Shown here: positions 1 through 64,000 of the stretch, piece by piece
Layout of the letters: the number at the start of each line of letters is the position of its first letter
Numbering within the stretch: position 1 is the first letter of the stretch
Virus record (IMG/VR): IMGVR_UViG_2703718787_000017
Reading direction: 5' to 3' (one strand)
Length of the DNA stretch: 64,000 nucleotides
Source: a virus
Lineage: Duplodnaviria > Heunggongvirae > Uroviricota > Caudoviricetes
Made by a program: the position numbers and the translations under genes
Notes under the pieces: model-generated
What the model was told of the DNA's origin: nothing
Database searches by the model: none
What the model saw: only the letters and a program-made list of their open reading frames with translations

Positions 1-1
1 T

Positions 2-154
2 AATACGCTGGGGTTACGTAATGCCCTGGCAATTGCTGGCGCGAAAAATGGTATCCGTGAAGCCGAACAGGATCGCCAGATGAACATACTGACGGGGGCT
101 TCTGCACCGGCAAGACAGAAACTGAGTGTTGGCGGACAACTGGTGGCAGCGTAA
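2..154 (+). CDS. 3' end of an upstream gene (partial, continues left of window); hypothetical protein of the same coupled module
   Basis: Open frame from window edge to TAA at 152-154; stop sits 9 nt before the next ATG with a GGAGG RBS in between. Confidence 0.4.
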   Translation, partial: NTLGLRNALAIAGAKNGIREAEQDRQMNILTGASAPARQKLSVGGQLVAA

Positions 155-163
155 GGAGGAAAT

Positions 164-415
164 ATGGGGTACGGCTTACTGGATATTGCGAATCAGTCAC
201 GGCGTGAGGCATTACAGGGAATAAGTGACGCAGACCGACGACGTGAAGAAATTGAGGCTGCGAACAAACAGATGGCGGCGCAACAGAAAGCGCAGAACAA
301 GCAGAATATCGGTACGGGCATTGGTACGGGGGCGGCTATTGGCGCATCCGTTGGTGGTCCTGTTGGTGCTGTTGCTGGAGCAGTAATTGGCGGCATTGCT
401 GGTTCTTTGTTTTAA
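164..415 (+). CDS. small protein with glycine-zipper-like Gly/Ala-rich C-terminus (GTGIGTGAAIGASVGGPVGAVAGAVIGGIAG), probably membrane-associated
   Basis: ORF with strong RBS (GGAGGAAAT-ATG); GxxxG-type repeats in translation; tightly coupled to flanking genes. Confidence 0.6.
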   Translation: MGYGLLDIANQSRREALQGISDADRRREEIEAANKQMAAQQKAQNKQNIGTGIGTGAAIGASVGGPVGAVAGAVIGGIAGSLF

Positions 416-425
416 GGAGTGGTGA

Positions 426-1691
426 ATGAGCGGATTTGCACAGGGGTTACTTGCCGGATTCAGCACGGTTGACCAGGCAATGACCCGTCGTAAGGAGCTT
501 GGTCTGCGTGAAGCACAGCTTGCCCGGCAACAGAAAAATAACGAGCGCGATTTTGAGTTTGCGCAGTCTCAGTTTGAACATAATAAAAACGTTGATCAGC
601 GGAACTTTGATTACAGAGCCAAAGTTGACGACCGTAATTATGCACTGAAGGAAAGGGAGTTTAACGCTAACCAGAATTACCGGAATGCGTCGCTGGGTAT
701 GGAGCAGCAGCGACTCCGGATGCAGAAATACAACCAGCGACGGCTTGAGTATAACGATATGCTGGCGCGCGATCAGCCTGTGATGGCGGCGCTTGGAAAG
801 GCTGTGGATGCTGGCGATCGGGATGCAGCAATGCGTCTTTACGGCCAGTTGTCAGAGGGTAATCCGCTGAGGCTGATGGCGAATGATGGCTATGTAGCGA
901 AAGCGGGTCAGGCCGTGAACAACCTGCAAAAAATCTTTGATGACAAGCCAGACAGGGCTATCGCTTCACTTAATACGCCGGAGAATCTTGATGTCCTTTC
1001 CGGGGTGTTTGGCCCGGAACTGCAACAGCGTATTGGCATGCCCGATTCAACCGGGAAAAAGACGATAAAAGAGGCCAGGATTGGCAGTATAGTACCGGCA
1101 CAGCAGGAAGGGTACATACTTATCGGCCTTGATCTCACATACAGTGATGGCTCTACAGCACATAAACCTGTAACAGAATACGGCAGTGCGCACCCTGATG
1201 ATCAAACCGTGCTGGCGATACCCGTTGATAAGGCTATCGCTCAGGTCAGGGATCGCAGCAAATTTGCAGAGATATCGAAAAATTATGGTTATTTTATGCC
1301 GAAGCAGCAGGGACTTTCTCTGAAAGAGCTTCAGAAGGGGGCCAGCAACGTCGCGGCGGACGCGATCAAGAATGGCGGTAATGCACAGGCTGCGGTGGAT
1401 GAATATTATGCTGCGACTGGTTCACAACCGCATCAACAGAAAATTCAGCAACAAAAACTTCAGCAACAGGTTATCAACTGGGCGGGAGATGATCCTGATA
1501 AGCTGTCATTTGCCAGAAATGTAGCGGCCCGTCAGCCTGAAATGCTGGAGCCTCAGAATCAGAAATTGCTGGAGAACGGGTATGCGAATTTTCTCCGTAT
1601 TCAAAAGGCCAGGGGGGAACAGGCCAGAGATGAAAGTGCTTCATCTGCATCTCAGTTTATCCGTGGACTGAAACAGAATTACGCCCAGTAA
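426..1691 (+). CDS. hypothetical Gln/Asn/Arg-rich, probably coiled-coil protein (421 aa)
   Basis: ORF with RBS (AAGGAG 7 nt upstream); begins 10 nt after previous stop; no family recognised. Confidence 0.6.
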   Translation: MSGFAQGLLAGFSTVDQAMTRRKELGLREAQLARQQKNNERDFEFAQSQFEHNKNVDQRNFDYRAKVDDRNYALKEREFNANQNYRNASLGMEQQRLRMQKYNQRRLEYNDMLARDQPVMAALGKAVDAGDRDAAMRLYGQLSEGNPLRLMANDGYVAKAGQAVNNLQKIFDDKPDRAIASLNTPENLDVLSGVFGPELQQRIGMPDSTGKKTIKEARIGSIVPAQQEGYILIGLDLTYSDGSTAHKPVTEYGSAHPDDQTVLAIPVDKAIAQVRDRSKFAEISKNYGYFMPKQQGLSLKELQKGASNVAADAIKNGGNAQAAVDEYYAATGSQPHQQKIQQQKLQQQVINWAGDDPDKLSFARNVAARQPEMLEPQNQKLLENGYANFLRIQKARGEQARDESASSASQFIRGLKQNYAQ

Positions 1692-1724
1692 TTCACGATA
1701 TTCCATTAATACCATTTCCTGATG

Positions 1725-1749
1725 CCCGGCCATTGTGCCGGGTTTTTTT
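1725..1749 (+). terminator. rho-independent terminator-like hairpin (CCCGGC-cattgt-GCCGGG followed by T7 run)
   Basis: GC stem plus U-run between the 421-aa gene and the giant gene; may act as attenuator. Confidence 0.5.
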
Positions 1750-1760
1750 ATGGAGTCTGT

Positions 1761-4700
1761 ATGGCCTATTCAGAGGAACAGCGTCCTGAGGCGCAACTCG
1801 GTAACCAGAATCGTAACAGCCTGAACATTCAGCAACCCGGCGAAACTGACAGCTATGAAGCATTTTTCTCTGATCCGAATCGCTGGAAGGATAACAGTAC
1901 GTCGTTCAGCCTGGGCGATGTATTGCCAACAATGGGTAAAGGTTTCGCCCAGTCCGTCCGGGGAACAGGGGAAATGGCCCGTGGACTCGGTGATGCGATG
2001 ATTCAGAGCCCGGTAAAAACAGGGGCGCGTATTTTAAATGAGTTCAGCCGTATGGGGCTGCCGGGTGTCGCAACTGTGCAGGATATTTTTGCCGGTGGCA
2101 GCAGGGGGGCTGATGAGGTCATCGATACCCTGCCTGATGGCAAAAACGCGGTTACTGATACTGTCGGTAAAGGTCTGAAGGCAACCGGTAAGGCTGTCAG
2201 TGATGGTGCTGAAGCCACTGATGAATGGCTGACCGGTAAGATGTCGCCGGGTGCAGTTCGTGCGCTGAATACGCCGATGACCGAAGGCTATGATGATTCT
2301 GCGGTCTGGGTGGCGAAGGGTGTAAACCTGATTGGTGCGCTTGTACCTGATATGGTTGCTGGCGGTGTGGCTAAAAAGGTGGGTGATGTCACACTGCGAA
2401 AAATGCTGACCGCCGGGCTGGAGAAAAAATACATCGCGGCAGGGATGCAGCCGGAAAGAGCCACGGCACTGGCAGCAGAAGCTGTCGATAAAAAAATGCC
2501 GGATTTATTCCAGGCGGGCCTGATCACCCATTCCACAGCCAGTGCACAGGGGCAGAGTGCAATGGCGGCAGCAGATGCTGTTCTTAATGCGGATTACTCT
2601 GAGCTGGCGCAGTCACCGAAATTTCAGCAGACGTTTTTGTCCATTGACGCCGACCCGCAGCACGCACAGCTTACTGATCGCCAGAAAATGGATCTGGCAA
2701 AAGAGCGTGTTGCCGATGAGGTGCGCGCGCAGCTGGCAACCGATCCTGAATTGCTGGCTGTGAATGCCATGGCGGCAAAACTGGGTGACGCACAACTGTT
2801 TAATCTGGTGACACGAGGCACAGCGAAGACCGTTAAAAGCGGCATTGTCAGAAATGCCACGGAACAGGGGGCGATTAATGCGGCGCAGGGCGGCTATTCA
2901 CGCTATCAGGAAAACACGGCATTGCGTGAGACCGCCGGAATGGATGTGTCACCGTGGGAGGGCGTGGCTGACGCAACGATCGAAGGTGCAGCCTTTGGTG
3001 CTGCGATGGGGGCTCCATCCGGTGCGGTTGCCGGATATCGTGGCAGACGTCAGGCCGCAGAAGAAGCAGCCATGCGTGATGCTGAAACCGTGCAGCAGGA
3101 CGACGCAGCCCCGCAACCAGAATCTGTTGATCCGGTGGCGCAGCATCGTGAATCCATGCAGGGGATGAATCGCGAGCAGCTTCTGGAGCAGTATGCTGAT
3201 GCGGATATGGCAACAGAGGGGGACGCATCCGCAGCTCATCGCCGGGAAGCTGCCAGCCAGTTGTTGAATGAACTGGACGAACAGGCGAAGCGACAGGCTG
3301 TGATGAATGAGCTGAAGGCGAAGCCGCGTTCTGAACTGCTTGAGGAATACCGCAGACTCAGCCAGAAAGAGGAGCGCACCGAGACTGAAGAACAACAGTT
3401 TCAGGCAATACGAGAAGTCATTCGCCCACAACAGGAAGTGACGCCGGAAGCACAGTCACAGCCTGAAAATGCGGAGGATGGTAACGGGAGCATTTACCCG
3501 ACGGTGCGGTTCCGGGACCCGAATGAAGTCCGCATTGAAATTAACGGGAATGGTGCGTCCAGACCAGCGGAACGCATTGAAAAGGTGCGCCCGGACAACC
3601 GTTATTTCACGGATGAGAAAAGCGCCATGGGGAGTGATGTTTTCCGTAATGCCGCCGCCACCGGCCTGAAACCGTCCGTAGTGAAGAAAGGCGAGACTCA
3701 ATATGCTGTTGAAATGGATAATCCTGCGTTCTCTGAAGATGTGGCAACGGAAACCATTAACACCCTGGCTGACGGAGAGCGTATTGCTGATGCTGACCCG
3801 ATGGAGCAGCCCGCGTTCATGCGTGACCCACGATTCCGTGGTTTCACGGGGGATGATACGGAGGTACAGGCCCGCCTTGCCCGTGGCAACGTGCCGACGG
3901 CAGAGGAGCTTGTACGTTCACAGATGGCTGAAGGTGATGCCGGTCCGACAGCACAGGAGTTAACTGAGCGTCCACGCCTGCCCGCTCCCGGCGATATTCA
4001 TCCCGGACAGGGATATCCGTTACCGGGAGAGGTGGCGCGTACGCCGGATGAGAATCAGGCAGGACGTGGTGGTCGTTTTACCACAACCGGTGAGGTTAAG
4101 GGCCAGAGTTTCCAGAAAGGACAAGCTCTGGCACCGGAAAACGCCGCTGGTCGCCAGGGGGAAACACTCGAGGGTGAAATGGTTCGTCGTGGTCTGCCGT
4201 CACCGGATGCGCAGAACGCGACAGCACCGGTACGTGAAGGGCTACCGGCTCCGGACATTACACACAATGTCCGTATGCCTCAGCCTGATCAGCTTCCCCG
4301 AACTGTTCGTAACTCATTGCCTGAGCTCGCACAGCAGGCAGAAGTACGTCGACAGGCCGGAGGAAATCGTGACATCCCGCAGCCTGAGACAATCGCACCT
4401 GAATCTGAAACAACAGTCGCTACTGACAGGGAAGCTACCGTGCGCGGAGGTGAAGTCAGGGGCAAAAAAATTGAAGACTTTGGTGAAGAAATTAAGGGCG
4501 CGGCAAAACACCGTTATGCACAGCTTGCTGAAACACTGGGTAAAACGCTGGAAGACAGGGATTATGTCACGCAACCGCTGAGCAAACTGTTCCCGAAACC
4601 GGACTACGCAAAACTGGCGAGCGAAGGGGCTGATGCTGACACCCTGGCAATGATAGCGCTGTATCGTAGCGATATTCCGGTGAAGACGAAACACAATACG

Positions 4701-7700
4701 GCAGGCTGGGGGGAGAGCGTAAAAAAAGTACGACACAGTGTATCGGAAATGCTGAACGGAACGGTCAGCGCGAAACGCCTCGCAGAATGGATGGAAGGCA
4801 GAATGCCCTCCCGTTACGCGGACACCTGGCAACTGTTACGCACTCTGCCACCCTCACAGATGGACAAGGCTTCTGCTTATCGGGTGGTATCGGGTGTGTA
4901 TCAGGCGGCAGGAGGGAAGCGTTACGATCCGCCACAGAAACTTTATTCACTGCGCAATAAGGACAATAAGGGGAGTAACCTCTTTTTCTCGGAAAGCAGG
5001 GATGAATTACTGGCAAAGGCGAAAGTCTGGTTTGCAGAGCAGGAGGAAAAATCACAGGCGAAAGGTGATGAAAAAACAGCACCGTCTCCGGATGACAAAA
5101 TCCGCTTTGACGTTTACCGGAATACCCGCAGTGGCGATATTTTTATCGCTTACGGTAAAAACAAAATGCGGGTGAGAGGTGGCTTTAAGTCAGCCAGTGA
5201 TGCGCGTAAGTACATTGATTTACATCGTGATGAGCTTGTTCGTCATGTGAAGGAGATGCGGGAGATTTCGCGTGAGGAGCAGCGCAACGCCACCAACCGC
5301 GACCGTACCGGACCAGAACGCCGCAAGGGGGATGTTTCACCGGAGCAGTTCAGTGATGCGTTTGGTTTTCGTGGTGTGCAGTTTGGTAATTATGTGGAAA
5401 GTCCGCGTCGTCAGGCTGATTTGAACCGGGCTTATGACTCGCTGCATGACCTGGCTGACGTGCTGAATGTACCGACAAAAGCGCTTTCTCTGAACGGTCG
5501 TCTTGGGCTTGCTTTTGGTGCCCGTGGTAAGGGTAAGGCGGCGGCACACTATGAGTCAGGTGAGGTGGCAATCAACCTGACAAAAGGTAACGGACCGGGT
5601 GCGCTGGCGCACGAATGGTTCCATTCTCTGGATAATTATTTTGGTCGTTATGACGTTTCCAGTGACGGGAAAATTACGTCAGGTGGCGACTTTATGACGG
5701 AAGCACAGCGTGTCAGGCGCATATTTAAAGACGGCAGGTATGTTGATGCTGAATATCCGGTACGTCAGGAGGTTTACGACGCTTTTAAAGGTGTGATTCA
5801 GGCCATTAAAAACAGTGACATGCCGCGTCGTTCAGCGCTTCTTGATGAGGTGCGCTCAAAACCGTACTGGTCAACGGATGTTGAAATGGCGGCACGTGCC
5901 TTTGAGCGTTATGTTCAGGATAAGGCGCGTATGGCTGGCGTGGAGAATGATTATCTGGTCAATATCCGTAAGGCACCTGAGCACAACACAGATAACACCT
6001 ACGCTTATCCGACGAATGCGGAACTGGATGGCGGTATTCGTGAGGCATTCGATCACCTGTTCCGCACCCTGAAAACCCGTGAGACGGACAAGGGCGTTGC
6101 GTTTTATTCCCGTAAGGGCATGACCCGCACACCTGAAGGTAATCTCATTTCGGATGTTAACCGTAGTGCGGAAGCCAAAGGCAGCCCGGTCCCGCAGGTT
6201 GAAGCGGTTGCCCGTGGCGTGATGAGCGGCATTAAGGACAGTGACCTGACGGTCCGTGTGGTGAAGTCACAGAAAGAGGCTGAAGCGCTGGCGGGTGAAT
6301 CGTTCGACGGTTACGGCAGGGTGCACGCATTCTATCGTCCGGATAAACGAGAAATTGTCCTGGTGGCGGATAACATCCCTGACGGGCAGACCGTACGCGA
6401 GAAGTTGCGTCACGAGATTATCCACCATGCCATGGAGCATGTTGTCACGCCAGCGGAATATCAGACGATTATCAAAACCGTGCTGAAAACCCGCGACAGT
6501 GATAACGCCACCATCCGTGAAGCCTGGCGTAAGGTTGATGCGTCCTATGGTAAGGAATCACCGGAAGTACAGGCGGGTGAATTTCTGGCACATATGGCGG
6601 AGAAACAGCCGAATAAATTCGTGGCGGCATGGGAGCGTGTTGTTGCCCTGGTCAAAGGGGTACTGCGTCGTACGGGGTTACTGAAGCCGACGGAACTGAA
6701 CGATATCAGACTTGTTCGCGAGACCATCCGTACGTTAGGCCAGCGTGTGCGGGAAGGTTACACGCCGCGTGAGGATGGCGTGGGCGCATCGTCTCAGTAC
6801 TCCCGTAGTGGTAAGCCTGATCCGTTCAAAGTGCCGGAAGGTGAGGGTGAACGTTATCGCGATGACCTTGCCAGAATGATGAAATCTCTGCGTACCACAG
6901 ATTTAACGGTAAACATCGGGCGTACGCCGCCGGTATTGCGTCACCTTGGTGCACCGGATTTGCCGCTGGTTATTTCCCGCGATACTGTGCGGAAGGCCAC
7001 CAATGGTGTGAAACATGTGGTGCCGATGGATGTTATCGAGAGACTACCGGAACTGATGCACGATCCGGATGCAATTTACCGCTCAGCGACAGAAAGAAAT
7101 GCGGTTGTGATGCTGCTTGATGCCGTGGATAAAAATGGTGATCCGGTAGTGTCTGCGGTGCATATGAAGGCAACCCAAAAACTTCTGGAAGTTAACCGTA
7201 TTGCTTCTGTTTACGGAACGGAAAACGGGAAAAAACTGAAGAGTATGGAAACGGCTGGCTTAACATTATACAGGAGAGAAAAACTAAACCCTGATGGTTC
7301 TCTGTACAGAGGGCTCCAATTGCCCAAAGATGAGCACTCCCGTCAGGGTTCTGCGGATAAAATACTCTATCCTGAAGATATTCGCAAGGGGCCGTATTAC
7401 TCCCGTACCAGCAGTCTGACACCGGAAGAGACAATTGCATCGCGTTTTGTGCGCCAGATGCAGGATAAATTCCAGGTGCTGAAAGCTGTTCAGGAGAATA
7501 TCCGTAAAACTGGTGGAAAAATAGACGACAGTAACAACGCTTATATGGCGGAAGAACTCTTCCACGGGAAGGCGGAAAACGACCTGAACGTGATGAAGGA
7601 GCGCTACGTTCAGCCACTGGCTAAATTACTGGCGGACTACAAAATTGCGCAGGCCGATCTGGATGAGTACCTCTACGCCCGTCACGCGCCGGAACGTAAC

Positions 7701-10142
7701 GCGCATATCGCGAAAATCAACCCGAAAATGCCGGACGGCGGTTCGGGGATGACCAACGCGGAGGCGGCGGAAATCATGCAGCGTGTACGTAACAGCGGCA
7801 AACAGGCACAGTATGACCGTCTGGCAGGGATTGTTGACGATATGCTGGCCCGTCGCCGTGAGCTTATCCGTGAGGCAGGACTGGAAGAGAGCGGCGTGGT
7901 GGATGCCTGGCAGAAAGCCTACCGTTACTACGTTCCCCTGAAAGGGCAGGATGTTGACGGTGTGGTGTCACTGCCACGTACAGGCAAGGGATTCACCATC
8001 GGCGGGCGTGAAAGTAAGCAGGCCATGGGGCGCGCATCCCGCGCACAGTCTCCTTCCACTCAGGCGATACAGGATTTGAGCGAATCACTGATCCGCAATC
8101 GCAAAAATGAAGTGGGTAACGCCTTCCTGAAACTGGTACAGGATAATCCCGACAAGGATTACTGGCAGGTATTCACCGATGACAGACCGGATACCATGCG
8201 GACGATTGCAGAGCGCAAGGACAAGGAAACTGGTGAAACCATTCGCGAAGTTGTCGAACGCCCTGTACCGATGGCAATGATGGCAGACCGGTACTTCACC
8301 ACCAAAAAGAACGGCAAAACGTACTACATCAAACTCCATGATCCGCGCCTGATGCGTGCGATGAAGAATATGGGACCGGAAACCAGTAACGCCGTAATCC
8401 GCACGCTGGGGAAAGTTAACCGCTTCCTGGCAACGGTGAACACGTCGTATAACCCGGAATTCCTGGTCAGTAACTTCATCCGTGACGTACAGACGGCGGT
8501 GATGAACCTGAAGGCGGAGCAGGGAAGGAGCGACGGCAAACTGAAAGGGCTGGATAACTTATCCGCACTGGCTGTGGTGAAAGACAGTCGGTCTGCCATG
8601 TCTGCCGTATACGCCAGTCTGCGTGGTAAAACCCTCACGGGCAACGGTGCGCAGTGGCAGAAGGTGTGGAAAGAGTTTGTTGAGGACGGAGGTAAAACCG
8701 GCTGGTTTAACATGGGTGACCTTGAAGGCCAGCAGAAGGAAATGGATCGCCTTGTATCGCTGGCGAAGGGAGGATGGAAAGGCCAGAGTATCGGTGCATG
8801 GAATTCGTTCCTTAACCTTGTCGAGGATGCCAACGGGGCGGTTGAAAACGCTCTGCGTCTTTCTGCCTATAAACACGCCCGTGATGCCGGTTTGTCACGC
8901 CAGCAGGCGGCGTCTCTTGCCAAAAACATGACGGTGAACTTTAACCGTCGTGGTGAGCAGGGGGCGCTGATGAACTCGCTGTACATGTTCGCCAACGCCA
9001 GTATTCAGGGAACGGCAAATCTGGTGAGAACGCTCGGACATCTTAATGGTGAGGGACCTTTACTGGAGCGCCTTCGCTGGAAGAATCTGAATGTTCCGCA
9101 GAAAATCGCGCTTGCCGCTGTGGGAGCGGGTTATCTGCTTGGCTCGCTTAACCGCAGCGTGGCGGGTGAGGATGATGACGGGGTTAACTGGTATGACAAA
9201 GTACCGTCTCATGTGAAAGAGCGTAACCTCGTCATTATGAAATCGGTGTTCGGGGGCAAGGCCGGAGAGTACTGGAGTATTCCTCTGCCTTACGGGTACA
9301 ACGTTTTCTTCCTGCTTGGTCACACAGCCGAAGGGGTGGCAGCGGGCGACCTGACCGCTTCACGTGCTGCCGGTAATGTTGTTGGTGGTGTGCTTGGGGC
9401 ATTCAGTCCTGTGGGCAGTGAAACGTCGGAAACACTGTCCGGGGCATTGCTGAAAAATGCAGCGCCGACCATTCTGCGTCCGTTTGCGAACCTTGCCATG
9501 AATGAAAACTTCATGGGGGCGCAGATTTACCAGGAGAACATGCCGTTTGGTACACCAAAACCTGACAGCCAGCTGGGAAGACGTTCAACGCCAGAAGCGT
9601 ACAAGGCGTTTGCATCCTGGCTGAATGCGTTCTCAGGTGGCAGCCAGTACCGTCCCGGCGCGGTGGATATCACACCGGAATCGCTGAAATTCTGGATTGA
9701 CTATATCTCCGGAGGGACAGGGCGCTTCATTTCCAAAACCACGGATGCGGCGGTGAAATCGCTGAATGGTATTGATATACCGGAACAGCAGGTGCCCTTC
9801 CTGGGGAAAATTTCGGGGGAGGTGATGCCGTATGCAGACCAGCAGAAGATGTACGACCGGATGACAGAGATTGCGCAGTATCACGCAGAGCTGAAGAGTC
9901 TGACCGGTGCAGAAAGAACGGCGTTCATTGACGAGAACAACGGAAAATTGTCGATGAACGGGCTTATGCAGGATACCCGGAAGAGACTGAAGGATTTGCG
10001 TAAACAGCGTGATGCCATTTATGCCGACAGTTCTCTCAGTCTGGCGCAGCAGGCGGCGATAGTGAAATCGGTAGAGCGGGATATGAAGGTTGCCGTGGAT
10101 CGCTTTAACCGCGAGTACAACAAAAAAGTGGGAGTGGATTAA
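1761..10142 (+). CDS. giant multidomain 'polyvalent-type' protein (about 2793 aa) with HExxH zincin-like motif (HEWFH at 5610-5624), second H-E-x-x-H-H motif near 6411, Pro/Glu-rich low-complexity linker and Gly/Ala-rich N- and C-terminal segments
   Basis: Single uninterrupted 8.4-kb frame; start ATG at 1761 preceded by GGAG; HExxH motif read directly; domain architecture otherwise unresolved without profile search. Confidence 0.8.
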   Translation: MAYSEEQRPEAQLGNQNRNSLNIQQPGETDSYEAFFSDPNRWKDNSTSFSLGDVLPTMGKGFAQSVRGTGEMARGLGDAMIQSPVKTGARILNEFSRMGLPGVATVQDIFAGGSRGADEVIDTLPDGKNAVTDTVGKGLKATGKAVSDGAEATDEWLTGKMSPGAVRALNTPMTEGYDDSAVWVAKGVNLIGALVPDMVAGGVAKKVGDVTLRKMLTAGLEKKYIAAGMQPERATALAAEAVDKKMPDLFQAGLITHSTASAQGQSAMAAADAVLNADYSELAQSPKFQQTFLSIDADPQHAQLTDRQKMDLAKERVADEVRAQLATDPELLAVNAMAAKLGDAQLFNLVTRGTAKTVKSGIVRNATEQGAINAAQGGYSRYQENTALRETAGMDVSPWEGVADATIEGAAFGAAMGAPSGAVAGYRGRRQAAEEAAMRDAETVQQDDAAPQPESVDPVAQHRESMQGMNREQLLEQYADADMATEGDASAAHRREAASQLLNELDEQAKRQAVMNELKAKPRSELLEEYRRLSQKEERTETEEQQFQAIREVIRPQQEVTPEAQSQPENAEDGNGSIYPTVRFRDPNEVRIEINGNGASRPAERIEKVRPDNRYFTDEKSAMGSDVFRNAAATGLKPSVVKKGETQYAVEMDNPAFSEDVATETINTLADGERIADADPMEQPAFMRDPRFRGFTGDDTEVQARLARGNVPTAEELVRSQMAEGDAGPTAQELTERPRLPAPGDIHPGQGYPLPGEVARTPDENQAGRGGRFTTTGEVKGQSFQKGQALAPENAAGRQGETLEGEMVRRGLPSPDAQNATAPVREGLPAPDITHNVRMPQPDQLPRTVRNSLPELAQQAEVRRQAGGNRDIPQPETIAPESETTVATDREATVRGGEVRGKKIEDFGEEIKGAAKHRYAQLAETLGKTLEDRDYVTQPLSKLFPKPDYAKLASEGADADTLAMIALYRSDIPVKTKHNTAGWGESVKKVRHSVSEMLNGTVSAKRLAEWMEGRMPSRYADTWQLLRTLPPSQMDKASAYRVVSGVYQAAGGKRYDPPQKLYSLRNKDNKGSNLFFSESRDELLAKAKVWFAEQEEKSQAKGDEKTAPSPDDKIRFDVYRNTRSGDIFIAYGKNKMRVRGGFKSASDARKYIDLHRDELVRHVKEMREISREEQRNATNRDRTGPERRKGDVSPEQFSDAFGFRGVQFGNYVESPRRQADLNRAYDSLHDLADVLNVPTKALSLNGRLGLAFGARGKGKAAAHYESGEVAINLTKGNGPGALAHEWFHSLDNYFGRYDVSSDGKITSGGDFMTEAQRVRRIFKDGRYVDAEYPVRQEVYDAFKGVIQAIKNSDMPRRSALLDEVRSKPYWSTDVEMAARAFERYVQDKARMAGVENDYLVNIRKAPEHNTDNTYAYPTNAELDGGIREAFDHLFRTLKTRETDKGVAFYSRKGMTRTPEGNLISDVNRSAEAKGSPVPQVEAVARGVMSGIKDSDLTVRVVKSQKEAEALAGESFDGYGRVHAFYRPDKREIVLVADNIPDGQTVREKLRHEIIHHAMEHVVTPAEYQTIIKTVLKTRDSDNATIREAWRKVDASYGKESPEVQAGEFLAHMAEKQPNKFVAAWERVVALVKGVLRRTGLLKPTELNDIRLVRETIRTLGQRVREGYTPREDGVGASSQYSRSGKPDPFKVPEGEGERYRDDLARMMKSLRTTDLTVNIGRTPPVLRHLGAPDLPLVISRDTVRKATNGVKHVVPMDVIERLPELMHDPDAIYRSATERNAVVMLLDAVDKNGDPVVSAVHMKATQKLLEVNRIASVYGTENGKKLKSMETAGLTLYRREKLNPDGSLYRGLQLPKDEHSRQGSADKILYPEDIRKGPYYSRTSSLTPEETIASRFVRQMQDKFQVLKAVQENIRKTGGKIDDSNNAYMAEELFHGKAENDLNVMKERYVQPLAKLLADYKIAQADLDEYLYARHAPERNAHIAKINPKMPDGGSGMTNAEAAEIMQRVRNSGKQAQYDRLAGIVDDMLARRRELIREAGLEESGVVDAWQKAYRYYVPLKGQDVDGVVSLPRTGKGFTIGGRESKQAMGRASRAQSPSTQAIQDLSESLIRNRKNEVGNAFLKLVQDNPDKDYWQVFTDDRPDTMRTIAERKDKETGETIREVVERPVPMAMMADRYFTTKKNGKTYYIKLHDPRLMRAMKNMGPETSNAVIRTLGKVNRFLATVNTSYNPEFLVSNFIRDVQTAVMNLKAEQGRSDGKLKGLDNLSALAVVKDSRSAMSAVYASLRGKTLTGNGAQWQKVWKEFVEDGGKTGWFNMGDLEGQQKEMDRLVSLAKGGWKGQSIGAWNSFLNLVEDANGAVENALRLSAYKHARDAGLSRQQAASLAKNMTVNFNRRGEQGALMNSLYMFANASIQGTANLVRTLGHLNGEGPLLERLRWKNLNVPQKIALAAVGAGYLLGSLNRSVAGEDDDGVNWYDKVPSHVKERNLVIMKSVFGGKAGEYWSIPLPYGYNVFFLLGHTAEGVAAGDLTASRAAGNVVGGVLGAFSPVGSETSETLSGALLKNAAPTILRPFANLAMNENFMGAQIYQENMPFGTPKPDSQLGRRSTPEAYKAFASWLNAFSGGSQYRPGAVDITPESLKFWIDYISGGTGRFISKTTDAAVKSLNGIDIPEQQVPFLGKISGEVMPYADQQKMYDRMTEIAQYHAELKSLTGAERTAFIDENNGKLSMNGLMQDTRKRLKDLRKQRDAIYADSSLSLAQQAAIVKSVERDMKVAVDRFNREYNKKVGVD

Positions 10143-10265
10143 CAGAAATGGCCCCGTACGGAAGTGCGGGGCTGATTAAGGAATAAACACACATTAACCT
10201 GTAATAACCGGAGCTATTAACATATAGTCAGAAAGAGTATTTCATGTGAGACAGAGAGCCGATTT

Positions 10266-10457
10266 ATGTTTAATGAAGAAAAAGTTGCGCAAATGGCAGC
10301 GTATTTGCTGAAAAAGCATGGCGGATCTATGCGTTTCATTAAGCTGATGAAGCTGATGTATCTCTCTGACCGCAAAGCAATGGAGTCTTTAACCGGGAAG
10401 GGGAGAGGTTTGAATGCTCCCCCACAATTCCCCGGCATCAAATCTCCATGCAGGTGA
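10266..10457 (+). pseudogene. possible N-terminal remnant of a DUF4065/Panacea-like gene
   Basis: 63-aa ORF; motif MAAYLLKK...IKLMKLMYLSDRKAME resembles the N-terminus of that family from memory; frame then collapses; weak RBS. Confidence 0.25.
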
Positions 10458-10543
10458 ACTATTTTACCCCCAGCGGCAAATCGCAAAAACAATCAGTGCG
10501 ATCGAAATGGCAGCCACTACAATTGCAAATGCTTCAGGCTAGG

Positions 10544-11470
10544 TCATTGGCTTACCTCCTTCGGCGGTTCTGGTAGCGGCATCCAGTGGGTTACTTCTTT
10601 GAGATGCAGGTCTTCGCCATCACCGTCATCCCAAGTGGGATTGCCATCATTAAACCAGTCGCCATATACGCCGACCTGAGTGTTGGGGATGCTTGGTGGG
10701 TAGTTGTTTTTAAAGTCAGCTGCTAACACATAGTATTGTCGCTCTCCCATTTCTGGCATTCGATCACTACAGCTTATCCAACCATCCGGAGTTACCGGAA
10801 CTGGCGGAACGGCTGTTTGCTCTCGAACGTCATTAGTCGCTATCGGTTCTGCTGCCAACTGACTGGCATATTTGTTAATGGTAACGATAAGCTCTTGCTC
10901 AGCCTCATCCAGACAATCACCGATACCTCGCCTGTCACCGTCAAAATCATCGAAATCGGCACGAATCTTGGCAACCTTCTGGATTGCGGACAACACCTCA
11001 CTAGGAATTACCGGATAGTTGGTTGACGTTTCCGCGATTTCCCGAAAATTATTGGTTGACGAATTCTTGTTTTCCCGAAAGTTTCCGGACTGAAGCATGG
11101 CGGCGCGGCAGGCATTCCAGCCTCTTACCTCTGCAATAGCGGCAACCGCATCAACCGCGTACATGCTAAGAGGATTAGGCATTGGTTTTTCTTCCGGTAC
11201 TACTGGTGCTGGAGGGGCGGCGTAAATGCCCTCTATCACTAAATGTTTGCGCTCAAAATCATCTGGCTCTCGATGATATACGTAACTCCAATCACCAAGG
11301 TTATCATTGCGCCTGCAACGGAAACCTATCGGCTCGGCTTCCAGCGCTGCCAGAGCAATTCGTGCCAGTTCTTCCGCTTCTTCTGCTGGCAGTACAACGT
11401 TGCTACCAGGTCCGTATGTTTCGCGCCACTGCTTGATTGTCAGTAGTCGCTCTTTGGTAATAGTGATCAT
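10544..11470 (-). CDS. lambdoid early-region protein with C-terminal DUF551-like segment (…HWMPLPEPP)
   Basis: 308-aa ORF; C-terminal motif typical of phage DUF551 proteins; start overlaps upstream gene stop (coupling). Confidence 0.7.
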   Translation of the reverse strand: MITITKERLLTIKQWRETYGPGSNVVLPAEEAEELARIALAALEAEPIGFRCRRNDNLGDWSYVYHREPDDFERKHLVIEGIYAAPPAPVVPEEKPMPNPLSMYAVDAVAAIAEVRGWNACRAAMLQSGNFRENKNSSTNNFREIAETSTNYPVIPSEVLSAIQKVAKIRADFDDFDGDRRGIGDCLDEAEQELIVTINKYASQLAAEPIATNDVREQTAVPPVPVTPDGWISCSDRMPEMGERQYYVLAADFKNNYPPSIPNTQVGVYGDWFNDGNPTWDDGDGEDLHLKEVTHWMPLPEPPKEVSQ

Positions 11471-11982
11471 GCCGCGTTTCCTTCTTTCTTATTAACAATT
11501 ACACCGTCATATATTTCATTAAGGTGCCCTCTCAACTCCATGCGCCTTAATGCAGATAACATGTAATCGCATTCAACCTGCTTATTCCCAATAAAAGGTT
11601 TATCTTCAGGGTTACCCCAACAGCAATTCCCCTTGGGCCATCCATGTACTTTCCGTACTCTTCCGTTAACAACGTGAAGTAATCCCCAGCCAGGTGGTAA
11701 ATCCTCAATTGAAATAATTCCCGGCTCACTAATAAAGAATCGCCAGTCGCCCATTCCAAGAGACGGATTTTTACGAAAACGCTTTTTTCTATCTGCCAAC
11801 AAGTCAGCACGAGAACATTTCGCCTCTATCAGGCATGATGCTGAATTTCTGAATCCCATAGCATCTGGCTGTTCTCCGGTACTGGTTACAGCTATAAAGC
11901 GGTCATGAAAACAAACCTTGAACCCGCTGCGCTTAAGGAACTTGTACGCAATCTGACAGAGTTCGCGGTGTGTTAACGCCAT
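11467..11982 (-). CDS. hypothetical phage protein (about 171 aa)
   Basis: ORF in operon with flanking minus-strand genes; start ATG 1 nt after upstream stop. Confidence 0.55.
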   Translation of the reverse strand: MALTHRELCQIAYKFLKRSGFKVCFHDRFIAVTSTGEQPDAMGFRNSASCLIEAKCSRADLLADRKKRFRKNPSLGMGDWRFFISEPGIISIEDLPPGWGLLHVVNGRVRKVHGWPKGNCCWGNPEDKPFIGNKQVECDYMLSALRRMELRGHLNEIYDGVIVNKKEGNAA

Positions 11983-11983
11983 A

Positions 11984-12934
11984 TCACTCTCCTTTGATGC
12001 GAATGCCAGCAAGCCAGTTTCTTATGCCGATATATTCAGCGTTCCGGAAACCGCTTTTTACATATATAAATGGCAAGCGAAGATTGTGACCATTGACTGC
12101 CAGGTAGTCTTTACAACCCTGTTCGGTGAAACAGCAGGTAACGAATTCATCAATATCTTTCACAGCAACGCGCCGCCATTTTTCTGGTGGCTCTCGAAAG
12201 TTTTCATGAAGTAGCTCGAGACGACGACTATGGCGTTTATTGGCTTCATTGCCATCTTCGTCAACCCAGACAATCCGGTCATGGTCATAATCAGCATCAA
12301 CAACGATTTCGCGCTTTTGATACACACAAAACATGGGATCTGACGTTATTCGATTGTCCTGTGTTCGAATATTTTCACCGATGATGCCAAACGAATCTGG
12401 TGCAGATTTTGTCTGCATCTCTTCGATACGTTCAGCCATCGCAGCACACTCTTCAAAGTTGCTTAATGCTTTTCGCTCCCATTCGGCGCATTGTTTTTCC
12501 AGTTCTGCTATGCGCTTACTTCCATCCGCGATTACTCCCTCGTAATATTCACGCTGCTCGTTGAGTTTTGATTTTGCTGTTTCAAGCTCAACGCGCAGCT
12601 TCCCTACCGTAAGCGCAATATCCTCGTTCTCCTGGTCGCGGCGTTTGATGTATTGCTGGTTTCTTTCCCGTTCATCCAGCAGTGCCAGCACGGTAGCCGG
12701 ATTGGCTGCGGCGATGAATTCAGCATTGGCCTGCTGTTCCATTTGGAAATCTTCATCGAAACCGCTTTCAGGATGTGCTCCTTCAATTCTGCAAATGGGA
12801 ATATATCCAGCAGCCTCGCGATGAATTAGTGCATCATCACCATCAAATCGGTTCTCTCCATATTCGAGCGACCACTCACCACGCGTTGCTTTTTCTGCCT
12901 TTTCACGCAGTACCTGATAGTTAATCTCGCTCAT
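11984..12934 (-). CDS. Ea22-like lambdoid early protein (coiled-coil; N-terminus MSEINYQ…ATRGEWS)
   Basis: N-terminal sequence resembles lambda Ea22-family proteins from memory; GGAG upstream of ATG at 12934. Confidence 0.65.
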   Translation of the reverse strand: MSEINYQVLREKAEKATRGEWSLEYGENRFDGDDALIHREAAGYIPICRIEGAHPESGFDEDFQMEQQANAEFIAAANPATVLALLDERERNQQYIKRRDQENEDIALTVGKLRVELETAKSKLNEQREYYEGVIADGSKRIAELEKQCAEWERKALSNFEECAAMAERIEEMQTKSAPDSFGIIGENIRTQDNRITSDPMFCVYQKREIVVDADYDHDRIVWVDEDGNEANKRHSRRLELLHENFREPPEKWRRVAVKDIDEFVTCCFTEQGCKDYLAVNGHNLRLPFIYVKSGFRNAEYIGIRNWLAGIRIKGE

Positions 12935-13205
12935 TTTTCTCTTCGCTCCGGTATACAAGAATTACAACGTCACCTCTGCTAATTACGCGAGCTGGATCTC
13001 CTGGCTCCATGCTGTCAATCCCGAAGGCTTCGGAAAACGCATTCATTGCCTTCTGGCGTTGATCCTGCTTACGGCATTTATTCCATTTTTTCAGTAACAA
13101 CAGCGATAGCCACCGCCCGGCGCAGAACATAATGTAAAAATAACCAAGAAGCGCCAGACCTGTGTTGAGGGCCGTATCGATCGTTATAGTGGTGTCTATG
13201 CTCAC
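12921..13205 (-). CDS. small hypothetical protein with one hydrophobic helix
   Basis: 94-aa ORF overlapping neighbours by a few nt in an operon-like arrangement. Confidence 0.45.
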   Translation of the reverse strand: MSIDTTITIDTALNTGLALLGYFYIMFCAGRWLSLLLLKKWNKCRKQDQRQKAMNAFSEAFGIDSMEPGDPARVISRGDVVILVYRSEEKNERD

Positions 13206-13423
13206 TTCACACCTCTCTGTTTGTTGATAAGTTCAATATCCTGCTGGCAACTGGCGCAAGTTCGGCATCCGCGAACAGCCTGGCGTCGCCGCTCATCTAT
13301 CGGATCGCCACACTCGCAACAATGAGTAGCAGATGGGGCATTACTTTCGGATTTGTATTTTTGCAGGGAGAGATTGCGCTGCAATTCTTCGATTTCAGCG
13401 GCATTGTCGATGATATCTGCCAT
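13202..13423 (-). CDS. TraR/DksA-family C4 zinc-finger protein
   Basis: 73 aa with CxxC…CxxC (CCECG…CRTCASC) pattern typical of phage TraR-like proteins. Confidence 0.7.
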   Translation of the reverse strand: MADIIDNAAEIEELQRNLSLQKYKSESNAPSATHCCECGDPIDERRRQAVRGCRTCASCQQDIELINKQRGVK

Positions 13424-13470
13424 TTTCCTTTCCTTCAGGCATGAAAAAAGGAGCCGAAGCTCCTTTGGTA

Positions 13471-14094
13471 TCAGAATTCAAATTGTCTTGCTCTTAGTTG
13501 CGCTAGCATACTTCTGGCCCTATGCACCATATAGTTGGCGGGATCAAGTTTTGCTGCTTCGCGGAGCAATGTGTCGCGAGTCCGGTTGGTTATATGACGA
13601 GTCTCGTAGGCCAGATCAAACAGTTTCCCGTAGTAATCAGAATTCAGTTCTCTCATGACGGGGTATAGCTGCTTACTGAGTTGTTGTGCTTTTTCCATCC
13701 AGAGTTGAACGTAGCAGAGCAGGATGATGTCTTCTGCTGTGAATTGCTGCTCAGTTTGTACTGGCTGAATGTTGCGAAGTTTCTTTTCGCACTCGATGAA
13801 GTATCGGCGTATCTGGCGGCCTTTTTCGTTACGTTCAACCATCGCAAGCTCTTTGGCTGTGTCGAGGGTGAGGTGGTAATCCTTGCGGCGGCGGCCTGGA
13901 GTTTTCGCCAAATTTGGCGAAAATAGAATGTAGTCTAAATTTTCTACGAATCCATACTCGTTTAGCTTGGCCCGTATCCAGTTAGAAAAATCTTTACCTA
14001 CCTCTAAAAATCCATGCAAATCACGCGCGTTCACCAGAAGCGTAGGTTCATTTGAGATTGTACCTTCAAACACAGGGATGAGTTGAGTGGTCAT
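13471..14094 (-). CDS. phage antirepressor (AntA-type N-terminal domain plus C-terminal domain)
   Basis: MTTQLIPVF…ARDLH…YHLTLDTAKE motif set; strong RBS AAAGGAGG; upstream in-frame extension rejected. Confidence 0.8.
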   Translation of the reverse strand: MTTQLIPVFEGTISNEPTLLVNARDLHGFLEVGKDFSNWIRAKLNEYGFVENLDYILFSPNLAKTPGRRRKDYHLTLDTAKELAMVERNEKGRQIRRYFIECEKKLRNIQPVQTEQQFTAEDIILLCYVQLWMEKAQQLSKQLYPVMRELNSDYYGKLFDLAYETRHITNRTRDTLLREAAKLDPANYMVHRARSMLAQLRARQFEF

Positions 14095-14343
14095 GATGAC
14101 CTCCTTTGGCTTTTTTCGAGAAATGCCACCACAAAATGTGGTGCCGGGAGGCTCGAAACGGCCCAAAAGATACCGCGGACTTATTCCCCTTGCGGGTGTT
14201 GTATTCGTCGCCCTCCCGACATTGATCGGGGATGTGACCGCACACTGTGCTATCACTGAATAACAGGCATAAAAAATCCAACACTGACGGGGTTGGTTTA
14301 ATCCGCTTTTGGGAGGTTTTCGAGGCCTCGGCGCGGAGTATAG

Positions 14344-14631
14344 TCAGTATTGGACGCAGTCGTCAACCATCGCCGTTTCTTTGGCTGTGTCGAGGGTGAG
14401 GTGGTAATCCTTGCGGTTGTGACCGCCTCTACCAGATGTTTGCTTTCCCAAATTGGAAAGCAAAATATAGTCTTGATTTTCAATGAATTCGTATTCTGAA
14501 ATGCGATTTGTAATCCATGCCGCAAACACCTTTTTCACGCCTAAAAAAGCATGCAGATCGCGGGCATTGCAGAGTAGGGCTGTTTCGTTGTCGATAGTGC
14601 CGTTGAATACGGGGATGAGTTGATTAGCCAT
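14344..14631 (-). CDS. truncated antirepressor paralog (AntA-type N-domain only, 95 aa)
   Basis: MANQLIPVF…YHLTLDTAKE; shares a near-identical 40-nt stretch with the downstream ant gene; RBS AGGAG. Confidence 0.65.
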   Translation of the reverse strand: MANQLIPVFNGTIDNETALLCNARDLHAFLGVKKVFAAWITNRISEYEFIENQDYILLSNLGKQTSGRGGHNRKDYHLTLDTAKETAMVDDCVQY

Positions 14632-14957
14632 AATTATGACTCCTGACGTTTTAGTATTGACTGCCACCTTAGTGGGGTGGCGGGCTTCAACTACCGCGTC
14701 AGACGGCGGAGCGTATTTCCCGAAAGGGTATTGTATTAGGCTCTCTCGACCCGCCATTGATATGGCGATACCTGTAAACAGGCATAAAAAAGCCGCAAAG
14801 CTATCGGGTGCGGTTGACCGCTGACGTTGTAGTGCAGTCAGTATGCGATAGCTCTGGCAGATTTGTCAAATCGTGCAGTAACATCCTTTTCTTCCTTGCC
14901 ATTTCTCAATGATGACAAAGGGTGGATTCGGATTGGTATTGGGACAAAAGTGAGACA

Positions 14958-14992
14958 CACAAAGCTTTGCATCGGCTTACAAAGCTTTGCAT
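14958..14992. promoter_or_regulatory. two copies of ACAAAGCTTTGCAT (each containing the perfect 10-bp palindrome CAAAGCTTTG) spaced 20 bp centre to centre; putative operator pair upstream of the antirepressor genes
   Basis: Exact repeat and palindrome read from sequence; two-helical-turn spacing. Confidence 0.35.
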
Positions 14993-15036
14993 GTTTTTCA
15001 ATGTTGGGACGTGTGAGCGCAGAAATGACGGGCTAT

Positions 15037-15150
15037 CTAATTGATTTTAAACGATACGTAACCAACTTTAAAATCTTTGCACGCCAGTTCGCAGGTTTTA
15101 CAGCCAGTACAGCGGCTGGAATCGATAAAAAATCCATATTGTGTGGTCAT
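15037..15150 (-). pseudogene. ynfG: ynfG 5' fragment: first ~28 codons (MTTQYGFFIDSSRCTGCKTCELACKD…) then out-of-family sequence and stop
   Basis: N-terminal 4Fe-4S ferredoxin-type motif CxxCxxC matches YnfG start; RBS GGAG 10 nt after ynfF stop; ORF ends after 37 codons instead of about 205. Confidence 0.7.
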
Positions 15151-15160
15151 GGGCTACTCC

Positions 15161-17587
15161 TTAAACCTTTTCGATCTGGACAAGATTGCTGTGCGACGGG
15201 TTTCCCTTTGCCAGCGGTGAAGGGCGGTGAGAGGTCAGAATATTGATACTGCCGCCGTGATCGACCCGGTCACCAAACATATCCGCTTTAAGCCACGCAC
15301 CTTGCCCGATGGCGGTAACGCCAGGCAGAATACGCGGAGTCACTTTTGCGGCAATCAGCATTTCTCCATTATTGTTAAATACCCGCACGGTATCGCCATG
15401 ACGGATACCGCGTGCCTGAGCATCAATGGGGTTGATCCACACCTCTTGTGGGCAGGCCTGCTGTAACACATCAATATTGCCGTAGCTGGAGTGGGTACGC
15501 GCTTTGTAGTGGAAGCCCGTTAACTGCAGTGGATAGGTTTTCCGCAGGGGATCGTCCCAGCCATCAAAACCTGGGGTATACGCAGGAAGGGGATGAATAA
15601 TTTCATCTTTTTTCAATTCCCAGGTATCTGCAATCTTCGCCAGTCGTTCAGAATAAATTTCGATTTTCCCCGAAGGTGTTTTCAACGGGTTTGCCTGTGG
15701 ATCTTCACGGAATGCGCGGAAAGCGACGTAGTGTTCTTCCGGGCATTTTTTCTTAAAGATCCCGGTCGTTTTCATCTCCTCGTAGTCGGGCATCTCAGGG
15801 TTACGTTCCTTCGTTTTCGCATGGAGATATTTGATCCATTCATGCTGACTGCGACCTTCAGTAAAGGTTTGATAAACGTCTGGTCCTAAGCGTTTGGCGA
15901 CTTCACTCAGCATCCAGTAGATGGGTTTGCGTTCAAATTTTGCTGAGGTTGCGGGTTGGGCGAGGATCACATAGCCCATATTCCCTGCAGATTCATGAGA
16001 GATAAGGTCTTCTTGCTCTGTTGGCATCAGGTCGGGCAACAGGATATCGCAATACTTAGCCGAGGCCGTCATGAAGTGGTCAATGCCAACAATCATCTCG
16101 CACTTGCTGTCATCCTGAAGCACCTCATGGGTGTGATTGATGTCGCCATGTTGATTGATCAATGTGTTACTGGCGTAGCACCATAAAAACTTGATGGGGA
16201 CATCCAGTTTTTCTTTTCCACGAACACCATCACGGGTCGCGGTCATTTCCGTACCATGGTCGATGGCATCTGTCCATGTAAAGACGGAAATCTGCGTTTT
16301 AACAGGATTCTCAAGCATCGGGAACCATTCTACCCCCAGATCCCAGCTACCTTCGCGTACACCTGAGTTGCCGCCGTTTATGCCGACGTTACCGGTGAGA
16401 ACGGAAAGCATGGCAATAGCGCGGGACGTTTGCTCGCCGTTGGAATGTCGTTGTGGCCCCCAACCCTGACAAATATAAGCAGGTTTTGCTGAACCGATCT
16501 CTCGTGCCAACTGGATAATTTTTTCTGCCGGGATGCTGGTGATTTTTGCTGCCCATTCCGGCGTTTTAGCTATGCCGTCAGGCCCTTCGCCCAGAATATA
16601 GGCTTTATAATGCGCGTTACGTGGTGCGTTGGCGGGCAGCGTTTTTTCATCGTAACCAACACAATATTTGTCGAGAAATGGCTGATCGACCATGTTTTCA
16701 GTAATCAGTACCCAGGCAATCGCACAGGCCAGTGCGCCATCGGTGCCAGGGCGAATGGGCAGCCATTCATCTTCACGCCCGGCAGCAGTGTCGTTATAAC
16801 ATGGATCGATGACGATCATGCGTGCGTTTGAACGTTCGCGGGCTTGCTCGACGTAGTAAGTGACACCACCGCCGCTCATCCGCGTTTCTGCCGGGTTATT
16901 TCCGAACATAACGACCAGTTTCGTATTGGCGATATCATCCGGGCTGTTGCCATCATTGGCACCGAACATATAACTCATTGCGGCACTGATCTGTGCGGTA
17001 CTGTAGCTGCCATAGCGACTGAGAAAACCACCGCAAGAGTTCATCAGACGGTACGGGACGTTTGAGTTGGTGATGTTTCCGCCATCTACGCCTGTTCCGT
17101 ACAGGACATGTACAGCCTCATTGCCGTAATCTTTCAGGATCCGCCGAAGATTATCACTGATGGTATCCAGGGCTTCGTCCCAACTTATCCGTTCAAATTT
17201 ACCTTCACCGCGCTTGCCGACGCGCTTCATGGGATATTTCAACCTATCAGGATGATTCATCCGTCGGCGGATAGAGCGCCCGCGTAAACACGCTCGAACC
17301 TGATGGTTACCGTAGACGTCGTCACCTGTCGTATCAGACTCCACCCAGTACACGGTGTCATCTTTCACATGCAAACGTAACAGACAGCGGCTCCCGCAGT
17401 TAACGGTGCAGGAACTCCAGACCGCTTTCTCTTCTACCGGAGCCTCTGCCGCCCGGACCATTTGGGAAAATGGCAGAGTGAAAGCACTGCTTGCCAGCGC
17501 AAGACTGCCAAGTGCGGAGGTTTTCATCAGACTTCTACGGCTGATTTCAGCCTTCATGAGCGCCTCTGTGGTATGGATTTTCATCAT
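15161..17587 (-). CDS. ynfF: DMSO-reductase-family molybdoenzyme catalytic subunit YnfF, with twin-arginine signal (SRRSLMK)
   Basis: 808-aa ORF; Tat motif; CTVNCGSRC Fe-S motif; paralogous to the split ynfE. Confidence 0.95.
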   Translation of the reverse strand: MMKIHTTEALMKAEISRRSLMKTSALGSLALASSAFTLPFSQMVRAAEAPVEEKAVWSSCTVNCGSRCLLRLHVKDDTVYWVESDTTGDDVYGNHQVRACLRGRSIRRRMNHPDRLKYPMKRVGKRGEGKFERISWDEALDTISDNLRRILKDYGNEAVHVLYGTGVDGGNITNSNVPYRLMNSCGGFLSRYGSYSTAQISAAMSYMFGANDGNSPDDIANTKLVVMFGNNPAETRMSGGGVTYYVEQARERSNARMIVIDPCYNDTAAGREDEWLPIRPGTDGALACAIAWVLITENMVDQPFLDKYCVGYDEKTLPANAPRNAHYKAYILGEGPDGIAKTPEWAAKITSIPAEKIIQLAREIGSAKPAYICQGWGPQRHSNGEQTSRAIAMLSVLTGNVGINGGNSGVREGSWDLGVEWFPMLENPVKTQISVFTWTDAIDHGTEMTATRDGVRGKEKLDVPIKFLWCYASNTLINQHGDINHTHEVLQDDSKCEMIVGIDHFMTASAKYCDILLPDLMPTEQEDLISHESAGNMGYVILAQPATSAKFERKPIYWMLSEVAKRLGPDVYQTFTEGRSQHEWIKYLHAKTKERNPEMPDYEEMKTTGIFKKKCPEEHYVAFRAFREDPQANPLKTPSGKIEIYSERLAKIADTWELKKDEIIHPLPAYTPGFDGWDDPLRKTYPLQLTGFHYKARTHSSYGNIDVLQQACPQEVWINPIDAQARGIRHGDTVRVFNNNGEMLIAAKVTPRILPGVTAIGQGAWLKADMFGDRVDHGGSINILTSHRPSPLAKGNPSHSNLVQIEKV

Positions 17588-17644
17588 TACTCACTTATTG
17601 CTTTTCAAACAAAATGTCATGCCAGAATTTATGATTGTCGTGGG

Positions 17645-18675
17645 TTATATTTTTTCGATCTCGACCAGATTAGTGTGCTGCGGGTTTCCCTTCGCCAGTG
17701 GTGAAGGGCGCAGAGTGGTTAGCGTATTCACACAGCCGCCATGGTCGATTTTATCGCCAGACATATTGGCCTCGTGCCAGGCTCCCTGGCCCATAGCGCT
17801 AACTCCAGGGAGAATACGTGGTGTTACTTTGGCTGGTAGCCGAACTTCGCCACGATGGTTAAACACCCGCACCATATCGCCGTTGGCAATCCCACGTTTC
17901 TGCGCATCTATAGGGTTGATCCACACCTCCTGACGGCAGGCAGCCTTCAGGAGATCAATATTGCCGTAGGTCGAGTGAGTACGGGATTTGTAATGGAAAC
18001 CAAACAGTTGCAGTGGGAAGGTTCTACGTTCAGGGGAGTCCCAGCCTTCAAAGGTAGAGGCATAAACTGGCAGTGGGCTTATCACTTCATCTTTTTCCAG
18101 TTCCCAGGTACGGGCAATTTCCGCCAGCTTGCTGGAATAAATTTCAATCTTACCGGAAGGTGTTTTAAGTGGATTTGCCTCGGGGTCGTCACGAAATGCT
18201 TTGTAGGCGACAAAATGACCATTGGGATCTTTACGCTTATAGATACCCATTTTTTTCAGTTCGTCGTAAGACGGTAACGCCGGATCTTTGGCAAGCATTT
18301 TGGCGTACAGATGTTGTAACCATTGTTCCTGCGTGCGACCTTCAGTGAACTTTTGATAGACGTCAGGTCCAAGACGTTTCGCGACTTCACTCAGGATCCA
18401 GTAAATCGGTTTGCGTTCGAATTTTTCGCTGGTGACAGGCTGGAGGAAAATGAGATATCCCATGTTACCGGCGTAGTCGTTAGGAATAATATCTTCCTGC
18501 TCAACGGTCATCAGGTCTGGCAGCAGAATGTCGGCATATTTTGCCGATGAGGTCATAAAGTTTTCGATGACCACAATCATTTCGCATTTCGATTCGTCCT
18601 GCAGAATTTCATGCGTTTTGTTGATGTCAGAATGCTGATTAACGAGGGTATTTCCCGCGTAGTTCCAGATGAACT
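17645..18675 (-). pseudogene. ynfE: ynfE 3' portion (C-terminal about 340 codons) separated from its 5' portion by the island
   Basis: Translation parallels YnfF C-terminus; native frame begins at …IKFIWNYAGNTLVNQ; upstream part of the ORF is island sequence. Confidence 0.85.
18661..18675 (+). repeat. left copy of 15-bp direct repeat AGTTCCAGATGAACT (att core / target duplication)
   Basis: Exact match to 25258-25272. Confidence 0.8.
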
Positions 18676-18736
18676 CCATTGTCAGACGGATGGATGGACT
18701 TGAAGTAGTTGACTCAATGCTACTTAAGGTCCTGAT

Positions 18737-20341
18737 ATGACTGACATTAACCATGATAATACTGTATGTCCATCCAGTTCTTTCTCTGGGTCTCCCTATC
18801 TGTATCAGCAAGTCTGCACCTCAAGTCCTGACACAAGGCTGACACAAATCAATATACTCAGCGTAGCTAAGCCTCAGTTAGTCCGTAGAGCCAATGGTCG
18901 ATATACTATCCGCTTCAGACTCAAGGGACAGACCATCCCGTTTCTTTCAGTATCGACCCGAAGCACAGACAGGAGAGTAGCCACAATGCGTCAGAGAGAG
19001 CTTGCAGCCACAGCTAAGACATTCCTACTAGACAAGCCTGAAGTTTCGCTACAGGAGCTTACAGAGCACCTCCGGTCTATGGCTGAGCAGTTCCTGACAG
19101 ACGCCAGTGATGACTACTGGAATGGACTTGAGGTCGCTACTCTGGTGGACGAGAAGTCCAACCTGAAGGAGCTAGCCGCTACGCAAGCCTTGAGTCTGGA
19201 CCAGCAGAAGGGCATAAGGTTAGCGCTTGAAGTCCTGACCGCAGCACAGCAGAGGGTAGACACTGGTGATGCCTCTGGTCTGATTAAGCTGATTGATGAT
19301 AATAACCATACTGATTACTCAACTATAGGCGACTATACGTCCATTCTGAAGAATGAGCAGGGGGATAGACCAGCAGTTTTCACACAGGTTACTGCTCCTT
19401 GCAGTCACAGCGAGCGTCAGCCATCTGTGGTTTTTTCAAGCCTAGTGTCCTCGCTGCTGGCTGAGAAGGTCCAGACCCTGAAGTCCTCCAGCTACAAGGA
19501 CCTGTCGTCCTCACTGAATACCGTCTCTCGGTTCTTACCTGAAGACATGGACCTGATGTCCCGCTCTGAGTGGCTGGCTGTCAGGGACTCTATGCTTGCT
19601 TCTGAGGTGAGACCATCGACAATCAACAAGCTGCTGACCAAAGCGAAGATGTGTCTCGATTATGGCCTGATGAATGGGCAACTTGAGGGCCGCAACCCTA
19701 TTGAACGGATGAAGCTGACCAAGGATATCGACTCCAAGCGCAGAGCGTTCACAGACGAGGAGCTGGATGGACTTCTTGTCCGGGTAGAGGCTGAGTATCA
19801 GTTCACACGACATACCGCTCACACGACCTCTGAGGCTCGCAGGTGGGCGACTCTGGTCTCTGTGGTCACTGGCGCTCGGTCTGCTGAGGTCTGCCACCTG
19901 ACTAAACGTGACATTGTAACCTTGGACAATGGACTGGTCTGTATCGACATCAATGAAGATGGGGGCGGGAAGTCCGTAAAGAACAAGCATTCAGTCCGAC
20001 TTGTACCGCTGACCGATGGCGCTTATGGGTTTGACCTGAAGTCCTTCCTCGAATGGGTAGACATGCAGCCTGACGAGGGTCCTCTCTTCGGGATGACTCC
20101 AAGCGCATACTCTAGCTGGTTTAACTCAAGGGTCCTCACAGAGGCTCTCCCAGACGCTGAGAACGTCTCTCTACACAGTCTGAGACATTGGCTGGCGACC
20201 CGGATGAAAGAGCGTGGAGTCAATCTGGTGGACGCTCAGGGCATCTTAGGTCACAGCAGTCAGTCCATTACGTATGACCTGTACGGGAAAGGACATGCAG
20301 TTGGTAGGCTGGCTGATGTGCTGAAGACAGCTTTACTTTAA
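18737..20341 (+). CDS. tyrosine recombinase (integrase), 534 aa with extended N-terminal region
   Basis: C-terminal catalytic pattern: …GARSAEVCHL… (Arg), HSLRHWLATR (His-x-x-Arg), ITYDLYGK (Tyr); gene sits just inside the left repeat. Confidence 0.85.
   Translation: MTDINHDNTVCPSSSFSGSPYLYQQVCTSSPDTRLTQINILSVAKPQLVRRANGRYTIRFRLKGQTIPFLSVSTRSTDRRVATMRQRELAATAKTFLLDKPEVSLQELTEHLRSMAEQFLTDASDDYWNGLEVATLVDEKSNLKELAATQALSLDQQKGIRLALEVLTAAQQRVDTGDASGLIKLIDDNNHTDYSTIGDYTSILKNEQGDRPAVFTQVTAPCSHSERQPSVVFSSLVSSLLAEKVQTLKSSSYKDLSSSLNTVSRFLPEDMDLMSRSEWLAVRDSMLASEVRPSTINKLLTKAKMCLDYGLMNGQLEGRNPIERMKLTKDIDSKRRAFTDEELDGLLVRVEAEYQFTRHTAHTTSEARRWATLVSVVTGARSAEVCHLTKRDIVTLDNGLVCIDINEDGGGKSVKNKHSVRLVPLTDGAYGFDLKSFLEWVDMQPDEGPLFGMTPSAYSSWFNSRVLTEALPDAENVSLHSLRHWLATRMKERGVNLVDAQGILGHSSQSITYDLYGKGHAVGRLADVLKTALL
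18829..18850. repeat. two direct copies of TGACACAA (putative integrase arm-type sites, left end)
   Basis: CTGACACAAGGCTGACACAAAT; same motif appears three times near the right end. Confidence 0.45.
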
Positions 20342-20554
20342 GTAGGAAGACCCAAGGTGTAGACCATATACGGCTTGATGGTTGAACCTTGGGTCGCTGA
20401 AGTCTGACTGAAGTTAGGGAGGGTGATAATAATCATAATCCCTCCTGACTATAGGCCCACTGGTTCGCCTTCGGCTGTCCGACTCTAAGTCTGTATGTGG
20501 TCTTATTTAAACTGGTTCCCTAACTCCAGTACTCCAAATTCCTATGGTCTCCTC

Positions 20555-20760
20555 TTGACATTCCTGTTTAACTGTGAGTCGCCTCTGGTCTCTCTTTATA
20601 TATACTTCCTTAATTCCTGAGGCGTCTTTAGTCCTTGACATTCGGTCCAACCTGTGAGTCACATCCGGTCCTCCCTCTATATATATACTTCCTTAATTCC
20701 TAGGGTCGCCTTAATCCTTGACATCCAGTCCAACCTGTGAGTCACATCCTGTCGCTAGCA
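20555..20760 (+). repeat. about 80-bp tandem repeat, 3 units, each with TTGACA, inverted repeat TGTGA-G-TCACA and a TATATATA block; candidate host-RNAP promoter/operator array
   Basis: TTGACA at 20555, 20635, 20718; units align over most of their length; third unit diverges at its 3' end. Confidence 0.6.
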
Positions 20761-20799
20761 AGCTAGCTGTCGCGCTACTGTATGCATCACCAGTGGTGG

Positions 20800-20822
20800 A
20801 CTTGATTATCACTATAGGGGAA
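20800..20822 (+). promoter_or_regulatory. T7-group single-subunit RNAP promoter-like 23-mer ACTTGATTATCACTATAGGGGAA (predicted +1 at G 20817)
   Basis: Positions -8 to +3 identical to T7 consensus TCACTATAGGG; upstream -17 to -9 differs from T7/T3/SP6; lies 30 nt upstream of an RBS and ATG. Confidence 0.5.
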
Positions 20823-20851
20823 CCAACTAATTCAACTACAGGAGATACTCT

Positions 20852-21220
20852 ATGGCACGACCAATCGCAACTCACGACAACACGTTCACCAAAGCCTACT
20901 TGCAGCAGCACTGCGGGGACCTGCTGTCATTCGATGGTCAGGGCGACCTGAGTGGTTGGCTGGATGATGTCCTTACTGGTGCTGGTCGCCTGAACGAATC
21001 AATGGCAAGCAATACCAAGCCTGTCAGCCCATACTTGATTCTGACCCAACTACTAACGCACGACACATTAACTGTAAGCGCTGTGCAGGAGTCCCTGAGC
21101 CGTAAGCGTGTCGCCTTGGGTGAACCTATGGTTTCAACTCGCTACGCTCGCTACGTCTATGCTACCGTCGTCAGCGCCAGTAAATCCGTCCAGTACCACG
21201 CCAGTAAAGCTGGTTCATGA
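20852..21220 (+). CDS. hypothetical protein (122 aa), first gene downstream of promoter-like site 1
   Basis: ORF with AGGAG 8 nt upstream of ATG; no family recognised. Confidence 0.6.
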   Translation: MARPIATHDNTFTKAYLQQHCGDLLSFDGQGDLSGWLDDVLTGAGRLNESMASNTKPVSPYLILTQLLTHDTLTVSAVQESLSRKRVALGEPMVSTRYARYVYATVVSASKSVQYHASKAGS

Positions 21221-21228
21221 TTACGGAC

Positions 21229-21251
21229 CCTAAACTATCACTATAGGGAAG
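21229..21251 (+). promoter_or_regulatory. second T7-group RNAP promoter-like 23-mer CCTAAACTATCACTATAGGGAAG (predicted +1 at G 21246)
   Basis: Shares ATCACTATAGGG with site 1; same -8 to +3 core as T7 consensus. Confidence 0.5.
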
Positions 21252-21781
21252 AGCAGCCTCCACCTCTGGTCTTGATGCGTCAAGTTATGCGGAAGCTCTC
21301 CCGACATTAAGTATCTCTCCTAAGCAATCAAGGTCTGTGACCGCCTCTGTCATTCCTGCATCCCGTGAGTGTTCTTCTGTCGTCTCGGTTAGTAGCTCGT
21401 CTACTCACTACACTGACTTAAGTCTATCAGCACCTACCAGATGCACGCCTGACATGCGGTCCCGCCTTATATGCACATGGAGAACATGGTCCAAATGTAG
21501 CCTACGAAATTTTCGTAAGCTTCGGGCAGGACCAAGGCTGGTAGAAGTCTAACCAACCCAGAAAACGGGTTTGTTAAAAAGATTAACATGGGTCACTTAG
21601 GGCAGGACGCTTCTCTACCGTCCCGCCTTTATTGACACCTGCAGGAAATCATGGTCATCCCCGACCAATCAAATCAACCCTATTCACTTTCGTAAGCACT
21701 TTCGGCGGCTCCATTTGGTAGCGCTGAATAGGTGTGGAGACCCGCAGGGGAACGAGAGTGCTTTCTAAAGGAGCTACCTTA
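21252..21781 (+). other. 530-nt apparently untranslated leader with internal repeats (TCCCGCCTT x2; TTCGTAAGC-N-CTTCGG x2); possible structured RNA, processing sites or replication origin
   Basis: No convincing ORF with RBS (the 71-aa ORF at 21337 is Ser-rich with no SD); repeats read directly. Confidence 0.3.
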
Positions 21782-22873
21782 ATGAACATCCATAAATTCA
21801 TCGACATGAACGAAGTCATCGCCAGCAATCATCCTCTTGCCAAAGGTACCACTGACAGCGTAACGCAGGTCATCGTGTCACACCTGAAGTCCGGCGATGC
21901 AGGTATCGACATCCTGAATGCGCCTAAGGCCGCTAGCGATATGTCTGCCAGCTTCCTGAATGACTTGAAGAGCAAGTATCGTGTCGTGGCTGGTCATAAC
22001 TCTGAGGGTCACATTGATGCATGGCTGGCGCATAAGCACAGCGGACGCCGGGTGACGACTAAAAGCAATGACAAGGGTTATCGCGCTGTGAGCGTGAATG
22101 GTCGCCCGTATCAGGAGCACCGCCTTATCGTGGCCCTGTTCTATGATGTGGCACTGCCGGGCTGGGTGGTAGTTAATCACGCTGTGTCCTGCACCATTTG
22201 GAACGAAGGCAAATCAAACCATCCGTTCAACCTCCGATTAACGACATCATATGGTAACCAGCTTGATAAGAAGGTCCGCGAAGGTGTTCGCAATAAGTTC
22301 ACCGGGTACTACTTCGATGAATATCGTGGCAAGTGGCGCGTCCAGATGAAGCGGCCTTTCGCTGGTGGTCCGCAGCATTTCGGCATGTACGACACCGAAG
22401 CTGAGGCCTACATTGTCCGCTGCGCTGTCCTCCACCAGCATCTTGGTGCGTTCTGGGCGATGACCACCGGGGAATCCGGTCTCGTGCCCCGAGTCAAACC
22501 TGACGGTTCTCTGGTACTGCCTACTGAGCATGGTTACGATTGGGCGGAAAACCTGCCTTATCCTGAGGACTGGGACGACGAGTTCAAGGCCCGGCTGGAG
22601 GAGATGAAGCTGTACTGGGACGCATATCATGTGTTCGGTATTGAAGACGAAGAATACTTCGGCGACTGTGTGTCAGGGCTTGATGTGAACGCAGTAGTGT
22701 TCAACGGCGTGCCTGCCATTATCGACATCACAGAAGGACTTCCGGTGTCATATGCTCACTGGTTCGGACCAAGCCAACGCTTCGAGTTCACCAACTACTA
22801 CCAGCGCTGCATTCACGCCTGTGACCTTGATGCGGAACCTGAAGAGGAAGACTGGATGGAGAACGATTTCTGA
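21782..22873 (+). CDS. HNH endonuclease with AP2-type DNA-binding domain (homing-endonuclease-like)
   Basis: YQEHRLIVALFYD…VVNH motif (HNH) followed by RLTTSYGN…YYFDEYRGKWRVQM…FGMYDTEAEA (AP2-like); RBS AAAGGAG. Confidence 0.75.
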   Translation: MNIHKFIDMNEVIASNHPLAKGTTDSVTQVIVSHLKSGDAGIDILNAPKAASDMSASFLNDLKSKYRVVAGHNSEGHIDAWLAHKHSGRRVTTKSNDKGYRAVSVNGRPYQEHRLIVALFYDVALPGWVVVNHAVSCTIWNEGKSNHPFNLRLTTSYGNQLDKKVREGVRNKFTGYYFDEYRGKWRVQMKRPFAGGPQHFGMYDTEAEAYIVRCAVLHQHLGAFWAMTTGESGLVPRVKPDGSLVLPTEHGYDWAENLPYPEDWDDEFKARLEEMKLYWDAYHVFGIEDEEYFGDCVSGLDVNAVVFNGVPAIIDITEGLPVSYAHWFGPSQRFEFTNYYQRCIHACDLDAEPEEEDWMENDF

Positions 22874-23085
22874 TGACAATTAAACAGCATATCGACCCTC
22901 GCACCGATATCGGCAGGGCAACACTTCGTTATCGTGGTCTGCCTACTCGTCATCTTCTGTCAATGCTGGGGATGGGTACTGATTCATCCGAGCGCCCTTA
23001 CTACAATCGAGACGAGCTGATAGCAATGCTGGTGGACCGTGATTTGAATAATCAGTTGCGTCGAGCCTTTGCTAAGCAGTCCTGA
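22873..23085 (+). CDS. hypothetical protein (70 aa)
   Basis: ATG overlaps stop of upstream gene (TGATG coupling). Confidence 0.5.
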   Translation: MTIKQHIDPRTDIGRATLRYRGLPTRHLLSMLGMGTDSSERPYYNRDELIAMLVDRDLNNQLRRAFAKQS

Positions 23086-23208
23086 CCATACCACCTTAAT
23101 TTAAACACCTTTTGAGAATGACCGATGCGGGGAGACCGTAGGCATAACTGTGTCTGCGATACCGATAGTTCTCACCTTCTCAAGAGGAGTAATTACTATG
23201 TCTAGCAA

Positions 23209-23707
23209 AGCTAGTGCGTTATTCAACAACAACGACTGGAAACTGTCTGTCACCGACATCAATCTCTATGAAAATACTGTGAATCTGGATGGGCAGTCCT
23301 ACCCGTTGTCTCTGGCTATCAAGACCCTCATTCCGGGCTACCTGTCAGGCTTACCGTCCACCAGCAGCGCGGCGATGGAGCTGTTAGAGGCTCTGGCTGA
23401 AGCTGGTGTAGCTATTGGCAACTTCTTCAGTAATGACCTGATGACCGCCTATGGTCGCCGCCAGCAGAACAAGCGAGCTGAGGCTGAGCGTATCGCTAAA
23501 GAGCAGCGCATTCAGGCCGAGCGCATGCGTGAAGAGAACATGACTGATGCAGAGTGGCAGAAAGAGCTACAGCGCCGCGAACAGGTCAAAGCTGAACGCC
23601 GGACCTATGGTGAGAACCTCCGCAGTGCTACCCATTCCGCTGGTCGCTCCCGTGCCGCTATTGTCGCTGACATTGAGTCAGGCGGTAACTGGATGGACAG
23701 CCTCTAA
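23209..23707 (+). CDS. hypothetical protein (166 aa) with charged coiled-coil C-terminal half
   Basis: RBS AGAGGAG 9 nt upstream of ATG; no family recognised; scaffold-like composition is speculation. Confidence 0.6.
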
Positions 23708-23781
23708 GACAGACACACAAGTGGTCCTGACCTGATGTCGGGACCCACAGTATCTAAAACTAATTTAGGAGATTGATTATT

Positions 23782-24771
23782 ATGACCATGATTAAAGATA
23801 GCTATCAGTTCGGCATTGAGCCAGTACGTATCACCGACACCGACAACATTCAGGTAAACGAAGGTCTTCCGACTAACGCCGACCCTCAGGTCTATGCCTT
23901 CCAGTTAGCTAAGCTGGTGAAGACCATGCTCAATTCTGTACTTAAAGACGCTCAGGATAACATTCCGTTCCCTGTAGAAGTCCTGCCAGCTCGCAACAGC
24001 TTACCGACGCCAATCATTGCTCACACTCTGGCTGACCGCTCTGTGGTCGTTCCTGTCCGTGGTGGTAAACGACCTGAAGTCGTGACCGCTCCGTCTGGTA
24101 CTGAAATCACCGTTGAGCCGATTGAGCAAGCTATCCTCGTGTCCCACCAAACCAAGCTATGGGACGCTAAGTCATCCACCGGATTCACTCAGGGCACACT
24201 TCAGCAGGACGCTATGAACATCTGTGAGAATGTGGTCCGTACCATCAACGCTCGCATGGTCGACGTTCTGGAGTCCTCCAAACTGTTGAAGACCGTAGAG
24301 CTTCCTGTCCTGACTGGTAGCCTGACCGCTAAGGCAGACGATATCATGGACGCTCTGTATGACAACACCGAGTCCTCTTTCGGCTCTGAAGTGTCTGATT
24401 ATGGCATCATCGCCCATGAGTCCCAACTGAAAGCGCTGTCCCGTCTGGCTGCTAAACAGGGCTTCTCTGGTGAAGACGCTATCGTGGATATGCTGGGAAC
24501 AGACATCGCCTACTACAACGGTGAAGACAAGGGTGTGTTCATGCTGGCTAAACGCTTCACGGCCCTGAGCTTCGGTTGCTTCCGTCATGATGGCGAGAAC
24601 ATTACCGTGGTCTTATCCCGGGATGGTGACTCTCAGTCTAACTCTCTGGAAATCCTCGGCAAGGTCTTCGTGGTTGCTGAAGCTGCTACGACAATCAAGA
24701 TGGGTACTGGTAGTGCTACTGCTGTCCTGCCTGTAGTCAAACGCCTGAAGTTCACCAAGACCGAAGCGTAA
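23782..24771 (+). CDS. hypothetical protein (329 aa); structural (capsid-like) role possible but unverified
   Basis: RBS TTAGGAG upstream; largest non-enzymatic ORF of the island. Confidence 0.65.
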   Translation: MTMIKDSYQFGIEPVRITDTDNIQVNEGLPTNADPQVYAFQLAKLVKTMLNSVLKDAQDNIPFPVEVLPARNSLPTPIIAHTLADRSVVVPVRGGKRPEVVTAPSGTEITVEPIEQAILVSHQTKLWDAKSSTGFTQGTLQQDAMNICENVVRTINARMVDVLESSKLLKTVELPVLTGSLTAKADDIMDALYDNTESSFGSEVSDYGIIAHESQLKALSRLAAKQGFSGEDAIVDMLGTDIAYYNGEDKGVFMLAKRFTALSFGCFRHDGENITVVLSRDGDSQSNSLEILGKVFVVAEAATTIKMGTGSATAVLPVVKRLKFTKTEA

Positions 24772-24934
24772 GACCATGAGCAGAGGTAAGTCTGGACTGA
24801 ATATCAGCAGGACTTCAGGTGGTGGATTATCAATGTAATTAATAACTATGGTCTGGACTTCGGTCTGGACCTTATTAGCGAAGTTATCCACAGCTTAATA
24901 ACATATACAACTTTATTCACATTAAGGAGGACGC

Positions 24935-25018
24935 ATGGACCTGCATAAAGTCTATCTTATCGTCTTCCTGTTGAAGCTGGTGCTGGTGGTCGTGCTTACA
25001 GTCAGGGTACGGCTGTGA
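24935..25018 (+). CDS. small hydrophobic peptide (27 aa, MDLHKVYLIVFLLKLVLVVVLTVRVRL)
   Basis: Strong RBS TAAGGAGG 5 nt upstream; single predicted TM helix; too short to be in the ORF track. Confidence 0.3.
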   Translation: MDLHKVYLIVFLLKLVLVVVLTVRVRL

Positions 25019-25128
25019 GCTGGCGAGCAGCTAACGATGAGTTTTGGACCAAAAGTTAGAGACCTGATTCAATACAATTAAGACACCAATGTTCCCCGGT
25101 GCCACCCTGAGTCCAGACCGAGGCCACC

Positions 25129-25140
25129 GGGGGGGGGGGG
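25129..25140. repeat. homopolymeric G12 tract
   Basis: Twelve consecutive G read directly, near the island right end. Confidence 0.9.
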
Positions 25141-25170
25141 CTGACCAGCCGTCTAGACATCCCGTCTAAT

Positions 25171-25204
25171 GACACAAGGCTGACACAAAGCCTGACACAA
25201 AGTC
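25171..25204. repeat. three direct copies of TGACACAA(G/A) (putative integrase arm-type sites, right end)
   Basis: ATGACACAAGGCTGACACAAAGCCTGACACAAAG; mirrors the two copies at 18829-18850. Confidence 0.5.
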
Positions 25205-25257
25205 CTTGACTCAATGCAGGACCTCAGGCCTACTAAGGGTCCGCTTCAAGTCCTTGA

Positions 25258-25272
25258 AGTTCCAGATGAACT
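25258..25272 (+). repeat. right copy of 15-bp direct repeat AGTTCCAGATGAACT
   Basis: Exact match to 18661-18675. Confidence 0.8.
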
Positions 25273-26668
25273 TAATGGGCACATCCAGTTTATCTTTGCC
25301 GCGGACGCCGTCGCGGATTGCCGTCATTTGCGGACCATGATCGATAGCATCTGTCCAGCTGAAGCAGGAGATTGACATTTTGACCGGATTATCCAGCACC
25401 GGCAGGCGTTCTATGGTAATGGTATAGGTCGATTCACGCGCGCCACTATTTCCGCCGCTGATGCCGACATTGCCCGTCAAAATAGGTAACATAGCAATAG
25501 CGCGTGCAGTCAGTTCGCCGTTTGCCTGGCGTTGCGGCCCCCAGCCCTGGCAGATATAAGCGGGTTTTGCTGTGCCAATTTCACGCGCCAGTTTGATGAT
25601 ACGGTCTACCGGGATACCGGTAATTTGCGAAGCCCACTGCGGCGTTTTCGCTGTGTTATCATCACCTTCACCAAGAATATAGGCTTTATAGTGACTATTT
25701 TTGGGTGCATCTGCGGGTAAGGTTTTTTCGTCATAGCCGACGCAGTATTTATCGAGAAAAGGTTGATCAACGAGATTTTCGTTAATCAATACCCAGGCAA
25801 TACCCGCAACCAGCGCGGCATCGGTGCCCGGGCGAATAGGGAGCCATTCATCTTCACGACCAGCAGCCGTATCGGTATATCGCGGATCGATAGCAATCAT
25901 TTTGGCGTTCGATTTCTCGCGCGCTTTTTCAAGAAGATAAGTGATGCCACCGCCGCTCATGCGGGTTTCTGCCGGGTTGTTACCAAACATCACGACCAGC
26001 TTGCTGTTTTCAATATCCGTGGTGCTGTTGCCATCATTACTGCCGTAGGTGTAGGGCATGGCACAGGAAATTTGCGCGGTGCTGTAGGAGCCATACTGAT
26101 TGAGTGAACCGCCGTAGCAGTTCATCAGGCGTTTGACCGCCGAGGCTGATGGCGAAGAGCGGGTCATATTGCCGCCAACGATCCCCGAAGAGTACTGAAT
26201 ATATACAGCCTCATTGCCATATTGTTCGACGGTTTTCTTCAGGCTACTGGCGATAGTATCCAGGGCTTCATCCCAGCTAATCCGTTCGAATTTGCCTTCG
26301 CCGCGTTTGCCCACGCGTTTCATTGGGTAATTCAAGCGATCGGGATGATTAATACGCCGACGGATGGATCGACCACGCAAACAGGCGCGTACTTGATGAT
26401 TGCCATACTCGTCGCTGCCGGTGTTGTCAGTTTCCACCCAGGTGACTTCATTATCTTTAACATGTAGACGAAGTGCACAGCGGCTACCACAGTTGACGGA
26501 ACAGGCACCCCAGATCACTTTTTCGCTGGCCTGTTGTACCGCTGCCGCTGCACTGCGCAGGGTGAACGGTAAAGAAAAACCGCCTGCAGCCAGCGCCAGA
26601 GAACCTATCGCGGTTGATTTAACGAGTGTTCTGCGGCTGATGCCCACCATTCGGTCATTTTTGGACAT
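25273..26668 (-). pseudogene. ynfE: ynfE 5' portion (N-terminal about 465 codons incl. Tat signal), interrupted by the island
   Basis: MSKNDRMVGISRRTLVK… Tat motif and CSVNCGSRC; native frame ends at …PIKFIWN then reads into island sequence. Confidence 0.85.
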
Positions 26669-26866
26669 AACTCACTCCCTGTTCTTTATCGTTATATAAA
26701 TGTTTATATATTGAATATTTAGCGCGCTAACAATAGAGGGAGTCTACCCATTTTGGGTTAAGAATTATTAATCCATATCAATAGAAGGGTATGAGTAATA
26801 AGGTGGGATTATGTTGTATGTTCAAATCGCCGGATGTGTCGTATCCGGCGTTCAGTCGATAATGTA

Positions 26867-27172
26867 TTACTGCGGTTCGGCAGGCGCGCCATCCTGGGTA
26901 GACTGCGCGGGAGCAGAGACGTTACCGCTGGTGGTGCGGGTATAGAGAATTTTATGCGTATCATTAGCGCAATGGCCGACGACCTGGGAATCAGGCTGAT
27001 CAACCTGGTCATTGGGTACAATACTTAACGTGAAGCTGCTTTCGGGTACGCCATTATTGATAATGCGCTGTGATATATCGCTCTGTATGCGCTCACAGGA
27101 TCCCGGCGCGGCGAGTACCGCGGGTGAGGCGAGGGCGAGCAGAAGCGCGGCACAGCAGGTTGAGAGTTTCAT
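26867..27172 (-). CDS. ynfD: small secreted protein YnfD (DUF1161-type)
   Basis: Signal peptide MKLSTCCAALLLALASPAVLA; position between ynfE and ynfC. Confidence 0.8.
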   Translation of the reverse strand: MKLSTCCAALLLALASPAVLAAPGSCERIQSDISQRIINNGVPESSFTLSIVPNDQVDQPDSQVVGHCANDTHKILYTRTTSGNVSAPAQSTQDGAPAEPQ

Positions 27173-27279
27173 CATAAGCTCCTTACGCGAAGATAACTTC
27201 TTTAAGCATAGCATTTAACGTGTAAAGTACTGTATTTGCTACTATGATTGAGAATCATCTCTACTCTCTGGTGACTGTT

Positions 27280-27990
27280 GTGAAATACAAATTACTACCA
27301 TGCTTACTCGCGATATTCCTCACAGGATGTGACCGCACAGAGGTAACACTTTCATTTACCCCTGAGATGGCCAGTTTCTCTAATGAATTCGATTTTGATC
27401 CGCTGCGTGGTCCGGTAAAAGATTTCACTCAGACATTAATGGATGAGCAAGGTGAAGTGACGAAACGTGTTTCTGGGACTTTGTCGGAAGAAGGCTGTTT
27501 TGATTCACTCGAATTACTGGATCTGGAAAATAATACCGTGGTCGCTCTGGTACTGGACGCCAATTATTACCGTGATGCCGAGACGCTGGAGAAGAGAGTA
27601 CGTTTACAGGGAAAATGCCAGCTAGCAGAATTACCTTCTGCCGGGGTGAGTTGGGAAACCGATGATAATGGCTTCGTGATTAAAGCCAGCAGCAAACAAA
27701 TGCAGATGGAATATCGCTATGATGATCAGGGTTATCCACTGGGTAAAACCACGAAAAGTAACGACAAAACATTATCTGTCAGCGCCACGCCATCAACGGA
27801 CCCGATCAAAAAATTAGATTACACAGCGGTTACTTTACTGAATAATCAACGAGTTGGTAATGTAAAACAGAGCTGTGAATATGACAGTCACGCCAATCCG
27901 GTGGACTGTCAGCTGATCATTGTTGATGAAGGAGTAAAACCCGCCGTCGAAAGGGTTTACACCATCAAAAATACGATCGATTATTATTAA
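27280..27990 (+). CDS. ynfC: lipoprotein YnfC (GTG start, lipobox LTGC)
   Basis: VKYKLLPCLLAIFLTGC…; 236 aa from GTG at 27280. Confidence 0.9.
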   Translation: MKYKLLPCLLAIFLTGCDRTEVTLSFTPEMASFSNEFDFDPLRGPVKDFTQTLMDEQGEVTKRVSGTLSEEGCFDSLELLDLENNTVVALVLDANYYRDAETLEKRVRLQGKCQLAELPSAGVSWETDDNGFVIKASSKQMQMEYRYDDQGYPLGKTTKSNDKTLSVSATPSTDPIKKLDYTAVTLLNNQRVGNVKQSCEYDSHANPVDCQLIIVDEGVKPAVERVYTIKNTIDYY

Positions 27991-27992
27991 TG

Positions 27993-28553
27993 CTATTGTG
28001 CGGTCGGCTTCAGGAGAGTCTGACCCGGTGTTTTGTGCTCTGCCAGATACTGATGCTGGAATATACACATGCGAATGGCATTACGATATTGACCATTAAT
28101 AAAGAACTCGTGCATCAATTCACCTTCAACCGTAAAGCCAAGCTTGCGGTAAATGTGAATCGCTTTTTCATTCTCTTTATCGACGATCAGATACAGCTTA
28201 TAGAGATTGAGAACGGTGAAGCCATAGTCCATTGCTAATTTGGCGGCACGGGTTGCCAGACCTTTCCCCTGATACTCCGGGGAGATAATTATCTGAAATT
28301 CTGCCCGGCGATGTACATGGTTAATTTCCACCAGCTCCACCAGACCGGCTTTTTCGCCGTCACATTCCACCACAAAGCGTCGTTCGCTCTGATCGTGAAT
28401 ATGCTTATCATACAGATCAGAGAGTTCAACAAAGGCTTCGTAGGGTTCCTCAAACCAGTAACGCATCACACTGGCGTTATTGTCGAGTTGATGTACATAG
28501 CGTAAATCTTCACGCTCCAGCGGGCGTAGCTTAACACTGTGGGCGCTTGGCAT
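27993..28553 (-). CDS. speG: spermidine N-acetyltransferase
   Basis: 186-aa GNAT protein [17 protein letters not shown]… recognised as SpeG. Confidence 0.95.
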
Positions 28554-28587
28554 AACGTGTCCTTACATTCCTTAAATCAATAACAGG

Positions 28588-28929
28588 TTAGGGGGTAATA
28601 ACGCGGCCAGTTCGACGGTCCAGGCAGCGCAAAGTATTTGGCTCCCAGTAGGCATTGATGTTGGCGCTTTGCTCACATTTATCGCGGTTATCAAAAGCGG
28701 CGTCGGCTTTATCCCACTCTTTTTCAGTGCGTTTATTCACTTTCTGACGCAGATTGCGCGTGTCATTCCATTGCTCTTTTTCCATAGCGGCGTGCTGGCG
28801 GCTTTGTGCACTGTCGCCAGACTCAATCACCAGTTTGTTAGTTTCGGCATGAACAGTTGTGCTCAGTGCCAGTGCGCAAGGCAGCAGAAAAGCGAGCAGG
28901 CCGATTCGTTTGCTGAGAGTGATTTTCAT
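28588..28929 (-). CDS. ynfB: secreted protein YnfB
   Basis: 113 aa with signal peptide; conserved position next to speG. Confidence 0.85.
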
Positions 28930-29063
28930 AATTCATTCCCTGTATGAATGATTAAAGGAGATTCTACACCATCCACTGCGAACGCAAAACGTACCAGGAG
29001 GGTGTTTATATTGATGATATTATGTCGCCCTATAACTATACATGATGTCAATAAGTGACAAAG

Positions 29064-29390
29064 ATGATTAAAGCAACGTTACTATTTTTTGCTACTGCGC
29101 TGTGTGAAATTATTGGATGCTTTCTGCCCTGGTTGTGGTTAAAACGAAACGCCAGTATCTGGCTGTTGCTTCCGGCGGGGATTTCACTGGCGCTGTTTGT
29201 CTGGTTGTTAACGTTGCATCCAGCGGCGAGTGGGCGTGTTTACGCGGCTTATGGTGGCGTTTATGTCTGCACGGCGTTGATGTGGCTGCGCGTTGTGGAT
29301 GGCGTGAAACTGACTCTTTATGACTGGACGGGTGCGTTGATTGCGCTTTGCGGCATGTTGATCATTGTTGCGGGCTGGGGGCGCACGTAG
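29064..29390 (+). CDS. ynfA: inner-membrane protein YnfA
   Basis: 108-aa hydrophobic protein [18 protein letters not shown]…. Confidence 0.9.
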
Positions 29391-29595
29391 GAACATAAAT
29401 CCATTTTATCAATAAGATAAGAGGAAGTGTCAGCTGACAAAAGGTATTCTATTTCATCTTTTGTCAACCATTCACAGCGCTAATATACGCCTTTTTTTGT
29501 GATCACTCCGGCTTTTTTCGATCTTTATACTTGTATGGTAGTAGCTCAGTTGCGTAGATTTCATGCATCACGACAAGCGATGCAAGGAATCGAAC

Positions 29596-30810
29596 ATGAA
29601 GATCGTAAAGGCTGAAGTTTTTGTTACCTGTCCGGGGCGTAATTTCGTCACATTAAAAATCACCACTGAGGACGGTATTACGGGCCTTGGGGATGCCACC
29701 CTCAATGGACGTGAGCTTTCCGTGGCCTCTTATTTGCAGGATCACCTTTGTCCGCAGCTTATTGGTCGCGATGCGCACCGTATCGAAGATATCTGGCAGT
29801 TTTTCTATAAAGGTGCTTACTGGCGTCGCGGTCCGGTTACGATGTCGGCCATTTCAGCGGTTGATATGGCGCTGTGGGATATTAAAGCCAAAGCTGCCAA
29901 CATGCCGCTTTACCAGTTACTCGGCGGCGCGTCTCGTGAAGGGGTGATGGTTTATTGCCATACCACCGGTCACAGTATTGATGAAGCTCTGGATGATTAT
30001 GCCCGTCATCAGGAGCTGGGATTCAAAGCCATCCGCGTGCAGTGCGGAATCCCTGGTATGAAAACCACCTACGGCATGTCGAAAGGTAAAGGTCTGGCTT
30101 ATGAACCCGCAACCAAAGGACAGTGGCCGGAAGAGCAGTTGTGGTCGACGGAGAAATACCTCGATTTCATGCCGAAATTGTTTGACGCGGTACGTAACAA
30201 GTTTGGTTTTAATGAACATTTGCTGCATGACATGCACCATCGCTTAACGCCTATTGAAGCGGCGCGCTTTGGTAAAAGCATTGAAGATTATCGCATGTTC
30301 TGGATGGAAGACCCGACGCTTGCAGAAAACCAGGAATGCTTCCGTCTCATTCGCCAACATACCGTCACACCCATCGCAGTGGGTGAAGTCTTCAACAGCA
30401 TCTGGGACTGCAAACAACTGATTGAAGAGCAACTCATCGATTATATCCGCACCACGCTGACCCATGCAGGCGGAATTACCGGTATGCGCCGGATTGCCGA
30501 TTTTGCTTCGCTGTATCAGGTACGTACTGGCTCACACGGTCCTTCCGATTTGTCACCAGTCTGCATGGCTGCAGCGCTGCACTTTGATCTGTGGGTCCCC
30601 AATTTCGGTGTCCAGGAATACATGGGTTATTCCGAACAAATGCTCGAAGTCTTCCCGCACAACTGGACTTTCGATAACGGCTATATGCATCCGGGAGACA
30701 AACCGGGTCTTGGCATCGAATTCGATGAAAAGCTGGCGGCGAAATATCCCTATGAACCTGCTTATCTACCAGTCGCACGTCTGGAAGATGGCACGCTGTG
30801 GAACTGGTAA
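29596..30810 (+). CDS. rspA: starvation-sensing protein RspA (enolase-superfamily dehydratase)
   Basis: [40 protein letters not shown]…; 404 aa. Confidence 0.95.
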
Positions 30811-30821
30811 GGAGTAAGATA

Positions 30822-31841
30822 ATGAAAAGCATATTAATTGAAAAACCGAATCAACTGGCGATTGTCGAACGTGAAATACCCACCCCGTCAGCGGGTGAAG
30901 TACGAGTAAAAGTGAAACTTGCCGGAATTTGTGGTTCAGATAGCCATATTTATCGTGGGCATAATCCTTTTGCGAAATATCCGCGCGTCATTGGACATGA
31001 ATTCTTTGGCGTCATTGATGCGGTGGGTGACGGCGTGGAAAGCGCCAGAGTCGGTGAACGTGTTGCTGTCGATCCGGTGGTCAGCTGTGGGCATTGCTAT
31101 CCGTGCTCTATAGGTAAACCGAACGTTTGTACGACACTTGCTGTATTAGGTGTGCACGCTGACGGTGGTTTCAGTGAATATGCCGTGGTTCCGGCAAAAA
31201 ATGCGTGGAAAATTCCTGAAGCAGTGGCCGATCAATATGCGGTGATGATCGAACCTTTTACCATTGCGGCTAACGTAACCGGACATGGTCAACCGACTGA
31301 AAATGATACCGTTCTGGTTTATGGTGCCGGTCCAATCGGCCTGACGATCGTTCAGGTATTAAAAGGCGTCTATAACGTTAAAAATGTGATTGTTGCCGAT
31401 CGCATTGATGAACGACTGGAAAAAGCGAAAGAGAGCGGGGCAGACAGGGCGATTAATAACAGCCAGACACCGCTTGGCGAGATTTTCGCTGAAAAAGGCA
31501 TCAAGCCGACATTAATTATCGATGCGGCTTGTCATCCTTCTATCCTGAAAGAGGCCGTTACGCTGGCTTCTCCAGCGGCACGTATTGTATTGATGGGCTT
31601 CTCCAGTGAACCGTCTGAAGTGATTCAGCAAGGAATTACCGGAAAAGAACTCTCTATTTTCTCTTCACGCTTAAATGCAAATAAATTTCCGGTTGTTATC
31701 GACTGGTTAAGTAAAGGGTTAATTAAACCAGAAAAATTAATTACCCATACGTTTGATTTCCAGCATGTTGCTGATGCCATTAGTTTATTTGAACAGGATC
31801 AAAAACATTGCTGCAAAGTCTTACTCACTTTTTCTGAATAA
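30822..31841 (+). CDS. rspB: starvation-sensing protein RspB (Zn-dependent alcohol dehydrogenase family)
   Basis: MKSILIEKPNQL…GICGSDSHIY…GHEF…CGHCYPC; 339 aa. Confidence 0.95.
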   Translation: MKSILIEKPNQLAIVEREIPTPSAGEVRVKVKLAGICGSDSHIYRGHNPFAKYPRVIGHEFFGVIDAVGDGVESARVGERVAVDPVVSCGHCYPCSIGKPNVCTTLAVLGVHADGGFSEYAVVPAKNAWKIPEAVADQYAVMIEPFTIAANVTGHGQPTENDTVLVYGAGPIGLTIVQVLKGVYNVKNVIVADRIDERLEKAKESGADRAINNSQTPLGEIFAEKGIKPTLIIDAACHPSILKEAVTLASPAARIVLMGFSSEPSEVIQQGITGKELSIFSSRLNANKFPVVIDWLSKGLIKPEKLITHTFDFQHVADAISLFEQDQKHCCKVLLTFSE

Positions 31842-31898
31842 TACCAATAACGGCGAGTAAGTAGTACGCATCTTACCTCTTTTTTAGAGATAACCATT

Positions 31899-32009
31899 AT
31901 GACAATAGAAAAACATGAAAGAAGCACTAAGGATTTGGTGAAAGCAGCAGTATCGGGATGGCTGGGCACTGCGCTTGAATTTATGGATTTCAAGAGTCAT
32001 GCGTGTTAA
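31899..32009 (+). pseudogene. 36-codon ORF between rspB and the prophage integrase; possibly the 5' fragment of a host gene split by prophage integration (att region)
   Basis: ATG at 31899; hydrophobic transporter-like start; assignment to a specific host gene is inferred from E. coli K-12 gene order only. Confidence 0.3.
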
Positions 32010-32028
32010 CTATTTGATAAATATTAAA

Positions 32029-33324
32029 TTAATTTTTCATTGATTCGTTATGGGGCATGGTTGGGGCAAACTCGCTTAACTGTGTATTTAACAAAGCTAC
32101 CTGTGCATTATTGTTTTCAGACATCCATTTTCCGTATACCTGAAATACCATTTGCGCATCTGCATGGCCCATCTGGTTTGCTATAAATGCCGGGTTAGCA
32201 CCAGCTGTCAGCGACCAGCAGGCATAAGTATGTCTCGACTGATATGATTTTCGATGGCGGAGTCCGGCACGTTTTATCGCTGCGTCCCACATCTGCCTTA
32301 TTGAGTCAACGGTAAAATGGTCACCATAATTTTTTACTCTCGCTGACACTTCAGGTTGAAAAACAAAGGTGCATTTTTGTTTTTCTGTTCTGCCATACTC
32401 TCTGAGGTGAACATCAATGATATGCTCTTTGCTCAGTCTCGTTAATGTCATCTGACTCCGGAGAGCGTCGATTGCTGGCTTAATAAGATGAATGGCCCGA
32501 TTGGTTCCCGCCTGTGTTTTTGGTACCGTGAAACGGTCTTTTGCTAAATTTCTCCTGATCATCATTGTTCCATTTTTCAGATCTATGTCCTCCCATCCAA
32601 GTGCACACAGCTCACCAGGGCGAACGCCAGTATAAACAGAAACACACCATAAATTTTTTGCTTGCTGATTTCTGCACGCATCGATAAGACGGATAAATTC
32701 CTCCCGCGAAAGAGGATCCGGAATGGTTCTTGATTCCTTTAATGGCGAGATCCCCTTAAACGGATTATCTGCCAGGTAACCGTTATCAACACCAAACTGG
32801 AACACGGCGTTAAGATTTGTCATGTAATTATTTACAGTTACAGCCGATCTCCCTGGTTGTGTAACAATATAGTTACTTTTGGGGATCTGGTATCCAGTCA
32901 GTAGCTCTTTACGAACCTCCAGTAATTTTTCTTTATTAATCGATGAGGCAAGATTTTTTTCACCGATTATGCTCAGGATATTTTTGATGACGGCACGGTA
33001 TGTGTTGAGTGATGTTTTGGCGACTTCAGTTTCTTTCAGTGCCAGAAATTTTTCAGCCAGTTCTTTTATGGTTAAATCTTGTCGGGCCTCACCAAATTTT
33101 TCCAGATTGCGTGAGGAGGGAAACTGTTTTGCATAGTCGAAAACACCAGTTTTTATTGCGTAACAAACAGAGGAGCGTAGTTCACCTGCAACGCGCCTGT
33201 TTTTTGCTGTGTCAGGAACCCCCAGATTTTCCCTGACTCTTACGCCTTTATAAACAAACCAGATACGTAATTTCCCTCCATGGTTTTCCACGCCTGTCGG
33301 ATATTTCATTTCAACTTCTCTCAT
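32029..33324 (-). CDS. prophage tyrosine integrase (intact IntQ-like)
   Basis: N-terminal arm-binding-type region …GGKLRIWFVYKGVRV… and C-terminal HRKSYQSRH…VFQVYGKW (His-x-x-Arg … Tyr). Confidence 0.9.
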   Translation of the reverse strand: MREVEMKYPTGVENHGGKLRIWFVYKGVRVRENLGVPDTAKNRRVAGELRSSVCYAIKTGVFDYAKQFPSSRNLEKFGEARQDLTIKELAEKFLALKETEVAKTSLNTYRAVIKNILSIIGEKNLASSINKEKLLEVRKELLTGYQIPKSNYIVTQPGRSAVTVNNYMTNLNAVFQFGVDNGYLADNPFKGISPLKESRTIPDPLSREEFIRLIDACRNQQAKNLWCVSVYTGVRPGELCALGWEDIDLKNGTMMIRRNLAKDRFTVPKTQAGTNRAIHLIKPAIDALRSQMTLTRLSKEHIIDVHLREYGRTEKQKCTFVFQPEVSARVKNYGDHFTVDSIRQMWDAAIKRAGLRHRKSYQSRHTYACWSLTAGANPAFIANQMGHADAQMVFQVYGKWMSENNNAQVALLNTQLSEFAPTMPHNESMKN

Positions 33325-33343
33325 TAGTTAGTGTGGCTTTTAG

Positions 33344-33595
33344 TCAAGTAAGATGACATCTTGGTCTCGCTGATGCTTGGCGCTCAATCCAGCGATCAAT
33401 TTCTTCCAGGTTGTAAAAGCATGGACTGTTATCCCATGGCATACCGTCATGAGCGACATGCTTATATTCCCTTCCTTCCATAAACGATTTTTCCCGAGCC
33501 TTTTTTAACGTACCTTTTTTTATTCCTTTCAGCGCAATTAACTGCTCTTCGGATACCCATTTGCCGGGAGAGACAATCATGATTACTTCGCTCAT
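33344..33595 (-). CDS. small DNA-binding protein, excisionase-like (AlpA/Xis-type), immediately upstream of int
   Basis: 83 aa; position and size typical of xis; family not verified. Confidence 0.55.
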   Translation of the reverse strand: MSEVIMIVSPGKWVSEEQLIALKGIKKGTLKKAREKSFMEGREYKHVAHDGMPWDNSPCFYNLEEIDRWIERQASARPRCHLT

Positions 33596-33667
33596 CGATT
33601 TCTTTATCTCTTACATCAGACGAGCGCCGGTTGCAGAATACCAGTCACAACCGGCGACAGTTGAACA

Positions 33668-36139
33668 TTAAGAATCAGCCTGACTCGGGATCAGTTTTTG
33701 CCAGATAACTGAAACGTATTTTGCCTGGTAACGGGCGTCATCAAGTGCATTATGGCGCTCACCTTCGAATGGAATAGCCGTTCTGGCATCGAAGTCTATG
33801 GCTTTCCCCAGCTCAACGATTGTGCGTACATCGCGATCGTTGTAGTAACGCCACGGGCAGGGGATCCCCTGCCGTTCATATGAACGGCGCAAAATCGTGT
33901 TGTCGAAGTTGGCTCCATTTCCCCAAACCTGAACAAAAAATTCACCGGAGTTTTCGTCGATAAATTCCCGCAATTGTAACAGTGCATCATCTAACGGGAT
34001 TTCATCGGTCATAATGGCAGATTGCGCTTCGCGTGATTGCTTAAGCCACCATTTAATGGTGTCCCGATCAATGACTCCGCCAGCAGTTTCCAGATCGATA
34101 GTCTTACTAAATTCCGGTCCCATATCTCCGGTTTGCGGATCGAAAAATATTGCACCTATTGAGATGATCGGGGCATCAGGATTTTTTCCCATGGTTTCAA
34201 GGTCGATCATTAGATGGTCACACGTCCTGCTGGTGGATGTGATTTCGTGATGACCGTTCACCTTAATTGGGTGATCTGCCGTCTCGCCAGTTTCATTATC
34301 GCTATTGTGATGCTGATTGCCGCCAGTGTTCTCCTTGTGTGGATGTTCAGCGCCTTCCATTTCCTCCGGATCATCTTCCTGAACTTCAACCTGATACTCT
34401 TCATCGAATGTTTCTTGGTATGTTGCGTCGCCCATCACCGCGCCACAATCAGGGCAGTTGCCGCCGCCGGTCTGACCGCAGGCGGTGCAGACCTTTTCCA
34501 CTTCCTGTTGCGCCACTGGTTCAGGCTGTTTCGTTTCTGGCTCGTTTTGTAACGCATTTGGACTGTTTTGTTCCGCTTTTTGGTAGTTCCGTTCCGATTC
34601 ATGCTGGTTCTGGTTCACAGAATCGCGGGTCTGGATCCCCTTAACCCATTTCGGATCATTCGGGTCACTAATCCCTTCAACAAATTCACCACGTGATGCA
34701 GCAAGCAACTTATCGGCGTCAGGCTGGCTGATATTGGCTGCCTGCATAATTTTGTTTACTTCGTCAGCGGTAACTTTTATCGGCTCTGGTTGTTCTGAAT
34801 CTTCAGCGGTATCTACATTTTGCGGTAAGCCCGTGTATGTGCCATTTTTTCGGGCAAAATATTCTTCTTTTGTGATTTCAGTGGCGCCAGCAGCCAGTGC
34901 CTTATCCAGACCAGAAAGTTTGTTTGCGCGACCGTATTTTTCTCCGTCCTTATCTGCGAAGAGGAAATAGAACGGCCCCTCACGCTCTACAGATGGTTCA
35001 GCTTCCGGCGCGGTTTCATTTTTTGGGATATCAGATACCTCAGTTTCCACTGCATCAGTTTGTGTTTCTGATGACTGGAGAACATCAACAGTGCCCAGGT
35101 CTGTTTCTTCATTCTCAAACACGCCCTTTGTCGTCAGGTATTCGCAGATATATTTGTTCAGTGCTACGGGATCTTTGTGAATGTCGATCGGACGCTCACG
35201 GACAAGGCCAAAAATAGTTTGGCGGTCGTAGCGAAGGGCATCAGGCTGTTTGCGCATTGATGCCGAGATACGCTTCCAGTCTTCGCGGTCGTTGTCGATA
35301 ACTTCTTTTTTTGCCCAGCGATGGATGCTGCCGTCAATGTTTCCGGCATCCACATCACCAGGCCAGAGAGCGTAGGCCAGTTCGTCATCCAGTGTTTTCC
35401 ATGTCTGCTTGTATTCGCGATGAATGGCAGCAATGACCGGGCTGATTTTTCCTGTTGAATTTTCAGTGTACTGTTGATTGGCTCTGGCGCGGGCGAGATC
35501 AACAACAGACGTGTATTTTCCGGTTTCCTTGCGTTCACCTTCGCGACGTTTTTTCCAGATGCGCATCTCTGCCTGAATTTCGGGCCATTTAGCACCAGGA
35601 ATACATTTATGCTTAACCCACCCAATGGCGTGCAACTTAAGCTCCGGATACATGGCGTTAACTTCTGGCATTTTCATCAACGCTTCAACGATATGTCCGT
35701 CGAATGTTGCCATGTCTTCCTGCAACAATTCCTGTGCGCTAATAACCATATCAACGGTGATGTTTTCACATGTGTCGAACTTAACCATGACAGCGTTCTG
35801 TACTTCAGGGGCCAGCTTGTCAAAAGTGACGTTCATCGGATCGGATTCAGTCTCAACCGGGACAAAAGAAGCAGACTCCTCATCCCAGCGGTTTTCCTGC
35901 ATATATTCAGCATCCCATGAATCGAGGGCAGGGCGGGGTATGCCAGGTTTATCCTCGCAGACAATAAATTTATAAGCGCAGTCCTGAGCAGCCGGATAAT
36001 GTTCCAGGAATTGCCAGTGAAATTTTGCTCGAGCACGGCGTTCGTCGCCAGCTTCAATGGCTGTGGCTACAGCCACAGCGCCTTCTTCCCTTGTTGCCAG
36101 TTCGTCAGGAATAGCGGCGCAAATAAAGACTTTACTCAT
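33668..36139 (-). CDS. 823-aa protein with C-terminal DnaQ-like (DEDDh) 3'-5' exonuclease domain; full-length counterpart of the K-12 ydfE remnant position
   Basis: C-terminal motifs DLETMG…(Exo I) and HNALDDARY (Exo III, His-type); long acidic N-terminal region. Confidence 0.8.
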   Translation of the reverse strand: MSKVFICAAIPDELATREEGAVAVATAIEAGDERRARAKFHWQFLEHYPAAQDCAYKFIVCEDKPGIPRPALDSWDAEYMQENRWDEESASFVPVETESDPMNVTFDKLAPEVQNAVMVKFDTCENITVDMVISAQELLQEDMATFDGHIVEALMKMPEVNAMYPELKLHAIGWVKHKCIPGAKWPEIQAEMRIWKKRREGERKETGKYTSVVDLARARANQQYTENSTGKISPVIAAIHREYKQTWKTLDDELAYALWPGDVDAGNIDGSIHRWAKKEVIDNDREDWKRISASMRKQPDALRYDRQTIFGLVRERPIDIHKDPVALNKYICEYLTTKGVFENEETDLGTVDVLQSSETQTDAVETEVSDIPKNETAPEAEPSVEREGPFYFLFADKDGEKYGRANKLSGLDKALAAGATEITKEEYFARKNGTYTGLPQNVDTAEDSEQPEPIKVTADEVNKIMQAANISQPDADKLLAASRGEFVEGISDPNDPKWVKGIQTRDSVNQNQHESERNYQKAEQNSPNALQNEPETKQPEPVAQQEVEKVCTACGQTGGGNCPDCGAVMGDATYQETFDEEYQVEVQEDDPEEMEGAEHPHKENTGGNQHHNSDNETGETADHPIKVNGHHEITSTSRTCDHLMIDLETMGKNPDAPIISIGAIFFDPQTGDMGPEFSKTIDLETAGGVIDRDTIKWWLKQSREAQSAIMTDEIPLDDALLQLREFIDENSGEFFVQVWGNGANFDNTILRRSYERQGIPCPWRYYNDRDVRTIVELGKAIDFDARTAIPFEGERHNALDDARYQAKYVSVIWQKLIPSQADS

Positions 36140-36232
36140 TTTGTTTTAACCTCATGACAGATTTAAGGATGAACAAATCCCTGCCATTGCTGGCATATAA
36201 GAATGAAACCGGATATTTATTACGGAACTGTT

Positions 36233-36424
36233 TTAAAGACCTGCCGGGATTTCGATATTATCCTGGTGAATAACTTTATCGACCGGGTAACAGTTACCGG
36301 GAATTTTCTGTTCGGTTGCTGCAGTCATACACTCCTGCATTGTCCTGTGAACACTGACTGCAATATCAACTGGCACTCCGGAAACAAGAAAAACTGTCAG
36401 AACAAGCGCAAATGCTGAATTCAT
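36233..36424 (-). CDS. ydfD: Qin-type small lysis-associated protein YdfD
   Basis: 63 aa MNSAFALVLTVFLVSG…VDKVIHQDNIEIPAGL; start overlaps dicB stop. Confidence 0.8.
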   Translation of the reverse strand: MNSAFALVLTVFLVSGVPVDIAVSVHRTMQECMTAATEQKIPGNCYPVDKVIHQDNIEIPAGL

Positions 36425-36609
36425 TGTGCACATCCTTTTGGCATCAGACGTAAACGAGCCAGCATTGAAACAATGCATATTTTATTTAATAGCTCCCGTT
36501 CTTGTTTTCTCTTGTTAATGGCATCTTCAGTAAATACAGGGTTACTGATAGTGACACCAATTTCAAAACAACCTTCAGACGTATTAACGTTTGGTAATAA
36601 CGTTTTCAT
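36421..36609 (-). CDS. dicB: cell-division inhibitor DicB
   Basis: 62 aa MKTLLPNVNTSEGCFEIGVTISNPVF… recognised as DicB. Confidence 0.85.
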   Translation of the reverse strand: MKTLLPNVNTSEGCFEIGVTISNPVFTEDAINKRKQERELLNKICIVSMLARLRLMPKGCAQ

Positions 36610-36783
36610 TATCGCGTCCTCAACAATGAATTTTGTGATGCAGTGCCTGGTGCCTCCAGGTGACGTTAACCAGTTAACAATTAACGTCGGATACAGAGAA
36701 TCCACCCATAACACTGTTTTTGGTTTTAACTGTTCCGCGTGCGCTTAGCCGCATTCACCGCATCACAAAATTCACTTTAAAAA

Positions 36784-36836
36784 CGGCGGCAGAGCAGTCA
36801 CGGAGTAAAACTGATACCGCCAAACGTCACCAGAAA
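36784..36836 (-). ncRNA. dicF: DicF small RNA (ftsZ-targeting Hfq-dependent sRNA)
   Basis: Minus-strand sequence TTTCTGGTGACGTTTGGCGGTATCAGTTTTACTCCGTGACTGCTCTGCCGCC matches remembered DicF; 175 nt upstream of dicB as in K-12. Confidence 0.8.
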
Positions 36837-37113
36837 ATTGATAACAGAGGGCGTTGCAGCGGGGTTGTCACTTAAGCGTATGGTCAACCTGACAACTCGG
36901 TGTCCTCAACGGGGAAGGAATAACCCCGCCATACTTACCGCCGCGCCATTTTGCGGGTTGCCACAACCGGAAGCGCACGGTCGAATTAAATTTAACGACA
37001 CCGTACAGCGAGACGAACTTCGCCGTGCGCTTTCGTGTTGTGTGCCTGCTTTTAACCACGTCAGGCGAGGTGGTATCCTTAAAATCACCACAGTTTTAAG
37101 GATTCATTAAGCA

Positions 37114-37434
37114 ATGTCGCAACCACCAATAAATCCGCTTAAGAACATGAAAATTGATTACTGGTATAAAGCGCTTACAGTTGTTGGCGCTGCGTTGTTT
37201 GTCTTTAATGGAACGTCTTTTTTTGACAGATATCCCGTTGTTCCATTGGGTTTTTTGTCCTCCGGCATCTTTTTTATTGGTTTGGGGGAGTGGATTAATC
37301 ACCCTCTCAAAGTGAGATTTATTGGTCCTGGAGTTTGGACTCGTGGATATAATAGTTCTTCGTGCGCACTCGGTATCATCTTCGACATACTTGGTTGTTT
37401 CCTGATTGTTACAGGAGTCGTCAAGTTCTTCTGA
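37114..37434 (+). CDS. putative small membrane protein with three predicted TM helices, antisense to the dicA-dicB operon
   Basis: 106-aa ORF with three clean hydrophobic segments; RBS weak (GGA 12 nt upstream); conflicts with a minus-strand ORF at 37299-37547. Confidence 0.45.
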   Translation: MSQPPINPLKNMKIDYWYKALTVVGAALFVFNGTSFFDRYPVVPLGFLSSGIFFIGLGEWINHPLKVRFIGPGVWTRGYNSSSCALGIIFDILGCFLIVTGVVKFF

Positions 37435-37482
37435 TGTAAAACCGCAAATGGGGCACGTAACGGGAATTTTGAAAAGCGTTTC

Positions 37483-37671
37483 TCAGGGTTCCAGAACAAA
37501 ATTTTCTGCGGTCTGATTTTGCTTCTCATATTTGTGCTCCGCGTCATTGTGAGAGCACATTCTTATTCTGAGTGCCTGTTTAAACTCACTGAAGCTGAGA
37601 GCTTCTTCGCCTTCGGCAAGGCCTTCGAAGTATTCTTCGTAAGCCTTTTCCATGATTGTGTCGAAATCCAT
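37483..37671 (-). CDS. small acidic protein, YdfB-like
   Basis: MDFDTIMEKAYEEYFEGL…; start 1 nt after ydfA stop. Confidence 0.55.
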   Translation of the reverse strand: MDFDTIMEKAYEEYFEGLAEGEEALSFSEFKQALRIRMCSHNDAEHKYEKQNQTAENFVLEP

Positions 37672-37672
37672 A

Positions 37673-37828
37673 TCACTCACCTGAGTTTCTTTCCAGCCAG
37701 CGACGGGCACCATTTTCGGTTTTAAACGTTTTGCTTTTGGTATACGTCATCGCGGTGAACGTACCGTCCTGGTTGGGGAATACGCCACATACCAGAGATT
37801 CGTTGTTGCCAAGATCGATAGTATCCAT
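37673..37828 (-). CDS. ydfA: small protein YdfA
   Basis: 51 aa MDTIDLGNNESLVCGVFPNQDGTFTAMTY…. Confidence 0.7.
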   Translation of the reverse strand: MDTIDLGNNESLVCGVFPNQDGTFTAMTYTKSKTFKTENGARRWLERNSGE

Positions 37829-38020
37829 GCTGACCTCATTTCCCCTTAACGCCGGGGTAGCGGAACTGTTTGCTGAGAACACCGTGCGGTGTCTTGATGG
37901 AGGTAATTTAGTTTTCTCATTGTTTTTCGTCAAGGTTTTTTGATGAGAAAACTCAAGTATTGGCGCAAGATAAAGCCAATACATTGAAATGTAAGGCTTT
38001 AAAATTTTGTGAAGGGATGA

Positions 38021-38428
38021 TTATTGATGCTTGTTGCGTTTGCGAGCCTCTAATAGCTCGGTGAACAGGCGATTAAAATTCTCAACGCGGGCGCGGAGTT
38101 CGCTGAGTTGTGCTTGTTGCTCTGATTTAGGAAGTGCGCGATACAAACGCAGCATCTCTAACTCATCTTCCGATAAGTCTAAGGCACTATCGAGTGAAAC
38201 AGGGGGAGCTGGTGTTTTGTCCTCGTCGCCAAACAGTATCCAGGTTGGTGAACATTGCAATACCTCGGCGAGGCGATGCAAATTTTGCCCGCGCGGGGCT
38301 GTATGGTCACTTTCCCATAATGAAATTGATGAGCCAGATACGCCAGCAGCTTTGCTTAAACCGTTTTGACTTAAGCCTACCTGCTTACGTCTTTCTCTAA
38401 TGCGTTGACCTAAAGTTTTCTCGTTCAT
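38021..38428 (-). CDS. dicA: DicA-like XRE-family HTH repressor (135 aa)
   Basis: HTH region QRIRERRKQVGLSQNGLSKAAGVSGSSISLWE; C-terminus …LQCSPTWILFGDEDK… as in DicA; divergent from dicC. Confidence 0.85.
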   Translation of the reverse strand: MNEKTLGQRIRERRKQVGLSQNGLSKAAGVSGSSISLWESDHTAPRGQNLHRLAEVLQCSPTWILFGDEDKTPAPPVSLDSALDLSEDELEMLRLYRALPKSEQQAQLSELRARVENFNRLFTELLEARKRNKHQ

Positions 38429-38505
38429 ATTTAGATATCTTAATAACCCTTGACTTGAGATTCCTTGAGTGATTAGCATTGAGAAAACTCAATATTGGAG
38501 GTGCG

Positions 38506-38733
38506 ATGTTTAAATCAGACGTAATTAATTTTTACGGTACGAAAGCCAAAGTAGCGAAAGCTGCTGGCGTTGACCCATCTGCTGTTTCTCAATGGCAAGA
38601 GCTGGTTCCTGAAGGTCGCGCGATGCGTCTACAGGAGGCATCTGGCGGCGAGCTTCAGTATGATCCCAAGGTTTATGACGAATATCGTAAGACGAAGCGG
38701 GCGGGGCGGTTGAACAATGAAAATCACTCCTGA
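38506..38733 (+). CDS. dicC: DicC-like Cro-type regulator
   Basis: …GRAMRLQEASGGELQYDPKVYDEYRKTKRAGRLNNENHS matches remembered DicC C-terminus. Confidence 0.8.
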   Translation: MFKSDVINFYGTKAKVAKAAGVDPSAVSQWQELVPEGRAMRLQEASGGELQYDPKVYDEYRKTKRAGRLNNENHS

Positions 38734-39238
38734 ACAGGCTCGTGAGGCTCTGGATGCCTGGATATGTCGACCAGGAATGACACAGGAGCAGGCGACGATA
38801 TTAATCACTGAAGCATTCTGGGCTTTGAAAGAGCGCCCGAACATCGATGTTCAGCGTGTCACAGATGAAGGTGGCGCGGTTGATCAGCGAGCGCTTGGCG
38901 TTAATCGAGTGAAGATATTCGAACGCTGGAAGGCTATCGACACCAGGGATAAGCGTGAAAAGTTCACGGCGCTAGTGCCTGCAATTATGGAGGCTATCCG
39001 GATTAATGATTTCAGGTTGTATCGTGAAATTAGTGACGGAAAAAGCATCACGTACATGATCGCCGGGTTAAACAAAGAATATGGCGATGTGGTGGAGTCC
39101 GGACTGCTTTTTGCTGATCCTGCCGTAGTGGATCGTGAAACTGACGAACTTATAGAAAAAGCAATTGCTTTCAAACTTGCGTATCGACAGCAATACCAAC
39201 AAAAAGCTGGATGGAATTATGAGCCTTCTTTTTGCTGA
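38717..39238 (+). CDS. hypothetical early-region protein (CII/YdaT-like position), 173 aa
   Basis: ORF overlapping dicC end; family assignment by position only. Confidence 0.5.
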   Translation: MKITPEQAREALDAWICRPGMTQEQATILITEAFWALKERPNIDVQRVTDEGGAVDQRALGVNRVKIFERWKAIDTRDKREKFTALVPAIMEAIRINDFRLYREISDGKSITYMIAGLNKEYGDVVESGLLFADPAVVDRETDELIEKAIAFKLAYRQQYQQKAGWNYEPSFC

Positions 39239-40184
39239 ACGCCCACTGGTTATAAACACACAGCTTGCGATGAAGATTGGCTTAAATGAAGCCATTGTGT
39301 TGCAGCAGTTGCATTACTGGTTGAGAGATACCAATTCCGGTATGGAATGTGATGGTGTTCGCTGGATTTACAACACAACGGAACAATGGCTGGAACAGTT
39401 CCCATTCTGGTCAGAGTCAACGTTAAAGCGCGCGTTTGCAAGTCTGAAAACGCTGGGGCTTTTGCGTTGTGAAAAGCTCAATAAATCAAAGCGCGATATG
39501 ACCAATTTCTACACGATCAACTACGGGAGCGAGCTTTTAGATGATGGCAAATTGAGCGAATCCATCGGTTCAAAATGCGCCGCTCCATCAGGTCAAAATG
39601 ACACGATGGAAGAGGTCAAAATGAAACGCTCCATTGGTTCAAAACGATCCAATGTCATCGGGTCAAAATGGCCTGATGATCTTACAGAGAATACAACAGA
39701 GATTACTACAGAGAATAAAAACACTTTTCGTCCGGAAGCTTCGCAACCGGACCCGCAGACGACTGAACAGGATTTTTTAACCCGGAACTCCGACGCGGTT
39801 GTGTTTAGTGCGAAAAAACGCCAGTGGGGTAGCAGGGAGGATTTGGCGTGTGCGCAGTGGATCTGGGGGCGGATCGTGGGCCTCTACGAACAGGCAGCCA
39901 GTGATGATGGCGAGATCATGAGACCAAAAGAGCCTAACTGGACTGTCTGGGCCAATGACGTGCGCACAATGCGGATGCTGGATGGCAGAAGCCACAGACA
40001 AATTTGCGAAATGTTTGGTCGGGTTCAGCGAGATCCATTCTGGGTAAAAAACATCATGAGCCCGTCAAAGCTCCGCGAAAAATGGGACGAACTGGTCATC
40101 CGCCTGGGACGTTCACCTGTACAGCGTTGTGTTAATCATATTTCTGAACCGGATACAGAAATTCCGCCTGGTTTCAGAGGATAA
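39219..40184 (+). CDS. phage replication initiation protein (lambda O-like N-terminal domain) with internal origin iterons
   Basis: N-terminus …LVINTQLAMKIGLNEAIVLQQLHYWL…; five GGT(T)CAAAATG iterons inside the coding region. Confidence 0.8.
   Translation: MSLLFAERPLVINTQLAMKIGLNEAIVLQQLHYWLRDTNSGMECDGVRWIYNTTEQWLEQFPFWSESTLKRAFASLKTLGLLRCEKLNKSKRDMTNFYTINYGSELLDDGKLSESIGSKCAAPSGQNDTMEEVKMKRSIGSKRSNVIGSKWPDDLTENTTEITTENKNTFRPEASQPDPQTTEQDFLTRNSDAVVFSAKKRQWGSREDLACAQWIWGRIVGLYEQAASDDGEIMRPKEPNWTVWANDVRTMRMLDGRSHRQICEMFGRVQRDPFWVKNIMSPSKLREKWDELVIRLGRSPVQRCVNHISEPDTEIPPGFRG
39566..39670 (+). repeat. five direct iterons (consensus GGTCAAAATG) inside the O-like gene; putative replication origin
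   Basis: Repeats at about 39566, 39591, 39614, 39636, 39661. Confidence 0.6.
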
Positions 40185-40224
40185 GTGTTGATTTCAGGTC
40201 ATGAGGTAATTTTAAGGGGGACTT

Positions 40225-40647
40225 GTGGCAAAAGTTTTTACACAAGAAGAGCGGGAAAAAATTAAAGGGCAGGTGGTGGAACTCGTGCGCCAGAGCGGTC
40301 GTGAGACGTTACGGCAACTGGAAGCTAAAACAGGTGCGACTAGATATCTGATGAGCGTTCTTGCCAGAGAGCAGGTAGCCAGTGGCGATGTATACAACTC
40401 CGGCTACGGGTTATTCCCGTCTGAACAGGCGCGTAAGGACTGGCAAAACGCCCGCAAAAAACTCTCGAGGGCAAAGGTGAAGAAACCTGCTGTGGTTGAT
40501 CCGGACCTTATCTGGTCATTACCTGACGGAGAAATACGCCGCTACGACAGTCGTCTAAACATAATCTGTCGCGAGTGCCGGAAGAGCGAAGTTATGCAGC
40601 GTGTTCTGACGTTTTATCAGGGGAATTATCGGGAGGTGATGCTGTGA
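40225..40647 (+). CDS. hypothetical protein (140 aa, GTG start) downstream of the O-like gene
   Basis: RBS AAGGGGGA; occupies the position of a helicase loader but no similarity recognised. Confidence 0.55.
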   Translation: MAKVFTQEEREKIKGQVVELVRQSGRETLRQLEAKTGATRYLMSVLAREQVASGDVYNSGYGLFPSEQARKDWQNARKKLSRAKVKKPAVVDPDLIWSLPDGEIRRYDSRLNIICRECRKSEVMQRVLTFYQGNYREVML

Positions 40648-40877
40648 GTACATCGGCTACCATTCTCGACATGTGCTGTGGCAGTCGCATGCTCTGGTTC
40701 GATAAGAATGACGAATGGTCGATATTTAGCGATATCAGGAAAGAGGAACATTCGCTATGTGATGGACGTCACCCGATTATTAATCCCGACATTATCGCTG
40801 ATTTTCGTGCGCTGCCGTGGTTGTCTGCTTTGCATCAAAAGCAGACATTACCAGATTTAGACATCTGTTTCCGATAG
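40644..40877 (+). pseudogene. 78-codon ORF resembling the N-terminus of a class I methyltransferase (LDMCCGSRM…SIFSDIR…), apparently truncated
   Basis: GTG start with GGAGG RBS; motif-I-like sequence; frame ends early and overlaps the next gene region. Confidence 0.3.
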
Positions 40878-40930
40878 CCCGTTCTGATGCTACACTTTTT
40901 GCTATTTTCATGAACCTCATAAACACATTT

Positions 40931-41596
40931 ATGACTGTTGCTGATTTCAAACGCCCCAAATTGGAGCTCCCAAACGGGGCAAAAAAACTATTACTGCACT
41001 CTTGCTGTGCTCCATGTTCCGGTGAAGTGATGGAGGCGCTTCAGGCCTCGGGAATCGACTACACCATCTTTTTCTACAACCCGAACATTCATCCTCAGAA
41101 AGAGTATTTAATTCGTAAGGATGAGAATATTCGCTTTGCTAAACAACACGGCGTGCCATTTATTGATGCTGATTACGACACAGACAACTGGTTTGAGCGA
41201 GCCAAAGGAATGGAATGGGAGCCTGAACGAGGGATCCGTTGTACCATGTGTTTTGACATGCGTTTTGAGCGGACTGCACTGTATGCCGCTGAAAATGGTT
41301 TCAGTGTGATCAGTAGCTCACTGGGCATTTCACGCTGGAAAAATATGCAGCAGGTTAACGACTGTGGACGGCGAGCCGTCGCGCATTATCCGGGCATGGT
41401 GTACTGGGATTATAACTGGCGAAAACAGGGCGGCTCTTCCCGCATGATTGAAATCAGCAAGCGCGAACAATTCTATCAGCAGGAATATTGTGGCTGCGTG
41501 TATTCACTGCGCGATACCAATCTACACCGCAAATCTCAGGGACGCCCTCTAATCAAAATTGGTCAACTGCACTACGGTAAGGAAGGACAGGAATGA
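40931..41596 (+). CDS. DUF208/QueH-like protein (putative epoxyqueuosine reductase family), 221 aa
   Basis: N-terminal …[13 protein letters not shown]… signature plus later Cys residues recalled as the QueH hallmark; start codon uncertain (no clear SD). Confidence 0.55.
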
Positions 41597-42208
41597 TTTT
41601 ATATTATGCCAACGGAGCGTAGCAGTGTTTCTATATATAGTACGCCTACCTTAATTTTCAAATAATCATGATTAATGAGCAGGTCATCAGTGCAAGCAAT
41701 GACCTGCTCATCTTGTTGAAATTAGAGGAAATCTTGCAGCCATGATATGGCTTAAAATAACGTTTGATTATTTTACCTGCTGTTTGTCCCTGGTTTAAAG
41801 TCGGTTGTCTGATTTGATTACGCGCAACTGACGCTTACGTATTGAAGTAACGAGCACGAAGACACATATTTATCAGTGCCTGTATACGTCAAGAGCAGGA
41901 GATTTATGTGCTGGTTCTCAAATGCACGCTGGCTATTGTGGCTGTAATGGCAATTTATTGTCTTGTTATTGTTCTTATGGATCACCTTTCTGATTGATTT
42001 CATATTGGCGAGGTAACGGTAGTTAAGTAGAATGGCTGCGGGTGCTTGAGGCTATCTGCCTCGGGCATGAACACCAACGGCAGATAGAGAAAAGCCCCAG
42101 TTAACATTACGCGTCCTGCAAGACGCTTAACATTAATCTGAGGCCAATTTCATGCTAGACACATGTAGGTTAGCCTCTTACGTGCCGAAAGGCAAGGAGA
42201 AGCAGGCT

Positions 42209-42364
42209 ATGAAGCAGCAAAAGGCGATGTTAATCGCCCTGATCGTCATCTGTTTAACCGTCATAGTGACGGCACTGGTAACGAGGAAAGACCTCTGCGA
42301 GGTACGAATCCGAACCGGCCAGACGGAGGTCGCTGTCTTCACAGCTTACGAACCTGAGGAGTAA
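42209..42364 (+). CDS. hokD: Hok-family type I toxin HokD (RelF)
   Basis: 51 aa MKQQKAMLIALIVICLTVIVTALVTRKDLCEVRIRTGQTEVAVFTAYEPEE. Confidence 0.85.
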   Translation: MKQQKAMLIALIVICLTVIVTALVTRKDLCEVRIRTGQTEVAVFTAYEPEE

Positions 42365-42432
42365 GAGACCCGGCGAGGGAGAAATCCCTCGCCACCTCTG
42401 ATGTGGCAGGCATCCTCAACGCACCCGCACTT

Positions 42433-42456
42433 AACCCGCTTCGGCGGGTTTTTGTT
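42433..42456 (+). terminator. rho-independent terminator downstream of hokD
   Basis: CCCGC-ttcg-GCGGG hairpin followed by TTTTTGTTTTT. Confidence 0.6.
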
Positions 42457-42580
42457 TTTATTTTCAACGCGTTTGAAGTTCTGGACGGTGCCGGAATAGA
42501 ATCAAAAATACTTAAGTAGCGCGCAGGGATAAGAGGGATGGTCCCTTAAAGGGGAGAGCTAATTATCCGGAAGGATTCTG

Positions 42581-42832
42581 ATGATGAACATCGAAGAACT
42601 GCGTAAAATTTTTTGTGAAGATGGCCTCTATGCTGTGTGCGTTGAAAATGGAAACATTGTTAGTCATTACCGCATTCTGTGTTTGCGAAAGAATGGGGCT
42701 GCGTTAATTAATTTTGTGGATGCTCGGGTCACGGACGGATTTATCTTGCGCGAAGGTGAGTTTGTCACTTCATTACAGGCACTGAAAGAGATCGGAATAA
42801 AAGCAGGCTTTTCAGCTTTTGCAGAAGAATAA
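42581..42832 (+). CDS. rem: Qin prophage protein Rem
   Basis: 83 aa MMNIEELRKIFCEDGLYAVCVENGN…. Confidence 0.8.
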   Translation: MMNIEELRKIFCEDGLYAVCVENGNIVSHYRILCLRKNGAALINFVDARVTDGFILREGEFVTSLQALKEIGIKAGFSAFAEE

Positions 42833-42898
42833 ACTCATCTACAATCTTGCGCGGGGCTGAACTCCCGCTGAGTAACACCGTGCCACCGGAGAAAACCG

Positions 42899-43177
42899 AT
42901 GGCACGCAACGTAAAATATTACAATTCTGATAATTCGCCCGTTCTTGTCTGCACGCACGAGCGGTATTCTCACGCATTCAAGTCTGAATGGTTCCAACAC
43001 CCTCCATGCACTGAAGAGCAGGCTGAATGGATAATTCAGTGTTACCGCAGGCGCGGATACGAGGTTAAGAAAGCCCTTAGCCTCGACTACCGTCACTGGA
43101 TAATCTCAGTCAGATTGCCTTACTCCGAACGCCCACCACGTGCGTCCCGCACTTTCCAGCAACGGATCTGGAGGTAA
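42899..43177 (+). CDS. hypothetical protein (92 aa), stop 1 nt before the ydfU-like GTG start
   Basis: ORF with translational coupling geometry; no family recognised. Confidence 0.4.
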   Translation: MARNVKYYNSDNSPVLVCTHERYSHAFKSEWFQHPPCTEEQAEWIIQCYRRRGYEVKKALSLDYRHWIISVRLPYSERPPRASRTFQQRIWR

Positions 43178-43178
43178 C

Positions 43179-44228
43179 GTGCGGGTATTACTTAGACCTG
43201 TTCTGGTGCCTGAGCTTGGGCTGGTGGTCCTTAAGCCGGGCCGTGAATCCATACAGATATTTCATAATCCTCGAGTGCTGGTGGAACCGGAACCAAAAAG
43301 CATGCGTAATCTGCCATCCGGAGTCGTTCCTGCCGTTCGCCAGCCGCTGGCGGAAGACAAAACATTGCTGCCGTTTTTTAGTAACGAACGGGTGATTCGT
43401 GCTGCTGGCGGCGTTGGCGCATTGTCTGACTGGCTATTACGTCATGTTACATCCTGCCAGTGGCCTAATGGCGATTACCATCACTCTGAAACAGTCATTC
43501 ACCGTTATGGTACCGGCGCAATGGTGTTGTGTTGGCACTGCGACAACCAACTGCGTGACCAGACATCGGAATCACTGGATCTGCTTGCTCAACAAAATCT
43601 GACAGCATGGGTGATTGACGTCATCCGTCACGCAATAAGCGGTACGCAGGAACGTGAATTATCTCTGGCTGAATTATCCTGGTGGGCGGTCCGCAATCAG
43701 GTGGCGGACGCGCTACCGGAAGCGGTATTACGTCGTTCGCTGGGATTACCAGCGGAAAAAATCTGCTCGGTGTACCGCGAGAGCGACATCGTACCGGGAG
43801 AGCAGACCGCCACCAGCATATTGAAACAACGCACAAAAAATCTTGCACCGTTGCCTTACGCCCACCAGCAACAAAAACTACCACAGGAAAAGACGGTGGT
43901 AAGCATCACCGTTGATCCAGAGTCTCCGGAATCTTTCATGAAGCTGCCTAAACGTCGCCGCTGGGTTAAGGAGAAATACACACGTTGGGTTAAGACACAG
44001 CCGTGTGCTTGCTGCGGTATGCCAGCCGACGATCCGCATCATCTGATTGGTCACGGGCAGGGCGGAATGGGAACAAAAGCACATGATCTCTTTGTGTTGC
44101 CTTTGTGCAGAAAGCATCACAACGAGCTGCATAGGGATACAGTGGCATTTGAAGAGAAGTATGGCTCCCAACTGGAGCTGATATTTCGTTTTATCGATCG
44201 CGCGCTGGCAATTGGCGTACTGGCGTAA
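43179..44228 (+). CDS. ydfU: YdfU-like protein (DUF968-type) with C-terminal HNH-like Cys/His cluster
   Basis: GTG start with GGAGG RBS; 349 aa; C-terminus …CACCGMPADDPHHLIGHG…CRKHHNELH. Confidence 0.75.
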   Translation: MRVLLRPVLVPELGLVVLKPGRESIQIFHNPRVLVEPEPKSMRNLPSGVVPAVRQPLAEDKTLLPFFSNERVIRAAGGVGALSDWLLRHVTSCQWPNGDYHHSETVIHRYGTGAMVLCWHCDNQLRDQTSESLDLLAQQNLTAWVIDVIRHAISGTQERELSLAELSWWAVRNQVADALPEAVLRRSLGLPAEKICSVYRESDIVPGEQTATSILKQRTKNLAPLPYAHQQQKLPQEKTVVSITVDPESPESFMKLPKRRRWVKEKYTRWVKTQPCACCGMPADDPHHLIGHGQGGMGTKAHDLFVLPLCRKHHNELHRDTVAFEEKYGSQLELIFRFIDRALAIGVLA

Positions 44229-44241
44229 GTGGAGAACGAGC

Positions 44242-44994
44242 ATGAACCTTGAAGCCTTACCAAAATATTACTCCCCAAAATCTCCAAAATTGAGCGATGA
44301 CTCTCCAGCGACAGGCACCGGTTGTTTAACAATTACGGATGTAATGGCAGCGCAGGGGATGGTGCAGTCGAAAGCACCACTTGGGTTGGCCTTATTTCTG
44401 GCAAAAGTTGGTGTTCAGGACCCTCAGTTTGCGATTGAAGGCCTGCTAAATTACGCGATGGCACTGGATAACCCGACATTGAACAAATTGAGTGAAGAAA
44501 TCCGGTTACAGATTATTCCTTACCTCGTGAGTTTTGCCTTTGCTGATTACTCCAGGTCTGCGGCAAGTAAGGCTCGCTGTGAGCATTGTTCAGGTACGGG
44601 ATTTTATAATGTATTGCGCGAAGTGGTGAAACACTACAGACGCGGGGAATCTGTAATCAAGGAAGAATGGGTGAAGGAACTATGTCAGCATTGCCATGGT
44701 AAGGGCGAAGTCAGCACAGCGTGCAGAGGGTGTAAGGGTAAAGGGATTGTTCTGGATGAAAAAAGAACCCGGTTTCATGGCGTACCGGTATATAAGATTT
44801 GTGGGCGTTGTAATGGAAACCGGTTTAGTCGTTTACCGACCACGCTGGCACGACGTCATGTCCAGAAGCTGGTACCAGACCTGACCGATTATCAGTGGTA
44901 TAAGGGGTATGCGGACGTCATTGATAAACTGGTAACAAAGTGCTGGCAGGAAGAAGCATACGCGGAAGCGCAATTGAGGAAGGTGACGAGATAA
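44242..44994 (+). CDS. quuQ: late-gene antiterminator Q homologue (QuuQ)
   Basis: 250 aa with Cys-rich zinc-binding region (CEHCSGTG…CQHCHGKG…CRGCKGKG); GGAG RBS. Confidence 0.85.
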
Positions 44995-45101
44995 ATGATT
45001 TTTGCTGAAGATGGCGACATGATGTTTGCATTTTTCAAAAAACATGGATAAGATTTTCTCAACGATGGGCTTTGTGTATCCGACGTTTAGAAAAAAGTAG
45101 A

Positions 45102-45127
45102 AAACCCGCTGATAAGCGGGTTTTTGT
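45102..45127 (+). terminator. rho-independent terminator about 110 nt after quuQ (tR'-like)
   Basis: AAACCCGC-tgataa-GCGGGTTT followed by TTGTG. Confidence 0.6.
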
Positions 45128-45669
45128 GCTTTAAATGGGGCAATAGAGATATTGAATCTCATCCCGGGATAAACATTGGGAGTTGAAGGTCCACGCGAAC
45201 CATTTATCCGGCAAAATTCCACGCGTAATCCTGTGGTAATTTCTTCTGCATCTCGAAGATTGAGAGCTGAAACGTGAAGCTGGGCATCGATACGCCATCG
45301 GATGGGAATATAAGACCTTTGCTGCTTTTGTAGTCAAAGTTTTTGACAATTCCTGTCATTTTAGGGGACAGAAAAACTCCTTAATACTGATAACCTGGTG
45401 CACCATACACACGTTCCTGGAGAAAACTACTTTGTTGATAGGGTTGAAGGTGTCTGGATGTCTAAAATAAACATTGCTTCATATGTTCAACTATGAGTTA
45501 ATGACTGCGTCGGTTTGAAGAACAGACGATATACGAAGTAGTTTACTAAAGCAGTTCTCATTTCAGGTGTTATTCACTTATTCCTTCTTTGAGTCTCTCC
45601 AATTAAGTACGAAGTCGTTTCTGTTATGCAAACCATTTATGCCGAAAGGCTCAAGTTAAGGAATGTAGA

Positions 45670-45885
45670 ATGTCAAATAAAATGACTGGTTTAGTAAAAT
45701 GGTTTAACGCTGATAAAGGTTTCGGCTTTATTTCTCCTGTTGATGGTAGTAAAGATGTGTTTGTGCATTTTTCTGCGATTCAGAATGATAATTATCGAAC
45801 CTTATTTGAAGGTCAAAAGGTTACCTTCTCTATAGAGAGTGGTGCTAAAGGTCCTGCAGCAGTAAATGTCATCATTACTGATTAA
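45670..45885 (+). CDS. cspB: cold-shock protein CspB-like
   Basis: [38 protein letters not shown]… CSD with RNP motifs; long AT-rich 5' leader. Confidence 0.9.
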
Positions 45886-46166
45886 AATTCATCGCTCGTC
45901 TGTATACGATAACGAAGAAGGCTGATGCCTGAGTAGAGATACGGACAGAGTAGTGAATATTGGATTTCTTTAATAAAAATTAAGGAGGTCCAATACATGA
46001 AACAATGGCCAGCATATTTGGCAAAATCTTAATCAGGAAAAGTATGCTAACCATTGTGGTGAAGTGCAGGTTTGCTGCATGAATAGTTTTACAGCAGAAG
46101 CTAACTGCTGGCATGGCAAAACAAAGTGCGTAAGTGGATGACTCCCACAAAAAGCACCACAATCTC

Positions 46167-46189
46167 AAACCCGCTCAGGCGGGTTTTTT
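46167..46189 (+). terminator. rho-independent terminator after cspB
   Basis: AAACCCGC-tcag-GCGGGTTT followed by TTTT. Confidence 0.6.
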
Positions 46190-46247
46190 ATTATCTGCTT
46201 TAAATATATTATTAAAATATAAAAATACTTGTTACTAATAAAATCAA

Positions 46248-46418
46248 TCAGGCTACAGCTTTAAGATTTGTCTGGAATACTTTGTTGCAATGAGGGCAGA
46301 TCAAAAGGGCACCTTTTTGTACTCTTGAAAAACTGTGTTCTGACTCTTGGGTGCAGTTTGGGCAGGAACATTTAACGAGATAATTACGGCGTGATTTTGA
46401 GTCTTTACGTTCTGACAT
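46248..46418 (-). CDS. small zinc-ribbon protein (CSCPNC…CPHCNK)
   Basis: 56 aa; RBS AGGAAAAGCC-ATG on minus strand. Confidence 0.5.
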   Translation of the reverse strand: MSERKDSKSRRNYLVKCSCPNCTQESEHSFSRVQKGALLICPHCNKVFQTNLKAVA

Positions 46419-46637
46419 AGGCTTTTCCTGTATAAATGGCCGTATACAGTACACTAAATATGAAAACATTTCTCGTATTATTATTTTATATATGACTTTC
46501 TTTCAAAATAATTACTCACATTTTTAATGTGTATGTTTCTTTAGCGCCGTTGAGAACAACGTGTGCTGTCAAAACTACCCCGTAGACTCCGATCTTTTCA
46601 AACATATTGCACCATCCGTGTACATCGGGGTGAGGAT

Positions 46638-46853
46638 ATGAAATCAATGGATAAGTTAACAACAGGTGTTGCCTATGGCACATCGGCGGGTAATGCTGGT
46701 TTCTGGGCATTGCAGTTACTCGATAAAGTAACTCCGTCACAGTGGGCTGCAATCGGTGTGCTGGGTAGCCTGGTTTTTGGCCTGCTGACGTATCTGACAA
46801 ATCTTTATTTCAAGATTAAAGAAGACAGGCGTAAGGCTGCGAGAGGAGAGTAA
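46638..46853 (+). CDS. essQ: phage 21-type class II holin (S21-like), dual-start motif MKSMDK
   Basis: 71 aa [18 protein letters not shown]…[36 protein letters not shown]. Confidence 0.85.
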
Positions 46854-46857
46854 TCCA

Positions 46858-47165
46858 ATGACTCAAGACTATGAACTGGTTGTGAAAGGAGTCCGTAATT
46901 TTGAGAATAAAGTTACGGTAACTGTAGCCTTACAGGACAAAGAACGCTTTGACGGTGAAATTTTTGGCCTGGATGTCGCCATGGACCGTGTTGAAGGAGC
47001 TGCGCTGGAGTTTTATGAGGCAGCAGCCAGAAGGAGCGTCCGGCAAGTCTTCCTGGAAGTAGCAGAAAAATTGTCAGAAAAAGTTGAGTCTTATCTGCAG
47101 CATCAGTACTCCTTTAAGATTGAAAATCCTGCCAATAAGCACGAGCGTCCTCATCATAAATATAT

Positions 47166-47169
<4 letters not shown>
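46858..47169 (+). CDS. ydfR: Qin prophage protein YdfR (DUF1327-type)
   Basis: 103 aa between holin and endolysin. Confidence 0.75.
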
Positions 47170-48193
<1,024 letters not shown>

Positions 48194-48554
48194 GGTAATA
48201 TTAAATCGGAACATTTACATCGCGGAATGTAAAATTTAAATAAAAAGGACTCTTCCATGAGCCAAAATTCCTGAAATCTTAAGGGTAAGATAAAAGGTCT
48301 TAATCAGAATGACACGTTTTATTAATAAATAAAGCTATTCTTTCATTGCTGTGTTTTTCTTTACAAAAGTAATCCTTGCTATGGGTGGTTAATCATGCGT
48401 TAATGGTGTTCTGGTTTGTTACAAATTTATCTGAAGCAGTCATTGTTATAATTTTATTATTTGTACCTCTTGAGATTTCCTTGTTGGTTTTTCTCTCTGA
48501 TATTTTTTTCGGACCATTCTGCCCAAGGGCTAATTTCTTCAAAAGGTAATAATT

Positions 48555-48767
48555 ATGTCTAACAAAATGACTGGTTTAGTGAAATGGTTTAACCCTGAAA
48601 AAGGTTTTGGTTTCATCACGCCGAAAGATGGCAGCAAAGATGTGTTTGTCCATTTCTCAGCAATTCAGAGCAACGATTTCAAAACATTAACTGAGAATCA
48701 GGAAGTTGAATTTGGTATTGAGAACGGACCTAAAGGTCCTGCCGCTGTTCATGTAGTGGCGCTTTGA
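48555..48767 (+). CDS. cspI: cold-shock protein CspI-like
   Basis: [38 protein letters not shown]…. Confidence 0.9.
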
Positions 48768-49038
48768 GGTAGACAATATTACAAACCATATTCACTTTAG
48801 ATGCCCGTGTTGTCATGGTTCCCAGTATAGAACATCATCTTTTGATGTTTCTGACATGAATCCTTTCGGGGCAAAATGTATCTTTTGTAAATCAATGATG
48901 ATTACATTTGATAATATTTCACAATACTTAAATGCCAGCCGTCTGTCGTTGGATTTAAAAAAGTGAAAATGAAGGCTCCTTCGGGAGCTTTTTTGCTTGG
49001 TGTCTATTCGATGGATACTCACATACTACGGTAACATC

Positions 49039-49269
49039 ATGAAAAAAATCATAGTTTTTTTTAACTCTGAACCAGCAGTGGTAGTGCCAGCGATGACTGG
49101 AGTTAACACCATCATGCGTGAATATCCAAATGGCGAAAAAACACACCTTACTGTAATGGCCGCAGGGTTTCCATCTCTGACCGGAGATCATAAAGTCATT
49201 TATGTAGCCGCGGATCGACATGTCACTTCAGAAGAAATTCTGGAAGCAGCAATAAGGCTCTTGAGTTGA
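49039..49269 (+). CDS. hypothetical protein (76 aa)
   Basis: ORF MKKIIVFFNSEPAVVVPAMTG…; no clear RBS. Confidence 0.4.
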   Translation: MKKIIVFFNSEPAVVVPAMTGVNTIMREYPNGEKTHLTVMAAGFPSLTGDHKVIYVAADRHVTSEEILEAAIRLLS

Positions 49270-49440
49270 TTTGATGCTATTGCATTGATAATTCAGGAAA
49301 ATTCTCTTTGTCTGTTTGTGTAAAATTTAGACTATCGTATGTTGATTATTGCGATGTTTCATCTTATCTTTTACACGTTTGCACCATATAATCGACTTAC
49401 TGTGTAACTGGAAAGTCATAACAGACTAAAAGAGGAAATG

Positions 49441-49614
49441 ATGAATATTGAAGACTTAAAAACAAAAGCAGAAGCAGATATTTCTGAATATATAACAAAA
49501 AAAATTATTGAACTTAAGAAAAAGACCGGGAAAGAAGTTACCAGTATTCAGTTTACCGCACGGGAAAAAATGACGGGTCTTGAAAGCTATGATGTCAAGA
49601 TTAATTTAATCTGA
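49441..49614 (+). CDS. gnsB: GnsB (Gns-family small protein)
   Basis: 57 aa MNIEDLKTKAEADISEYITKKIIELKKKTGKEVTSIQFTAREKMTGLESYDVKINLI; RBS AAGAGGAAATG; below the ORF-track length cut-off. Confidence 0.8.
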   Translation: MNIEDLKTKAEADISEYITKKIIELKKKTGKEVTSIQFTAREKMTGLESYDVKINLI

Positions 49615-49765
49615 TGTATTCAATAATAAAATTTATCCATAAACCTCGTTTTTACGGGGTTTTGTTATATTTGAATGGTTCCGAATATCTAAATCACAAT
49701 TGTTGATGGTTTTTATTAAACCAATGCAGTCCGGCTCAGGAGTGAGAGAAGCCGGACGTTATGGT

Positions 49766-50176
49766 TTAGCGTGGTAAGATCTGTGTAGTTTTCTGGATGC
49801 TTTCAGTAAATAGTAATGAGTTATCAAAGGCATAGTAATATCTTTGGTGTTCCTGGATATTTGTAACCCATCGGAAAACTCCTGCTTTAGCAAGATTTTC
49901 CCTGTATTGTTGAAATGTGATTTCTTTTGATTTCAACTTATTATAGGAGGTCTCTATAAGATGTTTGTTTCTGGAGAATTTAACATTTACAACCTTTTTG
50001 AGTCCTTTTACTAACACTATGTTGTCGTTTTCTAACACAATGTGAATATTATCTGTGGCTAAATAGTAAATATAAAGTGAGACATTGTGACGTTTTAGCT
50101 CAGAATAAAATAATTCACAGTTTAAATCTTTACGCACTTGATCGAATATTTCTTTAAAAATGGCAGCCTGAGCCAT
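49766..50176 (-). CDS. ydfO: YdfO-like protein (DUF1398-type)
   Basis: 136 aa from [24 protein letters not shown]…. Confidence 0.7.
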
Positions 50177-50476
50177 TGGTAAACCTTCCATGTGATACGA
50201 TAGCGCGTAGTTTGCATTATCGTGTTTATTGTTTCAATCTGGTCTGACCTCTTTGTGTTTTGTTGATGATTTATGTCAAATATTAAGCCTGTTTTTAATG
50301 AATAGTGTTGATTGCGTAACAAAGTTGAGCCTTGCTGGCATCCAGGAGGGATATGCAACCGACAGATGTATGTAAGGTCGATGTACTCAAACTTTCATAC
50401 TTTTCCTCTTTTATGCAGAAAGATTTGAAGTAATATTTTAACCGCTAGATGACGAGCAAACGCATGGAGCGACAAA

Positions 50477-50683
50477 ATGAATAAAGAACAATCTGCTGAT
50501 GAACTCTCGTTGGATCTGATTCGTGTAAAAAATATGCTTAATAGCACCATTTCTATGAGTTACCCGGATGTTGTAATTGCATGTATAGAACATCAGGTGT
50601 CTCTGGAAGCATTCAGGGCAATTGAGGCAGCGTTGGTGAAGCACGATAAGAATTCGAAGGATTATTCCCTGGTGGTTGACTGA
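50477..50683 (+). CDS. hypothetical protein (68 aa)
   Basis: ORF upstream of cos/terminase; no family recognised. Confidence 0.45.
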
Positions 50684-51039
50684 GCACCATAACTGCTAAT
50701 CATTCAAACTATTTCACCTGTGACAGAGTCAATGTCGCATTCTGTCACTGTCATGCTAATACAGAGCTGCAATTCAACTACTGCAATGTCCTCGTAATTA
50801 GGTGAATTTACAATATCGTCCTGTTCGGATGCCGGCTGCATTGCTGAAGATGAGGCATTTATGGTTCGCATATTTTCCCCTCATGCTCGTCAGTCCTGTG
50901 CGTAGGAAGAAACAGGACACTCACACTAATTTGTGTGGGCATGCTGTGATGTCCTTCTGAATTATTCCTATGCCATTATGTAAAGCGCTGTATCAGATGC
51001 TCGTCACGGCTGTCAGGCTGTCGGGTCCTCCCGGTGGGG

Positions 51040-51110
51040 CCCCTGCCACGGGGCGGGAGCGTCGCGGAAAAAGGCTAGTTTTTGAAATTTTATTCGTCAT
51101 CACCACTACT
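51040..51110 (+). other. lambda-like cos region (cosN-like GGGGCGGGAGCGTCGCGG followed by AT-rich terminase-binding region)
   Basis: CACGGGGCGGGAGCGTCGCGGAAAAAGG…TTTTATTCGTCATCAC parallels lambda ACGGGGCGGCGACCTCGCGGGTTTTCGC…TTCGTCATAAC. Confidence 0.55.
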
Positions 51111-51236
51111 GTAATTGATTGATATTACAGTTGTTTTATTTTTATGGTGTCGATTCTGATTGTTTTTTGTTCATCACTAACACCGTTTGCCTAAAGTTGT
51201 TCGCAAGATGCATGTTTAAAACATTCTGGAGCGGGT

Positions 51237-51731
51237 ATGGATCGAGAGTTAAAAAATCTGACGCTGAATATCAGTCAACTGGCGGCATTGTCAGGTGTAC
51301 ATCGCCAGACTGCTGCGGCAAGGCTGCAAAATCTACCCGTTGCAGGGGGGCATGAAAGCAACCTCAAGCTTTATCGGGTGGTTGATATTGTGTCGGCATT
51401 TCTGGCATTACCACCGCCGGTTGCAGAAGGCGAAATGGACGCGCATGAGCGCAAAGCCTGGTATCAGTCTGAACGTGAGCGTCTTAAGTTCGAACAGGAA
51501 ACGGCACAACTCATTCCGGCCAGTGATGTCAGACGGGAGTTTGCCATCTGGGCAAAAGCGGTCGTGCAGGTGCTGGAGACATTACCGGATATTCTTGAAC
51601 GTGACTGCGGTCTGCAGCCTGCCGCTGTGAGCCGTGTTCAGTCCATTATTGATGATCTGCGCGATCAGATAGCCCTGCGGGTGACTGAAGCAGGTGCGGA
51701 TGATGAGGAGGAATTACAGCAGGAGGAGTAA
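51237..51731 (+). CDS. nohA: terminase small subunit (Nu1-like)
   Basis: HTH-type N-terminus MDRELKNLTLNISQLAALSGVHRQT; overlaps large-subunit start. Confidence 0.85.
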   Translation: MDRELKNLTLNISQLAALSGVHRQTAAARLQNLPVAGGHESNLKLYRVVDIVSAFLALPPPVAEGEMDAHERKAWYQSERERLKFEQETAQLIPASDVRREFAIWAKAVVQVLETLPDILERDCGLQPAAVSRVQSIIDDLRDQIALRVTEAGADDEEELQQEE

Positions 51732-53833
51732 TGCTGAATCAGGAAACCGCAAAGGCAGCACGAACCGATTCAGGTTATATCCTTCGCGCACCGAGACGAA
51801 TGCGGGTTGCTGATGCCGTTGCTCAGTATATGCGGGTGCCCATGGGGGCAGGGAACTCAGTCCCGTGGGATCCGCTGGTGGCACCGTATGTTATTGAGCC
51901 TATGAACTGCCTGGCCTCGCGTGAATACGACGCAGTGATATTTGTTGGCCCGGCACGAACCGGCAAGACTATCGGCCTGATTGACGGCTGGGTGATTTAC
52001 AACGTGATTTGCGATCCTGCTGATATGCTGATCATTCAGATGACGGAGGAAAAAGCCCGCGAACACTCCAAAAAACGACTCGCCAGAACGTTTCGCGTCA
52101 GCCCGGAAGTGGTCAGTCGCCTGAGTCCGAACAAAAATGACAACAACGTTTATGACAGAACATTCCTTGCTGGCAACTACCTGAAAATCGGCTGGCCGTC
52201 AGTCAATATCATGTCTTCATCAGATTATAAATGCGTGGCGCTGACGGATTATGACCGTTTTCCGGAAGATATTGATGGTGAGGGGGATGCCTTCTCTCTT
52301 GCCTCAAAACGTACCACCACATTTATGTCCAGTGGTATGACGCTGGTGGAGAGTTCCCCCGGCAGGGATGTGAAGGATGTGAAATGGCGACGGACTTCAC
52401 CGCATGAGGCTCCACCAACCACGGGGATCCTGTCGCTCTATAACCGTGGCGATCGCCGTCGCTGGTACTGGCCCTGTCCACACTGTGGTGAGTATTTTCA
52501 GCCCTGCGGCGATGTGGTTGCTGGTTTCCGTGATATTGCCGATCCTGTGCTGGCAAGTGAGGCGGCTTATATTCAGTGTCCTTCCTGTTCAGGACGGATT
52601 TTGCCTGAACAAAAACGCGAGCTGAACGGACGTGGGGTCTGGTTACGGGATGGTGAATCCATCAATGCAGATGGCAGTCGTTATGGTGATCCCCGGCGTT
52701 CACGTATTGCGTCATTCTGGATGGAGGGGCCGGCAGCTGCTTATCAGACACTCTCGCAACTCGTTTACAAACTGCTTACTGCAGAACAGGAATACGAGAC
52801 AACCGGAAGTGAAGAGACACTCAAGACGGTTATCAATACCGACTGGGGATTACCTTATCTTCCCCGCGCCAGCATGGAGCAACGAAAAAGTGAATTGCTT
52901 GAGCAGCGGGCAGAGCCAGTTCCTTCCCGCAGTGTGCCGGATGGCGTTAATTTCCTTGTGGCGACAGTGGATGTGCAGGCGGGACGTCATCGCCGTTTTG
53001 TGGTTCAGGTAACGGGCTATGGCAGCCGTGGCGAACGCTGGATTATTGATCGTTACAACATCACGCAGTCATTGCGCGGTGACAGCGACGGGGAGAGCCA
53101 GCGAATTGATCCGGCCAGCTATCCGGAAGACTGGGATGTCCTGCTGACGGATGTTTTTCATAAAAGCTGGCCGCTGGCCTCCGATCCTTCTCAACAAATG
53201 CGACTGATGGCAATGGCGGTGGACTCCGGCGGTGAAGACGGGGTCACTGATAATGCCTATAAATTCTGGCGTCGTTGCCGTCGTGATGGCCTTGGTAAAC
53301 GTATTTACCTGTTTAAGGGCGACAGCATCCGGCGCGCAAAACTGATCACCCGTACATTCCCTGATAACACCGGACGAACGGGCCGACGGGCGCAGGCCGC
53401 AGGTGATGTACCGCTCTGGCTTCTTCAGACGGATGCCCTGAAAGACCGGGTGAATAACGCGTTATGGCGTGACTCGCCAGGTCCCGGCTATGTGCATTTC
53501 CCTGACTGGCTGGGGAGCTGGTTTTACGACGAACTGACGTATGAAGAGCGGAGCAGTGACGGGAAATGGAGTAAGCCGGGTCGCGGTGCCAACGAAGCTT
53601 TTGACCTGATGGTGTATGCCGAGGCTCTGGTCATTCTGCATGGATACGAAAAGATCCGCTGGCCGGATGCACCGGAGTGGGCGAGCCGGGAAACCTGGCT
53701 GGAGTGTGTCCCGGACAGTACCGAACCGTCACCCACACCGGAACCGGTATCCACGCCTGTTAAAAAACAAAAACGGAAGAAAACAGTAACTGACGATGTT
53801 AACCCCTGGCTGACTTCCGGAGGATGGTTATGA
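51731..53833 (+). CDS. terminase large subunit (lambda gpA-like), 700 aa
   Basis: Size, position after Nu1-like gene, Walker-A-like VIFVGPARTGKT. Confidence 0.9.
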   Translation: MLNQETAKAARTDSGYILRAPRRMRVADAVAQYMRVPMGAGNSVPWDPLVAPYVIEPMNCLASREYDAVIFVGPARTGKTIGLIDGWVIYNVICDPADMLIIQMTEEKAREHSKKRLARTFRVSPEVVSRLSPNKNDNNVYDRTFLAGNYLKIGWPSVNIMSSSDYKCVALTDYDRFPEDIDGEGDAFSLASKRTTTFMSSGMTLVESSPGRDVKDVKWRRTSPHEAPPTTGILSLYNRGDRRRWYWPCPHCGEYFQPCGDVVAGFRDIADPVLASEAAYIQCPSCSGRILPEQKRELNGRGVWLRDGESINADGSRYGDPRRSRIASFWMEGPAAAYQTLSQLVYKLLTAEQEYETTGSEETLKTVINTDWGLPYLPRASMEQRKSELLEQRAEPVPSRSVPDGVNFLVATVDVQAGRHRRFVVQVTGYGSRGERWIIDRYNITQSLRGDSDGESQRIDPASYPEDWDVLLTDVFHKSWPLASDPSQQMRLMAMAVDSGGEDGVTDNAYKFWRRCRRDGLGKRIYLFKGDSIRRAKLITRTFPDNTGRTGRRAQAAGDVPLWLLQTDALKDRVNNALWRDSPGPGYVHFPDWLGSWFYDELTYEERSSDGKWSKPGRGANEAFDLMVYAEALVILHGYEKIRWPDAPEWASRETWLECVPDSTEPSPTPEPVSTPVKKQKRKKTVTDDVNPWLTSGGWL

Positions 53834-54042
53834 ATCAGAATGATATTGAAGCCATGATTCAGCGTTATACGGAAGCTGAAATGGCAGTGCTGGACGGAAA
53901 ATCCGTCACTTTTAATGGTCAGCAGATGACCATGGAAAACTTATCTGAGATCCGGCAGGGGCGGCAGGAGTGGGAGCGCCGCCTTGCGGCTCTGATTACA
54001 CGACGACGGGGGCATCCCGGGTACCGGCTGGCGAGGTTCTGA
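53824..54042 (+). CDS. head-tail joining protein (gpW-like)
   Basis: 72 aa between terminase and portal; TGATG overlap with portal start. Confidence 0.6.
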   Translation: MVMNQNDIEAMIQRYTEAEMAVLDGKSVTFNGQQMTMENLSEIRQGRQEWERRLAALITRRRGHPGYRLARF

Positions 54043-55550
54043 TGGCAATTCTTGATGATGTGATTGGCGTTTTTTCACCAGGATGGAAAGCGGCAAGGCT
54101 GCGTTCCCGAGCGGTGATCCAAGCTTATGAGGCCGTAAAAACGACGCGGACACACAAAGCCCGACGGGAGAACCGAACTGCCGACCAGTTAAGCCAGTAC
54201 GGGGCCGTGTCGTTACGTGAGCAGGCCCGTTACCTTGATAACAACCACGATCTGGTCATTGGTGTATTTGACAAGCTGGAAGAACGGGTGGTGGGGAAAA
54301 ACGGGATTATTGTCGAGCCACATCCGGTATTACGCAATGGTGCCATTGCCCGTGACCTGGCAGCGGAGATACGTACCCGATGGAGTGAATGGTCTGTCAG
54401 TCCGGAAGTCACCGGGCAGTTTACCCGTCCGATGCTGGAACGTCTGATGCTGCGTACCTGGCTGCGCGATGGTGAGGTGTTTGCCCAGATGGTTTCCGGG
54501 CGCATAAACAGCCTGACGCCTTCTGCCGGTGTTCATTTCTGGCTGGAGGCGCTCGAGCCGGACTTTATTCCCATGACCAGTGATGAGAGCAACAGGCTGA
54601 ATCAGGGCGTGTTTGTTGATGACTGGGGGCGTCCCGAAAAATATCTGGTGTATAAAAGTCGTCCTGTATCCGGACGGCAGATGGAAACCAAAGAAGTGGA
54701 TGCAGAGCGAATGCTGCATCTTAAATTTGTTCGCCGTCTGCACCAGATGCGCGGGACGTCTTTATTGTCCGGTGTGCTGATCCGCCTCAGCGCCCTGAAA
54801 GAGTATGAAGATTCTGAGCTGACTGCAGCAAGGATCGCCGCTGCTCTGGGGATGTACATCCGGAAAGGCGACGGACAGAGCTATGAAACGGATGGTAATG
54901 ACAGCAAGGAGAATGAACGCGAGCTTACCATTCAGCCAGGCATTATTTACGACGATCTGAAACCCGGCGAAGAAATCGGAATGGTGAAGTCGGATCGTCC
55001 CAATCCTAACCTTGAAACTTTTCGTAATGGTCAGTTGCGTGCCGTGGCGGCGGGCAGTCGTCTGAGTTTTTCCAGTACGGCACGCAACTATAACGGCACT
55101 TACAGCGCCCAGCGTCAGGAACTGGTTGAGTCTACTGATGGCTACCTGATCCTGCAGGACTGGTTTATTGGTGCCGTCACCCGCCCGATGTATCGTGCCT
55201 GGCTGAAACAGGCTGTGGCATCCGGTGTTATCAGGCTACCCCGCGATCTTGACCGTTCTTCACTGTATACCGCGGTGTATTCCGGACCAGTGATGCCGTG
55301 GATTGACCCTGTTAAGGAGGCTGAGGCCTGGAAAATCCAGATTCGTGGTGGAGCGGCGACAGAATCAGACTGGGTACGTGCTGGTGGTCGTAATCCGGAT
55401 GATGTCAAACGTCGGCGCAAGGCCGAAATTGATGAAAACCGCAAGCTGGATCTGGTATTTGATACCGATCCGGCCAGTGATAAAGGAGGCAGCAGTGCCG
55501 CAACGAAACGACAGGAGCCGCAGCACACCGACGACCAGTCCGAAGAATAA
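54042..55550 (+). CDS. portal protein (lambda gpB-like)
   Basis: 502 aa; canonical position; acidic C-terminus. Confidence 0.9.
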   Translation: MAILDDVIGVFSPGWKAARLRSRAVIQAYEAVKTTRTHKARRENRTADQLSQYGAVSLREQARYLDNNHDLVIGVFDKLEERVVGKNGIIVEPHPVLRNGAIARDLAAEIRTRWSEWSVSPEVTGQFTRPMLERLMLRTWLRDGEVFAQMVSGRINSLTPSAGVHFWLEALEPDFIPMTSDESNRLNQGVFVDDWGRPEKYLVYKSRPVSGRQMETKEVDAERMLHLKFVRRLHQMRGTSLLSGVLIRLSALKEYEDSELTAARIAAALGMYIRKGDGQSYETDGNDSKENERELTIQPGIIYDDLKPGEEIGMVKSDRPNPNLETFRNGQLRAVAAGSRLSFSSTARNYNGTYSAQRQELVESTDGYLILQDWFIGAVTRPMYRAWLKQAVASGVIRLPRDLDRSSLYTAVYSGPVMPWIDPVKEAEAWKIQIRGGAATESDWVRAGGRNPDDVKRRRKAEIDENRKLDLVFDTDPASDKGGSSAATKRQEPQHTDDQSEE

Positions 55551-55563
55551 TTCCTGGTTCAGG

Positions 55564-57522
55564 ATGCAGGCTGGTCACCAGAGTGACGCGGATATTTATA
55601 TTTATGACGAGATTGGTTTCTGGGGTGTTACAGCGAAGCAGTTTATCAGTGATCTGAATGCACTGGGCGATATCACCCACATTAATCTCCATATTAATTC
55701 ACCGGGTGGCGATGTCTTTGAAGGCATCGCCATTTTTAATGCGCTGAAAACACATGGTGCGTCCATTACCGTTTATGTCGACGGTGTGGCGGCGTCAATG
55801 GCGTCGGTCATTGCGATGGTGGGAAACCCGGTCATTATGCCGGAAAACACTTTCATGATGATTCATAAACCATTTGGCTTTACGGGCGGTGATGCGGAGG
55901 ACATGCGCACCTATGCCGACCTGCTCGATAAAGTTGAGGCGGTTCTGTTACCCGCTTATGCACAGAAAACCGGGAAAACCACCGATGAAATTGCTGCCAT
56001 GCTGGCGGATGAGACCTGGATGTCCGGTGCCGAATGTCTGGCACATGGATTTGCTGATCAGGTAACGCCAGCCGTTAAGGCAATGGCATGTATTCAGTCA
56101 AAACGTACAGAGGAATTTAAAAAGATGCCGGAATCCATTCGAAACATGATTACTCCGCCACGCAACAGTGCTCCACGCGTACAGGATGATGAACCTGCAG
56201 CCTCCCGGACGCCAGTGCAGGCAGCAGCACCCGTGGTGGATGAAAACAGTATCCGTGCGCAGGTACTGGCAGAGCAAAAAGCGCGTGTAAACGGTATTAA
56301 TGATCTGTTTGCCATGTTTGGCGGGCGTTATCAGACTCTGCAGGCTCAGTGTCTTGCCGATCCTGAATGTTCGCTGGAGCAGGCCCGCGAAAAGCTGTTG
56401 AACGAGATGGGGCGCGAGTCCACGCCATCCAATAAAAATACCCCGGCTCATATTTATGCCGGTAACGGTAATTTTGTGGGGGACGGGATCCGCCAGGCGC
56501 TGATGGCGCGTGCCGGATTTGAAAAAACCGAACGTGATAATGTCTACAACGGGATGACCCTGCGTGAATATGCCCGTATGTCACTGACTGAACGGGGTAT
56601 TGGGGTTTCCAGTTATAACCCGATGCAGATGGTCGGTGCGGCGTTCACACACAGTACGTCTGACTTCGGTAATATTCTGCTGGATGTTGCGAACAAAGCC
56701 ATTCTGCAGGGCTGGGAAGATGCTCCTGAAACCTATGAACAGTGGACGCGGAAAGGTCAGTTGTCTGATTTTAAAATTGCCCATCGTGTGGGTATGGGGG
56801 GCTTCAGTGCTCTGCGTCAGGTGCGTGAAGGGGCGGAATATAAATACGTCACCACCGGAGATAAACAGGCCACTATTGCACTGGCGACCTATGGCGAGCT
56901 GTTCAGTATCACCCGTCAGGCCATTATCAATGATGATCTGAATATGCTGACCGATGTCCCGATGAAGCTGGGCCGTGCGGCGAAATCCACCATTGCCGAT
57001 CTGGTTTATGCCATTCTGACGTCTAACCCGAAAATCTCCACAGATAATGTAAGTCTGTTCGATAAAGCGAAACATGCAAACGTACTGGAGAGCGCTGCAA
57101 TGGACGTGGCATCGCTGGATAAAGCCCGCCAGTTGATGCGCGTTCAGAAAGAGGGGGAGCGTCATCTGAATATTCGTCCTGCGTTCGTACTGGTACCGAC
57201 GGCGATGGAGTCTGTTGCTAACCAGGTCATTCGCTCCTCAAGTGTCAAGGGGGCTGACATTAACGCAGGTATTATTAACCCGGTGAAAGATTTTGCGACC
57301 GTTATTGCAGAGCCTCGTCTTGATGATAACAGCCAGACCACCTTCTACCTGGCTGCGTCCAAAGGCTCCGATACGATTGAAGTGGCTTATCTCAACGGTG
57401 TGGATACGCCATATATTGATCAGATGGAGGGCTTCAGTGTGGATGGCGTGACAACGAAAGTGCGTATTGACGCCGGTGTCGCGCCAGTTGATCACCGCGG
57501 TCTGGTGAAATGTACGGCGTAA
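55564..57522 (+). CDS. prohead protease (ClpP/S49-like) fused to scaffold-like linker and major capsid protein
   Basis: N-terminal …DIYIYDEIGFWGV…INSPGGDVFEGIAIFNAL… ClpP-like serine protease motif; Pro/Ala-rich linker; long C-terminal capsid-like domain. Confidence 0.8.
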   Translation: MQAGHQSDADIYIYDEIGFWGVTAKQFISDLNALGDITHINLHINSPGGDVFEGIAIFNALKTHGASITVYVDGVAASMASVIAMVGNPVIMPENTFMMIHKPFGFTGGDAEDMRTYADLLDKVEAVLLPAYAQKTGKTTDEIAAMLADETWMSGAECLAHGFADQVTPAVKAMACIQSKRTEEFKKMPESIRNMITPPRNSAPRVQDDEPAASRTPVQAAAPVVDENSIRAQVLAEQKARVNGINDLFAMFGGRYQTLQAQCLADPECSLEQAREKLLNEMGRESTPSNKNTPAHIYAGNGNFVGDGIRQALMARAGFEKTERDNVYNGMTLREYARMSLTERGIGVSSYNPMQMVGAAFTHSTSDFGNILLDVANKAILQGWEDAPETYEQWTRKGQLSDFKIAHRVGMGGFSALRQVREGAEYKYVTTGDKQATIALATYGELFSITRQAIINDDLNMLTDVPMKLGRAAKSTIADLVYAILTSNPKISTDNVSLFDKAKHANVLESAAMDVASLDKARQLMRVQKEGERHLNIRPAFVLVPTAMESVANQVIRSSSVKGADINAGIINPVKDFATVIAEPRLDDNSQTTFYLAASKGSDTIEVAYLNGVDTPYIDQMEGFSVDGVTTKVRIDAGVAPVDHRGLVKCTA

Positions 57523-57608
57523 ACGTCGCAGACAACAACTCTGATGGCCCGTAAGGGCTTTTTTTGTACCTGAAATCAGCCTCTGAACGGGGCTGTACGG
57601 AGACAGTT

Positions 57609-57932
57609 ATGGCAAAGAATTTTGTAGAAGAAGGAAAAACGGTGGCGATTGTTGCCAGTGCAGCCATCAGCAGCGGAGATCTGGTGCAGGTGGGTGATGT
57701 TTTTGCGGTGGCGCTGACCGATATTCCACAGGGTGAAACAGGCGACGGCATGACCGAAGGTGTGTTTATCCTGCCTAAACTGAAAACGGATGACATGAAA
57801 ACGGGTAAGAAGGTTTATCTGAAGTCCGGAAAAGTTCAGCTGACTAACAGCGGCTCTGATCCGCTGGTCGGGGTTGTCTGGGCAGATGCCGGAACCAGTG
57901 CAGAAGAAGTGCCGGTAAAACTCAATGTCTGA
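57609..57932 (+). CDS. small head-associated protein (DUF2190-like, decoration/cement candidate)
   Basis: 108 aa; GGAG RBS; position after capsid gene. Confidence 0.6.
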   Translation: MAKNFVEEGKTVAIVASAAISSGDLVQVGDVFAVALTDIPQGETGDGMTEGVFILPKLKTDDMKTGKKVYLKSGKVQLTNSGSDPLVGVVWADAGTSAEEVPVKLNV

Positions 57933-58200
57933 TCCCTTTTCCCGGCTGGCAGCGCGTATGGATGCGATCACGGTCAGAAAGATGGGAAAGACAGCCTCGA
58001 TTAATGATGTCGATATGGCTGTGATCCCGGGCGAAACACTGGCAGAGCTGAATGCTCTGTCCGGACCTGCGGTCTCTCTGGTGGTGTTTTCTTCGGGATA
58101 CCGCCCACGGCGCGGGGATCGCGTTGTTTATGACGGACAACAATGGACGGTCACACGGCATGAACGTTTTAACGGTAAGCCAATGATCTTTATTGAGTAA
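57925..58200 (+). CDS. hypothetical head-tail connector protein (91 aa)
   Basis: Coupled to upstream gene (ATG overlaps stop region). Confidence 0.55.
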   Translation: MSDPFSRLAARMDAITVRKMGKTASINDVDMAVIPGETLAELNALSGPAVSLVVFSSGYRPRRGDRVVYDGQQWTVTRHERFNGKPMIFIE

Positions 58201-58211
58201 AGAGGTGTGGG

Positions 58212-58790
58212 ATGAAGGGGCTTGAGAATGCCATCCGCAATCTGAACAGCCTTGATACCCGTATGGTGCCACAGGCCAGCGCATGGGCGATAAACCGTGT
58301 GGCACAGAAAGCGGTCTCGGTTGCCACCCGGCAGGTTGCCGGGAATACCGTTGCGGGAGATAACCAGGTGAAAGGGATCCCCCTGAAACTGGTACGTCAG
58401 CGTGTCCGGGTGTTTAAAGCCAGTCCGTCAGGAAAAATGACGGCCAGGATCCGCGTTAACCGGGGCAATCTGCCCGCCATTAAGCTGGGGACAGCCCGGG
58501 TCAGACTGGCCCGGCGTGGTGGAAAACTGCAGTACCGTGGCAGTGTGCTGAAGGTGGGTAAATATCTTTTCCGGGATGCGTTTATTCAGCAACTGGCGAA
58601 TGGTCGCTGGCATGTGATGCGGCGTATTGATGGCAAAAATCGTTACCCCATTGATGTGGTGAAAATCCCGCTGTCCGGACCGCTGACACAGGCATTTGAA
58701 GATGCCCGCGACCACATCATTGCTGCGGAAATGCCGAAACAGCTGGGGTATGCACTGAAACAACAACTGAGGTTATGGCTGACCCGATGA
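58212..58790 (+). CDS. tail completion protein (gpZ-like by size and position)
   Basis: 192 aa, same length as lambda Z; order capsid-…-Z-U-V. Confidence 0.6.
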   Translation: MKGLENAIRNLNSLDTRMVPQASAWAINRVAQKAVSVATRQVAGNTVAGDNQVKGIPLKLVRQRVRVFKASPSGKMTARIRVNRGNLPAIKLGTARVRLARRGGKLQYRGSVLKVGKYLFRDAFIQQLANGRWHVMRRIDGKNRYPIDVVKIPLSGPLTQAFEDARDHIIAAEMPKQLGYALKQQLRLWLTR

Positions 58791-59188
58791 ACCGGCATAC
58801 ACAAATCCGCCAGGCCGTACTGGCACGCCTTCGGGAACAGTGTGGAGACAGCGCCACGTTTTTTGACGGGCTTCCGGCATTTATTGATGCGCAGGAACTG
58901 CCTGCCGTGGCGGTGTGGCTGAGTGATGCTCAGTACACCGGAAAAATGACGGATGAAGATGACTGGCAGGCTGTTCTGCATATTGCCGTCTTCATCCGGG
59001 CACAGGCACCGGATTCAGAGCTGGATATGTGGATGGAGAGCACCATTTTCCCTGCCCTGAATGATATACCGGCACTTTCCGGACTCATCGACACCCTGAT
59101 CCCACTCGGTTTTAACTATCAACGTGATAATGAGATGGCCACCTGGGCGATGGCGGAAATCACGTACCAGATCACGTACACGAATTAA
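58775..59188 (+). CDS. tail terminator (gpU-like by size and position)
   Basis: 137 aa immediately upstream of major tail gene. Confidence 0.6.
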   Translation: MADPMNRHTQIRQAVLARLREQCGDSATFFDGLPAFIDAQELPAVAVWLSDAQYTGKMTDEDDWQAVLHIAVFIRAQAPDSELDMWMESTIFPALNDIPALSGLIDTLIPLGFNYQRDNEMATWAMAEITYQITYTN

Positions 59189-59198
59189 GGAGGTGGTA

Positions 59199-59942
59199 AT
59201 GACCACACCAAATCCACTGGCAAAGACGAAAGGTGCGGGGACGACGTTCTGGATGTATACCGGCAACGGCGATGCGTTTGCGAACCCTTTGTCGGACACT
59301 GACTGGCTGCGTCTTGCGATGGTGAAGGATCTGCAACCTGGCGAAATGACCGCTGATGCAGAAGATGACACTTATCTCGATGATGAAGATGCAGACTGGA
59401 AAACGACAACCCAGGGGCAGAAATCCGTTGGTGATACTTCGGCGACGCTGGCCTGGCGTCCGGGTGACAGCGGGCAGAAAAAACTGGTTCAGTTGTTCGA
59501 CTCCGGTGAAGTCTGCGCGTTTCGTATCAAATATCCCAACGGCACTGTTGATGTTTTCCGTGGCTGGCTGAGCTCACTGGGTAAAACCATTGCCTCAAAA
59601 GACGTGATGACCCGCACTGTGAAAATCAGCGGTGTGGGGCGTCCGTATCTGGCAGAGGAAGGCACTGAAACCGTGAGCGTTACCGGGCTGACAGTATCAC
59701 CGGCGTCTGCCAGTGTAAAAGTGGGAGCAACCACCACGCTGACCTTTACAGTAAAACCTGACGGAGCCAGTGACAAAGCGATCAGTGTGCATTCGTCAGA
59801 TCCACAGACTGCCACGGTTACCCTGAACGGACTTGTGGCCACGGTAAAAGGCGTGAAGCAGGGCAGTGTCAGCATTGTGGGCATGACCGCTGACGGGAAT
59901 TTTGTGGCTGTGACTGCGGTGACTGTCAGCGCAGCAGGTTAA
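59199..59942 (+). CDS. major tail protein (gpV-like) with C-terminal Ig-like (Big_2-type) domain
   Basis: 247 aa; strong RBS AAGGAGG; C-terminal …VSVTGLTVSPASASVKVGATTTLTFTVKPDGASD…. Confidence 0.85.
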   Translation: MTTPNPLAKTKGAGTTFWMYTGNGDAFANPLSDTDWLRLAMVKDLQPGEMTADAEDDTYLDDEDADWKTTTQGQKSVGDTSATLAWRPGDSGQKKLVQLFDSGEVCAFRIKYPNGTVDVFRGWLSSLGKTIASKDVMTRTVKISGVGRPYLAEEGTETVSVTGLTVSPASASVKVGATTTLTFTVKPDGASDKAISVHSSDPQTATVTLNGLVATVKGVKQGSVSIVGMTADGNFVAVTAVTVSAAG

Positions 59943-59999
59943 CAGGACGATACTCATCATTTGCCCCGGTTATGCGGGGCTTTTTTGCAGGTGGAGAAC

Positions 60000-60389
60000 A
60001 TGATGTTTCTGAAACAGGACACGTTTAATTATGAAAAACAGTCCGTGGTGCTCAGTGAGCTGTCCGGGCTGCAGAGAATTGAATATCTGACGTTTGTTCA
60101 GCAGCGAACGGCAAAGTTTGATGCCGGGGAGGGAGAACTGCCGGAGGCTGAACGACAGATTGCTTTTCTGCGGATGGGGATGGATATCAATGCCTGGCTG
60201 GTTTCCCGCTCACTGTGGAATGCGGATCAGTCTAAGGATGTAGAGACGCTTTGCGCATCCGTTATTACAACATGGTCGTATGATGCCCTGGGTGCGGGGG
60301 CGGAGATGGTTCTGTCGCTGAGCGGTATGGGGGCCATTGATAATGCCGTGGATGATGAGCATGAGGCGCTGACGCCGGAAAAGTCCTGA
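60000..60389 (+). CDS. tail assembly chaperone (gpG-like)
   Basis: 129 aa upstream of tape measure; GGAG RBS. Confidence 0.75.
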   Translation: MMFLKQDTFNYEKQSVVLSELSGLQRIEYLTFVQQRTAKFDAGEGELPEAERQIAFLRMGMDINAWLVSRSLWNADQSKDVETLCASVITTWSYDALGAGAEMVLSLSGMGAIDNAVDDEHEALTPEKS

Positions 60390-60727
60390 CGCGGGAAATG
60401 CAGTTTGTCATGCGGCTTGCCCGGGAGTTCCGGCGGGCAGACTGGCGGCGGATGCTGTCGGAAATGTCGGCCACTGAGCTTGGTGAGTGGGGCGATTATT
60501 TCCGGATGCAGAGCTTCAGTGATGTGTGGATGGATGCGCAGTTTGCCTCGCTGAAGGCATTGATCGTGAGAATGGTGTCCGGCAGCAGTGATGCTGCGGT
60601 GGCTGATTTCAGCCTTTTACCGGAAGAGAACGGGATACCGGAGCGAACGGACGAAGAACTGATGCATCTTGGGGAAGGTATTTCCGGAGGTGTGCGTTAT
60701 GGACCAGATAGCCAACCTGGTCATTGA
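60365..60727 (+). CDS. gpT-like extension reached by putative -1 programmed frameshift from the G-like gene (G-T fusion)
   Basis: -1 frame opens at 60365 and overlaps the last 8 G codons; A-rich candidate slip site CGGAAAAG at 60376-60383. Confidence 0.45.
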   Translation, partial: GADAGKVLTREMQFVMRLAREFRRADWRRMLSEMSATELGEWGDYFRMQSFSDVWMDAQFASLKALIVRMVSGSSDAAVADFSLLPEENGIPERTDEELMHLGEGISGGVRYGPDSQPGH

Positions 60728-63700
60728 TTTGGGGATTGATGCGGCAGAGTTTAAAAATGAAATTCCCCGTATCAAAAACCTTCTGAATGGTGCAGCCAGC
60801 GATGCAGAACGGTCTTCTGCCCGTATGCAGCGTTTTATGGAGCGTCAGACTCAGGCCGCCCGGCAGACAACGCAGGCAGCTTCTTCGGCTGCAACAGCCG
60901 CATCCGTCCATGCGCAGACGGTGGAGAAGAACGCACAGGCTCATGAACGCATGGCCCGCGAGGTGGAGAAAACCCGCCAGCGCATGGAGGCACTGAGCCA
61001 GAAAATGCGCGAGGAACAGGCGCAGGCCATGGCTCTGGCGGAGGTTCAGGATAAAGCGGCTGCTGCGTTTTATCGTCAGATTGACAGTGTGAAACAGGCC
61101 AGTGCGGGGCTGCAGGAATTACAGCGTATTCAGCAGCAGATCCGACAGGCCAGAAACAGTGGCGGGATTGGTCAGCAGGATTATCTGGCGCTGATTTCTG
61201 AGGTTACTGCGAAAACCCGTGTTCTTACACAGGCTGAGGAAGAGGCTACCCGACAGAAAGTGGCGTTTATCCGTCAGCTTAAAGAGCAGGCAACCCGCCT
61301 GAATCTTTCATCTTCTGAGTTGCTTCGTGCTAAGGCAGCCCAGCTGGGGGTAAGCAGTGCTGCAGAAGTGTATATCCGCAAAATGGAGCAGGCAGGAAAA
61401 GCCACGCATTCGCTGGGTCTGAAAAGTGCATCAGCCCGCCAGGAGATAGGCGTTCTGATAGGTGAACTGGCCCGCGGCAATTTAGGGGCGCTGAGGGGAT
61501 CCGGGATAACGCTGGCTAACCGTGCCGGATGGATAGACACACTGATGTCACCGAAAGGCATGATGCTTGGCGGGGTTATTGGCGGTATTGCCGCGGCCGT
61601 CTATGGTCTGGGTAAAGCCTGGTATGACGGTCAGAAGGAGGGGGAAGAATTTAACCGCCAGTTGTCGCTGACGGGGCATTATGCCGGAGTCACTGCCGGG
61701 CAGCTGTGGACGCTCAGTCGTGCTATTTCCGGGAATGGTATCACGCAACATGCTGCAGCCGGTGCGCTGGCTCAGGTGGTGGGGAGTGGTGCATTTCGTG
61801 GAAACGATATCGGTATGGTGGCGAGAGCTGCCGCACAGATGGAGCGATCGGTTGGCCAGTCGGTCAGCGATACCATAAATCAGTTTAAGCGGCTGAAGGA
61901 TGATCCTGTAAATGCCGCGAAGGCTCTGGACAATGAGCTGCATTTTCTTACTGCCACTCAGCTTGAGCAGATACGCGTCCTTGGGGAGCAGGGGCGGTCC
62001 AGTGATGCTGCACGGATAGCCATGTCTGCACTGGCAGAGGAAACCGGTCGGCGTACTGCGGATATTGATAATAACCTCAATGCGCTTGGCAGTACGCTGA
62101 AGTATCTGTCTGATTTGTGGAGTCGTTTCTGGGATGCGGCCATGAATATTGGTCGTGAAGACTCGCTGGATGAACAGATTGCCGCTTTACAGGAGAAAGT
62201 GTCGCGGGCGAAAAGACTCCCCTGGACGGCATCATCTTCTCAGGTTGAATACGATCAGCAGCGTCTTAACGATCTTCAGGAGAAAAAACGCCAGAAGGAT
62301 TTGCAGGATGCAAAAGAGCAGGCAGAGCGGAATTATCAGGAGCAACAGAAACGCCGTAATGCTGAAAATGCTGCACTGAACCGGATGAATGAAACGGAAG
62401 CAGCACGACATCAGCGTGAAATTGCGCGTATTAATGCCATGCAGTACGCCGATCAGGCTGTCAGGGATGCGGCGATACAACGTGAAAATGAACGTTACGA
62501 GAAAGCCCTGGCATCCGGTAAGAAAAAAACACGCGAAACCCGTAATGATGAGGCCACCCGGTTATTGCTGCAGTACAGTCAGCAACAGGCACAGGTGGAA
62601 GGACAGATTGCTGCTGCCAGACAGTCAGCAGGCATTGCCACGGAAAGGATGACAGAAGCGCATAAACAGCTTCTGGCTCTGCAGCAGCGCATCAGCGACC
62701 TGGACGGGAAAAAACTTACGGCAGATGAAAAGAGTGTGCTGGCCCGTAAAGATGAACTGATTCAGGCACTGACGCTGCTGGATGTAAAACAGCAGGAGCT
62801 TCAGAAACAGACGGCACTCAACGAGCTGAAGAAAAAAACAATTCAGCTGACCAGTCAACTGGCTGAAGAAGAGCGCGCTCAGCGTCAGCAACATGACCTG
62901 GATATCGCCACGGTGGGTATGGGTGATCAGCAGCGACAGCGATATCAGGTACAACTGAGTCTTCGCCAGAAATACCAGCAACAGCTGGAGCAGTTGAGGC
63001 GGGATAGTGAGCAGAAAGGGACATATAACACGGATGACTACAGAAAGGCCGAGCAGGCGCTGACGGAGAGCCTGAACCGACAACTGAATGAGAATCGCCG
63101 TTACTGGCAACAGCTTGAAGTTGTGCAGGGTAACTGGAAAAACGGAGTCCTGCGTGCATTTCAGGATTTTACCGTGGATGCAGATAATACGGCAGAAACA
63201 GCAGAACAGGTGTTCTCGTCAGCCTTCAGCAACATGGGAAATGGCCTGGCAACTTTTGTCACTACCGGCAAACTCAATTTCAAATCCTTCACCTCTTCTG
63301 TGCTGTCAGATATGGCGAAAATCCTGGCGCAGGCAACCATGATGAAATCGATAAAAGGGATTGGCAGTGTACTGGGATTTGATCTCAGCAGCCTTTCCCT
63401 GAATGCCAATGGGGGGATTTATCAGTCTGCTGATTTGAGTCGTTACAGTGGCACGGTGGTTAACCGTCCGACGTTTTTTGCTTTTGCAAAAGGCGCGGGT
63501 GTGATGGGGGAAGCGGGACCTGAAGCCATTCTGCCATTGCGTCGTGGTGCTGACGGTAAGCTGGGGGTTGTGGCGGATATTGGGGGTTCAGGTATGGCGA
63601 TGTTTTCCCCGCAGTACAACATCGAGATCAATAACGATGGCACGAACGGGCAGATAGGTCCGGCTGCCCTGAAGGCGGTTTATGACCTCGGGAAAAAAGC

Positions 63701-63764
63701 GGCAGCGGACTTTATGCAACAGCAGGCCCGTGATGGTGGTCGGTTAAGTGGAGCATATCGGTAA
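60699..63764 (+). CDS. tail tape measure protein (1021 aa)
   Basis: Long coiled-coil Ala/Gln-rich protein after G/T; GGAGG RBS. Confidence 0.9.
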   Translation: MDQIANLVIDLGIDAAEFKNEIPRIKNLLNGAASDAERSSARMQRFMERQTQAARQTTQAASSAATAASVHAQTVEKNAQAHERMAREVEKTRQRMEALSQKMREEQAQAMALAEVQDKAAAAFYRQIDSVKQASAGLQELQRIQQQIRQARNSGGIGQQDYLALISEVTAKTRVLTQAEEEATRQKVAFIRQLKEQATRLNLSSSELLRAKAAQLGVSSAAEVYIRKMEQAGKATHSLGLKSASARQEIGVLIGELARGNLGALRGSGITLANRAGWIDTLMSPKGMMLGGVIGGIAAAVYGLGKAWYDGQKEGEEFNRQLSLTGHYAGVTAGQLWTLSRAISGNGITQHAAAGALAQVVGSGAFRGNDIGMVARAAAQMERSVGQSVSDTINQFKRLKDDPVNAAKALDNELHFLTATQLEQIRVLGEQGRSSDAARIAMSALAEETGRRTADIDNNLNALGSTLKYLSDLWSRFWDAAMNIGREDSLDEQIAALQEKVSRAKRLPWTASSSQVEYDQQRLNDLQEKKRQKDLQDAKEQAERNYQEQQKRRNAENAALNRMNETEAARHQREIARINAMQYADQAVRDAAIQRENERYEKALASGKKKTRETRNDEATRLLLQYSQQQAQVEGQIAAARQSAGIATERMTEAHKQLLALQQRISDLDGKKLTADEKSVLARKDELIQALTLLDVKQQELQKQTALNELKKKTIQLTSQLAEEERAQRQQHDLDIATVGMGDQQRQRYQVQLSLRQKYQQQLEQLRRDSEQKGTYNTDDYRKAEQALTESLNRQLNENRRYWQQLEVVQGNWKNGVLRAFQDFTVDADNTAETAEQVFSSAFSNMGNGLATFVTTGKLNFKSFTSSVLSDMAKILAQATMMKSIKGIGSVLGFDLSSLSLNANGGIYQSADLSRYSGTVVNRPTFFAFAKGAGVMGEAGPEAILPLRRGADGKLGVVADIGGSGMAMFSPQYNIEINNDGTNGQIGPAALKAVYDLGKKAAADFMQQQARDGGRLSGAYR

Positions 63765-64000
63765 TGGAGACGTTTCACTGGAAAGTGCGCCCGGATATGA
63801 ATGTGGTATCAGAGCCGAAAGTGGTGACAGTGAAGCTGGGCGATGGTTATGAACAGCGTCGTGCGGCGGGACTGAATAACCAGTTGTCGACTTACAGCGT
63901 GACGATACGTGTTCGTAAATGTGAACACCCATCTTTAAAAGCCTTTCTGGAACGGCACGGTGGCGTCCGTGCATTTCAGTGGACTGTAGTGGTCAAGTAA
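63764..64000 (+). CDS. minor tail protein (gpM-like)
   Basis: METFHWKVRPDMNVVSEPKVVTVKLGDGYEQRRAAGLN… resembles lambda M N-terminus; ends with a stop at the last window base. Confidence 0.65.
   Translation: METFHWKVRPDMNVVSEPKVVTVKLGDGYEQRRAAGLNNQLSTYSVTIRVRKCEHPSLKAFLERHGGVRAFQWTVVVK

What the first reader, a model, noticed from the sequence alone, without database searches (positions are those of the whole stretch)
20555..20760. Three tandem ~80-bp repeats with TTGACA, a TGTGA-G-TCACA inverted repeat and TATATATA, upstream of the phage-type promoters
The arrangement (tandem host-type promoter-like units followed by phage-RNAP promoters) resembles the early/middle layout at the left end of T7-like genomes. 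The conserved 11-bp inverted repeat suggests an operator bound by a dimeric regulator. TTGACA and TATATATA are not at canonical sigma70 spacing, so whether these are promoters is open.
Basis: seen in the sequence. Interest (0 to 1): 0.55.

Follow-up and report, generated by a model that had tools for sequence, protein, structure and literature searches.

The report
Promoter-like repeats in a phage-satellite island
The three repeats are real and sit inside a small 6.5-kb E. coli island that copies the promoters and genome-end signals of T7-like (K1F-type) phages; they most likely form a host-polymerase promoter cluster with an SOS (LexA) site beside it, but this is unproven.

Summary
There are 2.9 tandem units (80 and 83 bp apart) at 20537-20760. 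All three carry TTGACA-N14-TGAGTC, against 0.34 such matches expected in 64 kb.

Two details need correcting. The 11-bp inverted repeat is exact only in units 2 and 3, and it is not conserved in diverged relatives, where only TGAGTCA survives. TATATATA occurs only in units 1 and 2.

The units lie in a 6.5-kb integrase island inserted in ynfE (134 of 5426 complete E. coli genomes match the 20300-21300 probe). The island copies Kayfunavirus (K1F/EcoDS1) cis elements:
- two phage-polymerase promoters;
- the hairpin downstream of phiOR;
- the 31 nt that abut the phage terminal repeat;
- a terminal-repeat-like stretch that spans the attachment site and ends in the phage's CTATCTGTAT junction signal.

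The two best LexA boxes in the window are both in the island: one at the integrase promoter, one just after unit 3.

Best reading (about 0.4): the units are the island's counterpart of the tandem A1-A3 early host promoters of T7-like phages, with a LexA site at the predicted start of the last unit. The main weakness is that no unit has a consensus -10 at 16-19 bp from TTGACA.

Rivals are a protein-binding array tied to the adjacent 122-aa gene, and tolerated repeats without a function of their own. I found no published description of such a satellite.

The parts
20537..20611 (+). Repeat unit 1: AATTCC..., TTGACA 20555-20560, TGAGTC 20575-20580 (TGTGAGTCGCC, inverted repeat broken), TATATATA 20597-20604 / TATACT 20601-20606, then CTTCCTT
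20612..20694 (+). Repeat unit 2 (83 bp): TTGACA 20635-20640, TGTGAGTCACA 20653-20663, (TA)5 20678-20687 / TATACT 20684-20689
20695..20760 (+). Repeat unit 3 (truncated): TTGACA 20718-20723, TGTGAGTCACA 20736-20746, no TATA box. It is followed by an 18-bp polymorphic insertion, GCTAGCAAGCTAGCTGTC, that is absent in L002, L004 and L045
20776..20795 (+). LexA (SOS) box 2, TACTGTATGCATCACCAGTG. It starts 38-40 bp after the start of the last TTGACA in variants without the 18-bp insertion, and 58 bp in this window
20800..20822 (+). Phage-polymerase promoter 1 (TGGACTTGATTATCACTATAGGGG), +1 about 20817. Its closest match is phiOR of EcoDS1 (21/23)
20852..21220 (+). First gene of the module: 122-aa helical protein of unknown function. 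The units are found only in islands that carry this gene family
21229..21251 (+). Phage-polymerase promoter 2 (CCTAAACTATCACTATAGGGAAG), an exact Kayfunavirus consensus. It is followed by about 490 bp without an ORF
20417..20453 (+). Hairpin GGGAGGG-TGATAATAATCATAAT-CCCTCC plus CTGACTATA: 32/32 identical to phiYIO1-1 (reverse strand) and 22/24 to EcoDS1. In both phages it lies between phiOR and gene 19.5
20478..20536 (+). GACTCTAAGTCTGTAT, which resembles the phage junction signal GAGTCTCTATCTGTAT, followed by one copy of a roughly 44-bp unit (GTCTTATTTAAACTGGTTCCCTAACTC...) that is triplicated in L005
   Evidence: resemblance judged by eye
18732..18779 (+). Integrase promoter CTGATA-N17-GATAAT with LexA box 1 (18760-18779, TACTGTATGTCCATCCAGTT) directly after the -10. 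The box is conserved in Citrobacter, Kluyvera and Leclercia relatives
18796..18805 (+). CTATCTGTAT, identical to the annotated concatemer-junction signal of EcoDS1. Present at the same offset from the attachment core in every related island examined
18709..18720 (+). Left attachment core TTGACTCAATGC (island left end, inside ynfE)
18737..20341 (+). Tyrosine integrase. The true start is probably downstream of the LexA box; RefSeq annotates 458-534 aa
25034..25064 (+). 31 nt that match (30/31) the sequence just before the start of the terminal repeat in EcoDS1 and phiYIO1-1, with matches of about 31-39 nt in 221 phage records, mostly Kayfunavirus-type
25065..25205 (+). Terminal-repeat-like stretch (..AGTCCAGACC.GAGGCC..), a 12-G run at 25129-25140, and arm-type repeats TGACACAARGC (25170-25202). 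It continues across the attachment site to 18805 in the excised form
25206..25217 (+). Right attachment core TTGACTCAATGC; the island is 6497 bp core to core

Best explanation
The three units are the host-RNA-polymerase promoter cluster of a small integrative element that parasitises K1F-type (Kayfunavirus) T7-like phages. They are its counterpart of the tandem A1-A3 early promoters at the left end of T7-like genomes.

Each unit offers a perfect -35 hexamer (TTGACA), an A1-like spacer, and a TG exactly where an extended -10 would sit for a 17-bp spacer. Units 1 and 2 also carry a -10-quality hexamer (TATACT or TATATT) further downstream. The last unit runs into a LexA box at its predicted start point.

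Proposed mechanism (inferred):
- In an uninfected cell, LexA keeps rightward host transcription of the 122-aa gene module low. DNA damage relieves this.
- Host polymerase expresses these genes when no phage polymerase is present, for example just after the element's DNA enters a new cell.
- Because T7-type DNA entry is driven by transcription, the same promoters could help pull the DNA in.
- During infection, the two K1F-type phage promoters just downstream take over.

Shown: the repeats, their conserved blocks, the LexA boxes, the phage promoters and the copied phage end signals. Inferred: that the units initiate transcription, that LexA controls them, and the role in entry.
For: 1. Position and orientation. 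The units lie after phage-derived end signals and before the phage promoters and first gene, co-oriented with every island gene. That is the order seen in EcoDS1 and T7.
2. The island is a phage mimic. It carries exact Kayfunavirus promoters, the phiOR-region hairpin and a 30/31 match to the pre-terminal-repeat junction. The reconstructed excised junction aligns colinearly with the phage concatemer junction: score 77-90 against a null of 23 +/- 3.5, maximum 36.
3. Conservation pattern. TTGACA is invariant in all 15 unit copies from seven source sequences. The distance to TGAGTCA is fixed at 14 bp although the intervening sequence has diverged by more than 50%. In the 18-bp-spacer register, the T at the first hexamer position is kept in all 12 distinct units tabulated and the T at the last position in 11; the exception is the truncated unit L048_U2.
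4. The spacer of units 2 and 3 matches the A1-type promoter of T7, EcoDS1 and phiYIO1-1 at 10-11/17. This exceeds all 87 control TTGAC[AT] sites.
5. The two best LexA-box scores in 64 kb are both in the island. One directly follows the -10 of the integrase promoter. The other starts 38-40 bp after the start of the last TTGACA in two diverged lineages, which is about +2 to +4 of the predicted start.
6. In the L002 variant, unit 2 reads GTCACA-N16-TATATT (weight-matrix score 9.5). The distant relative L046 has TTGGCT-N16-TATACT (10.5) at the homologous TATA block.
7. By elimination: replication and packaging signals have better candidates elsewhere in the island. These are promoter 2 with its 490-bp non-coding stretch, and the junction mimic.
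Against: - No unit has a -10 hexamer with A at -11 and T at -7 at 16-19 bp from TTGACA. At 17 bp the hexamer is GTCACA; at 18 bp it is TCACAT, with C at -11.
- The consensus scan finds no promoter in the units.
- My weight-matrix scores (8.8) fall below T7 and EcoDS1 control promoters (10.8-13.0) and below the mean best score of shuffled sequence (10.0).
- The TATA boxes are 36-43 bp from TTGACA, and their length varies between strains.
- The similarity to A1 spacers is modest. Identity of at least 10/17 occurs at about 0.4% of arbitrary positions, and the comparisons are not independent.
- In this window an 18-bp insertion moves the LexA box to about +22.
- Two unit-bearing variants (L045, L048) lack the second LexA box.
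- There are no transcript data.
Confidence: 0.4

Rival explanations
1. The units are a binding array (iterons or operators) for a protein. The candidate is the product of the adjacent 122-aa gene, another island protein, or a helper-phage protein such as the small terminase. The array would control the module or mark the DNA for replication or packaging. TTGACAT and TGAGTCA, two helical turns apart, would be the contacts, and the 80-83-bp period (about 8 turns) would put all sites on one face of the helix.
For: - Conserved blocks sit at fixed spacing without a usable -10.
- The units occur only with the 122-aa gene family (13 of 13 loci) and are absent from the five related islands checked that carry another first gene.
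- The unit core CTTGACATTCGGTCCAACCT matches the reverse strand of the EcoDS1 terminal repeat at 18/20. This is the best hit of unit 2 in the whole phage genome (score 30 against a null of 23.5 +/- 1.9, maximum 29).
Against: - The palindrome is not conserved.
- Co-occurrence may only reflect linkage of adjacent DNA.
- Copy numbers of 1, 2 and 3 all persist.
- A perfect -35 hexamer with TG at the extended -10 position would be a coincidence under this model.
- No unit homologue was found in 50,697 phage records at E <= 10.
Confidence: 0.25
2. The units have no sequence-specific function of their own. They would be a tolerated duplication of promoter-like, phage-style non-coding DNA, like the short repeat arrays next to T7-group terminal repeats, at most adjusting element length.
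For: - Copy number varies 1-3 through unequal recombination: L004 and L055 carry hybrid units.
- The TA run varies in length between strains.
- Unit 3 is truncated.
- Insertion sequences sit in this intergenic region in L043 and L044.
- Island length is 6.1-6.7 kb, about one sixth of a 39-40.5-kb helper genome, so 80-bp steps could matter only for length.
Against: - Three blocks stay conserved while the spacers between them diverge between lineages (window against L048, L049, L053, L054).
- Units within one array differ by 15-32%, yet the same unit is nearly identical (at most 3 differences in 96 nt) between the E. coli islands compared, so the duplication is old and has been kept.
- A LexA box is attached to the last unit in two diverged lineages.
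Confidence: 0.2
3. The inverted repeat is an operator for a host dimeric regulator such as CRP or a LacI-family protein.
For: TGTGA and TCACA are the CRP half-sites. The repeat is exact in two units.
Against: - The half-sites are 1 bp apart, not 6.
- Unit 1 is broken.
- Relatives keep only TGAGTCA.
- An 11-mer with at most one mismatch is expected 1.2 times per window by chance.
Confidence: 0.04
4. The units encode a structured RNA or small peptides.
For: They lie downstream of a promoter-like CTGACTATAGG, and several short ORFs can be drawn.
Against: - Fold energies are no better than shuffles: z = -1.2 on the + strand and +0.7 on the - strand.
- There are no Rfam matches in the island.
- The short ORFs mostly lack ATG starts, and I saw no ribosome-binding sites.
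- The + strand is pyrimidine-rich (65% C+T).
Confidence: 0.03

Closest known systems
Tandem early E. coli promoters A1, A2, A3 of phage T7, and the three annotated host promoters of Kayfunavirus EcoDS1 (469-800)
   Same: - Three co-oriented TTGAC[AT] elements in tandem.
- Located after terminal-repeat and junction signals and before the first gene, upstream of phage-polymerase promoters.
- The spacer of units 2 and 3 matches the A1-type spacer at 10-11/17.
   Different: - The period is 80-83 bp rather than about 125-155 bp.
- There is no consensus -10 at 16-19 bp.
- A LexA box follows the last unit.
- The array is on a chromosomal integrase island and lies 1.75 kb from the junction signal, with the integrase gene in between.
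LexA-repressed (SOS) promoters of E. coli and mobile elements
   Same: Both island boxes have the CTG-N10-CAG core and score within the range of 16 known boxes. Box 1 directly follows a good -10.
   Different: For box 2 no canonical promoter core overlaps the box. Its link to the units rests only on a conserved distance.
PICMI: minimalist satellites of virulent Vibrio phages (PMC10803314)
   Same: - A roughly 6-kb integrase island with very few genes and no recognisable capsid-remodelling genes.
- The helper is a virulent phage.
- PICMI is packaged as a concatemer of helper-genome size (8 x 6.1 kb). Here 6 x 6.5 kb = 39 kb would equal the helper genome.
   Different: - No gene is shared: no AlpA or primase was detected here.
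- This island carries helper-polymerase promoters and a copy of the helper's end junction, whereas the PICMI authors could identify no cos or pac site.
- Mobilisation of this island is untested.
T7 transducing plasmids that carry a T7 origin plus the concatemer junction (Chung and Hinkle 1990, cited in PMC9860248)
   Same: A small DNA needs a phage promoter or origin and the junction (PacB and PacC) to be packaged by T7. The island carries natural counterparts of these parts.
   Different: Those are laboratory constructs. Here the junction mimic is split by the attachment site, so it is complete only after excision.

Membership tests
E. coli sigma-70 promoter | -35 hexamer close to TTGACA | tested here: met
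   TTGACA is exact in all three units and in all 15 unit copies from seven source sequences.
E. coli sigma-70 promoter | -10 hexamer (TATAAT-like, with A at -11 and T at -7) 16-19 bp downstream of the -35 | tested here: not met
   The hexamers are GTCACA (17 bp) and TCACAT (18 bp). The consensus scan finds no promoter in the units. The weight-matrix score of 8.8 is below controls (10.8-13.0) and below the shuffle mean of 10.0. Weaker alternatives exist: TCGCCT-N16-TATACT in unit 1, and GTCACA-N16-TATATT in the L002 variant.
E. coli sigma-70 promoter | Transcripts start 5-9 bp downstream of the -10 | not testable with these tools
   Needs 5'-end mapping.
T7-group early promoter cluster (A1-A3 type) | Several co-oriented host promoters between the terminal repeat or junction and the first gene, upstream of phage-polymerase promoters | tested here: inconclusive
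   Order and orientation fit. Spacer similarity to A1 is 10-11/17, but the background is 0.4% per position. The -10 criterion fails.
LexA (SOS) operator | 20-bp box with CTG-N10-CAG that scores like known E. coli boxes | tested here: met
   The box at 20776 scores 19.3 and the box at 18760 scores 22.1, against a range of 16.7-27.9 for 16 known boxes that I listed from memory. These are the two best scores in 64 kb. TACTGTAT-N7-CAGT occurs twice, against 0 in 100 shuffles.
LexA (SOS) operator | The box overlaps the core or start site of the promoter it controls | tested here: inconclusive
   Met for box 1 (GATAAT then the box). For box 2 this holds only relative to the predicted start of the last TTGACA unit: +2 to +4 in L002, L004, L049, L053 and L054, and +22 in this window.
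CRP binding site | TGTGA-N6-TCACA | tested here: not met
   The spacing is 1 bp, and the repeat is not conserved.
Replication-origin iterons | Several 17-22-bp direct repeats at about 22-bp spacing next to an AT-rich stretch and an initiator gene | tested here: not met
   The period is 80-83 bp. No initiator gene was recognised by Pfam, PHROGs or PADLOC.
Phage satellite (PICI / PICMI-like) | Integrase and attachment sites, small size, no full set of virion genes | tested here: met
   6497 bp between 12-bp cores; tyrosine integrase; four or five other genes with no structural-protein hits. The fold of the 329-aa protein is unknown (model pLDDT 47).
Phage satellite (PICI / PICMI-like) | Helper-specific induction and packaging signals | tested here: met
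   At sequence level only: exact Kayfunavirus promoters, the hairpin, and the junction plus terminal-repeat mimic.
Phage satellite (PICI / PICMI-like) | Excision, replication and transfer in helper particles | not testable with these tools
   The IMG/VR hits come from contigs whose numeric identifiers look like isolate-genome predictions (my reading of the IDs), and one of them carries the island with its LexA box and junction signal as in integrated copies, so they say nothing about packaging. No literature was found.

The most novel reading that the evidence does not exclude
The island is the first satellite of virulent T7-like coliphages. It senses its helper through the helper's own polymerase promoters. 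It hides its attachment site inside a copy of the helper's terminal repeat, so a packaging junction exists only after excision. The three units are host-polymerase promoters that let a concatemer packaged in a K1F-type head be pulled into the next cell by transcription, since no phage polymerase is there, and that express its first gene under SOS control.
Probability: 0.2. Interest if true: 0.85.

Novelty: new variant of a known kind. Interest (0 to 1): 0.62.

Why it matters
Satellites are well known for temperate phages and for a few virulent ones (ICP1/PLE, PICMI). In eight successful full-text literature searches I found none described for the T7 group, the best-studied virulent phages.

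This island would give a tractable E. coli system in which every cis signal of a T7-like genome (polymerase promoters, end junction, terminal repeat, early host promoters) is present in miniature on 6.5 kb.

The repeat units are the one part without a recognisable phage template. If they are promoters, they would test the idea that DNA delivered from a T7-type capsid must carry host promoters to get in. If they bind a protein, they point to the function of an uncharacterised gene family.

About 2.5% of complete E. coli genomes carry a match to the island's integrase-to-first-gene segment, always on the chromosome and, in every copy inspected, disrupting ynfE (selenate reductase).

Tried and rejected
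- **Canonical promoter search.** The tool's scan and my own weight matrix with T7 and EcoDS1 controls and shuffles found no convincing sigma-70 promoter in the units on either strand. By eye I also considered sigma-32, sigma-E, sigma-54 and sigma-S consensus sequences, and IHF, DnaA, Fur, LacI and CRP sites within the units. None fits.
- **A minus-strand promoter.** TTGAAT-N19-GATAAT overlaps phage promoter 1 and faces LexA box 2. I rejected it because neither its -35 nor its distance to the box is conserved in L049.
- **Homologues of the units elsewhere.** None in 50,697 phage records. The matches in IMG/VR (2) and JGI metagenomes (29) to CTTGACAT-N11-CTGTGAGTC are all single chance hits without the flanking blocks.
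- **Structured RNA.** Rejected.
- **Small ORFs.** Rejected.
- **Integrase arm sites.** Rejected: the units are 1.8 kb from the attachment core, and the real arm-type repeats (TGACACAARGC) flank the cores.
- **T7-primase recognition sites (GGGTC/TGGTC/GTGTC).** Enriched in the units (3 against 0.46 expected), but equally enriched across the whole island on both strands (44 and 41 against 19 expected). This is an island property, not a unit property.
- **The 329-aa conserved protein as a capsid protein.** The model is too poor (pLDDT 47). There is no profile match to EcoDS1 gp10A and no PDB or phage homologue.
- **A 7.8-kb 'Enterococcus phage IME_EF3' record that matched the junction.** It is a mislabelled partial Kayfunavirus genome, not a packaged island.
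- **The 6661-bp contig L049.** It is an integrated copy broken at flanking host repeats, not a circle.
- **GTGAGTCAC downstream of T7 A3 as a homologue of the unit core.** I recalled this from memory of the T7 sequence and did not check it with a tool. A shared 9-mer is expected by chance in any case.

Full report
**1. The observation**

The window is E. coli chromosome. Tandem Repeats Finder reports one strong array at 20592-20753 (period 83, 2.0 copies, 87% matches, score 252). The repeat finder shows a 37-nt core in three copies at 20554, 20634 and 20717, spaced 80 and 83 bp.

Read from the sequence, the units are 20537-20611, 20612-20694 and 20695-about 20760. The last is truncated.

All three units carry TTGACA followed 14 bp later by TGAGTC. 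That composite occurs three times in 64 kb, against 0.34 expected, and none of 100 shuffles reached three.

The 11-bp inverted repeat TGTGAGTCACA is exact only in units 2 and 3. TATATATA is present only in units 1 and 2. The phage-type promoters downstream are real: TCACTATAGGG occurs exactly twice, at 20809 and 21238, both on the + strand.

**2. Where the units sit**

The 1-kb stretch around the units is found in 134 of 5426 complete E. coli genomes, always on the chromosome.

Annotated copies show a roughly 6.5-kb insertion that splits ynfE. Its gene order is:
- a tyrosine integrase;
- a 122-aa hypothetical protein;
- a variable middle gene (an AP2/HNH-like protein here, KilA-N proteins elsewhere);
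- two conserved hypothetical proteins of about 165-185 and 329 aa.

In the window the island runs from the 12-bp core TTGACTCAATGC at 18709 to the same core at 25206, a distance of 6497 bp. Arm-type repeats TGACACAARGC lie beside both cores.

An integrative element in ynfE was listed in a genome-wide survey (PMC7192596). I found no description of its content.

**3. The island copies a T7-like phage**

- *Promoters.* The island family's version of the second promoter (CTAAACTATCACTATAGGGAGACCA, as in L001-L003) gives exact 25-nt matches to promoters of K1F, EcoDS1, CR44b and many other Kayfunavirus phages. The window's own copy differs just after +1 (GGGAAGAG) and matches EcoDS1 promoters exactly over 20 nt. 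The first promoter is closest to phiOR of EcoDS1 (21/23).
- *Hairpin.* The hairpin at 20417-20453 matches 32/32 to phiYIO1-1 and 22/24 to EcoDS1. In both phages it lies between phiOR and gene 19.5.
- *Junction.* Near the island's right end, 25034-25064 matches 30/31 to the sequence just before the start of the terminal repeat in EcoDS1 and phiYIO1-1. This region gave matches of about 31-39 nt in 221 phage records, mostly Kayfunavirus-type.
- *Terminal repeat.* I joined the right and left ends as excision would. The joined sequence aligns colinearly with the phage concatemer junction, from the 31-mer through the start of the terminal repeat to the junction signal CTATCTGTAT (18796-18805). The score is 77 against EcoDS1 and 90 against phiYIO1-1, with a null of 23 +/- 3.5 and maximum 36.

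The attachment site therefore lies inside a mimic of the helper's terminal repeat. The mimic is complete only in the excised or concatemeric form. This last step is my inference from the alignment.

CTATCTGTAT sits at the same offset from the core in every related island examined, including those from Citrobacter, Kluyvera and Leclercia.

Relatives found through the integrase and through the 122-aa protein carry promoters of other specificities:
- an exact T3-type promoter in L046;
- a T7-type promoter in L050;
- other types in the Kluyvera locus;
- pairs of two types in L005, L006 and L011.

The island is 6.1-6.7 kb in different strains, one sixth of a 39-40.5-kb helper genome. T7 is known to package plasmids that carry its junction signals (PMC9860248). 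PICMI satellites are packaged as helper-length concatemers (PMC10803314).

Taken together, the island is best read as a satellite of K1F-type phages. Excision, replication and transfer are untested. Eight successful full-text searches found no report of such an element.

**4. SOS control**

I built a weight matrix from 16 E. coli LexA boxes listed from memory. Its two best scores in the whole window are both in the island:
- 18760-18779 scores 22.1.
- 20776-20795 scores 19.3.

The known boxes score 16.7-27.9. The pattern TACTGTAT-N7-CAGT occurs exactly at these two places, and in none of 100 shuffles.

Box 1 directly follows the -10 of a good promoter, CTGATA-N17-GATAAT, in front of the integrase. 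It is conserved in all relatives.

Box 2 lies between unit 3 and phage promoter 1. It is present in 9 of the 11 distinct unit-bearing variants compared. In the diverged L049, L053 and L054 lineage it scores 22 in L049 and starts 38 bp after the start of the last TTGACA. The distance is 40 bp in L002 and L004, and 58 bp in this window because of an 18-bp insertion. Its distance to the phage promoter is not conserved. The box therefore belongs with the units rather than with the phage promoter.

**5. Anatomy of a unit from comparison**

Diverged copies came from contigs that encode 80-89% identical homologues of the 122-aa protein. Fifteen unit copies from seven source sequences show a clear footprint:
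- CTTGACAT(T) is invariant.
- Eleven to fourteen variable bases follow.
- CTGAGTC(A) is conserved, always 14 bp after TTGACA.
- About ten variable bases follow.
- Then comes CTCTYTATATWTAYTTCCTTAATTCCT, and then GTCTTTAGTCC leading into the next TTGACA.

The inverted repeat is not conserved; only TGAGTCA is.

A block like TATATATACT-KCC-KTAAYT is still found upstream of 57-59% identical homologues of the gene in L046 and L050.

Copy number is 3 in most strains, 2 in L004, L010, L048 and L049, and 1 in L055. The hybrid units in L004 and L055 show unequal recombination. Units occur only where the 122-aa gene family is present.

**6. Are they promoters?**

For:
- The -35 hexamer is perfect.
- The TG of TGAGTCA falls exactly at the extended -10 position for a 17-bp spacer.
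- In the 18-bp register the hexamer reads TCAnnT. Its first T is kept in all 12 distinct units tabulated and its last T in 11; the exception is the truncated unit L048_U2.
- The spacer of units 2 and 3 matches the first early promoter of T7, EcoDS1 and phiYIO1-1 at 10-11/17, above all 87 control sites.
- The LexA box sits at the predicted start of the last unit.

Against:
- The base at -11 is C or T, not A.
- The tool's scan finds nothing in the units.
- My matrix gives 8.8, against 10.8-13.0 for the phage promoters and 10.0 for the best hit in shuffled sequence.
- A spacer identity of at least 10/17 occurs at 0.4% of arbitrary positions.

Units 1 and 2 have a -10-quality hexamer (TATACT; TATATT in other strains) with only a weak -35 (TCGCCT or GTCACA) 16-18 bp upstream. 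The best case is GTCACA-N16-TATATT in L002, scoring 9.5. The homologous block in L046 has a decent TTGGCT-N16-TATACT, scoring 10.5.

**7. Other readings tested**

- *Structured RNA.* Fold energies are ordinary (z = -1.2 and +0.7) and Rfam finds nothing.
- *Small ORFs.* No credible ones.
- *Link to the phage terminal repeat.* The unit core matches the reverse strand of the EcoDS1 terminal repeat at 18/20. This is the best hit of unit 2 in the whole phage genome, at borderline significance. On that phage strand the sequence reads TTGACC-N18-TAGACT, which itself looks like a leftward host promoter. That is my reading of the sequence.

**8. Verdict**

The repeats are real, old and maintained. They are part of a phage-mimicking island.

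The most economical explanation is a cluster of host-polymerase promoters modelled on the early promoters of T7-like phages, with a LexA site at the last unit (confidence about 0.4). A protein-binding array tied to the 122-aa gene (0.25) and tolerated repeats without their own function (0.2) remain live alternatives.

The operator idea based on the inverted repeat is not.

Noticed in passing
window 18709-25217: The whole 6.5-kb island in ynfE looks like an undescribed satellite of K1F-type (Kayfunavirus) phages. It has the helper's promoters, the hairpin, the junction 31-mer and a terminal-repeat mimic that spans the attachment site.
   Followed up: yes
window 18732-18779: The integrase has a classical SOS promoter: CTGATA-N17-GATAAT followed directly by a strong LexA box. 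The long ORF start at 18737 is therefore probably not the real start codon.
   Followed up: partly
window 19388-19411: A 24-nt stretch inside the integrase gene is identical to a 24-nt insertion in the terminal repeat of phage phiYIO1-1 (positions 68-91) that EcoDS1 lacks. This suggests sequence exchange between island and phage. It remains unexplained.
   Followed up: no
The loop is inverted between phiYIO1-1 and EcoDS1, as if flipped at the stem.
   Followed up: no
window 25129-25140: A run of 12 G inside the terminal-repeat-like stretch; it could change length by slippage.
   Followed up: no
window 21252-21733: About 490 bp without an ORF follow the second phage promoter and are partly conserved in L005 and L006. 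The stretch contains a repeated GTCCCGCCTTWAT (about 21457 and 21622) and another TTGACA without a -10 (21633). It is a candidate phage-polymerase-primed origin, like the T7 primary origin.
   Followed up: no
window 18700-25220: T7-primase recognition pentamers (GGGTC, TGGTC, GTGTC) are about 2.2-fold enriched on both strands of the island (44 and 41 against 19 expected). The density (about 6.5 per kb per strand) is in the range of, and somewhat above, that of EcoDS1 (4.5 per kb).
   Followed up: partly
L046 2145-2172 and 2755-2777; L050 590-615; L009 8700-8850; L005 6960-7000: Related islands in other hosts carry promoters for other phage polymerases (exact T3 consensus, T7-like, others), sometimes two types side by side. 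This suggests each island is tuned to its local helpers.
   Followed up: partly
L005 6160-6290: Islands without the 80-bp units have a different 44-bp unit (GGTGTCTTATTTAAACTGGTTCCCTAACTCAGGTCCTCCAACTT) in three tandem copies. The window has one copy, at 20497-20536.
   Followed up: no
window 24936-25019: A 27-codon hydrophobic ORF (MDLHKVYLIVFLLKLVLVVVLTVRVRL) lies just before the junction mimic. This is the position of the small membrane protein gp19.5 in the phages.
   Followed up: no
window 1-14000 and 32000-64000: Other prophage material flanks the region: a 2806-aa LPD5-domain protein gene (1722-10142), and what look by size like terminase and portal genes from 51.2 kb (not checked). A 23-bp tandem repeat (3.2 copies) lies at 39561-39634.
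   Followed up: no
L056 (PQ520054.1): A GenBank record named 'Enterococcus phage IME_EF3, partial genome' (7785 bp) is 81-97% identical in pieces to Kayfunavirus EcoDS1 and appears mislabelled.
   Followed up: yes

What the first reader, a model, noticed from the sequence alone, without database searches (positions are those of the whole stretch)
20800..21251. Two phage-T7-type RNA polymerase promoter-like sites on an island that encodes no RNA polymerase
ACTTGATTATCACTATAGGGGAA (20800-20822) and CCTAAACTATCACTATAGGGAAG (21229-21251) both carry the -8 to +3 core TCACTATAGGG of the T7 consensus TAATACGACTCACTATAGGGAGA. Their -17 to -9 specificity region differs from T7, T3, SP6 and K11. Each sits just upstream of island genes. 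The island has an integrase but no single-subunit RNAP, so expression would depend on an incoming T7-like phage. That is the signature expected of a satellite or parasite of T7-group phages, which I do not know to be described.
Basis: partly seen in the sequence, partly recalled or inferred. Interest (0 to 1): 0.9.

Follow-up and report, generated by a model that had tools for sequence, protein, structure and literature searches.

The report
Satellite island wired to K1F-type phages
A 6.6-kb mobile island in E. coli carries promoters that match those read by the RNA polymerase of K1F-like (T7-family) phages, a copy of that phage's DNA-packaging junction and its own capsid gene, so it is probably a parasite ("satellite") of T7-like phages, a kind I could not find described.

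Summary
TCACTATAGGG occurs exactly twice in the window, at 20809-20819 and 21238-21248, both on the + strand.

Site 2 is identical from -17 to +2 to native K1F promoters and scores 32.9 bits (native promoters 31.1-35.8). Site 1 differs at -13 and -11 and scores 22.1 bits. The next best site in the window scores 10.6.

The sites lie in a 6,597-bp island (18676-25272) inserted in ynfE between 15-bp att repeats. The island encodes an integrase, an HNH-type nuclease, a coiled-coil protein and an HK97-fold capsid protein. Its right end is homologous to the Kayfunavirus concatemer (packaging) junction.

Related islands occur in 311 of 5,426 complete E. coli genomes and in seven other enterobacterial genera. 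All but one of those scanned in full carry 1-6 T7-group promoters on the coding strand, of several specificity classes. Unit size stays at 6.4-6.8 kb.

No natural E. coli genome carries a T7-like polymerase gene.

Best reading: a new family of minimal, capsid-encoding satellites of virulent T7-like phages, switched on by the helper's polymerase. Nothing here is experimental, and no excised form was found. Ten literature searches (nine ran) found no prior description.

The parts
18661..18675 (+). attL core AGTTCCAGATGAACT (ynfE sequence duplicated at both island ends)
   Evidence: K-12 ynfE aligns to window 17645-18675 and 25258-26668 with a 15-bp overlap.
18676..25272 (+). The island: 6,597 bp, integrated in ynfE
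   Evidence: Related unit sizes are 6567, 6794, 6612, 6740, 6601, 6617 and 6386 bp.
18737..20341 (+). Tyrosine integrase (534-aa ORF; PGAP calls a 458-aa version starting at 18965)
   Evidence: Pfam Phage_integrase 1e-13 and PHROG 1 integrase 6e-41; NCBIfam Xer-like hits.
18783..18808 (+). Weak match to the right edge of the K1F terminal repeat plus the adjacent TATCTGTATCAG block (T7 ATCTGTT-like). It lies inside the long integrase ORF.
   Evidence: 13-nt exact match CTATCTGTATCAG to K1F 179-191, with about 23 of 26 nt similar around it. The signal is low because the stretch is coding and short.
19388..19411 (+). 24-bp in-frame insertion in the integrase gene, identical to an indel in the terminal repeat of some Kayfunavirus phages
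20417..20455 (+). Hairpin shared with K1F-like phages. The 32-nt stretch 20422-20453 is identical to phiYIO1-1 40046-40077.
   Evidence: RNA fold -16.2 kcal/mol, z = -3.2.
20554..20753 (+). Three tandem 80-83 bp repeats (TTGACA plus the palindrome TGTGAGTCACA plus a TATATATA run); function unknown
   Evidence: families D1, D2. The scan did not call them sigma-70 promoters.
20800..20822 (+). P1: T7-group promoter, a K1F-class variant (G at -13, T at -11); +1 G at 20817
   Evidence: 22.1 bits on the K1F matrix. Identical in relatives L001, L006 and L058.
20852..21220 (+). 122-aa protein of unknown function, the first gene after P1 (RBS AGGAG)
   Evidence: PHROG 23123, 1e-8. Only distant hypothetical homologues in podophages.
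21229..21251 (+). P2: consensus K1F-class promoter; +1 G at 21246
   Evidence: 32.9 bits. A 19-20 nt exact match to four native K1F promoters.
21259..21461 (+). Conserved structured part of the 536-nt leader transcribed from P2
   Evidence: Conserved whatever gene follows. 45 pairs, 13 with compensatory changes against 4.6+-1.6 in shuffles. No Rfam match.
21782..22873 (+). AP2/HNH-type endonuclease. This slot is variable: relatives carry KilA-N, Rha or another HNH protein.
   Evidence: PHROG 99 HNH endonuclease 1e-16; PGAP name 'AP2 domain-containing protein'; variants.
22873..23085 (+). 70-aa conserved small protein, unknown function
   Evidence: ORF; also present in L008. No family hit.
23150..23707 (+). 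185-aa coiled-coil protein, a candidate scaffolding protein (by position only)
   Evidence: Always directly upstream of the capsid gene. Only noise-level hits. No similarity to K1F gp9.
23773..24771 (+). HK97-fold major-capsid-like protein (332 aa), the family hallmark
24850..24878 (+). Tphi-like terminator: 9-bp stem with two G.U pairs, a UUCG loop, then UUAUU
   Evidence: -14.4 kcal/mol on the + strand against -8.3 on the - strand. A hairpin sits at the same position in relatives.
24935..25018 (+). 27-aa hydrophobic peptide ORF with a strong RBS (AAGGAGG)
   Evidence: Read from the sequence; conserved in relatives.
25034..25150 (+). Homologue of the Kayfunavirus concatemer junction: a 31-nt block that abuts the terminal repeat in K1F (30 of 31 identical), then the first ~75 nt of the repeat
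   Evidence: The same segment from relative L006 matches 217 T7-like phage records at their terminal repeat.
25170..25199 (+). TGACACAA-type direct repeats, also at 18829-18848; probable integrase arm sites
   Evidence: D11. Conserved in the distant relative L056.
25258..25272 (+). attR core AGTTCCAGATGAACT

Best explanation
The two sites are promoters for the single-subunit RNA polymerase of K1F-like (Kayfunavirus, T7-family) virulent phages. They belong to a 6.6-kb integrative island that is a satellite of those phages.

Proposed cycle:
1. In an uninfected cell the genes after the integrase are silent, because no host-type promoters stand out there (shown only as absence of signal).
2. A K1F-like phage infects and makes its polymerase. 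That polymerase fires P2 strongly and P1 probably more weakly. It transcribes a 122-aa protein, a structured leader RNA, an HNH-type nuclease, a small protein, a putative scaffold and an HK97-fold capsid protein, and stops at a Tphi-like hairpin (inferred from sequence).
3. The integrase excises the island at its 15-bp att sites (inferred).
4. The helper's replisome copies the island, with the phage promoters acting as origins as they do in T7 (inferred; the island is enriched in T7-type primase sites).
5. The helper's terminase recognises the island's copy of the phage concatemer junction and packages it (inferred from homology).
6. Packaging goes either into small capsids built or re-sized by the island's own capsid protein, or as six tandem copies that fill a normal head (6 x 6,597 = 39,582 bp; K1F is 39,704 bp). 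I favour the small capsid, because a capsid gene is otherwise hard to explain.

Shown here: the sequence features, their homology and their conservation. Not shown: any transcription, excision, replication, packaging or transfer.
For: **Promoters**
- P2 is identical to native K1F promoters from -17 to +2 and scores in their range. P1 and P2 are the only outliers in 128 kb.
- A Kayfunavirus RNAP was shown in vitro to use ACTTAACTATCACTATAGGGA (PMC12272871).
- K1F-class promoters are orthogonal to the T7, T3 and N4 classes (PMC3458549).
- Both sites face the genes. Sigma-70-like sites are not enriched: 6 found against 6.2 expected.

**Packaging site**
- Window 25034-25064 matches 30 of 31 nt of the block that abuts the K1F right terminal repeat. 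The next ~75 nt align with the start of that repeat.
- The same segment of a relative hits 217 T7-like phage records, annotated 'terminal repeat' in Ro45lw.
- A plasmid carrying the T7 Pac signal is packaged by T7 (PMC9860248).

**Capsid gene**
- The 332-aa protein has an HK97 fold.
- A Tphi-like terminator follows it.

**Family**
- Related islands occur in 311 of 5,426 complete E. coli genomes at two att sites.
- They also occur in Leclercia, Citrobacter, Enterobacter, Buttiauxella, Kluyvera, Proteus and Shimwellia.
- All but one (L060) of the islands scanned in full carry 1-6 T7-group promoters on the coding strand. Classes include K1F, ACCCT-type, the CCCACACTATAGGG class of E. coli phage SRT7, and SP6-like, often in tandem pairs. 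L060 carries only variant-core sites.
- Unit size stays at 6.39-6.79 kb although gene content differs.

**Contact with the phage**
- T7-type primase sites occur at 6.8 and 6.2 per kb, against 1.6-2.4 in flanking DNA and 4.9/4.5 in K1F.
- The island shares a 32-nt hairpin and a 24-bp indel with Kayfunavirus genomes.

**No resident polymerase**
- None in the window.
- Among complete E. coli genomes, only 28 matched, and the 10 listed are engineered or laboratory T7-RNAP expression strains.
Against: - There is no experimental evidence of any kind.
- The predicted attP junction was not found in JGI metagenome contigs or in IMG/VR.
- IMG/VR copies of the capsid gene carry isolate-type IMG identifiers (my reading of the contig names), not virome identifiers.
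- A 6.66-kb stand-alone contig turned out to be an integrated copy with short flanks.
- No excisionase, replication initiator or small terminase was recognised.
- In the integrated state the integrase gene is upstream of both phage promoters, so how excision is triggered is unexplained.
- P1 departs from the K1F class at -11 and -13. In T7 the -11 position is a key specificity contact (textbook knowledge), and no phage with P1's variant as its main promoter class was found.
- The match to the right edge of the terminal repeat is short and lies in coding sequence.
- The capsid protein has no detectable sequence similarity to helper capsid proteins, so its fit with the helper's portal is conjecture.
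- T7-like phages degrade host DNA within minutes, which leaves little time.
Confidence: 0.7

Rival explanations
1. A defence (abortive-infection or interference) island that does not spread by the phage. The phage promoters act only as infection sensors that switch on a nuclease and decoy proteins. The junction copy is a decoy that titrates the phage terminase, and the capsid-like protein poisons head assembly.
For: - The slot after P2 is variable and holds nuclease- or antirepressor-type genes: AP2-HNH, HNH, KilA-N, Rha.
- No replication or excision accessory genes were recognised.
- No excised form was found.
- Known satellites also interfere with their helpers, so the two roles can coexist.
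Against: - No match to any PADLOC defence model.
- A decoy does not need a tight 6.4-6.8 kb size, an integrase with two att sites and spread over eight genera, or a full-length, well-conserved capsid fold with a partner gene and its own terminator.
Confidence: 0.15
2. Same satellite, different packaging step. The island is packaged as a head-full of six tandem copies in normal helper capsids, as PICMI is. The HK97-fold protein is not the shell but a size-redirecting or interfering subunit, as Ccm is in SaPIbov5.
For: - 6 x 6,597 = 39,582 bp against 39,704 bp for K1F. Unit sizes x6 give 38.3-40.8 kb, and the Kayfunavirus records retrieved here run 38.4-40.6 kb.
- PICMI packages 8 copies (~49 kb), matching its helper genome (PMC10803314).
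- T7 is described as cutting at PacC only after head filling (PMC9860248).
Against: - PICMI needs no capsid gene, whereas this family always keeps one plus an upstream partner.
Confidence: 0.25
3. A decayed remnant of a temperate T7-like prophage that has kept a few promoters, a capsid gene and the genome ends by accident.
For: The order of features resembles a miniature T7 late region: promoter, scaffold-like gene, capsid gene, terminator, junction. Integrase-bearing T7-like prophages exist in other bacteria (my knowledge).
Against: - The same compact, intact architecture and size recur in 311 E. coli genomes and seven other genera.
- No fragment of an RNAP, DNAP, portal, tail or terminase gene is present.
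- The boundaries are clean att sites.
- The promoter classes are diverse, match the consensus and are often paired, which points to selection rather than decay.
- The capsid protein is unrelated in sequence to T7-group capsids.
Confidence: 0.05
4. Chance resemblance: the two sites are ordinary sequence with no promoter function.
For: The tool's shuffle test with one mismatch allowed is not significant.
Against: - Two exact 11-mers against about 0.03 expected.
- A 19-20 nt identity to native K1F promoters.
- Scores of 32.9 and 22.1 bits against 10.6 for the next best site.
- The same sites are conserved at the same two positions in islands about 10% diverged and in other genera.
Confidence: 0.01

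Closest known systems
PICMI (phage-inducible chromosomal minimalist islands of Vibrionaceae; PMC10803314)
   Same: A very small (~6 kb) integrase-bearing island that depends on a virulent phage. Its size is an integer fraction of the helper genome: 1/8 there, 1/6 here.
   Different: PICMI has alpA and a primase, no capsid gene, headful-like packaging with random ends, and no reported phage-polymerase promoters or helper pac homology. This island has a capsid gene, a homologue of the helper's junction and helper-RNAP promoters. It has no alpA or primase. The helpers are T7-like podophages.
Capsid-forming PICIs (cf-PICIs, e.g. EcCI2; PDB 9gyi appears among the fold matches)
   Different: As I recall, cf-PICIs are larger. 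They encode a full head module (portal, protease, adaptors, terminase small subunit) and take only tails from temperate helpers. Here there is only a capsid protein and a possible scaffold in 6.6 kb, and the putative helper is virulent.
SaPIbov5 Ccm
   Different: It belongs to a cos-type SaPI in Staphylococcus with temperate siphovirus helpers. It is induced by derepression, not by a phage polymerase.
PLE of Vibrio cholerae
   Same: A satellite of a strictly virulent phage. It is silent until infection, interferes with the helper and includes nucleases (abstracts seen).
   Different: PLE is about 18 kb, has its own replication initiator and an external scaffold (TcaP), and no capsid protein. 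Its activation is not known to work through phage-polymerase promoters.
Laboratory T7 transducing plasmids (Chung & Hinkle 1990, cited in PMC9860248; T7 delta-Pac system)
   Same: DNA carrying a T7 promoter/origin plus the concatemer junction (Pac) is replicated and packaged by T7. This is the exact logic proposed here.
   Different: Those are artificial constructs. This would be a natural, integrative, self-contained element with its own capsid gene.
K1F / Kayfunavirus promoters (K1F DQ111067; Ro45lw RNAP promoter, PMC12272871)
   Same: P2 is indistinguishable from a native promoter of this class.
   Different: It sits in a bacterial chromosome island, not in a phage genome. P1 carries two substitutions in the specificity region.

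Membership tests
T7-group single-subunit RNAP promoter, K1F (Kayfunavirus) class | 23-bp element matching the class consensus from -17 to +6, with the conserved -8 to +3 core | tested here: met
   P2 scores 32.9 bits (native 31.1-35.8) and P1 22.1 bits. There are exact 19-20 nt matches to K1F promoters.
T7-group single-subunit RNAP promoter, K1F (Kayfunavirus) class | Class-specific bases in the specificity-loop contact region (-12 to -8 = AACTAT.. / ACTAT) | tested here: met
   P2 matches fully. P1 does NOT: it has T instead of C at -11 and G instead of A at -13. P1 is therefore a variant whose cognate polymerase or strength is unknown.
T7-group single-subunit RNAP promoter, K1F (Kayfunavirus) class | Initiation at the +1 G by the cognate polymerase | not testable with these tools
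   Only indirect support: Ro45lw RNAP uses ACTTAACTATCACTATAGGGA in vitro (PMC12272871).
Phage satellite (general definition) | A mobile element with its own integration functions that lacks the genes for a complete virion and replication | tested here: met
   Integrase plus att sites. Six to seven small genes, with no portal, tail, terminase, polymerase or primase.
Phage satellite (general definition) | A packaging signal matched to the helper | tested here: met
   Homology to the Kayfunavirus concatemer junction. Function not shown.
Phage satellite (general definition) | Helper-dependent induction, excision and replication | not testable with these tools
   Inferred from helper-RNAP promoters and primase-site enrichment. 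No attP junction in three collection scans.
Phage satellite (general definition) | Packaging into helper-derived particles and transfer to new cells | not testable with these tools
   No virome evidence was found.
PICI (classical, Gram-negative type) | int, alpA, a pri-rep replication module with its ori, a master repressor or helper-activated alpA, and packaging redirection genes; about 10-15 kb | tested here: not met
   No alpA, primase/replicase, repressor or terS/ppi/rpp homologue. Size is 6.6 kb.
cf-PICI | A complete head module (capsid protein, portal, protease, head-tail connectors, small terminase) | tested here: not met
   Only a capsid-fold protein and a possible scaffold are present.
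PICMI | Integration next to fis; core genes int, alpA, prim; no capsid-related gene; Vibrionaceae | tested here: not met
   att sites are in ynfE or tRNA-Gly. No alpA or prim. A capsid gene is present. Compared with PMC10803314.
Defective T7-like prophage | Residual T7-like genes (RNAP, DNAP, portal, tail, terminase) in the island or next to it | tested here: not met
   None in the island or window. None next to the twin island in a complete genome. The K1F RNAP gene has no natural E. coli match among the records listed.
HK97-fold major capsid protein | The HK97 fold: N-arm, E-loop, P-domain with a spine helix, A-domain | tested here: met

The most novel reading that the evidence does not exclude
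Enterobacteria harbour a widespread, so far undescribed family of minimal (6.4-6.8 kb) satellites of virulent T7-like phages. The helper's own RNA polymerase switches them on directly, through arrays of promoters of several specificity classes, so that one island can answer several phage genera. The helper's replisome copies them. Packaging goes through a copy of the T7-type concatemer junction into small capsids made from the satellite's single capsid gene.
Probability: 0.5. Interest if true: 0.92.

Novelty: new variant of a known kind. Interest (0 to 1): 0.85.

Why it matters
- **A gap in a well-studied model.** T7 and its relatives are the textbook strictly lytic phages. I know of no satellite for them and could not find one.
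- **Practical relevance.** K1F-type phages (K1F, LM33_P1 and relatives) infect capsulated pathogenic E. coli. As I recall, they are being considered for therapy. A resident parasite present in about 6% of complete E. coli genomes could lower phage yield, move genes between strains through a 'non-transducing' phage, and alter therapy outcomes.
- **A very simple induction mechanism.** A promoter that only the invader's polymerase reads is about the simplest infection sensor possible. It needs no repressor.
- **A record of predation.** The mix of promoter classes in each island could show which T7-like phages prey on that lineage.
- **A testable minimal system.** A two-gene head module that may use a foreign portal and terminase could show what is minimally needed to build a DNA-filled capsid.
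- **Possible use as a tool.** It could serve as a natural chassis for T7-based transducing particles.

Tried and rejected
1. **Repeat used as att.** The 20-bp direct repeat at 18829 and 25170 looked like att. Alignment to K-12 ynfE showed the true core is the 15-bp repeat at 18661 and 25258.
2. **Cognate phage for P1.** ATTATCACTATAGGG occurs only singly in IMG/VR, for example once after the RNAP gene of Pectobacterium phage PPWS4. No phage uses it as its main class.
3. **Cognate phage for the ACCCT class.** TACCCTCACTATAGGGA also occurs only singly.
4. **Island-sized stand-alone contigs as a sign of excision.** One was a chromosomal fragment. The other was an integrated copy with 15-bp flanks.
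5. **attP junction.** Not found in two metagenome scans and one viral scan.
6. **Capsid protein by sequence.** No Pfam, PHROG, PDB, phage tblastn or hhalign signal. The first structure model, from a shallow alignment, failed at pLDDT 45. Only a deeper alignment from the exhaustive HMMER search gave a usable model.
7. **The 185-aa protein as a relative of K1F scaffold gp9.** No similarity. The Pfam T7_gp14 hit (E = 0.029) is coiled-coil noise.
8. **The three tandem repeats as sigma-70 promoters, like T7 A1-A3.** Not supported.
9. **Right edge of the terminal repeat.** The match is real but short and inside the integrase ORF, so I give it little weight.
10. **Known families.** No Rfam match for the island and no PADLOC defence model.
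11. **Literature.** Ten searches were submitted and nine ran (one search failed on a term shorter than three characters). Terms covered satellites, T7-like, K1F, Kayfunavirus, Studiervirinae and concatemer junction. No description of such an element turned up.
Full report
**1. The observation.**
TCACTATAGGG is exact at 20809-20819 and 21238-21248. No other site in the 64-kb window matches, even with one mismatch. That tool's shuffle test allowed a mismatch and is uninformative (13 of 100 shuffles gave two or more matches).

A weight matrix built from the ten distinct native promoters of phages K1F and phiYIO1-1 separates the sites cleanly:

| site | score (bits) |
|---|---|
| site 2 (P2, 21229-21251) | 32.9 |
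| native K1F/phiYIO1-1 promoters | 31.1-35.8 |
| site 1 (P1, 20800-20822) | 22.1 |
| next best of 127,956 positions | 10.6 |

Background is -28 with sd 8.3.

**2. Which polymerase.**
I fetched K1F (DQ111067) and phiYIO1-1 (PP079210). Both are ~40-kb T7-like phages with their own RNAP and an endosialidase tailspike. Each has nine promoters of the form (A/C)CT(A/T)AACTATCACTATAGG(G/A).

P2 (CCTAAACTATCACTATAGGGA) is identical over 19-20 nt to four of them. P1 (ACTTGATTATCACTATAGGGG) differs at -13 (G) and -11 (T).

Published experiments support the class:
- The RNAP of Ro45lw, whose genome was among the T7-like records retrieved here, needs 5'-ACTTAACTATCACTATAGGGA as its minimal promoter in vitro (PMC12272871).
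- K1F-type promoter and specificity-loop pairs are orthogonal to the T7, T3 and N4 types (PMC3458549).

P1's exact variant is not the main promoter of any phage in IMG/VR. It occurs singly, for example in Pectobacterium phage PPWS4. P1 is nevertheless conserved base for base in islands about 10% diverged.

**3. The element.**
Aligning K-12 ynfE to the window shows a clean insertion. ynfE positions 1-1031 and 1017-2427 align to window 17645-18675 and 25258-26668. The 15-bp overlap AGTTCCAGATGAACT is the att core.

The island is therefore 18676-25272, 6,597 bp. All its genes are on the + strand:
- a tyrosine integrase
- P1, then a 122-aa protein
- P2, then a 536-nt leader
- an AP2/HNH-type nuclease
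- a 70-aa protein
- a 185-aa coiled-coil protein
- a 332-aa protein

Sigma-70-like sites are not enriched: 6 found against 6.2 expected.

**4. No resident polymerase.**
The other large ORFs of the window are a polyvalent LPD5/MuF protein in a prophage remnant, ynfF, and a lambdoid prophage with gpA-type terminase, capsid and tape measure. The twin island in a complete genome has the same boundaries and neighbours.

The K1F RNAP gene was searched at low stringency against 5,426 complete E. coli genomes. It matched only 28. The 10 listed are engineered or laboratory expression strains such as BL21-AI and several DE3 strains, matching at about 69% identity, presumably through T7 gene 1.

**5. A copy of the helper's packaging junction.**
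K1F has a 178-bp terminal repeat. Window 25034-25064 (ACGATGAGTTTTGGACCAAAAGTTAGAGACC) matches 30 of 31 nt of K1F 39493-39523. That block ends 3 nt before the right terminal repeat.

The next ~75 nt align with the start of the repeat. The shared landmarks are TCTCA.A.., CCCCATAGGCCC and AAGTCCAGACC.AGGCC. All family members keep this segment, with variants of the 31-nt block.

The same segment taken from relative L006 matches 217 phage records. The listed hits are ~37-40 kb T7-like phages, apart from one 7.8-kb record. In Ro45lw the matched region is annotated 'terminal repeat'.

A weaker match to the right edge of the repeat, with its TATCTGTATCAG block, lies at 18783-18808. That block resembles the T7 ATCTGTT pause signal, which I cite from memory. 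Because the match sits inside the long integrase ORF, I give it little weight.

In the excised circle, the junction block, the att site and this second block would be contiguous. T7 packages any plasmid that carries its Pac signal (PMC9860248, which cites Chung and Hinkle 1990).

**6. A capsid gene.**
The 332-aa protein has no sequence-level annotation. An exhaustive HMMER search found 64 relatives, many of them remote (down to about 25% identity). With those sequences AlphaFold gave a confident model at pLDDT 84.

- Foldseek found 210 PDB matches at E<=1e-3. All 50 listed are HK97-fold capsid proteins or encapsulins.
- The viral structure library gave the same picture.
- One remote homologue carries Ig-like domains, which are typical of exposed virion proteins.

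The gene is always preceded by a 155-185-aa protein. I call this protein a candidate scaffold from position only. The gene is followed by a strand-specific hairpin plus a U-run, at the place where Tphi sits after gene 10 in T7.

**7. The family.**
Related islands occur in 311 of 5,426 complete E. coli genomes, at ynfE or at a tRNA-Gly gene. The middle module is variable: AP2-HNH, HNH, KilA-N, Rha or DUF4145.

A species-level genome scan found them in Leclercia, Citrobacter, Enterobacter, Buttiauxella, Kluyvera, Proteus and Shimwellia. Capsid homologues at 37-44% identity sit in the same kind of island.

Every island scanned in full except L060 carries 1-6 T7-group promoters on the coding strand, and the classes differ. 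L060 carries only variant-core sites. The classes are:
- K1F type
- TTATACCCTCACTATAGGGA and AATAACCCCTCACTATAGGGG
- TAATGAGACCCACACTATAGGGAGA, and in Proteus TTAATTAACCCACACTATAGGGAGAC
- an SP6-like TTAAGGAAGGTACACTATAGGGAGAGA
- variants with other initiation regions

The string AACCCACACTATAGGGAGA, exact in the Proteus island, occurs 8 times in E. coli phage SRT7. It occurs 6 times in a 38,497-bp T7-like contig that I take, from memory of its size, to be Vibrio phage N4. Promoters of two classes often sit in tandem at the same two positions. Decay would not produce this pattern. It fits selection to respond to whichever T7-like phages attack the lineage.

Unit size is held at 6,386-6,794 bp despite different gene content.

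**8. Further traces of contact with the phage.**
- T7-type primase recognition pentamers ([GT]GGTC, GTGTC) occur at 6.8 and 6.2 per kb on the two island strands. Flanking DNA has 1.6-2.4 per kb and K1F has 4.9 and 4.5. Dinucleotide-type shuffles of the island give about 24+-4 against 45 and 41 observed.
- A 32-nt hairpin at 20422-20453 is identical to a site about 100 nt downstream of the last promoter of phiYIO1-1.
- A 24-bp in-frame insertion in this island's integrase (19388-19411) is absent from sister islands. It is identical to a 24-bp indel in the terminal repeat of 18 Kayfunavirus-type records and is absent from K1F.

**9. Mechanism and its weak points.**
The features fit a satellite. 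The helper's polymerase would switch it on, the helper's replisome would copy it, and the helper's terminase would package it through the junction copy. In T7 the promoters phi1.1A/B, phiOL and phiOR double as origins (my knowledge).

Two packaging modes fit the size constraint:
- monomers in small heads made with the island's capsid protein
- hexamers in normal heads: 6 x 6,597 = 39,582 bp against 39,704 bp for K1F (PICMI packages 8 copies)

I favour the first, because the capsid gene is universal in the family.

Not shown: any transcription, excision, replication or packaging. Specific gaps:
- The attP junction was absent from two metagenome scans and one viral scan.
- IMG/VR copies carry isolate-type identifiers.
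- No excisionase, replication initiator or small terminase was recognised.
- The integrase lies upstream of both phage promoters, so the excision trigger is unknown.

A defence-only reading remains possible, with sensor promoters, a nuclease and decoys. It does not explain the size constraint, the integrase-mediated spread or the full capsid module. No PADLOC model matches.

**10. Comparison and novelty.**
The island works like a phage satellite, but it fails the membership tests for PICI, cf-PICI, PICMI and P4-like elements. It is not a defective T7-like prophage.

Its nearest functional analogue is artificial: T7 transducing plasmids that carry a T7 promoter/origin plus the concatemer junction. 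Ten literature searches were submitted and nine ran (one search failed). They covered 7.7 million PMC papers and bioRxiv up to mid-2026 and found no description of a satellite of T7-like phages or of this island. Subscription-only papers are not covered.

I rate it a new variant (a new family) of a known kind, of high interest, with the function still to be shown.

Noticed in passing
window 19388-19411 (also phiYIO1-1 L003 68-91): A 24-bp in-frame insertion in the island integrase is present in the window and its twin and absent in sister islands. It is identical to a 24-bp indel in the terminal repeat of 18 Kayfunavirus-type phage records and is absent in K1F. The same short sequence is polymorphic in both partners, and the mechanism is unknown.
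   Followed up: yes
window 21259-21461 (leader 21246-21781): A conserved, apparently structured ~200-nt RNA lies downstream of P2 and is kept whatever gene follows. It has 45 pairs, 13 with compensatory changes against 4.6+-1.6 in shuffles, and 95% of cells paired against 26-35% when partners are slid. There is no Rfam match. It is a candidate non-coding RNA or a T7-type origin. Caveat: the structure was derived from the same 8 sequences.
   Followed up: partly
window 20554-20753: Three tandem 80-83 bp repeats lie between the integrase gene and P1. Each carries TTGACA, the palindrome TGTGAGTCACA and a TATATATA run. They are not called as sigma-70 promoters. They could be iterons or regulator-binding sites.
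   Followed up: partly
window 20417-20455; K1F L004 38985-39008; phiYIO1-1 L003 40046-40077: The island shares a hairpin with K1F-like phages. The loop is in opposite orientation in K1F and phiYIO1-1, and the island has the K1F orientation. Its 3' side (CCTGACTATAGG) resembles the GACTATAG-type promoters seen in a distant island (L056).
   Followed up: partly
window 25129-25140: A G12 homopolymer lies inside the terminal-repeat-like segment. Relatives have G5 there. It could be a slippage-prone tract.
   Followed up: no
window 18829-18848 and 25170-25199: TGACACAA-type direct repeats occur near both island ends and are conserved even in a 37%-identity relative (L056). They are probably integrase arm-binding sites. 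I first mistook them for att.
   Followed up: partly
window 18676-25272 against flanks: T7-type primase recognition pentamers are about three times denser in the island than in flanking E. coli DNA. They are also denser than in K1F itself.
   Followed up: yes
window 24935-25018: A 27-aa hydrophobic peptide ORF with a strong Shine-Dalgarno sequence lies between the terminator and the junction copy. It is conserved in relatives.
   Followed up: no
window 1722-10142: A 2,806-aa polyvalent protein (LPD5, LPD1, LPD38 and MuF-C domains) lies in a prophage remnant next to DUF551, Ead/Ea22 and antirepressor genes, to the left of ynfF.
   Followed up: no
window 32029-64000: A lambdoid prophage with an integrase, an Rv2179c-like exonuclease-domain protein, a gpA-type terminase, a ClpP-capsid fusion and a tape measure. 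It is unrelated to the finding.
   Followed up: no
L010 4396-5030, L054 2368-5570, L008 2436-2500 and 3650-3700: Sister islands carry tandem pairs of promoters of different polymerase classes about 25-30 nt apart, as if to respond to two phage groups from one position.
   Followed up: partly

What the first reader, a model, noticed from the sequence alone, without database searches (positions are those of the whole stretch)
21252..21781. 530-nt non-coding leader downstream of the second phage-type promoter, with internal repeated motifs
No credible ORF, yet it contains paired repeats (TCCCGCCTT x2; TTCGTAAGC…CTTCGG x2). Could encode a structured RNA, RNase III processing sites or an origin activated by phage-RNAP transcription, as for the T7 primary origin.
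Basis: inference. Interest (0 to 1): 0.45.

Follow-up and report, generated by a model that had tools for sequence, protein, structure and literature searches.

The report
Structured RNA leader of phage satellite
The 530-base gap is the untranslated, folded start of an RNA that a T7-like phage's own polymerase would make from a small capsid-encoding island in the E. coli chromosome; the repeats that drew attention are a recombination scar, but the first ~220 bases are a conserved, previously uncatalogued RNA structure.

Summary
Observation confirmed: 21252-21781 has no credible ORF, and both repeat pairs are there. The repeats are not a family feature. They come from a 161-nt mosaic insert (21459-21619) seen in 2 of 166 matching E. 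coli genomes. It holds a truncated second copy of the cassette UTR and a 75-nt fragment of a lost cargo gene.

What is conserved:
- an exact Kayfunavirus-type RNAP promoter (21230-21247, +1 at 21246);
- a ~225-nt domain (21246-21470) present in every related island, whatever gene follows;
- a cassette-specific UTR (21620-21781).

The 225-nt domain folds into eight helices. 97.8% of cells are paired, 11 pairs show compensatory changes, and one-sided changes are G-U wobbles, so the + strand RNA is under selection. It has no Rfam match and was absent from the ~665 kb of helper-type phage contigs searched.

The host element is a 6.3-kb integrative island in ynfE. It carries an HK97-fold capsid gene and a mimic of the helper's concatemer junction, and I found no description of it.

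Best reading: a cis-acting structured leader of the helper-RNAP-driven operon. A T7-type origin is not supported (no AT-rich tract) but not excluded. RNase III processing is plausible and untested. The function is inferred.

The parts
21229..21251 (+). Phage-type (T7-group, Kayfunavirus-like) RNA polymerase promoter. The core CTAAACTATCACTATAGG lies at 21230-21247 and the predicted +1 is G21246.
   Evidence: The exact 18-mer recurs in 77 stretches of ~39-40 kb T7-like IMG/VR genomes, several copies per genome. A 22-nt exact match sits just after the terminase large subunit gene of Kayfunavirus Kc166A. It is invariant in all related islands.
21246..21470 (+). Conserved structured 5' domain of the leader. 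P1 is the 5' hairpin. P2 is CUUGA-UGCG-UCAAG (21271-21284). A long-range closing helix pairs GACCGC..UGUCA (21339-21352) with UGACA..GCGGUC (21450-21461). P6 pairs GCAU (21358-61) with AUGC (21441-44). P7 pairs 21365-71 with 21431-37. P8 is the hairpin AGUAG-CUCGU-CUACU (21391-21405). The domain ends in GUCCCGCCUUAU (21459-21470).
   Evidence: 19-sequence alignment A3 and RNAalifold. In pair counts, 97.8% of cells are paired and 11 pairs have changes on both sides, against 0-3 in slid controls; 0 of 500 shuffles reach the observed score. The covariance model scores 218.5 bits here and finds the domain in divergent islands but not in phage contigs. No Rfam hit.
21459..21619 (+). 161-nt mosaic insertion specific to this variant, and the source of the 'paired repeats'. 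Positions 21459-21492 are a second junction/UTR start, 31 of 34 nt identical to the L003-type UTR. Positions ~21505-21527 are a degenerate copy of the UUUCGUAAGC..UUCGG segment. Positions 21528-21602 are a fragment of a cargo gene.
   Evidence: The segment is absent from all other aligned islands. Only 2 of 166 genomes cover it. Positions 21528-21602 are 98-100% identical to the interior of CDS WP_000199921 in L005, L008 and L013. The near-identical locus L001 annotates this stretch as an incomplete pseudogene.
21543..21591 (+). 49-nt element UCUAACCAACCCAGAAAACGGGUUUGUUAAAAAGAUUAACAUGGGUC, inside the gene fragment. It recurs in non-coding leaders of other islands.
   Evidence: 96-100% matches in L006, L007, L014 (twice), L096, L159 and L113.
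21620..21781 (+). Cassette-type 'A' 5' UTR of the first cargo gene. A long imperfect hairpin pairs UUCACUUU (21683-21690) with the Shine-Dalgarno AAAGGAG (21767-21773). An overlapping alternative helix pairs CCUAUUCA (21679-86) with UGAAUAGG (21725-32).
   Evidence: The UTR is shared at ~74-99% identity by islands with different downstream genes (AP2/HNH here; a 129-aa protein plus KilA-N in L003, L004 and L093). RNAalifold gives 36 pairs, 4 of them with compensatory changes. Matching 1-nt deletions on both arms of the alternative helix in L008 and L094 were read from the sequences and not tested statistically.
21782..22873 (+). First cargo gene (363 aa, AP2/HNH-endonuclease-like), which the leader precedes. 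This position is variable between islands.
   Evidence: PHROG 99 HNH endonuclease, E = 2e-16. RefSeq annotates an 'AP2 domain-containing protein'. Other islands carry KilA-N, Rha or other genes at this position.
20800..20822 (+). First phage-type promoter (GACTTGATTATCACTATAGGGGAACC), upstream of ORF122. Its transcripts would read into the leader.
18829..25189 (+). The host element: a 6.3-kb integrative island in ynfE, bounded by exact 20-nt direct repeats at 18829-48 and 25170-89. It carries an integrase, ORF122, cargo genes, a ~169-aa protein, an HK97-fold capsid protein (23785-24771) and a concatemer-junction mimic (25035-25119).

Best explanation
The gap is the 5' leader of the main operon of a small integrative, capsid-encoding, satellite-like island. 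That operon is predicted to be transcribed only by the RNA polymerase of an infecting Kayfunavirus-type (T7-like) phage.

The transcript would start at G21246. Its first ~225 nt fold into a conserved multi-helix domain. This domain is closed by a long-range helix and ends in a CCUU(U)AU motif.

A cassette-specific UTR follows. Its long hairpin sequesters the Shine-Dalgarno sequence of the first cargo gene. In this particular island, the two parts are separated by 161 nt of recombination debris, which creates the 'paired repeats'.

Inferred mechanism: the leader acts in cis. It would protect the 5' end of a fast, ribosome-uncoupled phage-RNAP transcript. It would gate or time translation of the cargo gene through SD sequestration, possibly relieved by RNase III cleavage or refolding. 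It is also the constant segment next to which cargo cassettes are exchanged.

Shown by analysis: the promoter identity, the conservation, the base-pair covariation, the strand, and the mosaic origin of the repeats. Inferred: transcription on infection, and the stabilising and translational role.
For: 1. Promoter. The 18-mer is identical to a sequence repeated many times in ~40-kb T7-like genomes. A 22-mer is identical to a Kayfunavirus promoter. In related islands the same leader follows a different phage-type promoter, or tandem promoters of two types.

2. Conservation. The 5' domain is present in 166 of 5426 complete E. coli genomes. It occurs at two integration sites (ynfE and tRNA-Gly) and upstream of unrelated cargo genes. 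It is also present in metagenome and IMG/VR islands.

3. Structure. 38 pairs in 8 helices; 97.8% of cells are paired, against 30-40% in slid controls. 11 pairs have double changes, against 0-3. 0 of 500 shuffles reach the observed score. The one-sided changes are G-C to G-U and U-A to U-G, which are tolerated only on the + strand RNA. The single-sequence fold has z = -3.7.

4. Specificity. The covariance model recovers divergent islands: L069 at 48.9 bits, and the short form at ~35 bits. It finds nothing in ~665 kb of helper-type phage contigs.

5. No coding. No family hit, and frame-breaking indels in relatives.

6. UTR. The consensus hairpin pairs with the SD sequence.

7. Context. The island has an HK97-fold capsid protein (pLDDT 81.8; 222 Foldseek hits at E <= 1e-3, and all 50 listed are capsid or encapsulin shell proteins). 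It also has an 88-nt mimic of the helper's right-end/left-end junction (E = 3e-9).
Against: - No expression data: transcription from 21246 and any processing are untested.
- The covariation comes from 19 related sequences and few independent events. Several double changes are shared by the same 3 or 6 sequences.
- The SD-sequestering pairs of the UTR never vary, so they are neither supported nor contradicted.
- A merely 'stabilising' 5' UTR does not obviously need ~225 nt with invariant unpaired stretches (21301-21324 and 21417-21429). The true function may be more specific.
- Short-leader islands (L092, L118, L144, L183) keep only the P2 hairpin region, so most of the domain is dispensable in some lineages.
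Confidence: 0.6

Rival explanations
1. T7-type replication origin. The helper RNAP would start at the promoter and its transcript would prime helper DNA polymerase within the leader. The island, which has no replication gene of its own, would then be amplified during infection. This is compatible with the leader also being an mRNA 5' end.
For: No replication protein is recognisable in the island. From established T7 biology (my knowledge, not a tool result), T7 origins are phage promoters. The 22-mer promoter equals the promoter that follows the terminase gene in Kc166A, the position of T7's phiOR 'replication promoter'. The non-coding stretch is kept at 250-680 nt in all islands.
Against: The defining AT-rich tract downstream of the promoter is missing: the lowest GC in 60-nt windows is 40%, and that window lies inside the gene fragment. 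The RNA is C/U-rich (C 69, T 63, G 48, A 45), which does not favour a stable R-loop. Primase-site words are not significantly enriched (4 observed against 1.4 expected, p ~0.06). Conservation follows RNA pairing with G-U wobbles rather than duplex-DNA motifs. The same 18-mer is the general promoter of these phages, not one specific to phiOR.
Confidence: 0.15
2. Stand-alone non-coding RNA. The ~215-225-nt domain would be released from the operon transcript at the junction, by RNase III at the closing helix or by partial termination at GCGGUC-CCGCC-UUUAU. It would then act in trans on the helper or the host, or as a primer or scaffold for the satellite.
For: The conserved domain stops sharply at the junction motif, after which the sequence becomes cassette-specific. 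The closing helix is 6 bp, then a 3x2 internal loop, then 5 bp, and its 3' strand is directly followed by CCUUUAU. Invariant unpaired stretches suggest binding sites.
Against: No complementarity to helper-type phage sequence beyond the promoter was found in ~665 kb or in GenBank phages. The T7-group RNase III box is absent. Three U residues after a long-range helix make a poor T7 class I terminator (my knowledge). No data on RNA ends.
Confidence: 0.15
3. DNA-level site. The region would be bound as duplex DNA, for example as a recognition site for packaging or recombination, or for ORF122 or cargo DNA-binding proteins. The apparent RNA structure would be incidental.
For: The island elsewhere copies helper DNA signals (junction mimic at 25035-25119; hairpin at 20418-20446). 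Motifs such as GGUCyCyCC-UUAUAU recur in the upstream 82-nt repeats. Cargo swapping occurs at the junction.
Against: Compensatory changes and strand-specific G-U wobbles are not expected for duplex-DNA sites. No similarity to helper DNA beyond the promoter.
Confidence: 0.06
4. Decayed coding sequence. The whole gap would be a pseudogene graveyard with no function.
For: 21528-21602 is a fragment of a cargo gene, and 21459-21527 is a truncated UTR copy.
Against: This applies only to the 161-nt insert. The 5' domain and the UTR are conserved across 166 genomes with covariation.
Confidence: 0.03

Closest known systems
5' leaders and RNase III-processed untranslated regions of T7-group phage mRNAs (for example the A1-A3 to R0.3 leader, or the phi10 leader hairpin)
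   Same: It lies directly downstream of a T7-group promoter. It is non-coding and hairpin-rich. It precedes a strong Shine-Dalgarno sequence. A long imperfect duplex lies next to the ribosome-binding site.
   Different: It is much longer, with a multi-helix domain closed by a long-range helix. It lacks the conserved T7-group RNase III box (CUCUUUAACAAU-like), which is present twice in Kc166A's early region and absent from the whole island. It has no sequence or covariance-model match in the phages. It sits in a chromosomal island, not a phage.
T7 replication origins (primary origin phi1.1A/phi1.1B plus AT-rich region; secondary origins at phiOL and phiOR)
   Same: A phage RNAP promoter is followed by non-coding DNA. 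The host element lacks its own replication genes.
   Different: No AT-rich tract. Selection acts on RNA pairing. Primase words are not significantly enriched.
Satellite phage P4 leader / CI RNA immunity region
   Same: A satellite's long untranslated leader with internal repeats and RNA structure, placed ahead of the operon it controls.
   Different: In P4 the repeats are the functional, mutually complementary elements, and the transcript is made by host RNAP (my knowledge). Here the repeats are a scar found in a rare variant. The promoter is of phage-RNAP type, and no sigma-70 promoter was predicted in or just upstream of the leader.
Small satellites of virulent phages (PICMI) and capsid-forming PICIs, as context for the island
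   Same: About 6 kb, with an integrase and att sites, parasitic wiring to a lytic helper, and variable cargo. PICMI is ~6.1 kb and is packaged as concatemers in helper-sized heads (PMC10803314). cf-PICIs encode their own capsid (10.1101/2022.09.08.507074, abstract).
   Different: No AlpA, primase or Fis genes as in PICMI. No packaging module beyond a capsid protein, unlike cf-PICI. Induction would be hard-wired through helper RNAP promoters, and packaging through a copy of the helper's genome-end junction. My literature searches found no description of such an element.

Membership tests
T7-group phage RNAP promoter | A ~23-bp sequence (-17 to +6) with a conserved CACTATAGG core, matching the promoters used repeatedly in one phage lineage. 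| tested here: met
   CTAAACTATCACTATAGG at 21230-21247 gives 77 exact hits in ~40-kb T7-like IMG/VR genomes. A 22-nt exact match occurs in Kayfunavirus Kc166A and PDP351P4.
T7-group phage RNAP promoter | Transcription initiation by the cognate phage RNAP at the first G after TATA. | not testable with these tools
   Needs RNA-seq or in-vitro transcription.
T7-type replication origin | Phage RNAP promoter(s) at the origin. | tested here: met
T7-type replication origin | An AT-rich tract (~60 bp, ~80% AT in T7) immediately downstream, where the RNA-to-DNA transition occurs. | tested here: not met
   GC is 45-55% throughout 21230-21530. The minimum of 40% at 21530-21589 lies in a variant-specific gene fragment.
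T7-type replication origin | Primase recognition sites ((G/T)GGTC, GTGTC) positioned in the origin. | tested here: inconclusive
   4 sites on each strand against ~1.4-1.6 expected (p ~0.06-0.08).
T7-type replication origin | Mapped initiation of DNA synthesis. | not testable with these tools
   Needs replication-intermediate mapping.
T7-group RNase III processing site | An irregular hairpin of about 20 bp or more with an internal loop. | tested here: inconclusive
   The UTR hairpin has ~30 pairs with bulges. The 5'-domain closing helix is 6+5 bp with a 3x2 internal loop. Their shapes are compatible, but this is not diagnostic.
T7-group RNase III processing site | The conserved sequence box shared by T7-group sites (CUCUUUAACAAU-like). 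| tested here: not met
   The pattern is absent from the whole island. It is present twice in Kc166A's early region.
T7-group RNase III processing site | Cleavage by RNase III. | not testable with these tools
   Needs end mapping in rnc+ and rnc- hosts.
Any Rfam RNA family | A covariance-model score at or near the gathering threshold. | tested here: not met
   No hit in the region at gathering thresholds. At E <= 5 there is only a spurious rox2 hit outside the leader.
P4-type leader RNA immunity | Conserved repeated leader segments that are complementary to a processed small RNA from the same leader. | tested here: not met
   The repeats exist only in this variant and 2 database genomes. They are direct copies created by an insertion.
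Phage satellite (context of the leader) | An integrative element with an integrase and att repeats. | tested here: met
   Phage_integrase domain. Exact 20-nt direct repeats 6341 nt apart, interrupting ynfE.
Phage satellite (context of the leader) | Signals or genes that exploit a specific helper, such as packaging-site mimicry or capsid genes. | tested here: met
   Junction mimic at 25035-25119. HK97-fold protein. Helper promoters.
Phage satellite (context of the leader) | Helper-dependent induction, replication and transfer in particles. | not testable with these tools
   The one contig retrieved for a close homologue of the capsid gene is an integrated copy. No virion data are available.

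The most novel reading that the evidence does not exclude
The ~225-nt domain would be a dedicated satellite RNA made by the helper's own polymerase. It would be released at the junction motif and needed for the island's life cycle, for example as the primer or organiser of helper-dependent replication, or as a regulator of the switch from cargo to capsid expression. This would make it the core cis/trans RNA element of a previously undescribed class of capsid-encoding satellites of virulent T7-like phages.
Probability: 0.2. Interest if true: 0.8.

Novelty: new variant of a known kind. Interest (0 to 1): 0.6.

Why it matters
Structured leaders of phage mRNAs are a known kind of element. This one has three unusual properties:
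- It is a covariation-supported RNA domain with no Rfam match.
- It was not found in the helper-type phage contigs searched.
- It sits at the head of the only long operon of a 6.3-kb island that appears to be hard-wired to T7-like phages.

That wiring consists of helper RNAP promoters (sometimes of two specificities in tandem), a copy of the helper's genome-end junction, and the island's own HK97-fold capsid gene. I found no published satellite that parasitises T7-like coliphages in this way.

If the element is what it looks like, the leader is the obvious handle for experiments. It offers a defined transcript start, a defined fold, and a defined boundary at which cargo genes are swapped. It would make several questions testable: how a minimal element is induced, how it may be replicated, and how its expression is timed using only a lytic phage's polymerase.

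Tried and rejected
1. Small protein in the gap. Rejected: no family hits, no ribosome-binding site, and frame-breaking indels. A minus-strand ATG preceded by an SD-like sequence at ~21305 gives a 25-aa ORF whose frame is not kept in relatives.

2. The repeats as functional iterons or processing sites. Rejected: they arise from a variant-specific 161-nt insert.

3. Homology of the leader to helper phage DNA. Only the promoter matches.

4. Antisense targeting of helper ribosome-binding sites by the invariant CU-rich stretch. No match with 5 or fewer mismatches to a real RBS in 665 kb of phage contigs.

5. Sigma-70 promoters or intrinsic terminators in the leader. None predicted.

6. Known RNA families. 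None.

7. Function of the neighbouring proteins, as a clue.
- ORF122 matches only a PHROG of unknown function and has weak hits in unrelated phages.
- The 169-aa protein has no informative hit.
- PADLOC gives nothing.
- The first AlphaFold run on the 328-aa protein, with a shallow alignment, failed at pLDDT 34. The deeper alignment succeeded.

8. Evidence for an excised or episomal form. The one Logan contig retrieved for a close homologue of the capsid protein is an integrated copy.

9. A genome-contig scan with ORF122 found only Shigella. L016 from a pattern scan was a chance match. Most of the 120 metagenome pattern hits were chance matches, and 10 were real islands.

10. Literature searches for T7-promoter islands or satellites of T7-like phages found nothing relevant.

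Full report
**Setting**

The window is E. coli chromosome. It contains ynfF, speG, rspAB and a lambdoid prophage with DicF, sok and cspA elements.

The finding lies in a 6.3-kb insertion that splits ynfE. Exact 20-nt direct repeats (TGACACAAGGCTGACACAAA) bound it at 18829-18848 and 25170-25189.

Gene order, all on the + strand:
- a tyrosine integrase (to 20341; Phage_integrase);
- a 510-nt non-coding stretch with three ~82-nt repeats, and a first phage-type promoter at ~20800-20822;
- ORF122 (20852-21220; a PHROG of unknown function);
- the second phage-type promoter and the gap under study;
- an AP2/HNH-like gene (21782-22873; PHROG 99);
- a 70-aa ORF;
- a ~169-aa ORF;
- a 328-aa ORF (23785-24771).

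**Observation**

Both repeat pairs exist at the stated places. Taken alone they are weak: a self-BLAST gives 79% identity over 38 nt, E = 0.11.

No ORF is credible:
- The longest is a 71-aa GTG ORF with no family match.
- Related islands differ by indels of 4, 13, 14, 27 and 36 nt.

The promoter core CTAAACTATCACTATAGG is at 21230-21247, so the transcript should begin at G21246.

**The promoter**

- The 18-mer occurs in 77 stretches of IMG/VR contigs. Nearly all come from ~39-40 kb T7-like genomes, with several copies per genome.
- A 22-nt exact match occurs in two GenBank Kayfunavirus records. In Kc166A it is the promoter just downstream of the terminase large subunit gene.
- Related islands place the same leader behind a promoter of a second type (…ACCCTCACTATAGGG…), or behind both types in tandem 27 nt apart.

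The element is therefore wired to phage RNA polymerases, sometimes to more than one lineage.

**Comparative anatomy of the gap**

Parts of the leader occur in 166 of 5426 complete E. coli genomes, always on the chromosome.

I fetched 16 E. coli/Shigella/IMG-VR island loci and recovered 10 metagenome islands. Alignment shows four parts.

1. *Conserved 5' domain (21246-21470).* Present in all islands, whether integrated in ynfE or next to tRNA-Gly. It is there whether the upstream gene is ORF122, a DUF4145 protein or an HNH gene. It is also there whatever follows: AP2/HNH, KilA-N, Rha or others. It ends at a junction motif, CCUGACAUGCG-GUCyCrCC-UU(U)AU.

2. *A 161-nt insert in this window only (21459-21619).*
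   - Only two database genomes cover it.
   - Its first 34 nt are a second copy of the junction and UTR start, 31 of 34 nt identical to the L003 type.
   - It then holds a degenerate copy of the UUUCGUAAGC..UUCGG segment.
   - Positions 21528-21602 are 98-100% identical to the interior of a cargo CDS (WP_000199921) in three other islands. RefSeq annotates this stretch as an incomplete pseudogene in the near-identical locus.
   - The 'paired repeats' are therefore a scar of cassette exchange and deletion.

3. *A cassette-specific UTR (21620-21781).* I call this one 'type A'. Islands with a different downstream gene share it. A second, unrelated 'type B' UTR precedes KilA-N and Rha cargo.

4. 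*A short-leader lineage (L092, L118, L144, L183).* It keeps only the P2 hairpin region.

**RNA structure of the 5' domain**

On 19 distinct sequences, RNAalifold predicts:
- a 5' hairpin;
- hairpin P2, yyUGA-UGCG-UCArr;
- a long-range closing helix, GACCGC..UGUCA with UGACA..GCGGUC;
- two nested helices, P6 and P7.

I added the local hairpin AGUAG-CUCGU-CUACU. L093 replaces it with GUGGA-CAGCA-UCCAC.

Counting these 38 pairs:

| Measure | Observed | Controls |
|---|---|---|
| Cells forming standard pairs | 97.8% | 30-40% when 3' partners are slid by 1-3 columns |
| Pairs with changes on both sides | 11 | 0-3 in slid controls |
| Shuffles reaching the observed covariation score | 0 of 500 | |

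- P7 exists in three different self-complementary versions.
- The one-sided changes are G-C to G-U or U-A to U-G. This points to the + strand as RNA, not to duplex DNA or the opposite strand.
- The caveat stated by the tool applies. The sequences are related, and several double changes are shared by the same 3 or 6 sequences, so the number of independent events is small.
- The window's own leader folds better than shuffles (z = -3.7).
- A covariance model built from the alignment scores 218.5 bits in the window. It finds a much more divergent island (L069) at 48.9 bits and the short form at ~35 bits. It finds nothing in ~665 kb of helper-type phage contigs.
- Rfam has no match.

**The type A UTR**

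The consensus fold of six sequences is a long imperfect hairpin. In it, UUCACUUU (21683-21690) and the following AAGCACUUUC pair with GAGAGUGCUUU and the Shine-Dalgarno AAAGGAG (21767-21773).
- Four inner pairs covary.
- The SD pairs never vary, so they are neither supported nor contradicted.
- An overlapping alternative helix pairs CCUAUUCA with UGAAUAGG. It shows a matching 1-nt deletion on both arms in L008 and L094. This hints at a switch or pseudoknot, but I did not test it statistically.

**Testing the origin idea**

- No AT-rich tract follows the promoter. The lowest GC is 40%, inside the gene fragment.
- The 5' domain is C/U-rich.
- Primase words are not significantly enriched.
- The selection visible is on RNA pairing.
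- In favour: the island has no recognisable replication gene. By established T7 biology, phage promoters serve as origins (my knowledge, not a tool result).

I therefore keep the origin as a minority rival. It is compatible with the leader also being an mRNA 5' end.

**Testing the RNase III idea**

Suitable duplexes exist. However, the T7-group box (CUCUUUAACAAU-like) is present twice in Kc166A's early region and absent from the whole island. Cleavage cannot be tested here.

**Trans-acting ideas**

The invariant unpaired stretch CCGACAUUAAGUAUCUCUCCUAAG is the reverse complement of an RBS-like sequence. I found no matching target in the phage contigs and no extended complementarity to phages.

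**Context that changes the weight of the finding**

The 328-aa core protein has only close homologues in the word-indexed search. A profile search found remote relatives, some with C-terminal Ig-like domains.

With a 38-sequence alignment, AlphaFold gives pLDDT 81.8. Foldseek against the PDB gives 222 hits at E <= 1e-3, and all 50 listed are HK97-fold phage capsid or encapsulin shell proteins.

Downstream, 25035-25119 aligns across the joined right and left ends of Kc166A at 71.6% over 88 nt (E = 3e-9). The right-terminal 31 nt are ~97% identical to many of the same phage contigs.

A hairpin at 20418-20446 is 96-100% identical to one lying ~470 nt before the right end of one of these phage contigs (L089).

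In T7-group phages, the RNAP-lysozyme complex pauses at the concatemer junction and recruits the terminase proteins (PMC3276506). A transcript launched at 21246 and reading through the operon would reach the junction mimic.

Together this looks like a minimal, capsid-encoding satellite of virulent T7-like phages. Five literature searches found no description of such an element. The nearest concepts are PICMI (PMC10803314) and capsid-forming PICIs. None of this proves mobilisation. The one contig retrieved for a close homologue of the capsid gene is an integrated copy.

**Verdict**

- The origin idea lacks its defining feature.
- RNase III processing is open.

I commit to a cis-acting structured leader of a helper-RNAP-driven satellite operon. 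It would protect the 5' end and gate translation, with a constant domain next to swappable cassettes. My confidence in this reading as stated is about 0.6: higher that it is a conserved, structured RNA leader, and lower for the specific cis role. I put about 0.2 on a more specific, dedicated RNA function. The function remains inferred until transcripts, RNA ends and mutants are examined.

Noticed in passing
window 25035-25119: An 88-nt stretch aligns across the joined right end and left end of Kayfunavirus Kc166A (71.6% identity, E = 3e-9). The right-terminal ~31 nt (CGATGAGTTTTGGACCAAAAGTTAGAGACCT) are ~97% identical to many T7-like IMG/VR contigs. It looks like a mimic of the helper's concatemer junction and terminase site.
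   Followed up: partly
window 23785-24771: The 328-aa core protein of the island is predicted to have an HK97 fold (pLDDT 81.8). Foldseek gives 222 PDB hits at E <= 1e-3, and all 50 listed are capsid or encapsulin shell proteins. It has no sequence match in GenBank phages, and remote homologues carry C-terminal Ig-like domains. A 6.3-kb island with its own capsid gene is unusual.
   Followed up: partly
window 20418-20446: The hairpin GGGAGGGTGATAATAATCATAATCCCTCC is 96-100% identical to a hairpin that, in one helper-type phage contig (L089), lies ~470 nt before the right genome end. It was the only megablast hit of the region in the phage collection (phiYIO1-1).
   Followed up: partly
window 20554-20753: Three tandem ~80-83-nt repeats each contain TTGACATyCAGTCCAACCTGTGAGTC. 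This resembles the -35 and spacer of an early E. coli-type promoter of Kc166A (TTGACATACAGTCCGACCTATGG), but no acceptable -10 follows, and the promoter scan finds nothing. Function unknown.
   Followed up: partly
L005:3972-4025, L095:3403-3455 and 3972-4025, L097:3395-3455 and 3973-4025, L113: Related islands carry two phage-type promoters of different specificity in tandem, about 27 nt apart (…CCCTCACTATAGGG… then …ACTATCACTATAGGG…). This suggests one element can respond to two lineages of T7-like phages.
   Followed up: partly
window 24935-25018: A 27-codon ORF for a very hydrophobic peptide (MDLHKVYLIVFLLKLVLVVVLTVRVRL) with a strong SD (TAAGGAGG) lies just before the junction mimic. Kc166A has a small membrane-protein gene near its right end in a comparable position.
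   Followed up: no
window 25129-25140: A run of 12 G lies between the junction mimic and attR. It may be a slippage-prone tract.
   Followed up: no
window 18829-25189: The island interrupts ynfE (DMSO/selenate reductase subunit A), while the paralogue ynfF is intact. Other family members sit next to a tRNA-Gly gene (L095, L097) or near ygeQ (L009). Several copies are broken by IS3 or IS21 elements.
   Followed up: partly
window 14135-14220 and 14671-14755 (- strand): Two Rfam sRNA-Xcc1 hits (74.5 and 53 bits) lie in a prophage-like region upstream of ynfF.
   Followed up: no
window 1722-10142: A 2806-aa ORF is annotated in the near-identical genome as an LPD5 domain-containing protein, inside prophage-like DNA.
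   Followed up: no
window 36784-36835, 42040-42214, 45509-45932, 48410-48794: DicF, sok and two cspA-thermoregulator Rfam hits mark a lambdoid (Qin/Rac-like) prophage in the right half of the window.
   Followed up: no
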